DNA of 64,000 nt from Octopus sinensis. Its lineage: Eukaryota. How positions within the stretch are numbered: the first letter of the stretch is position 1; the number at the start of each line of letters is the position of its first letter. The DNA is taken from positions 12,152,001 through 12,216,000 of the forward strand of contig NC_042999.1 of NCBI RefSeq assembly GCF_006345805.1, written 5' to 3'. A program made the position numbers and the translations under genes. Of the stretch, positions 1 to 64,000 are shown piece by piece. Under the pieces are notes generated by a model. That model did not search any database and was not told the origin of the DNA. It worked only from the letters and a program-made list of their open reading frames with translations.

Positions 1-1339
1 TATGACACATTCTACCAGTGTCCGAAGTTTGAAAGTGTTTAGTTACAAAAATTATTTTTTAAATCTGTAGGTCAAAAAGTAAAGATCACATTTTTTTTTT
101 TAGAGAATTGTTTTGCAAATCTTTCATTTGAAATAAAGAATAAAAATAACTTTCATATTATTTCTATTTTAATGAGGTTTTTTTAATGCATCAATAAAAT
201 ACTTATTACGTAAACAGGTGATAAGATAGGAATGGTATCTAGTTTTCAGTAAGGTGGAAGAAGGTAAATGAGTCATGTGTTTTATTTTATGAGACAGTAT
301 GCCTCATCATTATCATTTAATATCTGTCTTCGATGCTGGCATGGGTTGGACAGTTCAACAGGTTCCAACTAATCAGGGGTCTGCATCGGGTTCCAATATC
401 TGTTTTGGCAATGTTTCTACCACTGGATACCCTTCCTAATGTCAACCTGTACAGGGCATTTTTTTCTATGGTAACAAGGATTAAAGGGGTTTGAAATGTT
501 TCCACTGATGGATGCTTGTCTCAATGTGAATCCCTCGACAGTGAAGTAAGACTGAGAGGAGTCTGTCAATTATGGACAGCTAAAAGAAGGTAGGGGAACT
601 CCAATAGTATAAACAAAACAGAAATTCCTCTCACAAACTGGGGCTCAATAGAACAATCTAGAAAGTAGTATTATTAAAACATGGCAGAGTTGTTGAAAGG
701 GTCAGAAAGTCTTGTGACATTTGTTGAAATTCTCTGCATTTGAGTTCAAATCTGACTGAGGTCAGCATCACTTTTCATCCTTTCAGGTGTGATTAAAAAA
801 GGATCAAAGGCAGCAACACCTGGCAGAATCATTAGCATGTGGAACAAAATGCTAAGTGACATTTCATCCATCTTTACAGTCTGAGTTCAAATCCCATCAA
901 AGTCTTCTTTGTCTTTTTTGGGATCAATAAGATAAGCCCCAATTGATCACTGAGGTCGATGTAATCAATTAGCACCCCCCCTCAAAATTGCTGGCCTTGT
1001 GCTTAATGTAGAAAAGATTTAGAATGGTAGGAGTCTTGTGTGGTGGATTGTCAGACTTATTAGTTCGTTTCACAGGGTGTTTTGTGGTATCCCCCTTCTA
1101 CCTTGGTACATTCACCGCTGAAATCTCACTGCATCACCAGAAGATGGTGACACACGTATCAGACAGAATCAGCAGTTTGGGAAACAAATAGAAAAATATT
1201 TTCTTGGGTTTGATCAGCAGACTTACTGCCAGCATTATTACTAAACCGTGAAAAATAATCTTTACATCATGACAAAATTTATCTGTGAAAAACATTAACA
1301 AAATTAAAAATATATCTCAGTGATAAGACCCCAACTTAC

Positions 1340-1492
1340 TATCAACACTCCAATGAAGTTCATCGTGATTGGCAGGATCAATCTGAAAGATTTCATTATT
1401 GAGAACATCAAGAACAATGCGTAACTTATGTTTCTGACCGATTTCCGACTGAGTTACCTCAGGAACCTGAATTTTGATGTTGGCTAGTTTTT
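1340..1492 (-). CDS. Parvin: Parvin coding exon 5 (CH1 domain); gene continues off the left edge
   Basis: tttaacag|AA AAA CTA...GTT GAT A|gtaagt, 153 nt. EKLANIKIQVPEVTQSEIGQKHKLRIVLDVLNNEIFQIDPANHDELHWSVD contains the parvin signature EVTQSEIxQKxKL...WxVD. Confidence 0.95.
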
Positions 1493-1934
1493 CTGTTAAA
1501 GAGAGAATATAAAAAAAAAGGGGGTTAATTTTTTGCACATAGACAAAACTAATGAAATATAAAATTGTTAAATAGTTTCAAATGAAATGTTAACAATATA
1601 TTTAAAATGGTATTTTTGAATTAGTTTAAAAAATATCAAAATAAAATTAATTTCCAAATAGAATGATTTGATTTTGATATAAATTATGAAGATTTACTCA
1701 CTGGAATTACAGAAGAACTAGCAGACATTTCTCATTAACAAGAGTCTAAATACCTTAAATTAACCAAAGTGGACATATATACATACGTGTACATGCACAC
1801 ATGCTGCAAAAGCAGGCACAACCTTTTTTATTTAGTGATAAAGGATGTTCAAATTGAACTCATTCGTAGAGTAACGTTTCTTCTAGAGTAAATCTTCCTC
1901 TTCTTCCTGTTCTTTGTTGCAGGCAGCAAATAAT

Positions 1935-2750
1935 GAGTTCCAAGCAGAAATAACATTTCAGCCATCACTGAGTTGTTGATGAAGGAGGGATGTCAAGAAG
2001 TGAGACATACACAGGAGGTTACAGGTTGTTGATGGAGATGACAGCATTGGCAAGATCAATGTACATGAAAAGATGAAGAGGTTTAAAGAGGAGGAAACTA
2101 GCCCTGACGACAAAGCACACAGCAGGAGGCTATCAACTGAGACCAATGACCTCAATCACCAATGATGCAAACAGCTATCATCATTTAACATCTATTTTTC
2201 CATGCTGGCATCGCTTGGACAGGAGCTGCACCAATTTTTAGAGCCAGTGGTTGAACAGAAAGTCATAGCATCAGGGTTTGTTTCTTCTTTTTTTAATGGG
2301 TGTCATACTTCCTGATTTTCTGGAATGTTCTGTACCATGGCCAGCAAGTGGTACATTAAAACACTCAAGTAACTTAAAGATGCCATAAAGAAGAAAGAGA
2401 TTAAAAAAAGAGTCTAAAAACGGTCCACATTCACCTTGACAATGTCTGCCCACACACACATCTTTGACAACACAACAAGCAACTGGTAAATGGAATTGCT
2501 CAATGATCCCTGCTCTACTACCTGGATCTGGTACCCTCTAAACTTCCACATATCTGGTCCAGTAAAGACCAATCTTTGGGGACAACAATTTGATGAGAGA
2601 GATGAGGGGAACAGTGACTGAACAGGTGGCTACGACACTGCTTGATTGGATTTTCTCCAAAGAAGATGTGAGAGTTGGGTCCAACACAGGCAAAGAGGCA
2701 TCACTCGTTAAGAGGAAGAATTTCAAAGACCTGTATCAGTTAATAAAAAA
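1935..2750 (+). mobile_element. Degenerate mariner-like (Tc1/mariner) transposon, interrupted by a SINE fragment
   Basis: Frameshifted pieces in transposase order: SAITELLMKEGCQEV / DIHRRLQVVDGDD...KRFKEEETSPDDKAHSRR (HTH), GVILPDFLE, HLDNVCPHTSLTTQQA, YYLDLVPS-NFHISGPVK (YSPDLAPSDFHLFGPLK motif). Confidence 0.7.
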
Positions 2751-3101
2751 AAAATAGTTACGCATACTTTTTAGTATAGCTGTTGTATATTTTCAGGGGA
2801 CTGATTGATGTATTTTCTGTTGAGTCTATGTTGTAAAATAAACCCCCATCAGAAATCAAAAAAATATATTCACCGATCTAGTTTTCATCTAACATTGATG
2901 CATGGAAAAAGAATTGACCCCAGAGTTTTTAATGAAAATGTATCAAACAAAAAACTGTGTTAAAAGTGATCCATAAAATACTGTAGAAAGGAAAACCTTC
3001 CACACAAACAAAAAATTTCTATTTAAAAAAAACTCCAACAAAATATAAATAAAAACCCTAAAAACTGTGTGTGTATATTTAATTAGATAAAAGAAACAAA
3101 C

Positions 3102-3204
3102 CTATTAGTTTCTGAAGAATTTGGCCATCAAACAAATCTTCTTCAACATCTTTGACAATAATTCTTTGATCAGCAAGTTCATCATTGATCCAACCAAGTA
3201 AAAT
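3102..3204 (-). CDS. Parvin: Parvin coding exon 4 (start of CH1 domain)
   Basis: tttttaaag|ATT TTA CTT GGT TGG...CTA ATA G|gtttgt, 103 nt. ILLGWINDELADQRIIVKDVEEDLFDGQILQKLI, equivalent to VLIDWINDVLVGERIIVKDLAEDLYDGQVLQKLF. Confidence 0.95.
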
Positions 3205-4350
3205 CTTTAAAAAGACAAAAAAAAAAAACTCAAAAAAAAGTTAAAGCATTTCTCTAACCACATTCAGCTACCCAGCACTCCCAGGTCAAAAGCATCATCA
3301 TTTAACACCTGCTTTCCATATGGGCCTGGGTTAGATGGCTTGACAGGAGCTGGTAAAGCCAGGAGTCATACCAGGCTCCGTGATCTGTTTTAATAACGTT
3401 TCTACAGCTGGATGCCCTTCCTAACACCAACCACTTTACAGAGTGCTCCACTGGGTGCTTTTTACATGCCACCACTACCACTGCCTTTTATGCAACACCA
3501 ACACAGAAAATTCTTAGATGGCACTGGCACTTTTTATGTGGCACCATCACCAGTGCTTTTTACGTGGCACATTGCATATTATTTCAGAAGCTTTAATATT
3601 TTCGAAATCTATAATTCTCAGATCACTTTTCCATCATTAAATCATTGTTAGTTCTGAAATAAATTACTTTATAATTAAGATGTATAAACATGTTGGTCTT
3701 ATAAATTGTTACGATATGAATGAGAGAGAAAATTCAATTATTTATTAATAGGAGAGATTTAAAAAAATAAAAATATTGATATACAGGAAAAGTTGGTAGG
3801 CGTGGCACTGGTATCAGCTATGTGGTTGAGAGGCTTGTTTCTGGACCATGTAGTCTCAGGTTCAGTTCCACTGTATGGCAGTTTGAGCAAGCGTCTTCTC
3901 TTACAACCCTCAGCCACCTGTAAGTGGATTTGATAGACAAACTGTAAGAAGCTCATTGTGTGTGTGTGTGTCTCTCTCTTTGTCTTGACATGTGATGGTT
4001 GTAAATGAGCATCACCTACATACAGGCAACATTATTCATTTTCAGTCTTCCATGGAAATATGTCTTACCAAAGGTAAATATTACCTTGTTTGGAAACACA
4101 AGTGTTAGTGGCAGGAAAGACATCTGGTCATAGAAAATCTGCCTCTACAAATTCTGTGTGACCCATACAAGCATGGAAAAGTGGACATTGAACAATGTTG
4201 ATATGAAAAAAAGGAGTAATTTGAAGAAGATATTCACAAAGAGCCCATATTACCCTGATATTGTGGGTTAAGACAAAAGGTAGGTAGCAATGAATTAATT
4301 AAATAATGACAAGTTCTCTAAAAATATTTGAGCTAAAATGTTCTACTTAC

Positions 4351-4421
4351 ATTCATCAGTTCCTTTACTTTGTAATCTTCTCGAGAACTTGGATCCACCA
4401 TAGAACGTTCCTCATTTTCCT
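4351..4421 (-). CDS. Parvin: Parvin coding exon 3
   Basis: ttattctag|AG GAA AAT...ATG AAT|gtaagt, 71 nt. EENEERSMVDPSSREDYKVKELMN, equivalent to EENEVRTMVDPNSRSDPKLQELMK. Confidence 0.93.
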
Positions 4422-4873
4422 CTAGAATAAAAATAATTTACTTTGATAAATAGAAACGAAATGCAAAAGAAATCAATTCTGAAACTACTTGGAAGCAGGT
4501 GGGATTGAAAGTGGAGATGGAATTGTCTCCCACACAGGCAGAGATGAATGAAAGGTCATCGGACGAAAAAGATTTGTCTTTTCTTTCACTTATTTCTGTA
4601 GAAATTGTGGATAAATAACAACCAGTCTTGTATTTCATAAAAAGAATTAACTAGAGAGAGAAAAATATAGAGAAAGGATAAAATGTAAAAATTTAAAATG
4701 GAAGAAGTAAAAATTTACTTGCAACCATACCAGCTTGTTGGATTCTGTTGATCTGTTCAACCCATGCCAATACGGAAGACATTAAGCGGATATGATGATA
4801 GACATATAATTAGCAAATATTGATCAACTGTGAAGCAGCAACCAACATAGAATCGGTGGGTGGGGTAGCTTAC

Positions 4874-4963
4874 CTAGTTTGTAACCTTCAGGGTCGATAG
4901 TAAGGTTGGATAAGTTAGACCGGCACTCAATAGCATCTTTACCTTCCTGCACAAGTTCATTTA
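4874..4963 (-). CDS. Parvin: Parvin coding exon 2
   Basis: Acceptor tcttttctcttctacag, donor |gtaagc, 90 nt. Encodes VNELVQEGKDAIECRSNLSNLTIDPEGYKL, equivalent to VSELQEEGMNAINLP...LDPEDTML. Phases join exon 1 and exon 3. Confidence 0.9.
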
Positions 4964-5219
4964 CTGTAGAAGAGAAAGAGAAGAAAACTTTGTACATAGA
5001 TATATATATATAAAGGTGTGAATAAATAGAAAATTCAAATTTAAACCTGCTAACCCTTTACACAGTACAATAAGTACCATAAACAAATACAGTACAATGC
5101 ATAATCTGTAAAAGTCATTTTAATAAAAATTCATTAGATTAACGAAGGAAGACAATTTTTAAAAACTAGTTATTGCGGTGGAGAATTGCTTTTCACTTCT
5201 AAATCACCAGTAAAATTTA

Positions 5220-5560
5220 TGGCTGTGTGGTTAAGAAGCTTGCCTCCCAGCCATGTGGTTTCAGGTTCAATACTACTGCACAGCACCAGAGCAAGTATTT
5301 TCTACAATAGCCTGGGTCGAACAAAGCCTTGGTTGACAGAAACTGAAAGAGGCCCATCATGCGTGTGTGTGTGTGGTCTCCTCTTAATATTGCACAATGG
5401 TTGTAAACTAGCCTCATTCATATCCAATTTTCTTTGAGAAACACGAACTGTCATGGGGAAATATCAACTTGTTTGGCAACAGGACATTCAGTTGTAGAAA
5501 ATGTACCTCAACAAATTCTGACTCATGTAAGCAGGATGAAAAAAAGGAATGTTAAAATAA
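5220..5560 (+). mobile_element. tRNA-derived SINE
   Basis: ggctgtgtggttaagaagcttgc (A box)...ggttcaatac (B box)...gacagaaactgaaag...(TG)n. Related copies near 3815-4200, 22878-23040 and 24866-25020 (+), and 32110-32265, 41140-41312 and 44590-44690 (-). Confidence 0.8.
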
Positions 5561-6424
5561 TGATGGCTACACACACACACACACAATTGAAATGCATTTT
5601 GGATTGATTATGATAAGTAGTTTGGGGACATAAGACATCACATTACTATAACCAGGATGACAATGAACTAACACCTTCTCATAGACTCACTAAACATCAA
5701 ACAAATGGTATACCTGTCACAAATAGTTTTTTAAATGTTATTTTAGAAACTTAGTAGATTATTAACTTTTTTTTAAAGTAAATAATATTTGGTAAGTCTC
5801 CCATCATAGAGGTTATTATCATGCCCCAGTATGACCAGAGTCCATTGGTTGAAAATAGCAAACAGAATTTAAACCAAATAAGATGTAGTAAAAGTTTATT
5901 AGCAGCACATGAACCATTGAATCATGATTTGGCATGGTACCTCAGAAAGAAAGCAAAAACCCAGTCAAATTGGCATAGCTACTTCATTAGTTTTTGATTG
6001 CTAATTACTGGCCTAGATAGTGAAAGCAATTAAATATTTTTACCTGATTTATGTTACATTTTTACTGAAATGCCATCTTTCAATTAAATCTGAACACTTT
6101 TCAAACATTTAGAAATGGAAAATTCTAGCAAGCCTACCAGTTACAACAGCTTTAAATCTGTTGAGTGTTTAGTAAAAGTCTCATCAAAATTATTACAAAA
6201 CTGCAATTAACAATAACAAATTCCAATTTTGATAAGGAAATATTTCCTCTTTTTTACTTTATATGATAGAAAAGGTGAGATTTAAAATTTGATTTCTGGT
6301 TTCTTCAATTTAATCATCTCAATTGTCTCCAACAAATGAACTGAAAGTCAAATGAGCAAAAGCAATGCCTGTCATTTGTTTCATTATCGGTAAGTAATAG
6401 TAACTATGTTCTCTCTTAATAAGA

Positions 6425-6631
6425 TTAACCCTTTCGTTACCAACCCAGCTGAAACTGGCTCTGAGTACAAATGTCTTGTTTTCATAAGTTTTGAATTGAA
6501 ATCTGCCACCAAACACCAGCTGAATGAAATCTAAGTTATTTTTCTAAATTCTTTGTTATCATCATCATCAAAAGTAATTGAAAGAAACCTGACAGAGCAT
6601 CTCAACAGAAATACAGTAACGAAAGGGTTAA
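6425..6631. mobile_element. piggyBac-type MITE (TTAA target site)
   Basis: TTAA-CCCTTTCGTTAC (6425-6440) and GTAACGAAAGGG-TTAA (6616-6631): perfect 12-bp TIR with TTAA on both sides. Related degenerate copies near 44850-45034, 46386 and 62753-62970. Confidence 0.75.
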
Positions 6632-6699
6632 TAGAGCACTTGTAACAAGTGAAGACGAACAAAACATATACACTCAGCTTCAATGTGCAAAGAAAAAAA

Positions 6700-9300
6700 C
6701 TCTGGAAAATGTGAAAGATCAGCAAGATGAAGAGAAAGGAGACAAAAGAAAAAATACTGAAAAACTTGTAAAAGAGAGAAGGTGAAGGTTCATAGAGGGA
6801 AGAAAAGCTGTAAAAGAGGCTGCAAATATATTAAAGAGGGTGAGATCAGCTGAAAAGAATGAGAAACATTTTTGAATGTTTATCTGTGAGAGAAGTTCAG
6901 TGTTTTGTTTGTTTTGCGCTTGCAGGTGTTGGACAAGTCTTGGAGTTGATGAAGTGAGAGGTGGTTGCTGAATTAAAATAGCCAGGTTTGGATTTGAAGA
7001 GTAATTAAGAGGGTTGTTGCAAACAAAACCTAAGACACGCTTGTTGGAACAATCACCAAGAAGACAGACAGGTTCAGTCACAGAAGGGTATGGGTGTATT
7101 TACAGGTGTTGTAAAAAATAAATGTGATAGAGTATAACGTGGTCAATGATTTGGAAGTAAGGTCGAGGGTCTGAAGGGTGATGAAAGGAGAAGTGTAGCA
7201 TTTAGTATGGTGCTGGAATATGAGTTGCCAATAGAAAGGAACTTCTGACCAAAGATCAGTTTTGAGAAAGAGGAAGACAGACTTTGGACTGCCGTGAATT
7301 CTAGGAACCTTAGAACCAGAGCTTTAACCCAGTTTCCATGGCAACTAGGTGACTGAGATTAAAATACGCTCCACCCAAAATAGAATGCAGACCCTTCAAG
7401 GGTTAACTTCCCAGCTGATTCTGAGACTCAAGAACACAATGTACTGAATTGTTCAAGAATTGAAAACCACAAGCATATGATGGTGAGTGCAACGCCCAAA
7501 CCACAAGGCCATGTACCTCCACGAAGAAAAGAAAGCTGAAGGGGAGTGTCCATTGATATGACAGAGACAACAAGTGAAAGGTAGCAGGAAAAAGACAAAG
7601 ATCCTTGTTGGATGAAGAGGTGAGAGGGGTGAAGCTTTGGCAGCAGCAGCAGCAGTCAGGGCTCAGTGAAATGTGGTGTTAATTGTTCATTCAATGTAAA
7701 TATTCCTGTGTCAGAAAGAATTGGTGTATTTCTTGAGATTTGGAAAAGAAATTCAAAGAAAAGGCAAGAAAGGGATGGCAATTTCAGTATAAATAGAGCG
7801 AGCTGAAGAAAGTTGAAGCAGAAATGTGAGTTTATGGGTTTATAATGCCGCAAAGTAGCAATGTGAGGGCTTTTGGCAGTGGCAGAGATGTTGAGAGATT
7901 ACTCAGAGATAAAGTCTGGAAGATGCTGGCAAGAAATGATGACAGTAAGTTAATCCCTAAAGAATGATGTAGCAGCAAGACAATCATTAAGATTATACAA
8001 TTCCAAGGTGGGTTTAGTGAAGTGGAGAAAGATGTAGAGAATATAATGATGAAGAGGTAGGTAGAAGCGAGACCTATATTGTCACACTGGAGGGGGGGTA
8101 TCAGAATTGTAAGAGGAGAAACAATTCAAGGTAAGGAGAAGGGTGGTGGGTTTCGGTAAAGGATGAACATTGAAAAATATGTTTATGGCTTGAGGTCAGT
8201 CGTTGTGTGTGTGTGTAGTGGGGTATGATCATGTACAGGGATTAGGGAACCGGATTGAGAAGGTGAATGGTATGGTTAGTATCTTGGATACAGAAACATA
8301 CAACAAGGACCCCATATTAAGTTTATTGGGGGAAGATGAAGCAGAGTTCAGTGAGATATCTTCAAGCAGAGCCGATGAGGTCACTGGAGTGGTGGGGGGG
8401 GGAGGGCTAGATATAAGAAGCTTACTGAGAAAAAGACAGTGTTTAATGATAAGGTTAGTAATAAAGGGAGAAAGAGTAGAGAGGAAGAGATGAACAACTC
8501 AATGGTGTGTGTGAGTGAAGTTAGCATTACTGAGCTGGCCAAGAGCTTCCTTTCAGCAGAGGTCAGTCAAGCAAACAGCAGCAGCAGCTGCAGCTTTGCT
8601 AGTCTTATTTCAATATCAGTTCAGTGCTGAGGTGCATGGAGTTTACAATAGTGATGGTAAGGGGCTTAAGATGATTTCTGGAATTTCAATAGATCCACAT
8701 CTCAACGATGCTTCTTCAAAAGCAATTAAACAAATCCAAACTGTCCTAAATCCTACGTCCATGTTGAGCTCATTGAAGTCACCAATGCCATGCAGTCCAC
8801 TTCCCATATTACTAAGGAAAAGGCCTTCGCCCGCGAGTGTGCATAGTTGACATTGAAACAGAGAACTGATCTGCATTGCTGTTGAATCAGATGAAATTAA
8901 AGATTCTGCTGAGAACATAGGTTCCAAGCCTGTGAGCTGAGGTTCAGAATGTGTTGAGTGGAGAGATCTTGCAAAAGGTTGGGGTGTGTGAGAAAACTCA
9001 TTTAAATAAAAAGTGTCCTTCGTAGGGGGGAAAAGTTGGGAATCACTGGCCTAGAATAAAGTGTTTGGTATCTGAAAGAGGAACATTGTTTTTAATGGTA
9101 GTAACAGCATAGAGATGAGGGTTAAGGGGCAACTGATAGGAAAAAATTTGGTGGAGATTATTGAGATTGTGAAAAAGTGGGGAGTAGAAGAATAGAGGAT
9201 GGAAAGGAGGAGGAGGAGGGTGCAAGAGTAAGAAGAAATGTAACAAGTGGAATTTGGTTTTTCTTTTGAGGATGTGGTATGAATTGTAAGGATAACCAAA
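6700..9300 (-). mobile_element. Very old, decayed L1/Tx1-like LINE remnant
   Basis: Strong strand skew and weak ORF2 motifs in the expected order on the - strand: IGDFNE (about 8790), HYKPI (about 7840, NYRPI-like), QQGSLSF (about 7610), SLRISWE (about 7425, GLKIN-like). Each motif is degenerate. Confidence 0.35.
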
Positions 9301-9999
9301 GTTTGTCCTCCTACTCTACCCTAATCAACAGAAATATCTCTGCTCTTTGCAGAGGCTAATATTGAATGAAATTTAATATTTTTAATCAACGTAGGGAAAA
9401 AAAAATGAAACACTACCAGTGTATGGGTTTCAAGTATTTATTTGTAGCAAATGTTAGGCTGATTTGGGAATAACACCTTTAAACTCTTAGTTGATAGAAA
9501 ACAGGTGTCATTTTTTTCTTTTCTTTTTGGGAAGGTCACCTACAATAAACATTCTGTCAGCTGTTTAATGAAAACATAGCTATGCACTTCTTAATTGGTA
9601 AATAGTTTTGGACAGATATTAATACAACAAGAATGTTGTCATATGACAGGTAACTTTGGAAGTCTACTTTCACCACCGCAGGTAATATCAGGAAATATGG
9701 CAGACATACAATCATCATAATGTCACTTTTCTCAAAATTCTTGGTGCTTATATAAAATAATGAGATAAATACTAATTTTCTAAAGAAAAATACCTAATAC
9801 CTTTGGATAAAACAAATTTCTCATTTGTATATTTGCAATAAATGTTATTTTTCTAAATTTTAATAGACATAATCAAAATCTACACCATCAAAAGCCTATC
9901 TCTGCAAAATTCTGTTAAAAAATGTGAATTTTCAAAAAGACACTCATTCTGCACTTTTTTCTCTCCTCTCTCAAATATGATGTAAAATGTGACTCGTAA

Positions 10000-12900
10000 A
10001 ATATCCAACAAACCAACATATTGGCTGCTATTACAACAACACTTTCTCTACCACTACTGCCACACACACCAACGCACACAGACACCGTTACAGCAATAAA
10101 CACGAAAAACTTGTTTCATACATAAAAGAAAACAGACACAAATTACAGATTTCATTATACCAACAGACAACACACCACCAGCACACATTCTCACCATAAA
10201 AATCAATGAAAACATATATAATGAAATCAAGGAGAAATTCCCTAACGATGTCGGATCGCTAGGGAGAAATTTCTCCAAAAACCTGGTGGAAACACCCATG
10301 CAAAAGCACAAGGGAGCCACCCCACCAAACAACAGTAAGCAGAGCCTTTTTCTCCATAACCTTTTAAAACATGGCAAAACTCAGAATCGGTAGCTTAAAT
10401 GTGAGAGGCCTCGGGTCACCTGTTAAACGACCTGAGGTTTCATAGCATGGCTGCTACATCCATTAGTGAAACCAGGCTCTCCGACCTGAGGGACTTGTAG
10501 CCCTTTTCGGCGGATACGAGATTTTTCTATCTTCGTGTCGGCCGGGAGCAGGCGGTGGTGGTACTGCAGTGTTGTTTTGGAAGGGCCTGGACTTGAAAAT
10601 AAGGGCAGTCTTCCTGGATCCAGAAGGTAAGTTGGTGGTCCTCGACGTAGACGGTGGTGCTTTCAGATTGCTGGCTGCCTACGCTCCGACAGGAGCAGGG
10701 CAGTCCGATTATTTCAAGCATCTGGAAGTTTTCTTGGGAACGTCATGCACTCTAGTGCTAGTTGGGGATTGGAACACTGTCTTAGACGAACGTTTCGATC
10801 GGGTGGGCAGGGAGCATCTGATAGGAGAGTGGGGAGCAAGAGCCTTGCCAACCTGCTCAGGCGCTTTCAGCTGTCCGACAAGTTTCGACTAGACAACCCA
10901 AATGTGCCAATGTGGACTTGGACCAATCGCATCAGGTCGTCTAGATCGTACTTAGATAGAGTCTTCTGTAGGCCAGCGGATAAGGACAGCATAGGATGTC
11001 CACAATTCCACCTAGTTGACTACATGGACCACAAATTTGTGATCTGTACGGTCGACTTGGATAGGCTAGATAGGCAGGGTCCCGGCTACTGGAAGCTGAA
11101 CGCGTCGTTAATGGTGTGCAAAGCTTACAGAGACCGGATTAGTTTATTAGTTAAACGGGTGCTCACGGGGGCAATCATCAACAACAACTGGTGGTTTGCT
11201 CTCAAGAGAGCAATTAGAGTAGAGTCAATTAGGTTTAGTAAGGCTCTAGCTGTAGAACATAGGAAAAGAGAGCAGGATTTAGTTAGAAAAAAGGCTCTTG
11301 AGACAGGCATCGCAACCGACGTGTTGGCGGCTAGGTTGGCCCTCGACCAACACTTCGACGCCAAACACGAAGGCTGTGTTGTCAGAGCAAAGGCACATTC
11401 GCTAAGCAGGGAGGGGACTAAGGCTGCTCGATGGGCCCGCGTGGCGGAGACAAAGCAAGGCAACAAAGTGACCATTCGGTCTTTGGTGGAGCAGAATGGG
11501 CGCGAGGTTTCCAAACTGAAGCAGATGTGTGCGGTGTTTCAGCGGCACTTTGCTCAACTGTTTGGGACGGACAACGGTACAGGCTTCGTTGTGTACCTGG
11601 ACGGCATACCGCAACTCTCGGACAGCAAGGCGGAGTGCTGCGAAAGACCGATATCTGCCTGGGAAGTGGAGGAAGCGATGAAGAGCTGCACGAGAGGTAG
11701 ATCGCCAGGTTTGGATGGTCTGCCCTACGAGCTTTACACTTCAATGCCAGACTAGTTTGCGGGCCTGTTGGCAAACGTCTACTGCAACTGGCAGCAAAAC
11801 AGGAGAATTCCTGCTTTTGTCTGTCGAGGGGTGGTGGCTTTGCTGAGAAAGGACCCAAACAAGGGGGATGTTATAGGGAATTTTCGGCCCATCACTGCTC
11901 AATGCAGAGTTGAAGATTTTGGCCAAGGCGCTAGCCAAGAGATTGGCGCTTGTCGTGGACAAGCTTATTGGCAAGGCGCAAACATGCTCCGTGCCGACCA
12001 GGTCGATACACGATAATCTCCATCTCATGCGCTACATCATAGAGAGGGTGGGTAATGACGCTGGCACGGGTGGGGCTTTGATCAATTTAGATCAGAGTAA
12101 AGCCTTCAATAGGGTCGACCATTGATACCTGGCAGCTGTTCTCAAGGCAGCCGGTTTCGGTCCAGTCTTCCGCGGGTGGATCGCTGCTTTGTACAGCAAC
12201 ATTTGCTTGGTGATACAGGTAAACGGTCACCTTTCGGAACCGTTTGACATCTCGCGTTTGGTTCACCAAGGATGCCCTCTCTCCTCCCTCTTGTACGTAT
12301 TGACTCTTGAGCCATTACTGTGCAAGTTGGAGGCTTTGAGGGGTATCCCGTGCAATCTAGGAGATGGAAACAGCGTGTCTGCCTATGCCGACGATGTCAT
12401 CGTGATAGTGTCGAGCCACAGGCATATTGACCTGATTGGTGAGATGCTAAACGAGTACGAAGCGGTGACAGGTGCAAAGATTAACGTGGAAAAGTCTGTG
12501 GGCTTGCAACTGGGCACCTGGAGAGGCAAGTCCATGCTGTCCAACAGCGTCGTAGGGCGCTGGACAGATGGGCCCATTAAACTGCTCGGGGTCTGGTTCG
12601 GTCCGGACCTCCAGGTGGATAAAAACTGGGAAGAAGTGACGAGCAGGGTGGCCAATCTCACCCAGAAATGGGCCGAGAGGAAGCTGTCCCTGAAAGGTCG
12701 AGCGGAGGTGGCAAATGCGTACATTGCATCTGTCATCTATTACCGCTTGACCGTCGTCCCTTGTCCCAACCGCTGATTGGCCAAGCTGGCTTGCTGTGGT
12801 TACTGATGTGCAGACATGCGCTCAGGCTACGGCATCTCAAGTGTTTCCTAGACGGTGAACAGGTGTGGTCGTCATTTGTCAGACGCGACTTTCCACAGCT

Positions 12901-13690
12901 CGTCTCTTTGACAGAGCTGCAAACCTGGATCAAACGCAGACCGAGAATGGGCGCTTGGTACCTCGAGTGCCGTCAAGCTCTCTCCGCCCTCCACCAAGCA
13001 GGCAATGCGATCGGTTTTAGTTCCACTCTAGTATTGCCCGAGTATTGCTGAACTATGGGTTTATGTCGAACAGCTACTGTCGCGTATAGAACGGATCCGG
13101 CTATCAGCTGAATCCATAGTGAGGATTGCCCTGCTGACCTCCTTTAACAAGGAGGGAAAGGCCGTTTTCCTGTGTCTAGTGGCTGTAGCGAAAGAGGTGG
13201 TATGGTGGACCCGTTTGAAAGGGCTAAGGTCAGACACTTTCCTCTTTGGCCAAGGCCTCATCAACTTTTTCAAGTTTCACTTGAAAAGGAAGGTGAGAGT
13301 AGAGAGGGAAGTGCTGTCTGATAGCAAGTTTACTGAAAGGTGGGTAAACGTCACAAGAATGGCCAGTATAAATGGACCAATTCTGAGGATACACCCGTAG
13401 TATAAAAAAGTATTATAAAAGGAGAAAGGGGCTCTCTACTACCCCCCCCCCCTTCGACCAGGCTCCCATGGCTTTTATGGGTTTTTCCACGAGTAACCTT
13501 TCGAAGCGCCTCCCCTTATTGGGAATTTCAATTGTTATATTTTCGTTGTTATCTCTGGAATTTTTACAGGGTTTTTTGCAAACGGACAAAACCCTTTGTA
13601 ACTTTCGTCCTGTGTTTTGTCCCTTTATGTTTTAATTAATTTTTGTCAGCCCTTGTGGCCAATAAACGAAGTAATTATTATTATATAAAG
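10000..13690 (+). mobile_element. Tx1/L1-clade LINE, ORF2 pseudogenised
   Basis: ORF2 starts at 10371 (MAKLRIGSLNVRGL). APE motifs AYAP and LVGDWN; WKLNASL; RT motifs GRSPGLDGLPYELY, DQSKAFNRVDH, QGCPLS, YADDV, KLLGVWFG. Ends RIHP* at 13400; AATAAA plus (ATT)n tail near 13660-13685. Several stops and frameshifts. Confidence 0.92.
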
Positions 13691-15521
13691 ATGAATATAG
13701 TCCATTCTTTTCATAAATTTCTCAAATTCCATCAAACAAGTGGTATTAAAAAGGTAAAGAGAAATTACCCAGCCAGAGAACTATGTTAATATTTTTGTTT
13801 TCAACAGTTACGTCAGCTGAAGTTGATGAAGAATCATTTGAGAGTTCTGTTTTTCACAGGACATTGCAAGAGTTAGTAGAATGATCTACAAGTTAAAGGC
13901 AGCAAAAGAATACAAGTTCGATCCCAACTGGCACCAAGGTTTTCAAGGCAGAAGTTCAGAGGTATCTCCCCCCCCCATCCCACCTCCGACTTTGTTTTGC
14001 TATAACTTTATACAAATGGCATATTTTCCAATGAAAATTTCCAGAAATAAATATCAGATGATGTAGCAAAAGAATATTTTGGAGGATAGGCAGAGGAGTT
14101 TTGGCTAATTCCCACAAGTCGATTTTGTTCCTCATAACTTTCAGGAAAATGAACATTCTTTAATAAAATTTCCCCATGTACGTTTTAGATGGTACAGATT
14201 ACGATTATGTCGGGAGTTGATGTGTAAAAAAATAGGAAAGAGGACAGATAATTCACACACCTCAACTTTATTTTTAAAAATATCCATTTTTCAGGAATTT
14301 ATGAAGAAACAGAGCCGTTGGGGGGTTGCAGGGTCACACATCTGTTGTTATATCCGGTTTTTAATTAGGGTCATACAACTGGACGGTTATATAAAGATAA
14401 TGCTTGAAGCGATATCACTTGGTAGATTGTCAAACCACAAACTCTTCTTTGGAGTATCTCGAAGTATGTGAAAATACTGGGTTGAAAATCCCTTTTGGAG
14501 ACTCAACAAAATAAATACTATTAATGAATTGCAAGTGGGTAAATCTGGTGAAAAATGAAAAATTGTTTTTATTAAATTTACTCTTTTCCATCCAGTTTTT
14601 ATATATTTTGAAAAGAAAACTCTTTCTGTATAAACTTGTAAATGTGGTGTCAAACTTGGGAAAGTTCTTTTTTTTTTATTTAGTATTTGTCAAACATGGC
14701 ATTAATTATCGTCTTAATTAGTAAAACTCAACTGTTTACAGTTGCATCTTACGGCTAGAGTTTCGGAAAGCTTTGAAAATTCGCATAAATTTCTGGAAAC
14801 TAAAACATGATGCCATTACCGTTTATATAAGTTTATAGGTAAGCAATCGTTGCCAGTTTAATGTAAAGTTATAAATAAAAACGATTCAACATTAAATTGA
14901 AAGACAACTCAATACTTTTAATCGTCATTTACAAAAAGTATGTGTGTGTGTGTATATCTGGAGAGAGAAAAATAAAAATAGATAAAGAAGTATTGTTTGG
15001 TCGAATCGACTCCAGTTTATTGCTTTTGCAGCATTTCTAAAATATATTTTATCGATCTCGATAGTTGACAAGCGACAGCGAGGAAGAAACTTGTCAAAAC
15101 TATTTTGTTGGACACTTTGGTGATTCTCTTAACTTTATATTGCAATGTCAATTAAATTATTAGATTATTTCCGCTAAACACCAGAGCGCATAACTCGAAG
15201 GAAGGGATGGAGGAAGTTTCGAAATTCCTACACTTTCCAAATGTATCATAAACGAGACAGCAACTTTTTCAATTATCAAAATCGAGTCGTCAATTCCGAT
15301 CAACCGAATTTCTAAACCTTACCTTAGATATCGATAAAAATTTCAGACAAATAAAATATACCCTTTCTCATTTAAAATTGATGTGAGAACCTATTTCTAT
15401 GCAAAATGTTGACATAATATAAACAGGATGGAAAATAAGAAATTGTGAATGTTGGGTGAAAATATACTTTTGATGAACTTGAAGAAATTACAACGTTCAA
15501 GATGGTAACCAAAATAAAATT

Positions 15522-15582
<61 letters not shown>

Positions 15583-15600
15583 AGAGAGAAAGAGAGAGGG
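15522..15600. repeat. Compound microsatellite (CA)n(TA)n(GA)n
   Basis: Seen directly; (TA) run about 15537-15580. Confidence 0.95.
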
Positions 15601-16135
15601 CCAATAGGCAAACCTACACAAGTGTACTCGCACGGCTTTGTTTCCTCATAACTTTCAGAAAAATGTATATTTTTAATAGGTATCCGTACATGGCATGTGT
15701 GTGTGTGTGTAGTAAAGGGCCCGGCGGAGAGGTCATCCCTTTCACGAATGCGTAAAAGGGTCTCTACACAAAACGTGCAGTGAGTTCCCGTTCGAACTAA
15801 AGTCTTCCCGGGTCCCATGCAGGGCAGATTATCTCTCCCCATAAATAAATATATATAACGACGAGTCCTCTGAGAAATAACTAAGGATCGTTAATTTCTT
15901 TTTCATTAAGTATAATGCAAGACGAAGAGAGAAAAGTTGTGGATCTCGCCCGCGCCCATAATTGGAATGCGAACCAAGATGGTAACATTCCAGAGGCGGC
16001 CGTGGGTTGCGAAGGTGTTTGGCACCTTTGGAGAGGATCAGGCAGCAACAAGTTATGCCAGTCGTTAACACACATATAGACACGTATATTTAAAGTAGTT
16101 TATAATAATTATTATGACTATTAAATAAATCGAAC

Positions 16136-16229
16136 CTTCCTTGGTCTTCTTTTTCGATGTTAAAGTTCCAATTTTATCGAAGAACGATTCTTCTTTCTTC
16201 TTGGTCGGAGTCGGGTTGGTGTGAGCCAT
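16136..16229 (-). CDS. Parvin: Parvin coding exon 1
   Basis: MAHTNPTPTKKKEESFFDKIGTLTSKKKTKE matches the parvin N-terminus (KKDDSFLGKLGGTLARRKKAKE in vertebrate PARVA). ATG at 16229, phase-1 donor GAA G|gttcga, 94 nt. Confidence 0.9.
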
Positions 16230-16254
16230 TTTGTCGGTCAGGTTCGCTCTCGCC

Positions 16255-16340
16255 AAAGTGAGGCGCCTTTGGTGAGCGCGCGCGCGGGCGTGGGCGGAGG
16301 CGCAGCGAGTGGTAGCGGGGGGCGGGGCGGAGGAGGAGGA
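16255..16340 (-). promoter_or_regulatory. GC/CpG-rich proximal promoter or 5'UTR of parvin
   Basis: Island of gcgcgcgcgc, gggcgg (GC-box) and ggcggaggagg immediately upstream of the parvin ATG, in otherwise AT-rich DNA. Confidence 0.55.
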
Positions 16341-16397
16341 ATGTCAGTTTTGTAAACCAAGAGAGAGAGAGAGAGAGAGAGAATGTTTATCGCTTTT

Positions 16398-16745
16398 ATC
16401 TTCTTCCTTCTGCAAATGATGTCAGCCTGCTGCTGCTGTCAGCACGAAGCGTGTTGCTCTGAGCCAAATGGAATTGGGCTATTTATGTGGTAGAATATAG
16501 AAATAAAGAATATATGAATAGCGGAGGGAACGGGTGGCCAAAATTGTAATATGTGAGGGATTTTGAAATTTATTGCTGCTTTCTTCCTTCTCAAAACAAT
16601 GTCAGGGAATGCAACGCTTTTATGCTGCGCCAAATGAAATTAGGCTGTTTATGTGGTAGAATATATAAATATAATAGGGGAGCGACTGGCCAGAGATGGA
16701 ATATAAGGAATTTGGTCTTTTCCTTCTCTTCAAAATGATGTCGGT
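16398..16745. repeat. Degenerate tandem duplication, period about 166 bp, upstream of parvin
   Basis: gccaaatggaattgggctatttatgtggtagaatata (16463) recurs as gccaaatgaaattaggctgtttatgtggtagaatata (16629). A cttccttct...aatgatgtc-like block occurs three times. Confidence 0.75.
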
Positions 16746-18419
16746 GTGCTGCGAGTGAAAAAACGTTTTAAATAGCCTAATATAAATATTAGGCTCTTTA
16801 TATTGGTGGAATATAAAGGGTGCAACAAAAATACTGCAATTCACTAGTCTTGACAAAACTTTCAGCAGTAAATGTATGACCCACACCAAACCAAAATGTG
16901 ATTGAGATAAAGAAAGGGTAAAACGTTAGTTATACGAAGACGTCATTATTATCCGTCTAACTTCACTGGCACCGCACCAATGTCCATGTAAAATATGGGA
17001 GATTTTTCTGCCGCTCACTGTATAAAGCAATGAACGAGCGGTCGAAATTGTAAAACGTCAGAAACTTAGAACTTGATCGGTGTTTACCTGTTTCTCAAAA
17101 CGATGTCAGTCTACTTGGTATGGGTTCAAACATTTCAGGTTTCTACGAAATGGAATTTGTTTTTGTGAAATCAATCTATCTACCTATTTATCTATCTATC
17201 TATCTATAGATATAAAACAGTGGTGCGATATAGCGGTCAAAAAGGGAATGTGAGAAGCGCATCCGGTTGTGTATAATCTATTCTTTTCGGCTCCCACGTT
17301 TGTTGTAAATTGTAAGTAGATGTTGTAACTAGGATGAAAATCTAAAGAACAATTTCAACGTGGTCCATGATATTCACCAGGCAAAAATTAAATGAGAATT
17401 ATCTGTAATTACTTAACACAGTAATTAATGCTGCTGTTATTTATTTAGATACATGAGGTAGTTGTTAGAGTTGTAAGCCTAGGTGGGCTGAAGTTTTCTG
17501 TGCATCCATCTAGTTTGGGGTCAGCTCTACTGTGCAGCACCTTTGACAACTATCTTGTACTGCAGCCCCTGACTGATCAGTTCCTTGTGAGTGAATTTGG
17601 TGGGCTGAAATTATTCAGAAGCTTGCCACACACACACACACACCCATAGTGGATCACTTTGATAAGCCCCGTGTATAAAAATATTTAGTCCTTGAGTGAT
17701 TTGAAAATTACTTTGGCCTCTAATAGGATGTATCATGATTATCAAATAGTAATGAAGACCAGCTCCATAAGAAGGGAAGATGATCCTTAGGGTCAAGGAT
17801 TCTCCAAAACTGACATGCAATAAAGGAAAAGGACAGGCTTATCACCTGGAGATGTGTGTGTCAAAAACAAAATGGAATACTTTGAGAACTTTATCACGGA
17901 TAAAAGAAAATATTTACATTTTAATCAAAATATATACTACCAGTTTCAATTGTTTTAAAACAGTTTAGTCATGCTGAAATAAATTAATCTTTAATGATAT
18001 CAGTTCTAGGAGTGAACATATTTCTCTTACAAAATTCATGTTGCTGGTCATTCTTTCTCTCCTGATGAGTAGTAGTAGTAGTAGTAGTTATCCTTTGTCA
18101 TGAAAGAGTGGTTGAAGTTGTAGGAGCAGCAGCAGCCTTTCAAGAATTTGGACCTGGAGATCTCCATTTCCGGCGACTTCAAGGGCCACCTCCCAGTGGT
18201 GTCAGGCGTCAACGAAGAGCCCTCGACTACAACAAGACGACCAAAGTTTTTTTTCTCCAGGGTCTGGGGTCTCCCGCCCCTAAGCCCTAGACCATCACCT
18301 AATCACCCTGACCCGTCTTGTTGCTTAACAACAACAACAACAGCAGCAGTAGCAGCAATGTTAGTGGCTGTAGTAGTCACAGTCTTTTCTACTCTAGGCA
18401 CAAGGCCTGAAGTTTTGAG

Positions 18420-18575
18420 GAAAGGGGCAAGTCGATTACATCGACCCCATTACGCAGCTGGTACTTAATTTATCGACCCTGAAAGGATGAAAGGCAAAGT
18501 CGACCTCAGCGGAATTTGGACTCAGAACATAGTGGCAGACGAAATCCCTCTAAACTTTTTGCCAGGCTAACGATT
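18420..18575 (-). mobile_element. SINE with gaggtcgactttgcctttcatcctttc-ggggtcgataaa core
   Basis: Reverse complement of tctgagtccaaattccgctgaggtcgactttgcctttcatcctttcaggggtcgataaattaagtaccagc. The same core occurs near 740-1015 (two copies), 18850-19030 and 62330-62470. It resembles a Meta-domain-type SINE core (inference). Confidence 0.7.
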
Positions 18576-20460
18576 CTCCCAGCTTGTTGCCTTTGTAGGG
18601 GTCATAGTAATGGATGTTTCAGTGTAACAAGTCCAAGCAACAGAGGCAGCTTCAACAGCAGTTGCAGTAGCTGTAATGGTAGCGGTTCTTGCACTACTGA
18701 CACCACCATCACCAGCAGCAGCAGAAGCAATGCTAAACATGTTTGGCCTTTGACGTTCCTGACATTAGTGAGCTGAGCAAATGTAGGTCATTCTTGGCAG
18801 TGTTGTTAGCACATCAGACAAATTGCTGAGTAACATTTCTTACTGCTCTTTATGGTCTGAGTTCAAATCATGCCAAGGTCAACTTTGCCTGTCATCCTTT
18901 CGAGGTCAATAAAATAAAGTACCAATCAAGTACTGCAGTTGATGTAACCCCTCAAATCCTCTCAAATTTGCTGGTCTCATGCCAGCAATCTTGGCATCGT
19001 TCCTGTAGAGGTCAATTTTGCCTTCCATCCTTTTGAGATCTATAAAACAAAAGAACTGGAGTCTCTATAACCAACCTTCATATCTCAGAATTCAGAGCAG
19101 GTGCTTAAATTAGGGACCATTCTTTTAGTATTTGAATCTTTGCTCCTTTGATAATCTTTGTATATTAATCCTGCTGACATCAACTTTGCCTTTCACCATT
19201 ACACAGTTAATAACATAGAAGTTCTGGTGATGTACTGCAATGGATGCAACCAACTAAGCCTTATTCCTCAAAATTTAGGCTTTGCGTCTAAATTAGAAGC
19301 CATTCTTTTGGCATCTGAATTCTCACTTATATCATAATTCTTAATGAATAATGAAATTAGTCACTGAGAATGTACCAGAAGGAAGGGTTGACATGTTTTT
19401 AAGGCTGGATGCCTCTCTTAAAGCCAACAATTTTACAGAGTGTACTCGGGGCCATGTGGTGCTGGCATGGATGCTTTTACATGGCACCAGCATGGGTACT
19501 ATCTGGGTGCCAACAACACTTGATATCAAATTTGGAAGATCACTTTCGTCCCTTTGGAGTATTTAGGACAATTTACCATCACTTTTTTTGTTGGTAAACT
19601 GCATGTTAACTGAGGAAAGTACTGTATTTGATGGTGTAAAAGATGTGCAATCATATTAGATGCAGCCCAAATTTAGGAAAATGTTTTTAGTGCAACTTCA
19701 CATAGAGGGCCAGGGGTAATTTTTTGAGACTTCTTTTGGAAAAATAGTGTGTCTTATATGCCATCAAAGAGGATGTCTTTCTATGAGTTGTTTCTTTTTT
19801 ATCAATAAAATAATCACATAGCTTCCATTTAGTTTCAGTTTATTTTCAGTTAACATGTAGTTTTAGTGTTACAAAAAATTAAATTGCACCAGAATGACTG
19901 TAGTGAAATTTCATAATTTAATAAGCTCAAGCATTGGGACTAGCACCAGAGAAAATGGTTTAATTGGGTGTTTGATGTTTGGTGCAGCAGAGAGAGAGAG
20001 AGAGATACAGGAAAATGCGGTCAGATTGAAATCCTTGATTGTACACATGAAACACTTTGGTCCATTATAATGCAATGGATATTACCAGGGATGGGTTTGA
20101 TACTCATGAGAGAGGCTTCTAATATTAGTTTATGCCCCTTATATTGTTATGAACATTCTTTGAATTTTGTTGATCCAAAAAGGAGAGCATCTATGGACAG
20201 ACGATGGACGCCTGCCACAAAATATAATGGAATTATTGGCGTTCACTTCAGTGTTTGTTTTGCTTTTTGTTATTTCACTAAACTGCAAGTAATAAGGTGG
20301 TGGTGGTGGTGGTGGAGGATTTCTGTCATTCAACAATGAAGAGTTGCTGGTTCAAGTGTCTGAATTAATTAATCAAGTGTCTGCATTCTACACAGACACT
20401 TGACCGTTGCAGATTTCTCAGGCAGAATCAGCATGACATTGGGAAAGATGAGGCTGTATC

Positions 20461-20620
20461 CAAGACCACCTTAGCAGTAATATAGGCCCCTGGGGGCAAA
20501 TCAATGCACTGGGTCCTATAGTATTTATTTATTGAAAGGGGCAAATGTCATAGTTGGGCCCCTAAGACTGTGCAGCCCCTGGGTAACTGCCCAGTATGCC
20601 CATGCTTTAAGATGGTCCTG
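20461..20620. mobile_element. hAT-type MITE with 8-bp TSD
   Basis: Imperfect TIR caagaccacctta / taagatggtcctg, flanked by gctgtatc (20453-20460) and gctgtacc (20621-20628), a 7/8 match. An 8-bp TSD is typical of hAT. Confidence 0.65.
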
Positions 20621-21889
20621 GCTGTACCTTTTGAACTACAGATACAGCCACCTGATTGGTTGATGGTTTCTATACAGACTGTGTACTGAAAGGGTCATTC
20701 TGAGGTTAGAAAATATATTTGCCAAAGATACTACACAGGGAATTGAACCCAAAGCCTTGTTGTTACAGAGCCAACTTCTCAAGCCAATCAGTCACACTGT
20801 GCCTTTATACTTTATATCCAGGAAAAAAGAATTTGTTAAATATCTTCATTGTTAAAGGAACAAAATTATGCAAATAAGAATCACACTTTATGACAAAAAA
20901 AAGTTTTGTTACAACATTTAATACAAAGCTTGCATCAGCTGATGAGCTAAGATTAAAAAATGCAGACATTTAAATTTCATCAAGTTGATATTATATCTGC
21001 CATTCAAAGATGTTTAACATCTTTCTTTTTCAATTCTGTTACCAGATTTTGTAACACAGAAGAGACACTTTGTTGAAAATTACCATGTATCTTCCATGAT
21101 GTGAGATGAGAAGTAATTGGAGATTTCTCAACTCAATGGGGGTGGTTGGCAGTTGTTGTAGTGAAGAAGTGGTAAGGGGTCACAGAGGCAAGGAGTGTTA
21201 TGCTATCACTGGGGTGTGTTGCTTGAATAATCACAAGCCATTAAAAGTGAAGAGCTTAGTGTTGTTTATTAGAACAACACCCAGCAGATAGGTGGTCATC
21301 GTTTGGTGATTTTACAGAAAAATCAACAAATGGACTCTATTGGTTTGTTCCCTAATTTTGTCTGATAACAGGCATTTAGTGTGTCCCCTAGATACTTCCC
21401 TATCATGTGAATGGGGCTTGATAAAGAATGATTTTCCAAGAATTACAATTCCAAAATCAGGCTGCATCTTCCGTGATACAACTTCTACTATACTACAAAA
21501 TACAGTATATAAAAACAGTCTTCTAGCCCCTAAATTCCAAACTATTTTTGAAGAGATGTAAACAGATGTTATTTCTCACAGCGGTGAATCAAAATATCCA
21601 GTTTTTAATAATAAACAGATGTCTCTCAGTGATTTTGGTAGAAGCCCTGAAATGTATGCCATTAATAGCTCAAAACAGATGATAGTGTGGCCTGGTTGCA
21701 TGTATCCCTCTAAAGATATCCTTCAGAAAAATTCAAGCACTTAATCTGATCTCACGTAAAGTTGTGTATAAAAACTTCTTTCATTTTCTGACTTCAGCGA
21801 GCAATTTAGTATGAGGGTGGGAATCCATCAAAGCTCATTTCTCAGTTCCTTCCTTTTCATCAGAGTCCTTCTGGCCACCACAAAGGAGT

Positions 21890-22680
21890 TTCAGGCTGGC
21901 TGTCCATGGGAACTCCTATAAACTGCTCTCCTAGTTTTCATAGCTAAATCCATCGGGGAATTAGGGAGGAAATTTCAGGCATGGAAGCTAAACCTGGAGT
22001 CGAGAGAGTTTAAGGTAAACTTTGCAAAGACAAAAATTTGAGTTTGTGGGAAAGAAGACAGGATCCTAGTTCAGGGGAATGGCTTTGCTTGATAGGTAAA
22101 GGAACGGGTATAAATTCCGTGTATTGTACTCAATGGAAGCTATGGACACTCAAAAGATATAGCAGAATCACAGGCATATGTCAGAGAAGCACTGGGGCAA
22201 TATGTTCTATGAATACACTGGGAATAAAACCCCACGAATACTTGTATGACTCACTAGAATTAGTTGATTGTTTTTGCATCTGTAAGGAAGGTGGTTGCTC
22301 TGAAAGCATTGAGGCCAGAGTAAGATTGCCTAAAAAAAAGCTATTATTGATACTGGTAACAAAGGTCTTTTCCCTTTGAGTGAAAGCTAGACAGTATGAT
22401 GCTTGCGTTAGAACTATAGTGCTGCATGGTAGTGAGACAGGGGCCTTGAATGCAGAGAACTTGAGAAGACTGGAAGGAAATGAAGTAAGCATGCTCCATT
22501 GGCTGTGCAAGGTAATTGTGCATGGAAGACATTGGAGAAAAGTGGTGAGAGAAGGACTTCAGTGGGATCAGATGTGCGCAAGGGAGAGGGTTGCACTGTT
22601 CTGGACATGGGATGCGCATAGATGAGAACAGTTGCATGAAGAAGTGCCAATCACAAAATGGGGCTAAAATCTGTGGATCA
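21890..22680 (+). mobile_element. RTE-clade LINE fragment (RT C-terminal half), decayed
   Basis: GCPWELL*...AWKLNLESREFKVNFAKTKI, a Cys-rich insert WLCLIGKGTGINSVYCTQWKLWTLKR, then VKARQYDACVRTIVLHGSET...LRRLEGNEVSMLHWLC (RTE LxGxExW motif). Confidence 0.85.
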
Positions 22681-25113
22681 ATTTTCTCTGCCAAACCATC
22701 ATCTTCTGCAAGGAATATGTTAAAATCATAGTGAATTAGTGTATGTATGCATGGTGTATATGTATATATATATATATATTATATATTAACAGCGGTGCAC
22801 CAGCATGGCCGCAGCTCTGAGCTGAAACAAGAAAAACGAAAAACAAAAAAACATATGTATGTATGTATATGTATGGTATGGCTGTGTGGTTAAGAAATTT
22901 GCTTCGCAATCATGTAGTTTTGAGTTCAGTGTGTGTAGTATGTTGGGCAAGTGTTTTCTACCCAGGGTAGCCAAAGCTTGTTGAGAGACAGAAACTGAAA
23001 AAAACCCCATTGAACATGTTTATGTGTGTATATTATGTGTGTGTGTGTGCTTCATGTTTCTCTTTCACTCATTGGCTTCAATAACAGTGTCGTTTTGCTT
23101 CCAGTCTGACACAAAAGCATATTTGGGTTTCTTGACATGTTGCATGATTTTTGTCAACAAAAAGCTCATTCGTATAGTGCCATTTCTTCCCAGTTCACTG
23201 CATAACCTACGTCTGGGATGTTCGTTGTTTGATAGACTGGGAGATTATTACTTTACAAGAAAACAAGTTGGGGGGGGGGTTAGAAACAGGAAAGCACTGG
23301 CTGTAGAAAACCCTGCCCCAATGCATTCTTGTCTGATCCATGTAAGCATGGAAAAACAGACATTAAAGGAATGTATGTATGTGTCTGTCTATATATATCT
23401 GACGGAATGTATGCATTGCTTTCATCCATGATAATAAAGGACAGTGAATCTTGTTTTAATAATCCTGTTTAATGGAAGTCATGTGTATTTTAGTTTTAAG
23501 CAAATGCTGAGGAGGGACAAGTAACCTAACAGTGAGTCTTTAATATGTTAATGTGTCAGTAGCTTTTAATTTATGAGTTTGTAATACAAAGTGCTGGATC
23601 ATTAGACATCATCAAAAAAATGTAGGCTTTTTGAGACTGATATGTTAATTTTTAAAAAAATAATGTCATAATTAGCAATCCTATCACTTTTAACATGGCA
23701 TTCCTCTTGATCACCATTTCAATGTCTACTTTGCATGGAGAAGATGAGACTCCATTGAAGCAGGGTTTTCGAAAGCTAAATATTCTTTTTGATACCAATC
23801 CTCACCAGTTCCTAAGAAAGGCAAATAATTCCAGTCGATTAACAACAAACAGCCTGGATATTGTAACAAATTTCTAGACAGATGTAGCTTTTTATGCTAA
23901 TTATGAAAATCATAATAATTTTTCGCAGAAATTAAAAGTAAAGAAGTACTGAAATTTCAAAAATTGAAATTTTTTATCAATTTCAGCCAAATCAGATGTA
24001 GCCATTTTCAATATGCTCAAAGTTGGAATTGCCATTTATTCCCCTCACAGCATATTGGAACCAGTGACTGAGTGGGACATTCAAGTGAAACGAATTTAAA
24101 GCAGAAAATAGAAAACCAATATGAGTGACTGAATGGAAAATTTGGGAAGAAGTCTGGGGAGATATTTTGAAAATGAAGGACAATGAAATGAGATATTTCC
24201 AACAGAAGAATATAAATACTATGGAATAGAGGAATTGCCTGCGAAAATAGCAAATAAAGAGTTCTGGGTTTTTTAAAGAAATCTCTCCTGTGTTACTTAA
24301 AAATATGAGTCATGTGAATGCTGCCAGGTTTGTGTCTTGGATTTGCAATAATAAAAAATGTTGAAAATTTGTCATGATGGAGCTCTAACTGATGGCATCA
24401 TGGAAAAAAGTCATCATCATTTAATGTTCATTTGCTATGTTTGCATAGGTTGGACAGAGTTGATCAAAGCAGATTTTCTATGACCAAACAGATGCCCTTC
24501 CTGATGCCAACCCTTACGTTGCCAAACAAAATAATATTTCTTCATGGCCAGGTGTGTTTTCAGAAGAATATTGGAAATGAATGACAGTTCTTCTATGGCA
24601 GTGACCCTCATTTACAACCATCACATGATGTCAAGACCAGGGGACACAGACATGTACACATCTAACCCATGCAAGCATGGAAAAGTCGATACTAAAACAA
24701 TAAGGATAATGATTCTAATAGAAATCAAATTTAATTTCAGCAAGAACGATCAATAATGAATTTTAAAATTATTCAATTCGCTTGATTTGATAAAATAAAA
24801 GCAAAATATTTCAAAATCCCTGTTTAAAAGTGATAAAATGATCTTCAATTTAAATAGGAACAAGCATGGCTGTGTGGTTAAAGCATTTGCTTTCTAACCA
24901 TGTTGTTTTGGGTTCAGTTACACTGCAGGGCACCTTGGGAAAGTGTCCTCCCCTATAACCTCAAGCCAATGACAGGTTTTGTGAGTTTCTGTGATAGACA
25001 GAAACTGGGGGTGGCTTCAGGGACAGGATGAAAAAGACCCATCAAAGGCTGATGAACTCAGCAAAGTGTTAAGGCCGTCCAATTATGTGACACACGCACA
25101 CACACACTCACAC

Positions 25114-25140
<27 letters not shown>

Positions 25141-25146
<6 letters not shown>

Positions 25147-26020
25147 TAGTACCTTGACTTACGAGTGTCTCAACTAATGAGTTTTTCAAGATATGAGCCA
25201 TCTCTTGGCTGATTTTTGCTTTGAGTTGTGAGCTAAAATTCAGGTTAGGTGCCAGCTTCAGATACCCCACCACTAGGTGGCGTAGCGAATGCCACAGTGA
25301 ATGTCGTAACATCCCCACAGCATCCCGGGTCTCACTCGATAGCTAGACTGATATGAGTGTTAGCAAGTGCGAAGATCGTTAGTGGTAAAATGCTTACTTA
25401 GTCGTTGCAGGCTACAGAAACATCAGTGTTGTGCTTGCAGTTATTTTGCAAAACTTTGTTTTTCCAACCATGGGTCTGAAGAAAGTGAGTGTGAAGGTCA
25501 GTGATGAGAAGAAGTGGATGATGTGCATTGAATTAAAGAAAGAAATTATTGAAAAACATGATGAAAGTGTGTGTATAGTTGACATGGTGAAATAGTACGA
25601 GCATAGCACTTCTACGATCTGCACCAAACTGAAGCAGAAGGAATTGGTACAGGTTGCCAAGGACGTTAGAATAATTTCTAAACAGCAGACATCTATCCAT
25701 GAAAATATGGAGAAGCTGCTGATGGTGTGGTTGATGGAGAAGCAGCTCGTAGGAGATACCGTGACGGAGGCTATAATCTGCAAGAAGGCACAAGCTATTT
25801 ATGCTGATTTGCTGCAGTAGACCCCAGGGACTTGTACAGACGAGGCATCAGGTGAGCCATTTAGGGCTGGTTCAAGAATTTTAAAAAGAGGACAGGCATG
25901 ATAAGGCAGTGAGAGCAGACATGAAGGCAACCAAGGATTACCTCAAAACTTTTGCCAGAATTATAGCATCTGAAGGCTACATCTGCCAGAAAGTCTTTGA
26001 CTGTGATGAAACTAGACTTA
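25141..26020 (+). mobile_element. Tigger/pogo-like DNA transposon, 5' part
   Basis: Starts next to a (TA)n run with a Tigger-like terminus (cagagtagtaccttgacttacgag). CENP-B-type HTH EKKWMMCIELKKEIIEKHD...STSTICTKLKQKE, MEKLLMVWLMEKQLVGDTVTEAIICKKA, and QKVFDCDET. Contains stops. Confidence 0.85.
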
Positions 26021-26109
26021 TATAATAGATGATGTAGTTTCATGATTTCTCAGCATCCATGAATCCAATTTTCTTTAACAATCTGCTCGGTAGTTTATAG
26101 TCTTTAAGT

Positions 26110-26865
26110 TCATATTTGAGAGTGTAAAAATTAACACTTCCTTCTCCAAGCCTAGATTCGAAACCGAATCTAAGAATTCTCGGTTGTCCAAACCACGACG
26201 ATCAACAGGCGTGAAAAAAGGTTTTCTTTGTCCTGTCAAAAATTGATTGATCATCTCCCTTTGACCTACGACCTCAGCCATGTCAGGCAAAGTTCAAATG
26301 GACAGGAGCTGACCTATTTAGGTACAAACTCTGCTGCAGTATGTCTGTCTTTCTAGCTGCCATGATTATTATAAATACGGTGGTCAACAGAGACGAGGGA
26401 GGAGAAAATCCCTGCAGGCATCAAGGAAGCTCGACCACACAACAGGTTTTGAATGACCGCACAGAATGTTCGAAGTGCCATCAGACACAAAGGATGTGGC
26501 ATAGACAGAGGTGATTGAAGGATTCTAGTTGCTTAATATCTTCTACCTTCATCGGCCATGACTTGCTGCCGTAAAGGAGAACCATTCGCACTAGTGCTTG
26601 GTAGATCCGTACTTTGGTGTGTGTCGGATCTCAGATCTTGACCAGAGTCGTACATTGAGTCGGTTGAAGGCTTAGCGAGCGAGGTCGATTGGTGTTTTGA
26701 TGTCAGCCTCACCTTGACCTGTAGCTGTAATGATGACGCCAAGGTATTTGAAACTCTCTTCAAGAATATCACCATTGAGGACAATGGGTGTTTTGTCTGG
26801 TGGGGCAAAGCCAGCTGTGAGGATTTAGGCCTTCGAGGCATTGACTTTCATACCAAATTGTTATG
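26110..26865 (-). mobile_element. RTE-clade LINE 3' fragment
   Basis: FGMKVNASK, ESFKYLGVIITATGQGEADIKT.IDLAR*AFNRL, then after a frameshift KVRIYQALVRMVLLYGSKSWPMKVEDIKQLESFNHLCLCHIL. Confidence 0.85.
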
Positions 26866-26867
26866 AA

Positions 26868-28630
26868 ACTTCCATAACAAACTTTATGCAATGTGTTCTT
26901 GTCTCATTTTTCTCTTGCTCAGAGATTTACACTTTGAAATTAGCTTTTCAAATCTATAATCAGGATATGGCTTCAGATCTAAATAATCCTGCATTGCACC
27001 ATTTTCATTTAGCTTCTTTTTTGGCATTATAATCATTGAACTGAGTGAATCAATGAGAAGATCATTCAATAATTTAGTGGGGCCTTGTTTCAGCTTCAAA
27101 TCTTTTGTTAAGTCTTTGAACTTCAAAAACAATTTGATTCAAAAAGAGTAGAAAAACTTAGTTTTACTTGTCACCAGACCTGGACACAATGCAGCAGTGG
27201 ATCATGGACTGGCAACTCAAGCTGGCTGTGGACAAATGTACCACCATGCATTTTGGGAGGAGAAACCCAGCGTCCACCTACTCGCTCCACAACACTAATC
27301 TCAAAAAGTCTTCGTGTGAACGTGACCTGGGTGTTATTGTCAACAGCGATTTGCGTTGGACAAAACACATTGTTAAAATTGCCAAGAAGGCTGAGGGTGT
27401 CTTGGCATCACTCACCACGTCCTTTGTGAGTCACTCTCCGGCTATCTATCTGCGGCTTTATATAGCTATGGTACGACCTCACCTGGAATTTGCATCACCA
27501 GTCTGGAACCCCTATCTTGCCCAGGATCTTAATCGTCTGGAAGCCGTTCAGCGATGTGCAACCAAAAGAATACCCTCCATCAGGCATTTGCCATATTCTG
27601 AACGCCTTACTTCCCTGGGCATGGACACATTGAAACTCCGACGTCTGGCAGCTGACTTGGCAGACACCCATAAAATTATCAACCATGTTACAAACAATAA
27701 CTCTGAGCATCTTTTCAAACTCCACTCATCTAACACCTGTGGACATATTTACAAAGTCAGAAAACAGCACAGCTCCTTCAATGACTTTAGGAAACATTTT
27801 TTCATGCTGAGAGTTGCTGAAGCATGGAACAAACTGCCAGCATCAGTTGTTAGTTGTCGGAGCACTGCATCCTTCAAAACTTCCATGCTTTCTGAGATTC
27901 GCCAACACTACATCTGATTTTCTCCCCTCCATACACACACAAGCATGTATCTGACTCATGCATTGTTCGCTTTCCAGACATTTGTACATTACTGCATATA
28001 CTTTATACGCACTTTCTGACAAGTTGTGGTGCACCTGAGCACTGTATACAATAATTTCATTATTATTATTATATACGGGAGACTTCAGCTGCATAACAAT
28101 GTTCTTCATTCTTTGTAATTTTGAAATATATATTTTCAATTCAACCTCCTGTTGTAAAATCCTTTCTACTGCAGATTCAGTTGACATCCATCTTGTTGCA
28201 ATCCGGATTTCTAGACTAACATTCAACTGCAGCATGTGACACAGCAATATGGAGGGAATGACAAACACATCCTACAAGTATCAGATAAGGAATGAATTTC
28301 TCTTTTTTATATAGCATACACACCATTGTTTACACCAGTCATAACTGAAGCACTTTCTGTACCTAATGCAATCAGATTTTGCAAATCAAGGTCATGATTT
28401 TTATTTTAGCTTAGTCAAAATATGTTACAATGTTTTTTCTAGCATGTAAATAACCTCTAATCAAACTGTACTTAGCCCTTCCTATCACACTTTTTAACTC
28501 TTCTTTAAAATACGGACCAAGAACATTAGTAAGAATCTCCACTGCACTTAAATTTAAGTTTCTGTACTTGTTTCAGATTTTTAAAGCATTCTAAACTCAT
28601 TTAAGTAATCCGCAAATCAAATCAAACAGA
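26868..28630 (-). mobile_element. hAT-superfamily transposase remnant split by a CR1 insertion
   Basis: ILTNVLGPYFKEEL, LIALGTESASVMTGVNNGVYA, GCVCHSLHIAVSHA (CxxH), ATRWMSTESAVERILQQ, HCYAAEV, then [CR1 27168-28075], then VFEVQRLNKRFEA..PTKLLNDL..YLDLKPY. Collinear across the insertion. Confidence 0.75.
27168..28075 (+). mobile_element. 5'-truncated CR1-type LINE (same family as 29010-31470)
   Basis: Open 249-codon frame with the RT C-terminus (CERDLGVIV, VRPHLEFASPVWNP, LEAVQRCATK, RVAEAWNKLP), 3'UTR and (ATT)n tail. Confidence 0.92.
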
Positions 28631-28998
28631 AATTGTAGTTGTGAGATCAAGATTGGGGCCTGGTGAAGCCTCCTGGCTTCCCAAATCCGTCCAACCCATG
28701 CCAGCATGGAAAACGGACATTAAACGATGATGATTTGATCCAATTGTAACTGAGGTTGCTAATAAAATATCTGGACAATTTTTGGTGTTTAACAATCAAT
28801 ATTCTTTTCTCTGTTGAATTCTAATTTAATTTTTTTCTCACACTAATGTCTAATTTATCAACTTTCAAATGATGATGGGGCAAAATGATTAACGGCTAAT
28901 TTCAATAATTTCTTCTCTTTAACTGCATAAATCAATGGAGAAGAGAGCAACTGTAACAGATTCTGCAGAGAACATTTTATTAGTTATTTAGTCGAGTT

Positions 28999-31392
28999 TT
29001 GTTGGCAGCCACTTATGTGTTTATTGCAGGCGATTTCAATCATCCTGAGATCGATTGGGAGACCTTCCATTGGCCACAGAGTGCAAACGATTTTGTTGAG
29101 CTTGTGCTGGACTCAAACTGGTCACAAGTAGTCACCTCTCCAACAAGAGGCGACAACACCTTGGACCTGCTCTTCACCACAACTCCTGAAGCGGTTATCA
29201 ATTGCACTACGGAGGAACCTCTAGGTGACTCTGATCATGCTATGATCATCGCCAATCTGGCTCTTGCGGGCAACAAAAACCTGAACCATCTCCAATCTGC
29301 TTCCTTCGATTGGAAGAGAGCAGATTGGAACCTGTACCACACTGAACTACAGCACCCAAACTGGCGTGAATTCTACAACTCTGGAGATGTGAATACTATA
29401 CTCCAGAGTATCCTGGACTCAATATGGGCAGCATGTGCAGCATCAGTGCCACGTAAACAAAAAAAGAAGAACCGCCCCAAAAGGGCAATTTGGGAAACTT
29501 CAGCGGTCCGACTTGCCAGGAGGGAACGTCGGACTGCTGAACGGGAATACAGGTTGCATAAATCAGACACCAACAGGAAGAAGCGGAATAAATCCTCCAA
29601 CCATCTCAAGCAAGTGACAAAAAAAGCAGTGCTTGAATTTGAACAGTGCATAGCAGCCAATCCTGACAGCAAGGTTTTCTGGAAATATGTGCACTCAAAG
29701 CAGAGACCTCACTCTCCAGTGGGCCCTCTTCGCAACCCTCACACAAACCAGATCACTGACGACCCCAAGGAATGCGCAGAACTCATTGCCGAGTGCTATG
29801 CAAACATATTCACTGTTGAAAGTCAAAATGTACCATCTTCACCATCACTAACAGCAAACTCCATAACAACTATGGAATTTACACCTGCAATGCTGCGACG
29901 TCACCTTCAAAATAAGCGCAACTATGCCTCCCCTGGTCTCGATGGAGTTACATACCTGCTTCTCAAACGTGGCAGGCACTTCCTTTTACACCAGCTTTCT
30001 ATTTTCTTCCAGTACTGTCTCAACAATGGTGCTACTCCGGAGCAGTGGAAAACTGCCAGTGTCATTCCTCTGTTCAAAAAGGGCGACCGCACATCACCTG
30101 TCAACTATCGCCCAGTCAGTCTCACTAGCTGTATTGCAAAACTGATGGAATCGTGTGTCAGAGAAACACTCTGGAACTTCTGGAGCTCTCACAGTCTCAT
30201 CCGACCCTCACAATATGGATTTATCCCTAACTCCAGCTGCGGTGACCAGCTTGTCGAGTTCCTTGAGGACATTACTCAGATTACTGACAGTGGCTCATGG
30301 GTGGATGTTGTCTACCTTGACTTTGCTAAGGCTTTCAACTCTGTGCCACACAAAAGGCTTATGGTGAAACTCTCTGCAATGGGTGTGGGGGATGACCTTT
30401 TTAACTGGTTGAAATCCTTCATCCTCAGCCGAAAGGAGGTAGTCACAGTTCTAGGACAGCACTCTACACCATATGAGATGTCATCGGGTGTACCACAGGG
30501 ATCTGTCCTTGGTCCCCTCTTGTTTGTGGCATACATTAACGACATAGATGCCAATTTAAAGAATGCCACAGTATTGAAATATGCAGACGACATCAAGCTG
30601 TACCTTGAAATCAAGACGACAGATCCTGATGTCTACAACTCTTTCCTGCAATCAGACCTAGACACAATGCAGCAATGGATCACAGACTGGCAACTGAAAC
30701 TGGCTGTGGACAAGTGTACCACCATGCATTTTGGGAGAAAAAACCCTGCGTTCACATACTCCCTCCACAACACTGATATCAAGAAATCCTCTTGCGAGTG
30801 TGACCTAGGCATCACTGTCAGCAGTGATTTGCGTTGGTCAAAGCATATCTCTAAGATTGTCAGGAAGGCCGAGGGTGTCTTGGCATCACTCAGCAGGTCT
30901 TTTGTTAGCCGCTCTCCAGCCATCTATTTAAAACTGTATACAGCTATGGTACGACCACACTTGGAATTCGCATCATCAGTTTGGAACCCCTATCTTGCAC
31001 AGAACATTGACCTCCTGGAATCTGTCCAGAGACGTGCAACCAAACGCATACCCTCCATCAGACACCTACCATATTCTGAGCGCCTTGTTTCCCTGGGCAT
31101 GGATTCACTGAAGCTCCGGCGTTTGGCGACGGACTTGGTAAACACCCACAAAGTTATCAACCACCTCACCAACAACAACACTGAACACCTTTTTGATCTC
31201 CATGTGTCTAACACACGTGGACATGCCTACAAAGTCAGAAAACAATACAGCTCCCATGACTTTCGGAAACATTTTTTCACGCTCAGAGTTGCTGAAGCAT
31301 GGAATAAACTGCCTGCGTCAGTTGTTGACTGCCATGACACTGCATCTTTTAAGGCCCTCATGCTTTCCGAAATCCGCCGAAACTACACCTGA
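28999..31392 (+). CDS. Uninterrupted ORF2 fragment of a CR1-type LINE (end of APE + RT), 5'-truncated
   Basis: 797 codons without a stop: GDFNHPEIDW, NTLDLLFT, SDH, SPGLDG, NYRPVSLTS, YLDFAKAF, PQGSVLGPLLF, YADD. The start is a TTG in flanking DNA, so it is not a true start. Confidence 0.9.
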   Translation: MLAATYVFIAGDFNHPEIDWETFHWPQSANDFVELVLDSNWSQVVTSPTRGDNTLDLLFTTTPEAVINCTTEEPLGDSDHAMIIANLALAGNKNLNHLQSASFDWKRADWNLYHTELQHPNWREFYNSGDVNTILQSILDSIWAACAASVPRKQKKKNRPKRAIWETSAVRLARRERRTAEREYRLHKSDTNRKKRNKSSNHLKQVTKKAVLEFEQCIAANPDSKVFWKYVHSKQRPHSPVGPLRNPHTNQITDDPKECAELIAECYANIFTVESQNVPSSPSLTANSITTMEFTPAMLRRHLQNKRNYASPGLDGVTYLLLKRGRHFLLHQLSIFFQYCLNNGATPEQWKTASVIPLFKKGDRTSPVNYRPVSLTSCIAKLMESCVRETLWNFWSSHSLIRPSQYGFIPNSSCGDQLVEFLEDITQITDSGSWVDVVYLDFAKAFNSVPHKRLMVKLSAMGVGDDLFNWLKSFILSRKEVVTVLGQHSTPYEMSSGVPQGSVLGPLLFVAYINDIDANLKNATVLKYADDIKLYLEIKTTDPDVYNSFLQSDLDTMQQWITDWQLKLAVDKCTTMHFGRKNPAFTYSLHNTDIKKSSCECDLGITVSSDLRWSKHISKIVRKAEGVLASLSRSFVSRSPAIYLKLYTAMVRPHLEFASSVWNPYLAQNIDLLESVQRRATKRIPSIRHLPYSERLVSLGMDSLKLRRLATDLVNTHKVINHLTNNNTEHLFDLHVSNTRGHAYKVRKQYSSHDFRKHFFTLRVAEAWNKLPASVVDCHDTASFKALMLSEIRRNYT

Positions 31393-31441
31393 TTATATAT
31401 ACACTTTAGATGAGTTGTAGTGCACCTGAGCACTGTACACA

Positions 31442-31470
<29 letters not shown>
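29010..31470 (+). mobile_element. Young 5'-truncated CR1-type LINE
   Basis: Intact frame as above, short 3'UTR ending gtgcacctgagcactgtacacaa, and (ATT)n tail at about 31441-31470. Confidence 0.93.
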
Positions 31471-31472
<2 letters not shown>

Positions 31473-34400
31473 CATGTGCAATTTTTCATTTGATTTAGAT
31501 ATTTGAAATTTTTGTTGCATTTCTGATGTCTATGGATGGATATTGATGCGTTTGAGTCTTTTTACCAAATGTAATTCTGGAGAATTGAAGAGGCAAATTT
31601 TCCTGATCTTGTCTTATTCATTTTGCCTCAGCTAAATTTTTCTTTTAAGAGCTCAAAGAGAATGGAGATAATTTTTTGAAATAGAATTCAGGTTATTTTA
31701 GTGTTTCTAGTGCATTTAATGAAGGTCATTTGCTGAATTGATATAGATTTTGTAAGGTAGTGAACAATCATCATCATTGTTTAATGTCTACCTTCCATGC
31801 TAGCTTGGCTGAGACTGATGCTTTTAAAAAATGTATTTTTTCTCAAAAATGCATTAAATCTTACTCATTGTGCTCCTCCCAACCCCTATATATATATATA
31901 TATATAATTCTTTTATTCTTCTACTTGTTTCAGTCATTCGACTGTGGCTATGCTGGAGCACCACCTTTAGTCAATCGAATCAACCCCAGGACTTATTCTA
32001 TCAGTCTATTTTGCCAAACTGCTAAGTTACAGGGGACATAAACACACCAACATCGGTTGTCAAGCAATGGTGGGGGGACAAACATATACATATATTTATA
32101 TATTTGCCAGGCTTCTTTCAGCTTCCATCTACCAAACCCACTCACAAGGCTTTGGTTAACCCGAGGCTATAATAGAAGACATGCCCAAGGTGCCACGCAG
32201 TGGGACTGAACCCGGAACTGTGTGGTTGGAAAGCAAGCTTCTTACCACACAACTACTCCTGTGCCTATGAAATATAATATATATTTATACTATTTCTGCT
32301 TTGGTAGCCAAGAGTGCATCTAACCTGACAAGGTGGGTCAGCCTCTAAGTCATGGTGAAGGCAACTAACCCAGGAGAACTCTGATAGAAAAGCCTGAGGG
32401 CTGCTGTTCATTCGAGTCTGTGGCAAACATTTGCACCAACTTTTGGCTATCAGCATTTCCAAAAAGTGAGACTGGTCTTACACAAGACTTCACCAATGAA
32501 ATATAGTCTAAACTAGAATATTAGCTCTTAGACATTGAAGCTGATCGGGGAATCCACAGACCTGTTTGCAGCTATGTTTTTTGGATTCCATGACAGTGGA
32601 GGCAGGTGTTGTTATTGTTATTTTATCTGTTAAGAATTCATCTGCTCCCTTCACACCTTCATGAACTAAAAGATTATTTACTAGAAGAGAGAAAAAAAAA
32701 CTGATAAAGGTTAGTAACATGAAGGTATCTAGTTGCAAAACCAATGCTTCAATATATGCCTGGCAGAGTCAACCAGGGCAAAATGGACAAAAAACGACTG
32801 ATGACTGATTGTATAAATAAAAGGCTTCAAGAACAAAAAAGGGTACGTTTTAGAAATATATAAATGCTGGTAATTATCTGTACTAGTTAAATAAATATCA
32901 GCAAAAACAAATTAATGAATACGTAAAGGGAGAGAACTGAGATCTAACTTTTGAACCAATTCGTATATGTTGGCGAGTTGAGTGATTTCTCCAATCAGGC
33001 TTTACATTGTGTGTATATATATATATATATATATATGAGAGAGTTAACATAGGTGTAGAATAAGTGTCATATAACTTTTTGGAAAAAAAAAAACACATTC
33101 TTTTGTGCTTGTCCTTGTAACTTAGTGGTTTGACAAAAGAGAAGGATAGAGTAAGTATTTGGCTTTAAAAAAAAATCAAGTAGTGGGGATGATTCCATTG
33201 ACAAGAAATTCTTTGAGGTGGTGCCCCAGCATGGCTGAAACAAGTAAAAGATAGGATTTTACAGGGAGCAGATTATGATTAGACAAATGAGAAATTTGCT
33301 TTATTTTAAGGTAATAAATACTTTTCTTTTGAAACTTATTATTCGTTTTGCATAAGATATTTGCTAAAAGTTAAATCATAATTATTGTATGTCTCCTATA
33401 TTTCTTGACGTTGCCTATAATTGCAAAAATGCATTTCCAAAGTTATCAGTCATTTGATAGGTAGCACTCTACTTAAGTTTATATTTTGTCTTCAAGAGCA
33501 GTGAGTTGACAAAGTAACACAAGAGACTAAATTGTCCCTTCATATCTTGAACTTAAATACTATCAGGCATAATGGGGCTTTTCACAATGTCAGAAATAAA
33601 CTGTCACAGACCCAATAACCCATGTTTTACTCAGGTCACAATACTCACCATCATTATTTTAACACTGACTTTTTTCTTGCTGGCATGGGCTGAACAAAAC
33701 TTCTTAAAGCAGAATTCTTTGGTGGAATGTCCTCCAATCATTGTTGTAACATGGAGAGATTTTCTGTGACCAGATGTCCTTCCTGTCAACAACCCTCACC
33801 TGTTTCTAAGAATGGCCAGACATGTTTTTGCAGAATATTTGAAATGACACTGCTTGTATGACAGGGACATTCATTTACAACTGTCACATAAGACAAGGAG
33901 ACAAACACACAACGGGCTTCTTGTGCACATCTGTATACATAATCACTGTATTCCTCTTATTGTAGCTTTTGAATGATGTCATCCTACTGGCTAGGCAAGC
34001 AAGCCAACACATCACTGTGGGCGGGAGCAATGTGAAGTGAAGGGCTTTGTTCAACAACACAATGCAATACTGGTTTAGGAATCAAAACTATAATCTTGCA
34101 ATTGTAAGCACAACACCCTGCACCTTCATTATGTGTGTGTGTAAAGCCACAACCCCTCAATACTACCCCCACCCCACCCAATTGAGGTGGTGGGGTTTAG
34201 TGACTCAGTGCTGGTGCCAAGAGTAAAAAGTACTCAGTACACTCTGTAAAGTGGTTGGTGTTAGGAAGGGCATGAAGCTGCACAAACCATGGAACCTGGT
34301 GCTGCTCCTGTCCAACCGATGCCAGCATGGAAAATGTAGGTTAAATGATGATGTGGGTTTCATTGAAACAATCTCACCAATTAAACTTGTGTTGAGTGAA

Positions 34401-35140
34401 CATAGTTAAGAGTCACTCATAAAATAAGCAAACAGTTTGAGAGGGACACAGGGACTGCTATGATTAAAAACTCTCCAAGTTTCTAACAGCCACAATTCAA
34501 GACCTAAAACTAATAATACTACAAAGCCTCATCAAAGGAATATATTTTATCATCATCAGTTTTCCATCCTAGCATGGATTGGAGCCTTTGACAGGAGTCA
34601 AACAAAAGACTGTGTGAAGTTCATTTCCCCCACCATGTTCCACTATACGACACCTAGGTCAAGGATCGTCTGCTATATTCCTTGGCCATCCAAAGCCTTG
34701 TGAGTGGATCTGATGGACAGAAACCGACAGTAACCGAGCTCTCTAAGATTTTTATGTTGTTACCATTGAGTGAGAGTATAAAATAAATAGTATCTTCAAT
34801 ATGTAATCAAAATAACACAAGAAGTATTGCAGATATTCAATGATATATTTCACATTTTATGTACAGGATATGATAAAAATAATGCAAATATACACACAGT
34901 ATGTATGTGTGTGTGTATATTCAAATGTCATTTAGCAATTCAATTCCAAAGTGTTTATCTGAAACTATAAAAGGAAATCTTTTTGGAATGTCATTAAAAA
35001 AATGAAGGATAACATCCTGTTGCTATGACTTAGCTGTCTTATGAACTTCAATTTTTACAGAAATAAAAAAAAAAAAAGATCATTCCTTATTGTTTTGTTA
35101 ACAACATTGGGTGAAAAGAAATATAAATGTGCAAGAAGTT

Positions 35141-37552
35141 TTACTTCTTCCGACCACCTCGTTCTTTGAGTTGCAAATTGATGCTTGCTCCATGGGGAAG
35201 ATTGTAAAAGGCTAAAGTATTGGAATCTTTGACAAAGATACCTTCATACTGTAATTTCTGCTTACCAGCAGGAATACTGAGTGCTTCGTTAAGTTTCGCT
35301 TTAATTACAGACACTGAATCAGTAAGTGGTAAAGTAAAGTTGAGCACTTGACCATTGAGGTTCCATTCAGGTTTATCTGGAACGTTTGGCACCAAAACCT
35401 TGACCAAAATCGGGTTCTTGTGTGTTCGCAAATATTCTTCTTCTGAAACGAGAGATTCTTCAGTTTTCTGTCGCTTTGATTGGGTTGGTTGATCATCTTC
35501 CTTTGGTGGTGGGGGAGGAACACTGAAATCTGATGTTGAAACTGGCAGTTGTGGCACTGGTGGTTGTGGGGGACGCTGTGAAATGCCCAAGACATTTCCA
35601 AGTGCAGTTGGTGGTGGTCGAGGTGGAAGAATCACCATACTCTGGGGCACGGGAGGACGGGGCATTGGTGGCATGGGAGGTGCCGGTTGTACAGGAGGTG
35701 GGGGTGGGGGCTGTATCTTCATAATATTTGGAGTCATAGTATTGGTAGGCATAGGTGCTGGTGGCATTGGTTTGGGAGGTATTGGGTGTTGCATTGGTGG
35801 ATGTATTGGTTTTGATGGTTTGGGCATGGCTGGACCAATTTTCTCCTTCTCTTCATCAGGTACTAAACCCTTCACTTTATGAATAACAGCAATCTGTTCT
35901 TCAATGGTGATATTCTCACGAGCTTTCTGTGTTACTTTCTCCATCGAAGCTGTGTGTCCATCCCAGACAACTTTCTTTTCTTTTTTCTCTTCTTCCCCTA
36001 TCTTTTTACCAATCTGAGTTTCTTCAGCACCAATACCGAAAATATCAGTACGGCGTTCAGCCAGTTGTCTCAAACTGCTGCCAATGGCCAAACCAGGAGC
36101 ATAAACTTCTTCTTGCTCTCGCTTTTCAGCAATTGAACGATTGCGTTCTTCAATCCACTTGCGGTCAAGCAAACCAATTCGCATGTGTTCAGGTACTTTA
36201 TGAGTAGGAATTTTTTCACCAGTGATCGGAGACACCATGAAAGAATCAGGATTGGGCTCTGTGCTGATTGTTCGGGCCTTAGGGTTATAATCCTTACGTA
36301 CGATAACTTGATCAGGGGTTGGTGGTAAAGGAGGTGGAGGCTGGGGAATATCACTGGGTGGCGGCGGTGGAGGTTGAGGAGTGATCACCTTGTCTATTTT
36401 TCTTTCTTCGTCGATTTCATCCTCATCTGAACCTTCGTCCATGTCCAGTACTTGGTTATTGTCAGAAGGTGGAGGCGGACGGAGCTGCGGAGGTATCGGT
36501 AGTGAAGGAGGAATAATAGAAGAATGCTTGTTCTTATCAACAAGAACATCTTTTTGTGTTTTACCACCTTTGTCTAGAATGATGTCATCGCCATCCTCTT
36601 CATCTGATTCCACTTCCATTGCAACGTCGTTGGTGTTCTCTCCTTTTTCGTAACGCTCCTGTTGGATGACCCGAGCACCGACTTCTTCCGGGGTTGTCGG
36701 AGAAGGCAGATTGCCCACCTCACTCGCTTGGAAATCAACTGTTTCCACCACAACGAAATCGTGCCAATCAATCTGAGCATAAGCGATACGTTCTTTTTCC
36801 AGGGCATCTTCCTCTTTCCGTCGCTCCCGTTCTTGGTATTTTGCCCACTCAACACGATATTTAACTTGCTCTAAAATGTGTTTACTGACTTGAGACTCTT
36901 TCTTCAGCTTGTTGCTAAGGTCTTTAGGGGGAATTAAAATTTTGGTATATTGTTCAACTAGTTTAGTAAAATAATTGAAAAGACTATGCTGCGGCCTGAG
37001 GAAGTCGAATTGGTAATTCCTCTGTTCCCGATTCATTAAGTTTGTTAAAAACTGACGACCGTTACGGGCCACAAACTGAGCAGTTAACTTGACAACATCC
37101 AGATCAAAAGCCGAGATCGATGGAGGATCAGCAGTAAATTCAAACTCAGCAGGCGGTTCATTAGGAATAATTGGTTCTATATTTTTTATAGGCTCGCTCA
37201 TAGGTTTCAAGGCCATCGCCGCAGTAATAATCTTACTAACAATTGGCTCTTGGCCCTTGCCATCTTTAAATTCTTTAACTTTGTGCTGATAGTATGCATG
37301 GTAGGGATCGGCAGGATTCAAAAAGTTAAACTTTGGGTTATTTACCTCGTTTTGTCTGATCCGACTTTCGAATTCGGGTCCGTTTCGGGCCACAAAACTG
37401 GCGGTTTTGTCAACAATGTTCCTCACTTCTGGCGGAGGATAAATAATACCGATTACAGGACGTGTATAAGTTTTTTCTTCTTCAGATTTCTCTTCCGGTC
37501 CAGTTACTGATTCTGGGAGCAGCAGGCCTTCGGCTTCCACGGCTGGAGGCAT
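35141..37552 (-). CDS. SF3A1: Splicing factor 3A subunit 1 (SAP114/Prp21), single-exon CDS, 803 aa
   Basis: Two SURP domains (IIYPPPEVRNIVDKTASFVARNGPEFE; DVVKLTAQFVARNGRQFL), PRP21-like IDWHDFVVVETVDF, Pro-rich region, C-terminal ubiquitin-like domain ending QLKERGGRKK*. Confidence 0.98.
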   Translation of the reverse strand: MPPAVEAEGLLLPESVTGPEEKSEEEKTYTRPVIGIIYPPPEVRNIVDKTASFVARNGPEFESRIRQNEVNNPKFNFLNPADPYHAYYQHKVKEFKDGKGQEPIVSKIITAAMALKPMSEPIKNIEPIIPNEPPAEFEFTADPPSISAFDLDVVKLTAQFVARNGRQFLTNLMNREQRNYQFDFLRPQHSLFNYFTKLVEQYTKILIPPKDLSNKLKKESQVSKHILEQVKYRVEWAKYQERERRKEEDALEKERIAYAQIDWHDFVVVETVDFQASEVGNLPSPTTPEEVGARVIQQERYEKGENTNDVAMEVESDEEDGDDIILDKGGKTQKDVLVDKNKHSSIIPPSLPIPPQLRPPPPSDNNQVLDMDEGSDEDEIDEERKIDKVITPQPPPPPPSDIPQPPPPLPPTPDQVIVRKDYNPKARTISTEPNPDSFMVSPITGEKIPTHKVPEHMRIGLLDRKWIEERNRSIAEKREQEEVYAPGLAIGSSLRQLAERRTDIFGIGAEETQIGKKIGEEEKKEKKVVWDGHTASMEKVTQKARENITIEEQIAVIHKVKGLVPDEEKEKIGPAMPKPSKPIHPPMQHPIPPKPMPPAPMPTNTMTPNIMKIQPPPPPPVQPAPPMPPMPRPPVPQSMVILPPRPPPTALGNVLGISQRPPQPPVPQLPVSTSDFSVPPPPPKEDDQPTQSKRQKTEESLVSEEEYLRTHKNPILVKVLVPNVPDKPEWNLNGQVLNFTLPLTDSVSVIKAKLNEALSIPAGKQKLQYEGIFVKDSNTLAFYNLPHGASINLQLKERGGRKK

Positions 37553-37752
37553 TTTGGTAACAAAACACTAAATAAGAAAACAATTTCCTATTTTATTCGA
37601 CCAACACCAAACAAAATGGCGAAACTGGTTTTTAAGAGCAGCACAATTACCTCCCTTGTATAGGTTACGGTTTCCTGTAGACGGCAGCCTATATACTTCC
37701 GGTGAGCCCGTGTTCTTCCAACTGTAAACCCCGAATCACTCTCTTTCCCATC
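37553..37752. promoter_or_regulatory. Compact bidirectional promoter SF3A1 / RPL13A with TCT(TOP) initiator
   Basis: ctctctttccc at 37739-37749 just before the RPL13A ATG, ETS-type acttccgg at 37695-37702, tatata at 37690-37695, YY1-type caaaatggcg at 37612-37621. The two ATGs are 200 bp apart and divergent. Confidence 0.75.
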
Positions 37753-37770
37753 ATGGTGTTCCAACGTCAG
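37753..37770 (+). CDS. RPL13A: RPL13A exon 1 (MVFQRQ)
   Basis: TOP tract, then ATG GTG TTC CAA CGT CAG|gtttgt. Phase 0 fits exon 2; a very short first coding exon is also the vertebrate RPL13A arrangement. Confidence 0.8.
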
Positions 37771-38559
37771 GTTTGTCTTTCAACTGCTCAATATTTACTC
37801 GTAGGATTCACAAATTACAGACTATTTTCATCTTAAAATCTCTATGATTAGCTCAGATTCGTTATACAGAATCATTTAAGACGGTCACATTACGAAATCT
37901 CTTTTGCTAATTCCAGTAAATCTTGCTTTAAACGGCTCCACTTGGCCGCAGCATGACAAGTCTTCTTTTAAAATGGCTGAAATCCACGTGAACAGAAATC
38001 TCTTCGCTTTTTCCCCCTTTTTTTTTCCTTCATGAACTCTGTATTGTTTCTGAATTACTAAAGTGCTTTCGTCTCTCTATACTGAGATCATTCTCGTTTT
38101 TGTCACTTTTCCCTTATAGCTATTTTATAAAACAGTTAATAGGATTTTCAGAATTGCTCCATGTGCTTCACTTCTACAGAATCCGAATTCTTATTTCTGC
38201 TTTATTGGGCTTAGTTTTCAACATTTTCAGACACATAATTAAAGGATGCTTATTCTAAAAAGAAGCAGAAAGGATTATATTTTGTATAATATTAATAGAA
38301 ATCCTATCACGCCCGGCAATTAATGAACCTCGTCGAGGCCTTAAGACCCTTAAATGTGACTTTTAAACACATTTATATTTTTTACGAATTGTTAATTTCG
38401 TTTCCACTGATATGGATTATCACAATTTTCGCGAAATAGGATGTTTTTTTTTTTTTTTTGGTCATGGTTTGTCAATCTAAGCTTTCCTTCATCGTAGAAA
38501 AAAGTCTTTAAATACTTGTGGTTGCATCTTGACTTACAGATATATTTTTCTTTCCTCAG

Positions 38560-38632
38560 CCCATCGTAATCGATGCCAGTGGGCATCTTTTGGGGCGATT
38601 GTCTGCAGTCGTAGCCAAAAGTCTCTTGCAAG
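38560..38632 (+). CDS. RPL13A: RPL13A exon 2
   Basis: tttcctcag|PIVIDASGHLLGRLSAVVAKSLLQ G|gtgagt, 73 nt. Confidence 0.97.
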
Positions 38633-39055
38633 GTGAGTAGAAGGCTGTGTTCCTAATAATTTTTTACTTTAAAATGTGATATTTTCCTTTCTAAGGATAA
38701 TATCCCCCAATACCTTTTGTTACAATGACTTGATTCAAGTCAAATTACTGAAAATTAAAAGGCCGAGTCCATTAAATCACGGGTTTTCGGGTTGCGTTTC
38801 TGAAAACTCTTGCCGTAATGTGGATTTTCGTTATGCGAAACGCATTTTCCATTGACTTTCATATTTGGAGGCAGGTGGGTTTCACATTAGCGGCATTTTC
38901 AGGAGAGCGGTGTTTGTATCCGTAATGCGGGGGATGAATGGGGAGGGATTTATTTCGTTTTAGTAATGTATTTTTTTTTTTGGAAACATCCAATTGTAAT
39001 TTTTGATATCCTGCGAGAATTAGTTTTTCTAATTTTATCTACTTGGATATTTTAG

Positions 39056-39121
39056 GACAAAGAATGGTAATTGTCCGATGTGAAGGTATCAATATTTCAG
39101 GCCATTTCCACAGAAATAAAA
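39056..39121 (+). CDS. RPL13A: RPL13A exon 3
   Basis: ttttag|[22 protein letters not shown]|gtaagt, 66 nt. Confidence 0.97.
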
Positions 39122-40048
39122 GTAAGTATTTTATTAATTTCGTACAATTAATTATGCATTTTATTTACTAACGTTGTTCCAGGATACGTCCTCACTGATA
39201 TTTCTTGTGGGATTTCGAGTCATTCAATATCGAACCCCCGTTCCTCGCCCATTGACCCAGCCATAACAAGAATTGCCACGACTCTGGCACTATGGAAACT
39301 TCGCAAATACCATTTTGTTTCTGTTCTTCATCCTTATTCAGTCGATCATTAATGAAGAGGGTTGTATTTGCCACAGAAGTCTAAGACCTTGTGGTTTAAT
39401 GGTCCGTTATTTACTTGATGCTAGGATGTGAAATATCTTTTGTCATCTCTATAAATTTCAAGATAGTTTTTAGGTTTTGCTGTTGGTTTCATCTTACATA
39501 AATTCCAACAAAATGAGCCCCCTCCCCAATGACACGGGCGTCTCCTCTCTTTACCACATATGAATGACTGGTCACCTAATTATTTTTTATCCAGACAGAT
39601 AATGTATTTGTTGAAATAGATTTTTTTCCCCTGTTATGATCTTCTGTAATAGGAGTTGATGTAGATTCGGAATGATTGATAGCTCTAGCCACGTTTTACT
39701 GAGTGAGTAAAAGAGATATTGAGAGCTCACATACTAAGCTTGATGGCAGGCAATGAGTAAAGGAACAGTGTATGCAGAAAGAATCAAGACAGGAGGATGA
39801 GGGAGTAAATGAGTAGTTATGAGAAATTTATTTTAAGATGATGGTTTTCTTTTGAAAACCGGTATTTCATTTTGTAAAAGTTGAATTATAATTGTATGTT
39901 GTGGTTTTAAGAGTATAATTCCAAAGTTACCCTTATGACAGATAACACTAATGAAATACATGTTGTACCCCCCCCCCCCACGTTAATAATACAAGTTTGT
40001 TAAAAGCTTGCCCTCAAGTAATTTCATTGTCACTTTTTTTTTTTTCAG

Positions 40049-40150
40049 TGAAGTATTTAGATTACCTTCGAAAAAGATGTAATGTGAATCCCAGAAGAGG
40101 ACCCTTCCATTTCAGGGCCCCCAGCAAAATTTTCTTTAGGACAGTCAGAG
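40049..40150 (+). CDS. RPL13A: RPL13A exon 4
   Basis: ttttcag|[35 protein letters not shown]|gtaaga, 102 nt. Confidence 0.97.
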
Positions 40151-40206
40151 GTAAGATTTGTTATGGAATATTCTCAATAAGTTTGGCAAAGTTGTTCTGG
40201 CCTGCT

Positions 40207-40277
40207 GTCTGTGATGACCGTACACCGAATTGAATGCAATCAATGAAAGTTCCAATTCATGCACTTCCACCTGAGAC
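40207..40277 (+). ncRNA. SNORD33: Box C/D snoRNA, SNORD33/U33-like copy A (variant guide)
   Basis: gtc-t-GTGATGA (40211)...catgcacttccac-CTGA (40271)-gac, with an outer ggcct/aggcc stem. The D-box guide resembles U33 (catgcactaccat-ctga) and the snoRNA sits in RPL13A intron 4, the vertebrate U33 host intron. Confidence 0.8.
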
Positions 40278-41847
40278 TATAAAGGCCATTGTTCTATTCT
40301 TGTTTTCTGCTCAACTGCTATTTGGTGTAAATGCTACAAAGAAGAGTATCCAAAGTTAATCAAATGTTCTATGATTGTGTAAATGCCTCCATGCAATTCA
40401 GATAGTTTTCGTATGTTTCAAACAAAACTTTTCCCTGTTGGACAGTTACGAGACATTTCCTTCAGTCTGTTGGAAATAGACCCTATTTCTCTCTGCTATT
40501 TAAATAAGGATGATGTGATATCTTAGATAACCTCTAGAACCAAGTGTGGTCTCAGGCAGGTGATATGTGAAGGGGTTAGCAGTGATTAGCGTGTCTGAGC
40601 TGGAAGCTTTAGAAATAGGGATATGCTTTGCAAGAATTATTAAATATCCCAAAGAATTTCATGATCTGCTTTGTACACCAGTCCTTTTCCAGCAGAGCAT
40701 AAGGTTTTTTTTTCATACTTTATATTGCATTCCATAACAGAACAAAATATGTTCTGTTCCCAATTTTACCTGTGGATTGTACACAAAGGGTTGCATAATT
40801 AACTAATGGATTCTAGCCACTTTGATGATTCTATATCGATATGGATGTAGTTTTATAACCATCTGTTAAATAAACAAAATTCCAAACGTCTGGAAATTTC
40901 AGATTACTTCTATATTCAGTTGAAACATTAACCATTGTTAGAAGCTTCAGTATTTGATGATAATTAGGTAGCACAATTCATTGTCGTCACTTTAGCATCC
41001 ATTTTCCCATGCTCCTCACATGTATTGAACAGAATTTATTGAGGCAAATTTTCTACAACTGGGTATCCTTACTGTTGCCAAGTATGGCATTATTTACCTG
41101 TGGCAATTTAACACATAATGATGAAAAGGCAAGGAAACAGTGGCATGCACACACACACCCACACCGTCTGGTTGGCTTCTTTGTTTCCATCTACCAAATC
41201 CACTCAGAAAGTTTTGATTATTCAGACACTTTGGTAGAGGACATCTGTCCAGGGTGCCATGCATTGGGACTGAACCTGGAGTCATGCTATTTGGAAGCAA
41301 ACTTCTTACCATGCAGCCATACTAATTCTCATGAAATTTCACCAGTCAGTACTGACACTATTTTTAATCAGGTTGACCATGACAGGATTTGTGCTCCAAA
41401 CCTAGTTGAAATAGTGTTTTCTGTCAAACACTCTAATGCAGCGTTTCTCAACTGAGGTTCCCTGGAACCCTAGGGTTCTGCAGAACACTGCTCTAATGGC
41501 TTTATGAATTAACCACCTTAAACTCTGCTGATCAAGCATCAATTAATGTTCGTTTCCCAAGCTGACAGGATTTGGTTCCACTGTCAGCTTTGGCGTGGTT
41601 TTCATGGCTGACACATGTTACAGTCTGTTCCACCAGAACTGGTGAGTTTGCCAAGTGGGGTGGCTGGGAAAGCCTCCATCGACTATGTAAGGGGTAGTAT
41701 TTGTGGAGCGAGGGACCTCTAAATGCTAAAGTTCATTTGCCATGTTCTGAATGGCTTTAACATTTTCTTTTTCTTTTGGCAATGCCCTGCTGATTGCTCT
41801 CTTACACTGGCTTCTTTTGTGAAGTAATGCTTTTTTCGGCCCCTTAT

Positions 41848-41913
41848 GTCTATGATGATTTTTCACTGTCATGAAAGTAATGATTATTACACACATGCAC
41901 TACCAACTGAGAC
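41848..41913 (+). ncRNA. SNORD33: Box C/D snoRNA, SNORD33/U33-like copy B (canonical guide)
   Basis: gtc-t-ATGATGA (41852)...ATGA(D')...aatgatt(C')...catgcactaccaa-CTGA (41907)-gac. The guide pairs with conserved 18S GUGGUGGUGCAUG, with the +5 A opposite the U methylated by U33/snR55. Confidence 0.88.
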
Positions 41914-42697
41914 TGGCTGAAATACATTTTACAAATGCCAAAGATGTTTGAGACCAGCTTTGTGTTGCTGCTACATTTATTTCTTTTGACTGTTTTTGTT
42001 AGTCATTGGTTTATCATTATAGTTTGTCTGTTTTTCCATGCTGGCATGGGTTGGATGGTTTGACTGAGGTCTGGAGAGCCAGTGGCTGTACCAGGCTCCA
42101 TTCTGATCTGGCAGTATTTCTACAGCTGGATGTCCTTTCTAATGCCAACTACTCCAAAAGTCTAGTGGGTGCTTTTTATGTGCCACTGGAATGGGAGCCA
42201 GCCAGTCAGGTGGGCCTGGCATTGATTATGTTTCGATAGTGCTTATTATGTGCCACTGGCATGGGAGCCAGTCAGGCGGATCTGGCGTCAACTACATTCG
42301 GATGGTTCTTTTCACATGCAGCTGTCATGGATTGATTTTAGCTAGAAAGTGATAAAACAGGCACTGAGAGAATGAGTTGCTCTTAGCTTTTACATTTCTT
42401 CCATTATATAACCTTTCACTATATTGAAATAGGCTGCTTTCATTTCAATTAATTTTGAAAATCATAAAGAAATTAGTAATATAGCTTTGTCATTAAACTG
42501 AAATTTGGATGGCATTTTACTTTAAACAGTTTATATAAGAACTAAGAGGCTGTCTCAAGCAGATTAGCAAACAACAAATAGAAGTAGTGTGGCTTTATGA
42601 TTGAGTAATGTGTCTGTGTGTGCTGCAGTTTGGTGCGCTGTTATCTAGAGGGATAGAGTATAAGTTCTCTGTAATTATCAAGGTGTTTTGGCCTGTT

Positions 42698-42767
42698 GTC
42701 TATGATGATCATTCACCAAAATGAAGTATTTAATGATTGTACACAGACATGCACTTCCACCTGAGAC
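42698..42767 (+). ncRNA. SNORD33: Box C/D snoRNA, SNORD33/U33-like copy C (variant guide)
   Basis: gtc-t-ATGATGA (42702)...catgcacttccac-CTGA (42761)-gac, with an outer ggcctg/caggcc stem. Confidence 0.83.
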
Positions 42768-43709
42768 TCAGGCCTAAAACCTTTTTTTTTTTTTTTTTTA
42801 GTCTTTGTTACAATATATAAATTTTGTGATTTATTTAGTATAGTTGTAAAAGTGTGAGAGCAGTTTTGTTTCTCCTTAAAAAGTGGGTATATTTGTTCAG
42901 CTGGTTGTGTTGAGGAAAGGAGTGTATTACTCAGGTTTTAAAATCTGTTTCTGTGATGTAATACAATAAACTCTTTTGAGACCCTCCCTGGTTCTATAAG
43001 CTGTTGGATTTAAGGTGATATAAAAGTTGTAAAACATCAGGGTTTCATGTTTATCTTCTGAAAACTAAGAGACAAAAGTTATTTTACTACATTCTTCATT
43101 TTCAAAATTAAATAAGCAGAACTGTATTTTGATGGAAATATGGTAAGAAAAGAGTGAATATTGTGGAGTATTTCTGCTACCATCTTGTCTTTTTATCCAT
43201 TTGGGCAGTATGGCTTGAGACAGATTTATTTGCTATGTCTGTCAAGACAATCAAGTGTTGCGGCTCTCATTTCTTGGAGAAAATAAACAAATTTGATGCC
43301 TGGATGAGATTGGATGATAATGTTTCTCCACTTGACTGTTGAGAGGAAATTGGCGAGGGGCTGCACAACAACTCTGAGGTACCAGGGCCATTATAGTAGA
43401 GACAGTCCAGGGGGACTTTCTCTTGCTGGATGTATGCAGCAGCACCATCTTAGATGAGAACAATTCGTAATTGTGGACTTCACCTGACCTTTATGGTGTC
43501 ACCAATTGTTGAGGGTTGGAGTATTTTATGGCCCTTATCTTCAGGACCAATCTTAGATATTTTAAGGATGTGCTTTTCCAATTAGAGATACTTTGTGTGT
43601 GATCTGCAGTTCCCCACTCTGTAAATTTATGGGGAAAAACGTGAACAATGTTACTGCACTTTTCAGTTATGGAATGTATTATCAGAATTAAAAAAAAAAA
43701 AAGCTTGGC

Positions 43710-43895
43710 ATTGCCCGGTCCTCGTGCCGGTGGCATGTAAAAGCACCCACTACACTCTTGGAGTGGTTGGCGTTAGGAAGGGCATCCAGCTGTAGAAACT
43801 CTGCCTGGTGCAGCCATTTGGCTCGCCAGTCCTCAGTCAAACTGTCCAACCCATGCCAGCATGGAAAACGGACGTCAAACGATAATGATGATGAT
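43710..43895 (+). mobile_element. RTE-tailed retroposon copy in RPL13A intron 4
   Basis: ttggcgttaggaagggcatccagctgtagaaac...ccaacccatgccagcatggaaaacggacgtcaaacgataatgatgatga. Further partial copies near 303-470, 3295-3570, 19370-19520, 28660-28735, 34170-34352, 42030-42330, 47800-47905 and 55865-56040. Confidence 0.8.
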
Positions 43896-44042
43896 TATGA
43901 GATCTGCCTGAGCAAAAATTAAAATTTGCAAAAGAATGTCTAATGCCGTTTGGAGTGTTGATAAATAAGAGTGATGAGATGTGGTGAAATTTGTTTTATA
44001 TATTAGTATTGCTTGTATCATTGTACTTTTGTTTCTCTTTAG

Positions 44043-44188
44043 GTATGCTTCCTCATAAAATTAAGCGTGGAAAAGATGCTCTTGGCCGACTGAAGGCATT
44101 TGAGGGAATCCCTCCTCAGTACAACAAAAAGAAGCGAATGATTGTTCCAGCAGCTCTCCGAATTATTCGTTTAAAACCTGGCCGAAAG
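44043..44188 (+). CDS. RPL13A: RPL13A exon 5
   Basis: ctctttag|[49 protein letters not shown]|gtaaat, 146 nt. Confidence 0.97.
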
Positions 44189-45083
44189 GTAAATATAGAA
44201 TGTTTTGTTGTTGGTCAGATCAGCCTCTTGCAGTTTCTCCTGTGCATTCAACACTGTCATCACTCGAGTTAGAACCGACGACCTTTTGGACACAAAGCAA
44301 ATCTTTAGAATTATAGCAAACGACTGACTCGGCTTCCTTCTCTGGTATGGTATTGAGTACTCTGGCTTTTGGCAGTCAATGCTACACACTCTTTTCGGTC
44401 ATTTAACTGTGGCCATGCTGGAATACTGCCTTTAGCCTAACAAATCAACCCCAGGACTTATTCTTTGTAAGCCTAGTACTTATTCTGCCAGTCTCTTTTG
44501 TTGGACTGCTAAGTTACATCAGTTTTCAGGTGATGGTGGCACAACAAACACAGAAGCACAAATACATATATGTATGTAATTATGTGCATACATATGATAT
44601 GCTTCTTTCAGTTTCCATCTACCAAATCCACTCACAGGCCTTTGGTTGGCCTGGGGCTGAGTCTGGGACCGTGTGGTTGGGAAGCAAACTTTGTGCGTGG
44701 TTTAAAATACAGAAATTGTTGACTTGGATTCATTAAGTTTTGTTTAATTCTGTTTGAAACGAAAGAGACTTACGGATGTATATTTGTGATTTCCTCTATG
44801 GAAATAAAATATATTTTCTGAAAAGCCCTGCTTTTAATGTAGCATTACTTTAACCCTTTTGTTACAAAACTTCTACGGAAGTACAAGGATTTTGAAGATG
44901 ATAATGAATTTATTAACATAATTTATCATGCTGGGACCATAAGATAGTGTAAAATTTTGATGGTGGGGTTTTTGGTGATTTTAAAATGGAAATTTCTATA
45001 TTATAGAACCTGAAGGCAATTTCAGAAGGGTTAATTGCTTTTCCACAATTGATCCACTCTTATGAACTCAGTATATCAGCTGT

Positions 45084-45149
45084 GTTAATGATGACTTTAA
45101 TTACCTACATTGCTTGATTCTTCTATGAGAATTAACAAAATCTGACAAC
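45084..45149 (+). ncRNA. SNORD34: Box C/D snoRNA, SNORD34/U34-like copy A
   Basis: gtt-a-ATGATGA (45088), D' guide ttacctacattg-c-TTGA complementary to conserved 28S CAAUGUAGGUAA (U34/snR62 site), CTGA at 45142, then caac. Outer tcagctg/cagctga stem. Confidence 0.88.
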
Positions 45150-45946
45150 TCAGCTGATTTACAAGTGTTCTTATGACTTCATCACTTTTTCTGTGTTGGT
45201 ATTTCCATTTACTCTCGGTCTCGGTCATTGCCAGGACTCTTGATATGGGCAATGTCTTAGTTTCAAAGAGTATTTATCAGTGTCCACTGATTACATGTTT
45301 TCAGCTTATGGTCTCAATATACAGTTTGTATAAACTTCACATTGCTTTTTCAAATTTATTTTGAACCCTTTTAATACTAGCCTGTCTGAATTCCCGTGTA
45401 TAGAACACAAATTTGCAAACATTTTCTGCCAATTCTAAAATAAAAAAGTTGAAGGATTCTATGGGGTGCTTAGACCAGAATTCTCCTCTGTTTGGTTGTG
45501 TCCCTTGTCTTGACATCCTGTGGTAGTTGTGGGCAACTGTTGCTCTCAGATATGCAATGTTGTTTGCCTGGAAAATGGTTGGCCCTGCTTTAGAACCATT
45601 AAGAGCTTATGAAAAGAAGGGCATTTGGTTGTAGATCTACCATAACAAATTCTGTCTAACCCATGCGACCATGGGAATGTGGATATTTCTTCGTAGCAGC
45701 ATTACCATCGTCTTCATTTCATGTTCAAGTCGCTGAACTGAAATAATTTCATCTTTCTTTCTAATTACATTTTGTAATGACAATAATTTCATCTTATTAA
45801 TAAGATCGATGAGAGCAAGTTAACGACGAAGTACTGAGTTACCTCTCCTACCATTTCATTTGCTGCTGGTTTTCTCTATTTAGATACAGCACATTGCATA
45901 TTTCAGTTAGTAAATCTCACTAGTTTGGTCTCAATATATCAGCTGT

Positions 45947-46013
45947 GTTAATGATGACTTTAATTACCTACATTGCTTGATTCTTCTATGAGAATTAATC
46001 AGAATCTGATAAC
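45947..46013 (+). ncRNA. SNORD34: Box C/D snoRNA, SNORD34/U34-like copy B
   Basis: Near-identical to copy A: ATGATGA at 45951, guide 45964-45975, TTGA, CTGA at 46006. Confidence 0.88.
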
Positions 46014-46681
46014 TCGGCTGATTTATAAGAGCTCTGTATTGGCAGGTCTTTTTTACTCTGAAACAGTTTAATCTCAACTTTTTGACTGACCTTTCAATTG
46101 GTCTCCTGTTTGAAGGTCTCTAATTATTTGGCATAAGTCCTTCTGAATTTAACTTGTGACAATGCAATAATTAGGATGTCTCATGAGGATTTAAAATGTG
46201 TGAGTGAATGAGTACAAAACATGGTTAATATCAGCCAGAAGTTATAAATTGTGATGATTATTCTCATGTTAAAACGTAATTTCTTGGTTTTCTTTGTTAA
46301 AATTATTAACAGCCACTAAACATCTCAGTTTAATGACAAGTTTTGATGCTTTTACCAAGTACAAAGAGAATCTTAAATTGGTTTTTTAACCCATTTGTTA
46401 CCATATTTCTGTTGGGATACATTGTCTTTGTTTCAGTTACATTTGAAAAAGAATATTGTAAAACTTGCAACGTAAATGAACAGATTTTTTTAGCACGAAG
46501 TTTGTACCTCAGATTTAATTTGTAAATGTGCTCCTTGGGGATAACTTTCCAAGAAGTTCTTTACTATATAATATTTAAGTATCGCTCTATAAAAATAGTT
46601 TCTTGGGAGCAGAAAGGCATTTGGCTGTTAAAAATCTACTTTGTTGTATAAATGATTGCCCTTTCTGGTGGAGTTAGCTGT

Positions 46682-46750
46682 GTCGATGATGATTATAACA
46701 TTTACCTACATTGTTTGACGATTGATGTAAAGAAACCAAACACTGATGAC
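46682..46750 (+). ncRNA. SNORD34: Box C/D snoRNA, SNORD34/U34-like copy C (more diverged)
   Basis: gtc-g-ATGATGA (46686), ttacctacattgt-TTGA (46702-46718), CTGA at 46743, then tgac. Only the boxes, the D' guide and the outer agctg/cagct stem are shared with copies A and B. Confidence 0.88.
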
Positions 46751-46914
46751 TCAGCTGATTCTGTCCTTGTTGCAGTTTCCTCCCTTGCCATCCTATTGTT
46801 GCTGTTTACTGCAACTGTCCAAATGTGAACCAATGTCACATCTTGGTTGCTTTCGTTTATTTATTTTTACAAGGAATTTATTAAATCTGACATTTTGAAA
46901 ATTCTATTTCACAG

Positions 46915-47037
46915 TACTGCGATTTGAATCGATTGGCTCATGAAGTTGGCTGGAAATACCAACCTGTCATTGCCAGTTTAGAAGCTAAAAGAAAGGCGAA
47001 ATCTAGTATCTTTGTTGGAAAAGCAAGATCTGATGCA
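46915..47037 (+). CDS. RPL13A: RPL13A exon 6
   Basis: tttcacag|YCDLNRLAHEVGWKYQPVIASLEAKRKAKSSIFVGKARSDA|gtaagt, 123 nt. Confidence 0.97.
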
Positions 47038-47126
47038 GTAAGTTTTTCATTTCTTAATATGTTATTTTGTTCCAAACTTTTTTGTGCTATTGGTATAATA
47101 TTTTCCTTTGTTTTCTTCATTTACAG

Positions 47127-47210
47127 GCCTTGAAAAGAAAAGCTAAAGAGACTGTGAGCAAAAAGATTCGAAGTTATGAGAAAGTAATCAAAGGTTATGG
47201 TTACAGATAG
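47127..47210 (+). CDS. RPL13A: RPL13A exon 7 (last coding exon)
   Basis: ttacag|ALKRKAKETVSKKIRSYEKVIKGYGYR*. The seven exons sum to 612 nt = 203 aa + stop. Confidence 0.95.
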   Translation, partial: ALKRKAKETVSKKIRSYEKVIKGYGYR

Positions 47211-47230
47211 ATTCATTGCTTGGAGAGTGT

Positions 47231-47236
47231 AATAAA
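47231..47236 (+). terminator. Polyadenylation signal of RPL13A
   Basis: AATAAA 20 nt after the stop codon. Confidence 0.7.
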
Positions 47237-48274
47237 GTTATATTGGCTAAGATAAGATTTTGTCTGATGTGTTTCATTATACAACCGAGTGGTCACTTGT
47301 GCATACTTTAGCTCTGCAAACATCGAATAAAATGAATACAAGCTATGTAATTAGCAGAGTCTACAGCATATAAAGAGTGACTGTTATCTTGTGTTTTCAG
47401 TTGGTGAATATCTTTGAACATCCATTTTTCCATGGATCAGACAGTTTATGGGAGACATGCGTAAATAACCTTTTGATCTGCAACACAAACTACAGGCAGC
47501 CAGCCAGCCACCTGCTAGCCTACCAATCAGGTGTCTGCTAGCTAGATCAATTATATTCTCACCAAACAGTGTGATATGTGGTTGCTCCTAAATTCAAAGA
47601 CCCTCCCTGGTGAATGATGTACCCCTCAGCAGAGATTAGTCATTAGCAGTCTTTCATCTCCAAGCCTTTTTTGCAGAATCATTACATGCAAGTACAGCAT
47701 CAACCATCAAACCCCCAGCCCTCCCTCCAACGTATAATTTACTTTAAAAAGAAATACTTTATAAGGGAAAAACGTGAGAAAAAAAAGAAAAATTAATAAT
47801 CTAATTTCTGATGAAGCCTTCTGGCTTCACAGACCCCAGTAGAACCGTCCAACCCATGCTAGCATGGAAAACTGACGCTAAACGATGATGATGATGATGA
47901 TGAAAAACATGTGCCTTCTCGCACATAAACACAGTATTCACACATATACAAACACGCGCAGATGCAATTATTGAAGTACTAAATGGCACGTCAAATGATA
48001 TTTAATCGTGTGGAACATTTTGCATGCATATCAATATTCTAAAGTTGGACATACTATCCCTTATCCGAAAGCTGCTTCAGACAATTAGGAAGGGTTCCCG
48101 ACTCGTTGCACCGTCTGCTTTCAATCTTGGATTGTGATTCGGCTCAGCCCAAACTCTCTCAGTTTTTGTCTGCTGTTGCCTACTCCTACAAGGATTGCAC
48201 CTGTTTTTTGTTCCTGATTTAACCCCGATTTGTCCTAGAGCCCATAGAAGATTGTTTTTAGTCAACCATCCATC

Positions 48275-49426
48275 ATGTCAGCTACCTACGCATCGAATCT
48301 GAGATCTGCAAGTAGGGCTTCTCATCAAGATGATGGTCCTACCAATAGTCAGCTCAACGAACAGTTGCTGTTGCTCAAACAAGAGGTTGAGCACCTAAAG
48401 TCTGTTGTTGCTCTCTTACTGAATAAACAGTCTCCTGTTGACGCAGAGTCACCCTTGATTTCTTCCCTGGAGACGTCCAAACCGAGGCGGCCAAAGAAGG
48501 CGAAGGAACCGGCGGTCGTTTCTGCACATGATCGTTCCTGTGCGGATTCTTCCTCATCTGCCTTTTCAGTCCCGGAGGTTCCCCAACCTAGTTTGAGGGG
48601 CGTAGACTCAAACCCACCTGAAGACTGTTGTTCTCCCCAAAAGAAGAAACGTAGTCAAAACTCCAGAGGGGCAGATTTGGCTATGAAACCTGATCACGAT
48701 AAAATCTGTTTGGATTCTCCTTCACTTGTCCTTCCCATTAATGCCATTGCTCAACCAATTCTGAACGATCTCGATGTGGGTTCATCTGGGGAGTGGTGCT
48801 CCCCCAAACCGAAGAAGAGGCAGTGCAGTTCCAAACCAGGCGGGAAAATTATGACCACTAAATCCATTCCGATCGACCCCACAATCCGACATAAGTCCAA
48901 TGGCTATGAAACCACCCTTTCGAAATCCTCCAATGAAGAATCGAATACCGCAGCTCATAGAGAACTTTTTGCCCACTCAAGATCGGCAATAATATATGGC
49001 AATGCTGAATCCACCTGTGATACAGGCATAAACCGCCTAAAAGATGACATTAATTTTGTTTCCGTTTTGGTTGGAAAATTGTTCTCTGTGAACGAAAATG
49101 TCAGTGTTCTTAAGGTCGCTCGGCTAGGAAGATTCCAAGCGAACCCAACCGCAGATACTAGACCACGCCCAATAAGGGTAATCTTTTCTTCTGATCGGGA
49201 GGCTTCAGTCTTTCTGAACAGAGCTCAGACGCATGCCTGGGAGGACCCCAATATGGGTTTTCGCGAGGAATACTCACTAAGAGAGAGAATTCGCTGGAGG
49301 AACCTGATATCCGAGCTAAAGATGAGGAAACAAATGGGAGAGAAGGGTTTACGAATCCAAGGTGGACAGATAATCAAGTCCTACCTCTGGTCCCATGCTG
49401 TAGTGCTGACAGGGAAAGTGATGTGA
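48275..49426 (+). CDS. LINE ORF1 protein, 383 aa, intact
   Basis: N-terminal coiled-coil (QLNEQLLLLKQEVEHLKSVV), low-complexity linker, C-terminal CR1-ORF1-like block (AIIYGNAES...VARLGRF...RPRPIRVIF...ELKMRKQMGEKGLRI). Confidence 0.85.
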   Translation: MSATYASNLRSASRASHQDDGPTNSQLNEQLLLLKQEVEHLKSVVALLLNKQSPVDAESPLISSLETSKPRRPKKAKEPAVVSAHDRSCADSSSSAFSVPEVPQPSLRGVDSNPPEDCCSPQKKKRSQNSRGADLAMKPDHDKICLDSPSLVLPINAIAQPILNDLDVGSSGEWCSPKPKKRQCSSKPGGKIMTTKSIPIDPTIRHKSNGYETTLSKSSNEESNTAAHRELFAHSRSAIIYGNAESTCDTGINRLKDDINFVSVLVGKLFSVNENVSVLKVARLGRFQANPTADTRPRPIRVIFSSDREASVFLNRAQTHAWEDPNMGFREEYSLRERIRWRNLISELKMRKQMGEKGLRIQGGQIIKSYLWSHAVVLTGKVM

Positions 49427-52250
49427 GGGCAAATCGAAGTGAAGTTGATACCCCCGTCAACGATGCTATCTCTGATGCCCTTTATTCTGCTTGTTCCCCA
49501 ACTCCCGCCCCTCAGACTTCGCAGCTCAGCATCGTCTACACCAACTCGTGCTCCTTATTCCCAAAGTTCAGTGAACTATTTACACTGGCCCTACGCGACT
49601 CCCCTGATGTGATAGCTATCACCGAGACTTGGCTGACTCCAGCAGTAAAGGACTCAGAGATCCACCTGCAGGGCTACGTCCTTTTCAGATGTGACAGAGG
49701 AAAAAGGCGAGGTGGAGGTGTTGCTGTGTATGTTAAGTCTGAGCACAAACCGTCCTGCGGTATTCTACCCACAAATGCTCAACCTACAACCAAATTCGAT
49801 GCTGTCTATTGCAAGCTGAGCCTATCTGAGTTTTGCCTGCCCGTGTTGGCTGTCTACAGGACGATGCTCATCTACTCGAAGCGATAAGATTCGTTTCAGC
49901 TTCGCATGACTGCTTGGTACTAGGCGACTTCAACGCTCCCACGATCGATTGGCCCGCATCAATTTGTACAACATCTTCCCGGTTCGGCCAGGCCCTTCTT
50001 GACGTGGCTGAAGATTGTTTTCTATCGCAACATGTTGAATATCCGACAAGGCATCGGTCTGGGCAGCAGCCATCTATGCTAGATCTGGTATTCTCCTGCT
50101 ATCCAAGATCAGTGTCAGACGTATCGGTGTGCGCCCCTCTTGCCAAGAGTGATCATGCGGTCCTGAAGTTCGTCATGCACACAACTTTTTCCACGCCCAC
50201 GATTACTTCGCTGCCACGTAGAGTCTTCTCTGCAATTAATCTTGAAATTCTAACCGAGGCTTCCGCGCTTCTGGACTGGCGTTCCCTGATGACGTCCTCA
50301 GTTGACGAACTATGGTCGTCCCTCAAAGCATATGTAATCTGTTTGACTGACCAGGCAGTTCCCGTTGGACTTCCCAAGAGGAAGAAACACAAGCCCTGGG
50401 TGACGAAGAAGGTTAAACGAGAACGTCGACTCAGAGATATTGCTTGGGCTGAATTCAAAAATCTGGATTCGACTGCAGCTTTTGAGGTGTACAAAACTCA
50501 ACGAGACCGAGCCGTGAAAATTGAAAAGAAAGAACGCTTCAGTTATGAATACAAAATCGCGGCAAATGCCAGTAGCAATCCAAAAACCTTCTTTGCCCAT
50601 GTCCAGCGGAATTCCCGCTTGAACAACCAGATTGCAACGTTGGTAGACTCAACAGGCGTATCGATTGAGGACCCTTATCAACAGAATCAATTATTTGCCA
50701 AGGCTTTTTCAACTATTTTCAAACAAGATGATGGTCGTGAACCCCCTCCATTTGATAGATCGGTACCTCCAATGCTTCGATTGATCATCACGTGGGACCA
50801 AGTCAAACGTGTTATTCAAGGCCTCGATGTCAACAAGGGTCACGGCCCTGACGGCATACACCCACGGGTTATCAAAGCGTTGGCTCCGGTCATCTGCGAG
50901 CCCTTAACACGACTATTCAATATGTCATTGGCGACGGGTGTTATACCTGCAGACTGGAGAACAGCGATAATCTGCCCAATTTTCAAGAAAGGGAGCCGCG
51001 AAGACCCGCTTAACTACCGACCGGTTTCCCTTACATCAATAATCAGCAAGATGTTCGAAACCATCCTTAAGAAAAGTATGATGCTCCACCTCCTAAACAC
51101 AGCCTCGATCACTGATTCCCAACACGGCTTCGTGCCGAAGAGATCATGCTTGTCCAACTTACTAGTAATGGAAGAATTGGTGACGCGCATCCTCGATGAT
51201 AGTGATGCTGTTGACATCGTTTTATTGGACTTTGCCAAAGCTTTTGACTCGGTAAACCACCGCCTACTACTTGTCAAGCTTCAAGCATATAGTTTCCATC
51301 CGGATATTGTACGATGGGTTGGTGCCTTCCTCTCAGATCGCTCTTTCCAAGTTCAAGTTAATGGTTCGCGGTCCGACGTCTCCAGTGCGAGCAGTGGCGT
51401 GCCTCAAGGTTCAGTGCTTGGGCCCTTGTTGTTCTTAGTCTTCATAAATGACTTGCCCGACGACCTCACGCAACACACCCTTCTATTTGCCGACGATATC
51501 AAACTGGTCGCTCCTCGCGGTAGTATAGAGGATCTTCGTCGATGCCTCCACCAAATTTGGAAGTGGTCTAACGATTGGGACCTGTGTCTGAACGTGTCAA
51601 AGTGCTGTCGGCTCTACTCCTGCAACTCAACTTGATTTTGAGCCGATCAGGTAAAGGACCTGGGTATCTTGGTGGATTCCTCCTTTTCGCCTTCGGCCCA
51701 GTGCGTCCATGCTGCCAACAAAGCGCGCGGAATTCTGTTTTTGATTCGATGGTCATTCGGAATGCTCACAGCAGCCATATTCCTGCCACTCTATGTCACG
51801 CTGGTGAGACCCATATTGGAGTATGGGATTCAAGCCTCTTCTCCTTATCTCCTCAAAGACATACAGCACCTCGAAAGAGTCCAGAGGCTGGCTACCCGCA
51901 TGGTTCATGGTCTCAAAAATTTGTCCTACGAAGAAAGGCTGAGGACGCTCGACCTTTGTTCTCTTGAAAAACGCCGCCGCCGTGGTGATCTCATTCTCGC
52001 CCACAACATCATGAGCAGGAAGTGTAACCTCTCGAAAGAGCTGTTCTTCACTCCTGCTCCGGAGCGTCGGCTGCGGGGTCATTCCGAAAAGCTCTACCTG
52101 CGACGATTTCATCTCAATCGAAGGAGAGGAGCTTTCTCCGTCCGGGTTGCGGATCCGTGGAACAAGCTGCCAGACGAGATGGTGAAGATGCCGACGACCG
52201 CTTTGTTCAAAGCCTCCCTGGACCTCAAGTGGCCTGAACTCTTTACATGA
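49423..52250 (+). pseudogene. LINE ORF2 (APE + RT) broken by two short frameshifting deletions
   Basis: YTNSCSL, DVIAITETWL, DRGKRRGGGVAVYV, frameshift near 49860, LGDFNAPTIDW, LDLVF, SDH, GHGPDGI, NYRPVSLTS, LDFAKAFDSV, PQGSVLGPLLF, FADD, frameshift near 51610-51660, VRPILEY...WNKLP. Confidence 0.9.
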
Positions 52251-52321
52251 ACACCACCCTGTACTTAACTCCATGTCCCCCTACATGGCCTTGCTATTTG
52301 CTTTTGAGCCAAACTAACTAA

Positions 52322-54575
52322 CATACAGACACAATTCTCTCCTAAGGCATCACTATGTTCTCTCACTGTTTTGCAATCCAAATTATACTTCTTTGCTGCT
52401 TCTTGCTCGGGTGGATATACCTGTCTCTTAGCAGTCTGATTCAGTTCCCTGCTACCCCCATTCTTCCAGGACTGTTTCTTAACTCTAATGGCCCTGTCTA
52501 CCAAATCATTCATTCACAATTACCCTAGGTTTGGATGGGACTTCCAGCCAGATTTAGTCTGTAGCAAGTTGTCCCTCGGGAATCCTTAATTGTCCTTCAT
52601 GCCACAAGTTTGTAGCTCCCTGTCCCTTTCATTGAATCTCAGGATATCCCTAAATCTCTGACCATATGAAGAGTCTTTAGGTTTCTAAATCCTTCTTTTC
52701 CAGATTGGTTTATGTCTTGGCATCTTTCTGGCCTTCAGAAAATTGTGATGCCTTAGAAGAGAATTGTGTCTGTACGGTTGATGCTGTACTTGTATGTAAT
52801 GATTCTGCAAAGAAAGAGGCTTGGAGATGTCATTATGAAAGACTGCTGAACGGAGGGAGGAGAGTCTGCCAAATGTTGACCCAATTGATGGATCAGCTAC
52901 CCGGACTGACAGTAACTTGGTAGATAAAGCGATTAGGGATATGAAGACAGGGAAAGCCCCTGGTCCATCAGGAATCACCACTCTGATGCTGAAAATATCT
53001 GGCAGTGTGGGTTATGGTCTAGTCACTTGTATTGTAAATCAGGTGGTTTGTGAAGGAGTCATACCCAATGACTGGTGTAGCAGTACCATAGTCAACTGCA
53101 GTGATGCCTTAGAAATGATTACAGAGGTATCAAATTGCTAGGTCAGGTGATGAAAGTCACGGAGAGGGTCATAGCTCAAGGAGAGGTTAGATTGCATGCT
53201 GTTTGGTTTTGTGCCAGAGAGAAGCACCACTGATGCGATATTTCTGCCAAGACAGCTGCAGGAGAAATACCTAGCCAACGATAAACCTCTGTACTTGGCC
53301 TTTCTTGACTTGGAGAAAACCTTTGATAGGGTCCCCTGAACCCTTATCTGGTGGTCAATTTGGGAACTAGGGATAGACGAGTGTTCGGGGAGAGCTTTAC
53401 AAGCTATGTACAGGGATGCTACCAGTAAGATGAGGGTTGCCAATTAGTACAGCAAAGAATTTGGGGTTCACTAAGGATCAGTACTCAGCTTCCCCCCCCC
53501 CCCTGTTCATCATAGTCCTCCAGGCAACAACAGGGATTAAAGATATACTGATGACTACCAGTTCCAGGTATGGAAGGAAGGTCTAGAATTAAAGAGCCTA
53601 CCAAAGAACCAGTCATAGTAAGTAGGAAGGCAGACAAATAGCAAATCCCTTCAGGTAGATGACCTTGTACACCGTGTAGAAAAGGTGTAGGCAGAAACTC
53701 CGTAAGGTGCAATGCACAGGTACAATAGATGCTGGAAAAGGACACTGAATTGATTGCCGAGAGGAGTGGGGGGGGGAGCTAGAGGTGGATAGCTTCTGTT
53801 ATCTAGGTGACCAGGTTAGTAATGGCTGTGGATTCTGTGAGTATAAGATTAGGATGGACAAAGTTCAGAGAGCTCTTACCCCTTCTGGCAAGAAAGGGCC
53901 TCTCACAGTGAAAGGCAGATTGTATGATGCCTGTGTGCAAACAGCTATGTTGCATGGCAGTGAAACTTGGGTTGTGACAGCCGACAATGTAGGCTTGAAA
54001 GAAAGGGAGCCAATATGCTTCACTAGATGTGACAGTGTAAGCATCTTGAGAGAAAAGTTAGGCATAAAAGGAATCAGACGTGTACAAGAGGTAACTGCAC
54101 TGGTATGGTCATGTGATGTAAATTGATGACTGGTGTGTAAAGAAGTGCCGATCTCTGCTGCGGTAGAGGTAGTCCCAGGAAGACAAAACAAGGTGATGAA
54201 GGACGATCTTCAAAGTTTGAGCCTCAAGCGAAGTTCACCCATGCTGGTGGCATGTAAAGAACACTGAGTGTTCGTCTCATGGAGGCAAAGTGGCTGAGTT
54301 CTTTTCAAGCATTAAGCCCCACAGAAGCAATGACCTTGGCATTATGTTGTGCTTGAGAAGTACCATCTAATCGAGCAAAATTACAATCGTGGCAGATACT
54401 GGTGTTGCGTAAAAGCACCCCAGTGTTACACAAATGGCACCCTTGCTGGGGACACATAAATGCACTCAGTGTTTGGCATTAGGAAGGGCATCCAGCCATA
54501 GAAACCATACCAAATCAGACTGCAGGCCAAGTCAAACACATTATAGCATGGACAACCGACGTTAAATGCTGATGA
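52322..54575 (+). mobile_element. RTE-clade LINE, decayed, with an inverted 5' segment (52322-52735 on - strand)
   Basis: - strand: KPIWKRRI, GQRFRDIL, VDRAIRVKKQSWKNGG. + strand: KKEAWRCHYERLLN, GKAPGPSG, FLDLEKTFDRVP, Cys-rich insert, DSFCYLGD, GRLYDACVQTAMLHGSETW. 3' tail (ggaagggcatccag...gacgttaaatgctgatga) is shared with the abundant SINE-like repeats. Confidence 0.88.
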
Positions 54576-56189
54576 ATTGGAAATGAATGACACTGCTTTT
54601 ATGATAGATCACAATGCTATGTCAGGTAGACTTGTGCTCTTGGCTTCTTCCAATTTCCACCCACAAGGCTTAATTAAGCCAGTTTAGGGTTATAGGTGAA
54701 GCCCATCATGCTATGCATTAATCTCAAAACCACATGGTTTGGGGGTCTCTTTAATACCTCTTTCCAGAATTGTAGGAATATCCTAAAGTCGCATTTGTTC
54801 ACCCGTGCTCTTATTGCCTTGTTTTATTTCTTAAAGTATAAATGGTAGCTTCACTGGGTCTATGGTATGCGCTTGTTTTGAGCTGATCAATGAAATTAAA
54901 ATTTCATGTTCTATATATCAGCTTAAGAATGGCAGTTACTTTATGATATTCATTATTTTTGAAATTAACAAAGATATGCTGACAAAGGGTTCTTAAATGA
55001 GTTGTGATAGGCAGAGGAGACAAACTTGTTGACTTCTTCCATATTCAGTGCTGAAGGGAGGGAGAGAGAATACTGCTCCAGTTTTAGCTAAACAGTTATG
55101 AGTTTTATCTCGAGTTTCACTCCTTCTGCTTCAAATTAGAGACTTGACCATAACTTGGTATTGGAATCAGTACAGAGCTCACCTCCCTACATCACCATTT
55201 AATGTATCCTTCATGCTCAGATGGTTTGACAGGATCCAACAAGTCAGGGGAGTGCACCAAAATCTATTTTGGCATGGTTTCTATGGCAGGCTGTCCTTTC
55301 TAACACCAACCACTTCACAAAGTGTACTGAGTGACACCAGCACCAGTGAAGTTGCAAGACAGAGAGCCCTTTGAGCGGAGTTATAGTAGAAGTGGGGGAG
55401 ATGATATTATATCGGGTGTTGAGAAGCTAAAGCATAGAGGCTCACAAGATTTTTGCTATAAAGGAGATACATGGCTACCTTACCTAAAGAAGAGACATTG
55501 AAATGAAAAGTGATTAAGAGGCATCTCATTACTAAGTTATTGATTTGGTTTCACTAAGTAAAACTCATTAAAAAGAAGCTGTTTAGAATGTTGAGTCATA
55601 ATCCCAAGTTTAGTGGTATGTTTTGTTCCTTTAGCAAGGAACTTCATTTCATATCACTCTTCTCAACTTGACTGAAAACGAATGCTTTCTCTCCCAGTTG
55701 TCATATCCTTGAGATTTCACCAAGTCAAGATTGGGGCAAAGCAAAGTGTCTGCAACCAGCATGGATATTTAAAAAAAATCTTTTTGCTTGTTTTAATATA
55801 AATATCACATACGTCTCTTAAAACAAAAAGCAAGTCTAATGGAGGTGATAATCCTCATATATGATCCATGCTGGCATGGGTTGGACTGTTTGACAAGATG
55901 CAACACGTCCAAGGACTTCATGCTTCAATGTTTATTTTGACATCATTTCTAAGGATGCTGTTCCTAACACCAACCACTTTACAGCCTGTATTGGGTACTT
56001 GTTTTGTGCCACCAGTATTAATGAAGTCGCAGTGCGCCCTTGCAAGACCAAAAATCCTAGGCTGGTGGCTTTATGATGGGAAATGGAAGGAAAGGGCCAG
56101 AGTAGAATAGATTTGTTGCTATTGAGGAGCTACATGACAACTTACATTTCAGAAGAGAGGATGTAAGTGAACATGTGGTGAGTATATTG

Positions 56190-58700
56190 ATCCTCATCCT
56201 ATTTACCCAGACAGCACAACCAACTCCTCAGCATTCCAAATATAATTAAGCACCCCAACAATTCATTCCAATGAAGAAACCCTAATCACATGCTCCCAAC
56301 CAGATTATCCAAGCAGCAATCCCAATATAATAAGTACTAATAATACTGATTTAATTAATAACAATAATAACTTCTACCAACCAAATTACAATAAACATTT
56401 TTTAGACCAAGTGGAGAGAAACGGACACACAAAACAAAATGTACAGGAGAAACCCAAAGTAATTAACTAATCAAAGTAGACTATAACAAAAATTAATTTA
56501 CTAGCCAAACGTTTAAAGTTTACTCCAACTCCACAAAGATCTAACCATAATGAAATTAAAGACAATATTTCGAAATTCTGCAGAAATCTATGACTCGCAG
56601 AAGATGAATCACTAGTCAAAAACAGAAGTAATTACCTTCCACTAAGGGTAGGAATAAAACACTGGATGACTACTGCAACCATATCCAAAATTTCCCCTAC
56701 ACATCCATTAAACGAAAAATTAATCCTAACCTCAACAATCTAGAATGGAAAAATCTGACTGAACTAAAAAAACCACACAGACCTGACAAAGAAGCTGACA
56801 AAGGAAGTGCTGTAGTTCTGATGGACACAGAACACTATAAAAAACTAGTACTTTCCATATTAGAAAACGAGGCCTTCTACGAAAAAATTATTAACTATAA
56901 ACAACAAAAAACAATAAAAAATCTTGCATCCTTAATTCTTCTACATGGAAAAGGCCTGACAGAAAAAGAAACAGACTGTATCACGAACTTCAAATGTAAA
57001 CCCAGTCTTTTTTATGGCCTCCCTAAAATACACAAGAGCAAGATAATCAATGAAGCCTGCAAACAATCTCCAGGCAAATATATAAACATCCAAATGCCAG
57101 AAGACTTGACTTTTAAGACCCATTGTAGCTGGGCCAGCCTGTGAAACCCACCGACTGAGCAATTTTCTAGACATCCTACTGAAACCCTTGCTGAAATACA
57201 TCAAAAGTTTCATTAGAGATGATTTAGACATGCTAGAACACCTACCAAAAACGATTAATGAAGAGGCAGTATTGGTCACCCTCAATGTTATCAATCTTTA
57301 CACTAACATCCCTCATGACTATGGAATAAAAGCAATTCTGGTCGGAAAAGTACCCCAAAGCTCTCCCGGAATGCATAAATCAGATCTTTATTATTGAATC
57401 CTTAAAATTTATACTTCAGAACAATTATTTTCTACTGGATGACACATACTATCGTCAGAAATTGCGGAATTGCGATGGGAACAAAAGCAGCCCCTGTTCT
57501 TGCGAACCTAATAATGGGTTATTTTGAATCCACTTTATATGAAGTATCACTTCAGAAATATGATTACCCATTTTACCTGCACATAAGAGAAAATTGGAAA
57601 AGATACCTGGATGACTGTTTTATCATTTGGAAGGAGAACATCGACAAACTTTTGGATTTCAAATCAACACTAAATGACATCAATTCACAATGGAATATAA
57701 CAAAGAACAACTTCCATTTTTAGACATCATGATAAAAAAAAAAGTTAACAATGAAATCATAACTGACATTTATTATAAACCAACTGACTCAAAACAATAT
57801 TTCCTCTTTAACTCATAGCACCCGAAACACATAAAAATAAACATCCCTTTTAACTTAGCAAAAAGGATTTGCGCAATAGTGTCTGATAGAACAACTCAGG
57901 ACCTTCGTCTTCAAGACCTCAAAACAACACTTACTGAAAGACAATATCCACCCTCACTTATCGACGAGGGAATTAAACGTGCCAAACAATTAGACACAAA
58001 AACACTAAGAACAACAAAACATAACACCACACCTCAAACCAAAACATTACTTTTTATATCAACACACAATCCCAGAAACAGTGAGGCATACAACACTATT
58101 GTGCAAACTCTTCCTTTACTAACTAGAGATCCAAAAATGAACGACATCCTGAAAACACACAAACTCATCAAATGCTAAAGGCAACACAAATCGTTAAAGA
58201 GACTACTAATAAATGCAAAGCTTTACAAAACAACCACGAAACCAACGGTTGAAAAATGTGGACGCCCAAACTGTGGAACCTGCCCCAACCTACTTGAAGG
58301 CTCAGATTTCCTTTTCAAACAAGGACAGAGGTTCACAATGAAAACTAGTTTCACTTGTGTCTCTGACAACCTAATTTATGTAATAACCTGCTCAGGTTGC
58401 GGACACAGCTATATTGGACAGGCGAGTATGCCATTGAGAAAGAGAACCACTCTACATAAAGAGCATATCCGTTTCCCACAATACAGGCAAATTCTTCTCT
58501 GTGAACATATAGAAAAATGTGCAGATAACATCAAACCAAATTTCACAGTCTTCCCCTTCTACCAGTGCAAATACACAACCTCTCCATAAGTACGTTTAAA
58601 TAAACTTTTTTCATTGAAAAATACAGAACACGTCTTAATATGTACGCAAAACCAACTTTTATCTTTTTACATATTTCAATTCACAATTACATCACTGTAC
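56190..58700 (+). mobile_element. Penelope-like element (RT + GIY-YIG endonuclease), multiply frameshifted
   Basis: KRLKFTPTP, KEADKGSAVVLMD, FYGLPKIHK, RPIVAG, NLYTNIPH, GIAMGTKAAPVLANL, WKRYLDD, TDIYYKPTD, then CGRPNCGTC...NLIYVITCSGCGHSYIGQ (GIY-YIG). Confidence 0.92.
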
Positions 58701-58899
58701 ATAGATCCCCTCAATAAACAAGTTTATCGAAACCTTTTTTTGTCTGTATATGGACGGTGCTGAATCATATCTGCTGAATAAAAAGCAATCAGTGTTTTCT
58801 TTTCATTAAAAAATAATTAAGCATGCCTTTATTTCAATAAAATTTTTGGTTTTGTTAAACAAAATTAAGGCAAAAAAAAAAACTTCTTGAGAAACCAAA

Positions 58900-59265
58900 T
58901 AGTCTTTCCTTACTTCATGCCAAGTTTGAAGAAAATATCTCTTTTGCATCTAACTTTTTTGATCTCTTAAATATACTGCATTTTGTGGCATTATTTCAAG
59001 CCAGCTGGCTTTTTTTGCGTAAACTGCATGTGCATTTTTCTCGTGTACGTGTAGTATTGAGTGCAACAGCTGTACTTGCACGTTCCCATGGCTTTATCAA
59101 TCGCATTCTCACCTGAAATCGATTTTTGTAATTTTTTCAAGACTTATACATACCCTGATACTGTCAGTATCTACATATGAAATTTGAGTGCAATCGGATG
59201 GAGGATGCCCGAGATCCTAGAAGACACACACACAGACAGACAGAACGGATTTTATATAATAGATG
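58900..59265 (+). mobile_element. Possible non-autonomous Helitron/Helentron-like element end
   Basis: atgaaatttgagtgcaatcgga...gagatc followed by (CA)n(CAGA)n and ttttatataatagat, the layout typical of DINE-1/Lep1-like elements. No coding evidence. Confidence 0.35.
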
Positions 59266-59877
59266 TATTATGCAGATATATGTAAATATAAGTGTGTGCG
59301 TATGTATTATACATGAATGCACATATAGCATGTGTGTATATGTATGTATAAAGAAGAAAAATAAGATTAGCTAAATCCAGATGACTACCTTGTTAAGTAC
59401 TCCATGTTACAAATCTGTCCAACAGAACGTCTGATAAGACTATTGTAATCTTTATAGGTTATTTATACAATGTGACAGATGCAACCTAAATTTGAAACTA
59501 ATAATCAATTGATTGATTGGTGTATTGATTGCAGAATATAAAAGTAATTGAATGAAGAATTATATTCATATGATATAATTTACACATTTACATTTGATCA
59601 TTTCCAATGATTTAATGAGCTGCATTCACTACATACTATTATTTGCAGCCTCAATTAATCAGTCAATCCATCAATTTATGGAATAGTCGTCTCCTGACCC
59701 ATTCTTGTTTGACTTTAAAAGTAACTGTTGAATTTTCTTCAGACAGACTTAGTGGAAGGGTGTTGGATTTCCTTTTATTATCTTTTATCCATCCACTATG
59801 GTGAGTTCATGTTCCTGGGAGGCATTGATGTAATCAAATGCTGGTGAAGTTAATTCTGTGAGAAAAACTTTTAGGAA

Positions 59878-60270
59878 TCATCATCATCATCATCATCATC
59901 ATTTAGCGTCCGTTTTCCATGCTAGCATGGGTTGGACGGTTTAACTGGGGTCTGTGAAGCCAGAAGGCTTCATCAGGCCCAGTCAGATTTGGCAGTGTTT
60001 CTACGGCTGGATGCCCTTCCTAACGCCAACCACTCTGTGAGTGTAGTGGGTGCTTTTTACGTGCCACCTGCACAGGTGCCAGACAGAGCTGGCAAACGGC
60101 CACGAACAGATGGTGCTTTTATGTGCTACTGGCACGGGGGCCAGGCGAGGCTGGCAACGGACACGAACGGATGGTGCTTTTACGTGCTACTGGCACGGGG
60201 GCCAGTTGAGGCTGGCAACGGACATGAACGGATGGTGCTTTTACATGCTACCGGCATGGGGGCCAAGACT
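59878..60270 (-). mobile_element. Abundant RTE-tailed retroposon (SINE or RTE 3' end) with an internal 61-bp VNTR
   Basis: (ATC)n tail + tttagcgtccgttttccatgctagcatgggttggac...ggatgcccttcctaacgccaacc. Units tggtgcttttacgtgctactggcacggggcc... recur at 60111, 60172 and 60233. Confidence 0.85.
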
Positions 60271-60799
60271 GTTTAATGATGATATTAATTTATCCATTTA
60301 AGGAGAACAAAGTTAAAGCATCTTGGTTAGCTGAAGGTTTTACAGCCAGACACCTTTACATGATGCTAACCTGTACATGTTTGCAAGTAGGGGTCTTTTT
60401 ACTCCATACACCCTTAAAAGTGAAGAACTTGCACACGATATATATATTGAGGGGTACACTTTGATGTGATACACTTTACCAGAACTCTTTGACTCAGATC
60501 TCATAAAATATTCCATTTGGCAATTCTTGTTATATTAACTGTGTCATCACAGCAAGAACAGACTTCGATTGTTATGGAGGACGGTCATACAGTGCCACTG
60601 CTTCCTTTCGTTTTCACTTCTTTACTCTTCTCTATTCTCTTCTCTATTCTCTTCTTCTCTTCTCCACCAACCCCCAGTTTATTCAGTCTTCAATGTTAGT
60701 CCAATGCTTTTAACCATTTGTAGCACGAAATCTTGCTTCTGCAAAATATCACTAATTTTCTTACATTTTCCTGTTTTATAATTTTATCATTATTATTAT

Positions 60800-62260
60800 T
60801 ATTATTGTTATTGTTATGTTTCCTTTATTAACCACAAAGGGTCCACAAAAAACGAACATTGTGGAGATGGTACAAGATAATACAATGTGGGCTTAGATAA
60901 AATGAAGTGTGAAATTGATGAAATAAATTTTAATAATGAAAAATTTCCCAAAAGAGAAACACTTCTAGGGCTGCTTGTGGAAATCCCACACAACCATAGA
61001 GGCCCTGACCACTGGGAAAGTGCCCACTCCTCATCGTCTATAGGCGCATGCTTAGAGTAGGCCCATTCTTGCAACATTCACCCACCTTTCAACAAAATTG
61101 CAGCACTTCCCTCTCTCACTTCCCTTTTCAAGATAATTTGAAAAAGTTGATGAGGGCCAAAGAGGAAATTGTCTGTCTTCGGCTCTTTCAATCTGGTCCA
61201 CCACCCAACCTTTTTTGCTGGGATAGTCTTTACAATAGACTCAGCCAATAGCTGGATCTGTCCTACATGTGACAGCAGGTGTTCGACATAAACCCACAGA
61301 TCAGCAATATTTGGACACTGGACAAGAGTGTGCAGAACAGTTTTGTTGCTTTGCATCCCCTTTAGGCAATTATTCATAGGCCTTGGTCCATAAGTTCTCT
61401 GGATCTGACCAGTTGATTCTCACTGATGCCCAGAGCCTTCCCGAGAATGTCAGCATGCCACTATCCCTCTGTAGAACACCAGAGTGTTCTGCATAGAACT
61501 CTGCATACTGCATTGTCCAACTGATAGGAGTGTGAGTGCCTGATGACAATCTAGGTGCCAGGCACACTGTCTCTGCCTATGCTTGATCCAGGACTGCAGT
61601 TCAATCAAAAGGATAAGCTGTGAAAAATCCTGTCTGACAAATCGTGACCACACCTGCTCCCTGTCAAAGGAAGCCCTGGAAATGTCATTGCCTTTGTGCA
61701 TGTCTGTACATCAGTAGCCATGGTATTCCCAGTCCTCCATTCAGCAGGTGTTGATAGCAAATGGAGCACTTGGCCAGTGGGAAGCAACCCTTCTACAGAA
61801 AGCAGAAGTGTATGCACACCACTTTGGTCAGGCATAAACTGGAGAAAGGTACAATGGTCAGGTGGTAAGATATAGCAGAAGCAATGTAAGCAATCACCAC
61901 TTCTGCCCAACCTTTCAGGGGTAGCTTTCTTTTGGCCCTTTTCTGGGTGAGAATGGCCACCCTGTTTATCACCTCGTCCCAGTTCCTCTCCACCAAACCA
62001 GACTCTGAGCAATTTAATTGGTCCTTCTGTCTAGCATCCCATGACATGATTAGATGGAATAGGCCTGCCTCTCCACGTGTCAAGCTGCAGGTCCATTGAT
62101 TTTTCTTGGTTAATTTTTGCTCCTGTTATTGCTCCATATTCTTTTGGAGCAGTGCTGACAAGGTCTAAGTGCCTGGCGTTCAACATGATGAAGATGACAT
62201 CCTCTGCGTATGCTAACACGGTTCTCATGCATCCTAGTTTGCATGGGATGCCTCTCAATA
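60800..62260 (-). mobile_element. Tx1/L1-clade LINE 3' part, same family as 10000-13690
   Basis: YAEDV..TGAKINQEKS, WDEVINRVAILTQK..KLPLKGWAEVVIAYIAS, WWTRLKEPKTDNFLFG. The 3' end cccttgtgg(t/c)caataaa + (AAT)n matches the + strand copy. Confidence 0.88.
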
Positions 62261-63409
62261 TCTCCAGTTTTGGCAGTAGTGGAAAAACAGCAACAATAAT
62301 AACGGTTTCAAATTTTGGCTCAAGGCCAGCAGTTTTGGGGAGGGGGATGAGTCAATTACATCGACCCCAGTGTTCCACTGGTACTTATCTTATTGACCCA
62401 TGAAGGACAAAAGGCAAAGCGACCCCCAGTGGAATTTGAACTCAATATGTAAAGATGGACAAAATGTAATAATAATAATTGATGTTCCCTAAGAAGTAAC
62501 AGTTTGCTTGAAAGCTGTCCTTTCCATTGGGGAAGAGCTTAGTTTGTAAACCTGTTTAATAATCCCATCTTAATCTCCTGACATTTAACCATGTCAAAGC
62601 TCTTAATACAAATTGTAAAATCAATTAATATTTGCTGGTGGTTCATTAAGAGTTCAGCTCGTTAAACGAATTGTTTTAAAGAGGTGAACTATTTCTACTT
62701 CCCATTTCATGGATGGAAAGGTTGTTGTTCTGTGTTTTCATTAGGAAAGTATTTAATCCTTTTGTTACCCTAATTCTGTTGAAATAATTTTGACTTTGTT
62801 CCAATTATTTTTGAATATAATGGGGAAATTAGTAAAATGACTAAAATGATGGTGTTTGGAAAATATATTAATATGAAATTTTAATTGAAGGTTTGAATTC
62901 ACTTTCAAATAGAAAGTTTGTGTCATGAAATCAATTTTGGTCTCAGGTGCATTCGTAGCAAATGGGTTCAGTTATTATTTCAAAATTTCACTGTTAAACT
63001 TTACTTTCAATGTGTTGGGTTTATCTTTTTCACTGGTCACATTTGAAGTTGAATCATTTCACTTCATGTATTCATGCAAATAAACTTCTTTTTCTTTTTT
63101 TGTGGTATTAGTATATTCTACTCTTGGTATGCTCACACTTGCATAAAAATGTTCCTAAACCATCAAAAATTCCAATTTTCCTGAAATTAACTAATATTAC
63201 TCCTGTCATGCCCATCCACCCTTTCCATTTTATGGCTCTTTTATTGTTCACTTTTCTATCTTTTTGTGTCATATTTCTGTGTACAGGACCTGTATTTCTA
63301 GCTTTCATTGCATCCTTTCTTTACTTAACCACTGTCGTCTTTCTGTCCCCTCTTTTAGCTTTTTCTGACAGGTTATAATGTACCTGAGCACTATATACAA
63401 TACGTTCAT

Positions 63410-64000
63410 CATCATCATTTGTTTTTCTTCTTCCTTCAACTTTGTTTCCATTTCTTGCCAAGTGTCTTCCCGTCACCTAAGACAGAGACACACTATACAT
63501 TGAGAAGCCACTAAAACAAACACATCAGATTGTCCATTTACAAACAAAGTCATGTGAAAACAACAAAAAAGAAAAGCCTGCTGATGTTTCTTCACATTTC
63601 TCAGTCAGTCAATCCTCCTGTAGCTCCGACCATCCAAAAATAACTGCATGGATTGTAATCATTCTCACAGTGACAATGCTCTTCTCAATATGTTTGATGT
63701 TACAACAATGTTTTGCGCTTCTTGCAGGGATGATAAGCCAGGGGTCATTCTCAAATAATTTTCAGCTCCATTTTAAATATTCTTAGTGTTCGTACAATCA
63801 CTAGTATTGTAACTGCCTTCAGATATCACATTTTTCAATTTCAATAAGCAAATGTTTATATTTTCTGAGTTTGTAAATTCTTTTGCTGAGATATTATGAT
63901 CACAGGGAATACTCATGTCAATCAATAAACTGACTTTACTGTTTTGGTTTTTCACAACAATATCCAGTTTATCAGCTTTGATGGTTCTGTCTATATGTAC
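63410..64000 (-). mobile_element. 3' end of an R4/Dong-like non-LTR element with restriction-like endonuclease; runs off the right edge
   Basis: IDRTIKADKLDIVVKNQNSKVSLLIDMSIPCDHNISAKE (RPDIVV...LIDxSIP, PD-(D/E)xK domain), then frameshifted ENYLRMTPGLSSLQEAQNIV...HILRRALSL*. The 3' UTR ends in (ATG)n. Confidence 0.75.

Follow-up and report, generated by a model that had tools for sequence, protein, structure and literature searches.

How three snoRNAs can be matured from one intron is the question raised by RPL13A in a 64,000-nt stretch of Octopus sinensis DNA (the window), in which introns 4 and 5 each carry three box C/D units. Taking the best explanation as a whole, we consider it reasonably probable that all six are genuine box C/D snoRNA genes, dependent on their host and arranged in two same-family clusters. 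Gene structure, family membership, boxes, stems, guide-target pairing, conservation, and phylogenetic distribution are demonstrated below; from these we infer the expression of every octopus copy and the mode of its release.

The host gene and its six units

The host encodes the ribosomal protein RPL13A/uL13, and its introns are GT-AG in every case. The spliced translation (203 aa) has the same sequence as the RPL13A entry of O. vulgaris/O. sinensis, is 99% identical to the O. bimaculoides protein, and matches Pfam Ribosomal_L13 (E 2.6e-20).

37753..47210, + strand: RPL13A/uL13 coding region, 7 coding exons
37753-37770, 38560-38632, 39056-39121, 40049-40150, + strand: exons 1-4
44043-44188, 46915-47037, 47127-47210, + strand: exons 5-7
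40151..44042, + strand: intron 4, 3892 nt, phase 1, codon context ...TVR/G, with three SNORD33-like units
44189..46914, + strand: intron 5, 2726 nt, phase 0, after ...KPGRK, with three SNORD34 units

An earlier note on this DNA had placed three box C/D units in each of these introns, spaced about 0.7-1.6 kb apart. All six are indeed found there on the + strand, separated by spacers of 0.68-1.58 kb, with intact C boxes (RUGAUGA) and D boxes (CUGA) in each, and no further C/D unit was found in the RPL13A gene. The Rfam models bear out the proposed family assignment for the SNORD34 units, which exceed the gathering score of RF00147 (SNORD34; 38 bits), but not for the SNORD33-like units, which reach 31-36 bits against RF00133 (SNORD33/32 family), under its cut-off of 44 bits. 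The latter were detected with R1, a covariance model trained on non-cephalopod RPL13A-hosted copies only, which gave no other match better than E 0.05 in the 64 kb. Neither a SNORD35 nor a SNORD32-type (Gm1328) guide was detectable in the octopus RPL13A gene.

40204..40280, + strand: U33-1, C box 40211-40217 (GUGAUGA), D box 40271-40274; RF00133 31.3 bits; R1 36.2 bits, E 4e-6
41845..41916, + strand: U33-2, C box 41852-41858, D box 41907-41910; RF00133 36.3 bits; R1 51.4 bits, E 7.5e-10
42695..42770, + strand: U33-3, C box 42702-42708, D box 42761-42764; RF00133 34.6 bits; R1 39.9 bits, E 5e-7
45080..45153, + strand: U34-1, C box 45088-45094, D box 45142-45145; RF00147 42.6 bits
45944..46016, + strand: U34-2, C box 45951-45957, D box 46006-46009; RF00147 39.6 bits; repeat family D1
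46678..46754, + strand: U34-3, C box 46686-46692, D box 46743-46746; RF00147 42.7 bits; divergent paralogue

Over the core, U34-2 and U34-1 share 97% identity, a likeness that runs 25 nt further upstream, and U34-3 is 70-74% identical to these two. The C box of U33-1 lies 60 nt from the 5' splice site, and the D boxes of U33-3 and U34-3 lie 1278 and 168 nt, respectively, from their 3' splice sites.

Guides and predicted targets

The claim that the units carry rRNA-complementary guides holds fully for four of the six. U34-1, U34-2, and U34-3 have the same D' guide, UUACCUACAUUG (directly before UUGA in U34-1), which pairs with the LSU rRNA site A[C/U]AAUGUAGGUAA so that position 5 faces the target. 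Target pairing was examined against 120 rDNAs from other eukaryotes, using real 18S sequences in the case of U33-2. This guide would direct 2'-O-methylation of the U that ends CAAU in CAAUGUAGGUAA, the equivalent of human 28S Um2824. The D guide of U33-2, CAUGCACUACCA, pairs with 18S UGGUGGUGCAUG, the U1326-equivalent lying opposite position 5, and would direct methylation of the SSU rRNA U that ends UGGU in UGGUGGUGCAUG, the equivalent of human 18S Um1326. The known target of U33, Um1326, agrees with the one derived here (PMC3511168).

U33-2 is the sole canonical U33 copy. In U33-1 and U33-3 the D guide is CAUGCACUUCCAC, in which U replaces A at position 5, leaving a U-U mismatch at the methylation-specifying position. 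Because a U stands opposite the target U, both units are predicted to be unable to methylate it, yet they can pair with the same 18S site as U33-2.

Age and distribution

Ten species were compared (horseshoe crab, brachiopod, annelid, clam, two gastropods, cephalopods, and snake). Both families reside in RPL13A introns of the horseshoe crab, brachiopod, annelid, two gastropods, three further cephalopods, and snake, while the clam gene has SNORD33-family copies only. Because both families are hosted by RPL13A across these phyla, the host linkage is ancient and, as had been proposed, older than the protostome/deuterostome split. The accompanying proposal of an amplification in the octopus lineage is too narrow, since multi-copy introns occur across molluscs: cuttlefish, Argonauta, Gigantopelta (eight in one intron), Biomphalaria (four), and the clam Mercenaria (18 Rfam-detected copies), in which 14.5 near-identical tandem units follow one another at 182-nt spacing, some with the C box mutated to ACGAUGA. 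Both the copy number and the intron that hosts the copies vary among these molluscs.

The position of intron 4 is common to all lophotrochozoans examined and the snake, and octopus intron 4 is vertebrate intron 4, but octopus intron 5 is vertebrate intron 6 by position; the agreement in intron numbers with vertebrates is partly coincidence. The snake carries its SNORD34 in an additional intron, which divides the 146-nt exon into 86 + 60 nt. This intron is absent from octopus, and therefore the intron position, unlike the host linkage, is not ancient.

In comparison with Argonauta or cuttlefish, nothing but the snoRNA units and exon 5 can still be aligned. With their collinear orthologues in O. 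bimaculoides the six units share 94.3% identity, whereas the background of the introns has 84.7% (Fisher p 2e-11; bootstrap P 1e-4); single values are 94% for U33-1, 96.6% for U34-2, and 98.9% for U34-3, the last being above every background 90-nt window. Unit by unit, only U34-2 and U34-3 stand out from the background windows in this Octopus-Octopus comparison, and the identity of U33-2 (0.885) is at their 47th percentile. Of the octopus copies, U33-2 is the nearest (81-83%) to each of the four from Argonauta. Identity is 66-76% among the U33 paralogues and 90-95% between them and their orthologues, and the trio therefore long predates the separation of the species. The present clusters probably grew by local duplication from one ancestral U33 and one ancestral U34 unit, and the dispersed repeat copies that sit between the units would have been inserted later, pushing the copies apart.

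Terminal stems

The flank duplexes of the six units have dG values of -11.2 to -20.9 kcal/mol, compared with -4.45 +/- 2.67 at random positions in the same introns (z -2.5 to -6.2). The values in kcal/mol are -13.6 for U33-1 (z -3.4; external stem GGCCUG.../...AGGCC), -11.2 for U33-2, -18.5 for U33-3 (z -5.3; 11-bp external stem UUUUGGCCUG/CAGGCCUAAAA), -18.2 for U34-1 (z -5.1; extended stem AUCAGCUGUGUU/AACUCAGCUGAU), -15.9 for U34-2, and -20.9 for U34-3 (z -6.2). Pairing in the 12-bp U34 stem amounts to 83% over 11 cephalopod copies, with both-sided changes in 8 of the 12 pairs, versus 21-55% pairing in slid controls, and none of 500 shuffles reached the observed values. The U33 stem differs in sequence yet is complementary in Octopus, Argonauta, and cuttlefish.

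Each unit is probably a self-contained assembly module, its C and D boxes clamped by a 9-12-bp extended terminal stem from the immediate flanks, which would let the snoRNP assemble anywhere in a long intron without a fixed distance to the branch point. Typical vertebrate intronic snoRNAs require such a fixed distance.

Release of the units and alternative explanations

Exonucleolytic trimming of a two-snoRNA intron yields a snoRNA-ended lncRNA and no free inner RNAs (PMC4234469, PMC4233238), in agreement with the argument of the earlier note that several snoRNAs in one intron are not all freed by trimming alone. Endonucleolytic cuts, sno-lncRNAs, and alternative splicing are possible modes of release. 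The six units would be transcribed within the RPL13A pre-mRNA. Once the introns are spliced out and debranched, exonucleases would trim them as far as the outermost snoRNPs; to free the inner units, each spacer would then have to be cut endonucleolytically at least once, and a fraction of the molecules probably remains as snoRNA-ended long RNAs. An internal cut would be needed because the trio has its sole canonical U33 in the middle, an argument that U33/U34 genes elsewhere in the genome may void, if present. No endonuclease site is recognisable from sequence, and no RNase III recognition feature was identified in the octopus introns. To our knowledge, no animal enzyme has been established for this endonucleolytic step.

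If exonucleases acted alone, the introns would mainly persist as sno-lncRNAs of ~2.57 kb (40204-42770) and ~1.68 kb (45080-46754) with the middle units trapped inside, and the arrays would be lncRNA genes no less than snoRNA genes. We regard this as unlikely, although the stated prerequisite for a sno-lncRNA is two snoRNAs in one intron, mouse Rpl13a makes a SNORD33-SNORD34 sno-lncRNA upon skipping of the intervening exon (PMC4234469, PMC4233238), and the strongest flank stems are those of outer units (U33-3, U34-1, U34-3). The only canonical U33 guide would go to waste, the spacers are unconserved even among octopods, which leaves the lncRNA body unconstrained, and the Mercenaria array is hard to explain if just the end units count.

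It is rather improbable that one unit per intron is functional and that the others are redundant, neutral copies becoming pseudogenes. The boxes are perfect and the stems strong in all six units in both Octopus species, the divergence of the U33 paralogues points to long coexistence, the position-5 U is common to U33-1 and U33-3 in both species, and the U34 guides are unchanged in 11 cephalopod copies. These observations have to be set against the mismatch of U33-1 and U33-3, which also score lowest on both models, the D' box of U33-3, which is unconserved in O. bimaculoides, the mutated C boxes in Mercenaria, and the per-unit conservation between the Octopus species, mostly inside the background range.

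Unannotated exons or zero-length ratchet sites could give each snoRNA its own intron in some transcripts, with NMD clearing the aberrant mRNAs; human multi-snoRNA hosts are extensively alternatively spliced into NMD targets (PMC4233238), and alternative splicing is seen in Neurospora cluster hosts (PMC2780460). Here, we think it quite improbable. Neither intron 4 nor intron 5 contains an AGGTRAG ratchet site, and by a crude consensus intron 4 has one strong donor and one strong acceptor and intron 5 one strong acceptor, with no pairing that would make a candidate exon. Comparison with Argonauta and cuttlefish shows no conserved spacer block, and in the annotations of O. bimaculoides and O. vulgaris the RPL13A isoforms vary at the 5' end only.

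Transcription from a promoter of their own has been reported for many intronic small RNAs of nematodes. Such transcription, with maturation not tied to the host intron, is very improbable here: units lying as much as 1278 nt away from the 3' splice site give no sign of branch-point dependence, but similarity between paralogues and between genera stops within ~25 nt upstream of the units, where no shared motif or conserved element was seen, and all copies in the ten species are in the sense orientation.

Comparison with known systems

Host-dependent clusters of the kind we favor are not a new problem, since multiple snoRNAs per intron are already known: PMC2780460 and PMC3089462 cite examples from rice (Liang et al., 2002) and Drosophila melanogaster (Huang et al., 2005). 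As described in these citing papers, those clusters, like the octopus ones, place several sense-oriented snoRNA genes in one spliceosomal intron of a protein-coding host and depart from the one-snoRNA-per-intron rule of vertebrates. The Drosophila clusters are mainly H/ACA according to PMC3089462, whereas the octopus units are box C/D copies of one family, in a mollusc, with 0.7-1.6 kb spacers filled with interspersed repeats. In yeast and plants, the polycistronic clusters that RNase III (Rnt1p) and Rat1p process (Qu et al., 1999, cited in PMC2780460) are likewise described as having several snoRNAs per precursor that need endonucleolytic separation and a terminal stem per unit, but their precursors are mostly independent and non-intronic with short spacers, unlike the intronic octopus arrays, in which no RNase III feature was identifiable.

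Vertebrate RPL13A hosts SNORD32A/33/34/35A, one each per intron (PMC4234469). Host, the two families, and guide sequences are the same in octopus, and six intron positions, including that of intron 4, are identical in the snake gene, but octopus has three snoRNAs in each of two introns, is without a detectable SNORD35 or SNORD32-type guide, and is without the additional SNORD34 intron of the snake. The sno-lncRNAs (Yin et al., 2012; Zhang et al., 2014; PMC4234469) include the mouse Rpl13a product from the same host, which pairs two different snoRNAs only upon exon skipping, whereas in octopus the prerequisite that an excised intron carry at least two snoRNAs is constitutive, built into the gene as three paralogues per intron. 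The octopus clusters exemplify an arrangement common in molluscs, in a gene that has hosted the same snoRNA families since before the protostome/deuterostome split.

Host gene and snoRNA units

The RPL13A (uL13) gene consists of seven exons on the + strand, and tblastn together with exact spliced mapping showed every intron to be GT-AG. Its 203-aa product matches Pfam Ribosomal_L13, and the protein agrees fully with the Octopus vulgaris/O. sinensis entry and shares 99% identity with its O. bimaculoides counterpart. Rfam scans and the exact mapping of RPL13A bore out the earlier note as to the coordinates, number and setting of six box C/D snoRNA units. Introns 4 and 5, with three units apiece, each constitute an intronic snoRNA gene cluster (at least two snoRNA genes per intron on the host sense strand).

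RPL13A exons, host introns and snoRNA units (window positions; exons by spliced mapping; R1, covariance model from non-cephalopod SNORD33-family copies)
37753-37770, +, exon 1
38560-38632, +, exon 2
39056-39121, +, exon 3
40049-40150, +, exon 4
40151-44042, +, intron 4, 3892 nt, three U33-like units
40204-40280, +, U33-1, RF00133 31.3 bits (permissive), R1 36.2 bits
41845-41916, +, U33-2, RF00133 36.3 bits (permissive), R1 51.4 bits
42695-42770, +, U33-3, RF00133 34.6 bits (permissive), R1 39.9 bits
44043-44188, +, exon 5
44189-46914, +, intron 5, 2726 nt, three U34 units
45080-45153, +, U34-1, RF00147 42.6 bits
45944-46016, +, U34-2, RF00147 39.6 bits
46678-46754, +, U34-3, RF00147 42.7 bits
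46915-47037, +, exon 6
47127-47210, +, exon 7

At curated thresholds, Rfam found three SNORD34 matches in the whole window and nothing else. All three U34 units (39.6-42.7 bits) exceed the RF00147 gathering score of 38 bits; that of RF00133 (SNORD33/SNORD32/Z195), 44 bits, was reached by none of the three U33-like units (31.3-36.3 bits) found in a permissive Rfam scan of 34000-52000 (E<=10). This latter threshold is passed by copies in the orthologous host gene of Lingula, Gigantopelta, Owenia, Biomphalaria, Tachypleus, and a snake (45-86 bits). The model R1 was built from 16 threshold-passing RPL13A-hosted SNORD33-family sequences, all from outside the cephalopods (brachiopod, gastropods, annelid, horseshoe crab, and snake); in a 131-kb search it matched all three U33-like units (E 7.5e-10 to 4e-6) and no other window position better than E 0.05. 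Judging from sequence, U33-2 is clearly a SNORD33-family member, and we regard U33-1 and U33-3 as its divergent paralogues. No further snoRNA was found by Rfam (34000-52000 at E<=10, the whole window at E<=0.05), nor within RPL13A, including introns 1-3 and 6, by a combined scan for C box, D box, and flank stem.

The spacers between units, in which dispersed repeat family copies sit, measure 1577 and 791 nt (intron 4) and 805 and 676 nt (intron 5). One interspersed repeat has twelve copies in the window, three of them within introns 4 and 5.

Repeats (window positions)
331, 2200, 24661, 28690, 34311, 34564, 42036, 43845, 45655, 47848, 55866, 59917, both strands, repeat with CCATGCTGGCATGGGTTGGA
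32121, 41183, 44611, second repeat with GTTTCCATCTACCAAATCCACTCA

Retroposition was rejected as the origin of the snoRNA copies, which are without A-tails and, inside any one intron, share their orientation. A run of 18 T followed by AG is located directly 3' of U33-3 (window 42785-42802); as a retroposition tail it was likewise discarded, being on the wrong strand and having no counterpart at that position in O. bimaculoides.

As to the setting of the gene, an SF3A1-like gene (first coding exon 37346-37552, - strand; Pfam Surp, E 1.4e-9) lies head-to-head with RPL13A, their start codons being ~200 nt apart, and a pyrimidine tract (CTCTCTTTCCC) precedes the RPL13A start. The upstream Surp/PRP21/ubiquitin neighbour is also present in O. 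bimaculoides, Argonauta, and cuttlefish. On a different chromosome-scale contig, O. vulgaris has a 116-aa RPL13A-like protein (P0122) that carries two substitutions and begins at the first Met of exon 5; this gene annotation probably represents a partial retrocopy or a pseudogene.

Conservation among cephalopods

The introns of O. bimaculoides align collinearly with those of O. sinensis and contain one-to-one orthologs of 6/6 units. Identity between the two species is 94.3% in the units vs 84.7% in the remaining intron sequence (Fisher p 2e-11), and six 90-nt windows drawn at random have a lower mean than the six units (bootstrap P 1e-4); taken singly, U34-2 and U34-3 alone stand out from 90-nt windows. 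In the comparison with Argonauta and cuttlefish, the alignable parts are limited to the snoRNA units and exon 5, and therefore the units are the sole constrained intron elements, with no conserved cryptic exon. Because the Octopus U33 paralogs are less alike mutually (66-76% identical) than with their orthologs (90-95%), the U33 trio is old. The four U33 copies of Argonauta are mutually 95-100% identical and have U33-2 as their nearest Octopus copy, which indicates separate amplification or homogenisation.

Boxes and terminal stems

All six units have an intact C box (GUGAUGA or AUGAUGA) and an intact D box (CUGA), and the stretch from the first nucleotide of the one to the last of the other measures 58-64 nt. 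Each of the six is distinguishable by its sequence. All of them are far from splice sites: 60 nt separate the 5' splice site from the U33-1 C box, and the 3' splice site is 1278 nt away from the D box in U33-3 and 168 nt away in U34-3. The terminal stem of box C/D snoRNAs is usually 4-5 bp long, and the stems of the octopus units extend well past this, as seen in U34-1 (AUCAGCUGUGUU/AACUCAGCUGAU) and U33-3 (UUUUGGCCUG..GUC/GAC.CAGGCCUAAAA). The duplexes formed by 18 nt of flank on each side range from -11.2 to -20.9 kcal/mol (z -2.5 to -6.2), compared with -4.45 +/- 2.67 kcal/mol at 4077 random positions of the same introns.

The U34 stem was examined in a cephalopod-only alignment with an explicitly defined stem of 12 bp. 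Across 11 copies 83% of cells were paired and 8/12 pairs had changes on both sides; pairing went down to 21-55% when the partner was slid by 1-3 columns, and 0/500 shuffles matched the observed pairing or covariation score. RNAalifold returned no structure for 13 U34 sequences including those of brachiopod and horseshoe crab, the 3' ends being misaligned in that set. The U33 stem differs in sequence by genus and keeps its complementarity, with GGCC...GUC in Octopus, GGCCAGUU/GACUGGUC in Argonauta, and UGAAGUGUU/AACACUUCA in cuttlefish. Each unit carries what a box C/D snoRNP requires plus a long external stem.

Guides and predicted rRNA targets

In box C/D snoRNAs, the rRNA base paired to the fifth nucleotide upstream of box D or D' is the one that becomes methylated (the "fifth nucleotide" rule). 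The guides were checked on 120 rDNA stretches of other eukaryotes, obtained by a pattern search of metagenome contigs; in one of them (L128), Rfam confirmed SSU, 5.8S, and LSU rRNA, and the two target sites fall in SSU and LSU, respectively. The D' guide UUACCUACAUUG of U34-1, U34-2, and U34-3, which is invariant in 11/11 cephalopod copies, pairs over 12-13 bp with LSU A[C/U]AAUGUAGGUAA, the site of human 28S Um2824, and the predicted methylation site is LSU CAAU*GUAGGUAA. The D guide CAUGCACUACCA of U33-2 pairs over 12 nt (one G-U) with SSU UGGUGGUGCAUG, and the equivalent of human 18S U1326, which SNORD33 is known to target (PMC3511168), then faces the fifth nucleotide before box D; the predicted site is SSU UGGU*GGUGCAUG. 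U33-2 and all three U34 units accordingly have a guide of at least 10 nt with the target at the fifth nucleotide.

U33-1 and U33-3 do not: in both Octopus species, position 5 of their D guide CAUGCACUUCCA is U rather than A, which leaves a U-U mismatch exactly there, the 18S base opposite being U in 120/120 sequences retrieved. The SNORD33 register for Um1326 (CAUGCAC at 7-13, A at 5) is fully present in U33-2, and in U33-1 and U33-3 the register is right but position 5 is U; the SNORD32 register for Gm1328 was found in none of the three. Another rRNA target for the U33-1/U33-3 guide was sought in the 120 rDNA loci and rejected, the sole recurrent partner being the canonical 18S site with the mismatch. 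The second guide regions (D or D') of all six units showed no consistent partner in these loci. Because of the "fifth nucleotide" rule and the position-5 mismatch, U33-1 and U33-3 should bind the 18S site but not methylate it. When the available literature was searched for the Drosophila U1356/G1358 snoRNAs, the papers that came up dealt with RPL13A in other connections. Guides changed only at position 5 were also seen outside Octopus.

Canonical guide changed only at position 5
window 40204-40280 and 42695-42770, U, outer O. sinensis copies
L001 (other Octopus) 5748-5824 and 8215-8290, U, outer copies
L004 (Gigantopelta) 17012-17086, U, intron-6 copy
L006 (Lingula) 4522-4601, C, intron-5 copy

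RPL13A-hosted snoRNAs across animals

The RPL13A loci of nine other species were fetched, and their exons were mapped exactly or by tblastn.

snoRNA units in RPL13A introns
O. bimaculoides: intron 4, three U33; intron 5, three U34
Argonauta: intron 4, four U33; intron 5, three U34
Cuttlefish: intron 4, U33 and U34; intron 5, U34 and two U33
Gigantopelta: intron 3, two U34; intron 5, eight U33; intron 6, one divergent U33
Biomphalaria: intron 3, one U34; intron 5, one U34 and three U33
Mercenaria: intron 3, 18 U33-family copies detected by Rfam, with 14.5 tandem 182-nt units among them
Lingula: introns 1-5, one unit in each
Owenia: introns 2, 3, 4, and 6, near-identical U33 copies; intron 5, two U34-like units
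Tachypleus: intron 1, U33; intron 3, U34
Snake: three introns, one unit in each

Copy number and intron position vary freely among the species examined. Judging from its presence in chelicerates, lophotrochozoans, and vertebrates, the association of RPL13A with U33/U34 is older than the protostome/deuterostome split; this part of the interpretation in the earlier note stands. For its suggestion of alternative or recursive splicing, a crude scan gave no sequence support.

The exon lengths are 18/73/66/102/146/123/84 in the exactly mapped molluscs and brachiopod and 15/73/66/102/86/60/123/87 in the snake, in which SNORD34 sits in an extra intron dividing the 146-nt exon. Octopus intron 5 therefore equals vertebrate intron 6, and it is by chance that the SNORD34-bearing introns of octopus and snake are both numbered 5. 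The fourth introns of octopus and vertebrates are equivalent, but shared ancestry of this placement cannot be claimed because the units are so mobile elsewhere. The SNORD34-bearing intron of the snake (Ahaetulla prasina RPL13A intron 5, L009 9044-9246) is 203 nt long, its host exon being unsplit in the mapped lophotrochozoans; it was either gained on the snake-bound lineage or lost in protostomes.

The Mercenaria mercenaria array (L005 10591-13257, intron 3) comprises 14.5 x 182 nt with 92% matches and one U33-family snoRNA per unit. The C box AUGAUGA is changed to ACGAUGA in 6/18 detected copies, which are interspersed, and each spacer carries GTAAAAGT ... TTAGCAG, a donor and then an acceptor. 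Sub-threshold matches to SNORD24 (36.5 and 39.4 bits; GA 41) and SNORD50 (33.1 bits; GA 42) in intron 6 (L005 17716-17782, 18254-18314, and 21609-21677) suggest that the clam gene hosts additional snoRNA families unseen in the octopus gene. In Owenia fusiformis, four near-identical U33 copies (L008 4658-4738, 4939-5020, 5394-5474, and 8334-8414) occupy introns 2, 3, 4, and 6, which implies between-intron copying or gene conversion, not within-intron tandem duplication. U33 and U34 are mixed within one intron in cuttlefish (L003 7140-7213, 7619-7687, 8540-8615, 10246-10321, and 10864-10936) and Biomphalaria (L010 3129-3202 and 12805-14337), whereas the octopod clusters are single-family.

Release from the intron

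The units would be co-transcribed with RPL13A and assembled into snoRNPs through their external stems, without dependence on branch-point distance. The extended stems, which co-vary between genera, point to such assembly, and distance independence may be what allows these arrays to form; this would be the splicing-independent mode that Hirose et al. reportedly described in 2003. Exonucleases trimming an intron with two snoRNAs halt at both snoRNPs and leave an lncRNA with snoRNA ends (PMC4234469, PMC4233238). As read from the genes alone, the prerequisite for a sno-lncRNA, at least two snoRNAs per intron, is present in octopus. Because trimming halts at two snoRNPs, the inner units would need at least one cut per spacer, and endonucleolytic cleavage would free the units with some sno-lncRNA as a by-product. 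We favor such separation because the U33 trio is canonical in its middle member only and the three U34 units are intact.

If U33-1 and U33-3 were simply decaying duplicates, their non-canonical guides would fit; against this, their boxes and stems have stayed intact in both Octopus species. Promoters of their own would make maturation of the units independent of the host intron; no conserved upstream element was found between paralogs or genera, and the absence of a motif is no proof that a promoter is absent. Alternative or recursive splicing, by which each snoRNA would come to lie in an intron of its own, finds no sequence support, as a crude scan of introns 4 and 5 showed neither AGGTRAG sites nor a strong acceptor and donor pair between units, and no extra-exon isoform was found.

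Beyond the favored endonucleolytic separation, it is conceivable, though we think it improbable, that molluscs possess a regular, hitherto undescribed animal pathway that cuts multi-snoRNA intron precursors between units and that U33-1 and U33-3 act as non-methylating competitors or chaperones at the 18S site. Inter-unit cutting would be needed in this case because, within the U33 trio, the match to the target is confined to the middle unit. U33-1 and U33-3 would then be not dying copies but a means of tuning the extent of U1326 methylation, and the position-5 variants of Gigantopelta (U) and Lingula (C) would be parallel cases.

Relation to known systems

The octopus locus alone is ordinary: its snoRNA genes are real, and their layout is already known from plants and flies. 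The value of the present data rests mainly on the mollusc comparative series and the position-5 variants, not on the octopus locus itself. This mollusc-centred series, from one unit per intron in a brachiopod to three or four in cephalopods and 14.5 tandem units in a clam, allows us to ask by what means, if at all, animal cells free several snoRNAs from one intron, and whether sno-lncRNAs are a general by-product. In a limited literature search, no paper turned up on how snoRNAs are organised in molluscs or on the RPL13A linkage across Bilateria, which does not disprove that one exists.

Hoeppner and Poole are said to have put forward a "constrained drift" model. RPL13A, which houses U33/U34 across Bilateria while intron and copy number drift, is a clear within-gene case of this, and its linkage is a counter-example to the view that snoRNAs soon part from their hosts. 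Among insects, the intronic snoRNA clusters of Drosophila are mainly H/ACA, and silkworm has one snoRNA per intron throughout (PMC3089462). The octopus RPL13A clusters differ from those of Drosophila in that they are box C/D, consist of copies of one family, and occur in a mollusc, and they sit within the ancestral host of the U33/U34 families.

Follow-up and report, generated by a model that had tools for sequence, protein, structure and literature searches.

Is a eukaryotic box C/D snoRNA ever kept for pairing alone, or can one substitution in its guide create a new specificity? The question is posed by the RPL13A gene of Octopus sinensis. Its intron 4 contains three members of the SNORD33 (U33) family of box C/D snoRNAs: a canonical copy and, beside it, two apparently selection-maintained copies with a change at the guide base that determines which nucleotide is methylated. 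SNORD33 (RF00133), the human guide for 18S-Um1326 and the counterpart of yeast snR55, is among the most conserved methylation guides of eukaryotes, and the A at this base (position +5 of the guide) is invariant in 32 other mollusc copies. Either answer would inform how snoRNA families gain roles after duplication; at present the arrangement stands as a modest curiosity.

The host gene was identified in the window, i.e., the whole 64-kb stretch of O. sinensis DNA analyzed here. Exon 4 of RPL13A (40049..40150, + strand) was located by tblastn with the human protein, with splice sites read from the sequence, and its product matches the RPL13A of O. sinensis/O. vulgaris (P0121); exon 5 (44043..44188, +) was placed by tblastn and splice-site reading. 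The intervening intron 4 (40151..44042, +), the site of the three U33-like snoRNAs, opens with GTAAG at 40151 and closes with TAG at 44040-44042. Intron 5 carries three SNORD34 copies (45080-45153, 45944-46016 and 46678-46754, all +), which score 42.6, 39.6 and 42.7 bits against Rfam, each above the gathering score of 38. RPL13A is the host of SNORD32, SNORD33 and SNORD35A (PMC6466398). The octopus U33-like copies lie where SNORD33 is expected, in the RPL13A intron upstream of the one that carries SNORD34, and the order U33-then-U34 is that of human RPL13A. A second RPL13A-like locus of O. vulgaris, considered as a source of extra U33 copies, is an intronless retrocopy that lacks the guide motif.

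Each of the three snoRNAs has a C box, a CTGA D box, a GTCT/AGAC inner stem and a GGCC outer stem, and SNORD33 is the best Rfam family for all of them. Copy A (precursor 40199..40287, +; Rfam match 40204-40280, 31.3 bits) has its outer stem GGCC at 40199-40202 and 40284-40287, its inner stem formed by GTCT at 40207-40210 and GACT at 40275-40278, both stems being present in the predicted fold, a C box GTGATGA at 40211-40217 and a D box at 40271-40274; its guide occupies 40258-40270, so that CATGCACTTCCAC-CTGA spans 40258-40274. Copy B (precursor 41838..41919, +; match 41845-41916, 36.3 bits) has a C box ATGATGA at 41852-41858, a D box at 41907-41910 and a guide at 41894-41906, with CATGCACTACCAA-CTGA at 41894-41910. 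Copy C (precursor 42690..42774, +; match 42695-42770, 34.6 bits) has GGCC at 42690-42693 and 42771-42774, folded into a perfect 6-bp outer stem, a C box ATGATGA at 42702-42708, a D box at 42761-42764 and a guide at 42748-42760, with CATGCACTTCCAC-CTGA again at 42748-42764. The guide pattern matches three times, against 0.10 matches expected in shuffled sequence. All three scores fall below the SNORD33 gathering threshold of 44 bits; cephalopod copies as a group were scored at 34.8-42.3 bits, and those hosted by gastropod RPL13A at 49.6-58.9.

The initial annotation, made from the letters of the DNA, gave these same three guide strings, and its central observation holds: five nucleotides upstream of box D, copy B has A (41902, canonical A-type) and copies A and C have U (T at 40266 and at 42756; T-type). 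The guides of copies A and C depart from the Rfam SNORD33 consensus, CAUGCACUACCAU, at two positions only, +5 and +1, the latter of which varies freely. Positions +2 to +12 of the copy B guide equal the consensus and every other mollusc copy, with the exception of one Gigantopelta copy in which +12 has changed from A to G, a change compatible with G:U pairing.

Orthologues of copies A and C are present in O. vulgaris and O. bimaculoides. In their order along the intron, the +5 bases of both O. sinensis and O. bimaculoides are T,A,T; O. vulgaris, in which copy B has been duplicated, has T,A,A,T. Copy B is kept in all three Octopus species. The occurrence of the T-type guide in two further independent assemblies shows that it is not an assembly artefact and settles a doubt raised by the initial annotation, that the variant might be absent from related species. 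Outside Octopus, +5 is A in 32/32 copies of Argonauta, Acanthosepion (cuttlefish), Gigantopelta (gastropod) and Mercenaria (bivalve), which implies strong selection on that base. Judged by this comparison, the +5 U is the derived state and is confined to Octopus among the species compared. The A-to-U change would have arisen once, in a common ancestor of copies A and C, on the Octopus branch once it had separated from that of Argonauta, and the U-bearing gene would have been duplicated afterwards.

The same distribution bears on a suggestion of the initial annotation, that the Octopus 18S rRNA, or a second rDNA type, has A at the target position, in which case copies A and C would simply be canonical for it. 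A variant of this kind would account for the conservation of both guide types, yet it fits poorly with the retention of a +5-A copy B in 3/3 Octopus species and with the guides of two relatives, Argonauta and cuttlefish, which are all A-type. A scan of 241 million metagenome records gave only six contigs with a base other than T at the target position (pattern GTGG[V][R]GTGCATGGCCGTTCTTAG; four C, one G, one A), and GTGGAAG occurs in none of the six, a result to be read only qualitatively. A variant 18S is thus very improbable.

Whether copies A and C do anything at all can be judged from how they have changed. Between O. sinensis and O. bimaculoides, none of the 78 box, stem and guide positions of the two copies differs, against 11 of the 95 other positions (Fisher p = 0.001). 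As the initial annotation had remarked, the rest of each copy has diverged from the other: the spacers are identical at 24/39 positions (62%) and the guides at 13/13, which would have a probability of about 0.002 under neutrality, and both stems are intact. These patterns support the view that copies A and C are under purifying selection and are not junk. They weigh against an alternative in which the two are redundant copies drifting to loss, copy B being enough, with too little time elapsed or a weak guide-independent constraint (snoRNP assembly, host intron) accounting for their preservation. Some observations do lean that way: over whole precursors, substitutions between the two species (5/89 in A and 6/84 in C) are only slightly below the intron background of 8-9.5%; in O. 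bimaculoides, copy C no longer has its D' box (ATGA to AAAA); and the guide taken alone, with 0 changes in 24 positions, gives P about 0.12, which is not significant. The case for guide constraint is carried mainly by the comparison of the A and C paralogues. Drift to loss is nonetheless unlikely. A guide function upstream of D' was also considered and rejected, the sequence there varying across molluscs and the copy C D' box being gone in O. bimaculoides.

A T-type guide retained together with the functional elements around it presumably pairs with something, and the nearest candidate is the original target. This is the GGUGGUGCAUGG helix of 18S rRNA (helix 34), universally conserved. Neither the window nor the other loci compared contain rDNA, and the target used here is the eukaryotic consensus, as generally known and as expected from guide complementarity. 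Against the consensus site, GUGGUGGUGCAUG, 12/13 positions of the copy A and C guides pair, and +5 forms the U:U mismatch that the initial annotation had described. The Watson-Crick pair of +5 with the target uridine (human U1326) is thus present in copy B, as A:U, and missing from copies A and C, again with the consensus 18S. The mismatch is a conserved one: with this consensus it falls only at N+5, and the T-type guide is shared by two paralogues and by the three Octopus species. Predicted energies of the free duplex with the consensus 18S site are -19.6 kcal/mol for A, -19.5 for C and -21.5 for B. Inside the RNP, the guide-target duplex comprises only about 10 bp (PMC8053127) and guide position +1 is held to be unpaired (PMC5027482); copies A and C would then be left with 3 bp, the U:U mismatch, a U:G wobble and a further 5 bp, a pairing far weaker than the free-duplex energies imply. 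Neither slippage of the register on the GGU repeats of 18S nor a bulge restores +5 pairing; no other register pairs better.

Could methylation of the canonical uridine by copies A and C persist across the U:U mismatch, the two being extra, slightly weaker U33 copies? Their free-duplex stability is predicted to be close to that of copy B, and rare internal mismatches, one of them U-U (SNORD49A/B), occur beside full methylation in human rRNA (PMC5027482). Against this, the Watson-Crick pair at N+5 is reported to be essential for methylation, in vitro as well as in vivo (PMC6009581), and another paper, citing Cavaille and Bachellerie, states that the reaction suffers strongly from mismatches close to box D (PMC4063771); the A at +5 in 32/32 other mollusc copies points the same way. 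Continued methylation by copies A and C is therefore improbable, and the two probably no longer modify the usual 18S site.

The explanation that we favour, tentatively and at somewhat less than even confidence, is that copies A and C still dock on the helix-34 site yet are unable to methylate it owing to the U:U mismatch. Box C/D snoRNAs are in general stable RNAs of about 70-80 nt that bind fibrillarin, Nop56, Nop58 and Snu13; copies A and C would assemble into such snoRNPs and dock on 18S helix 34 through 12/13 pairs, the target uridine facing a U. Since methylation by fibrillarin needs a Watson-Crick pair at +5, their role at this site would be one of pairing only, either chaperoning the folding of the RNA or tuning methylation by competition, and copy B alone would still guide the Um (human 18S-Um1326). 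A point against docking is that a selective reason for keeping two non-methylating rivals of copy B is not obvious.

The constraint data are equally compatible with a retargeted guide, the possibility put forward by the initial annotation. Here, the A-to-U change at +5 would have turned the ancestor of copies A and C into a perfect 13-nt guide for another RNA that contains GUGGAAGUGCAUG (G:U allowed), so that they direct 2'-O-methylation of an adenosine (or of G via wobble) in rRNA, snRNA or mRNA. New snoRNA specificities are known to arise by duplication and subsequent mutation of the guide. The T-type guide is 13/13 identical in two old paralogues whose functional elements are conserved between species, and its duplex with a perfect complement, at a predicted -23 to -25 kcal/mol, is stronger than that with the 18S site. 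On the other side, the 64-kb window and the RPL13A loci yielded no target. The only exact complements in the window are copies A and C themselves, read on the antisense strand; a search of the window with GTGGRRGTGYRTG, allowing up to one mismatch, returned in addition GT-rich repeats and a one-mismatch site at 7510-7522 (-), with 0.67 sites expected by chance. No conserved rRNA or snRNA core is known to fit the T-type guide: U1, U2, U4, U5, U6, U6atac, 5S, 7SL and the conserved 18S and 28S cores would offer about 7 contiguous pairs at most. The target motif for guide positions +2 to +11 is UGGAAGUGCA, G:U allowed. Since a transcriptome should contain many chance matches of 12-13 nt, a match alone would prove little. 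Extended complementarity is not indicated either, as the sequence 5' of the guide is conserved neither between copies A and C nor between species. A neofunctionalised pair that methylates an adenosine of some other RNA, perhaps an mRNA, is possible but on balance rather doubtful. Its 2'-O-methylation could then affect processing or even A-to-I editing; the editing part, taken by itself, is extremely improbable. Mismatched docking of copies A and C on the same 18S site, a reading absent from the initial annotation, explains the observations as well as, or better than, retargeting does.

Among known systems, the closest is SNORD33 itself, which the octopus copies resemble in their box C/D plan, their host gene and their place in the intron order ahead of SNORD34. 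Over the D guide (CAUGCAC-U-N-CCA-N-CUGA), copies A and C agree with the SNORD33 consensus at 11/13 positions and copy B at 12/13. Copies A and C differ from SNORD33 in the +5 U, which leaves them without a Watson-Crick pair to the target uridine, and in scores below the gathering threshold; the octopus intron also holds three copies instead of one.

The model behind the retargeting idea is SNORD115, a C/D guide whose +5 lies opposite an mRNA adenosine. SNORD115 (HBII-52) is an orphan C/D snoRNA that matches a known mRNA perfectly over 18 nt, and its +5 faces an A-to-I editing site in HTR2C (PMC4063771).

Precedents for the proposed docking of copies A and C on 18S come from C/D RNAs that pair without modifying. 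In Pyrobaculum, the C/D sRNAs sR33, sR116, sR25 and sR56 have a conserved N+5 mismatch that has been read as pairing without modification, and in Par sR09 an A-to-U change gives a U:U opposition (PMC6009581). As in copies A and C, guide-target complementarity is kept in these archaeal sRNAs, with a mismatch where methylation would occur. They differ in that the archaeal sRNAs form single-copy families, whereas in octopus two of three paralogues are affected beside a canonical copy, and in that the archaeal pairing was inferred from the known rRNA of the organism and the octopus pairing from the consensus 18S. Among eukaryotic RNAs, U14 domain A and snR190 belong to box C/D snoRNPs that pair with pre-rRNA through a conserved antisense element and do not methylate it; these elements are dedicated sequences of their own, whereas copies A and C would have been derived from a methylation guide recently.

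RPL13A is encoded on the + strand (tblastn, human RPL13A query) of O. sinensis chromosome CM016861.1, and the locus fetched from GCA_006345805.1 is base-for-base the same as the window from position 34753 on. Exons 4 (40049-40150) and 5 (44043-44188), with splice sites read from the sequence, enclose a 3.9-kb intron 4, in which three genes for box C/D snoRNAs (copies A, B and C) are located. An SF3A1-like gene with Surp, PRP21_like_P and ubiquitin domains (~34753-37550, - strand; 385-2800 in fetched loci L001-L005) lies head-to-head with RPL13A, ~200 bp upstream, an arrangement common to Octopus, Argonauta and cuttlefish. Directly downstream, a non-LTR retrotransposon (48275-52250, + strand) has an ORF1 of 383 aa without a Pfam match and then an ORF2, broken across several frames, with an endonuclease domain and a reverse-transcriptase domain (RVT_1, E = 8e-32). 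SINE-like interspersed repeat fragments (41150-41330, 42030-42300, 43720-43900, 44600-44700 and 47830-47900), containing ...CCATGCTGGCATGG... and tailed by GATGATGATG, occupy much of the RPL13A introns and, in either orientation, match sequence elsewhere in the O. bimaculoides locus. On a different chromosome, O. vulgaris has an intronless 116-aa RPL13A-like ORF (OX597817.1; L024 6001-6351), annotated as a gene but probably a processed retrocopy; no snoRNA motif was found near it.

The guide and D box read CATGCACTTCCAC-CTGA in copies A (40258-40274) and C (42748-42764) and CATGCACTACCAA-CTGA in copy B (41894-41910), all on the + strand and exactly as the initial annotation gave them; the guide pattern is matched three times, against a chance expectation of 0.10. 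Besides the D box, all three carry a C box (GTGATGA or ATGATGA) and two stems, GTCT/AGAC inside and GGCC outside, and structure prediction folds them as expected. In Rfam, all three score best against SNORD33 (RF00133; 31.3-36.3 bits, below the gathering score of 44), which is hosted by RPL13A and guides 18S-Um1326 (PMC6466398). Three SNORD34 copies scoring above their Rfam gathering threshold lie in the next intron, intron 5 (45080-45153, 45944-46016 and 46678-46754). Among their D' guides (CCTACATTG plus C or T, with TTGA following), the sole difference is at the base adjoining the D' box, the same free +1 position as in the U33 copies, which makes them an internal control for normal variation. 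The U33-then-U34 order is that of human RPL13A, which also hosts both SNORD32 and SNORD35; an Rfam E-value scan detected no homologue of either in RPL13A, including introns 38635-39046, 39128-40048 and 47044-47126, and a snoRNA directing the neighbouring 18S Gm (human G1328), if Octopus has one, must be elsewhere.

The copies part at the fifth guide base upstream of the D box (+5), which is A in copy B (A-type) and U in A and C (T-type). RPL13A loci of other species, obtained through the protein, confirm this observation: +5 is T, A, T in the three copies of both O. sinensis and O. bimaculoides and T, A, A, T in the four of O. vulgaris, where copy B is duplicated, and it is A in all copies from Argonauta hians (4), the cuttlefish Acanthosepion pharaonis (3), the gastropod Gigantopelta aegis (7) and the bivalve Mercenaria mercenaria (18). 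The cephalopod loci gave no additional SNORD33-like copies when scanned with Rfam at an E-value threshold. Across all copies the alignment conserves AUGCACU-N-CCA-N-CUGA, the variable columns being only +1, which is free (A, C, G or U), and +5, which varies only in Octopus A and C (one Gigantopelta copy has A-to-G at +12). Because all 32 non-Octopus copies have A, the +5 U is, by this comparison, derived; it is not an assembly error, and it arose after Octopus and Argonauta split and before the O. vulgaris group and O. bimaculoides parted. A and C have upstream flank and stem sequences in common, and the simplest history is that their common ancestor underwent a single A-to-U change and was then duplicated.

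Molluscs commonly have an array of U33 copies in one RPL13A intron, with 18 copies at a period of ~182 bp in Mercenaria (L017 10061-15295), seven in Gigantopelta (L016 11729-16146) and four near-identical ones in Argonauta (L002 5647-7223), whereas vertebrates have one snoRNA per intron. The O. vulgaris copies at L004 6980 and 7836 stem from a recent tandem duplication of copy B and have identical flanks, which gives this species two copies of each type (A-type and T-type); in O. sinensis copy B is single.

The initial annotation had proposed that the U either answers a variant 18S or second rDNA type in this species or retargets the guides to an adenosine. The former appears extremely improbable: copy B is kept in every Octopus examined, sister lineages carry only A-type guides, and 241 million metagenome records yielded only six contigs that are non-T at this 18S position in its conserved context (4 C, 1 G, 1 A), none of them GTGGAAG. 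The annotation's interpretation is supported in part, in that the U form of the guide is derived and apparently maintained. Between O. sinensis and O. bimaculoides, intron 4 diverges at 8-9.5% of aligned sites and the A and C precursors differ by 11 substitutions, all in spacer, loop regions or +1, leaving unchanged the 78 positions that make up the C and D boxes, both stems (inner and outer) and guide +2 to +13. With functional classes set from standard C/D anatomy after the data had been seen, the element versus non-element contrast gives a one-sided Fisher p = 0.001, and zero changes in 78 positions has a probability of ~0.001 at the background rate; the guide alone (0 changes in 24 positions, P ~0.12) is not significant. 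Compared with each other, the paralogues A and C match at 24 of 39 positions of the internal spacer and at 13 of 13 of the guide (probability ~0.002 at the spacer's rate); the two differ immediately either side of the 21-nt guide, D box and stem block, a point against gene conversion as the source of the guide identity. The unchanged 78 positions and the identical guides suggest that A and C are maintained as snoRNA genes with the guide in its U form; neutral decay of both, disfavoured by these tests, is unlikely.

Methylation falls on the nucleotide paired to the guide base five positions upstream of box D, and the consensus eukaryotic 18S target GUGGUGGUGCAUG, a consensus rather than Octopus's own sequence, agrees with the guide. 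Against it, copy B pairs from +2 to +13, the +5 pair being A:U and the +6 pair a U:G wobble; A and C pair from +1 to +4 and +6 to +13, flanking a U:U at +5. Predicted free-duplex energies are -21.5 (B), -19.6 (A) and -19.5 (C) kcal/mol, and -17.7 kcal/mol for O. bimaculoides copy A, with A at +1; these values make docking of A and C on 18S plausible. Only ~10 bp form inside the RNP (PMC8053127) and guide +1 is considered unpaired there (PMC5027482), so that the effective A/C duplex would be much weaker than the free-duplex energies indicate.

Continued methylation of the 18S U by A and C across the U:U pair is very improbable: human guides do tolerate rare internal mismatches (PMC5027482), but a Watson-Crick pair at N+5 is reported essential in vivo and in vitro (PMC6009581), a passage of PMC4063771 quoting Cavaille and Bachellerie has the reaction strongly impaired by mismatches near box D, and the A is invariant in the 32 other copies. 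Guided methylation of an adenosine elsewhere is a possible but doubtful reading; it would account for the constraint data as well as 18S docking does, and the T-type guide is predicted to pair more strongly with its perfect complement GUGGAAGUGCAUG (-23 to -25 kcal/mol) than with 18S, but only the antisense strands of A and C themselves match within the 64-kb window, and conserved extended complementarity 5' of the guide is lacking. A link to ADAR editing is pure speculation. We tentatively favour a third possibility: A and C may still dock on the helix-34 site of 18S, where the U:U would preclude methylation, leaving that task to copy B alone. Pyrobaculum C/D sRNAs give a direct precedent for this, and the benefit of such pairing in Octopus might lie in chaperoning or in tuning methylation stoichiometry.

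On the D' side (40218-40244 in A, 41859-41877 in B, 42709-42727 in C; also in L002 and L003), almost every cephalopod U33-like copy has CAC-(C/T)-(A/G)-(A/G/T)-N just 5' of a D'-like TTGA or ATGA. With wobbles, this element could pair with 18S UUGGUG (8 bp in copy C), ~12 nt downstream of the main target, and its between-copy differences are mostly transitions preserving the pairing. Neither the gastropod nor the bivalve conserves it, and O. bimaculoides has lost CAC in copy B and the D' box in copy C; the element could be an accessory pairing or a mere remnant.

The shared host intron, the boxes and the match at 11 of 13 guide positions place A and C by descent in the SNORD33 lineage. They depart from the family in falling short of the Rfam score and, a weightier difference, in having no Watson-Crick +5 pair to the family target. 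A literature search on snoRNAs in octopus or cephalopods returned nothing relevant. In archaea, guides conserved despite an N+5 mismatch have already been described, which lessens the surprise: four families of Pyrobaculum C/D sRNAs have one, read by the authors as kept for pairing rather than modification, and in Par sR09 the change is exactly A-to-U giving U:U, as in Octopus A and C (PMC6009581).
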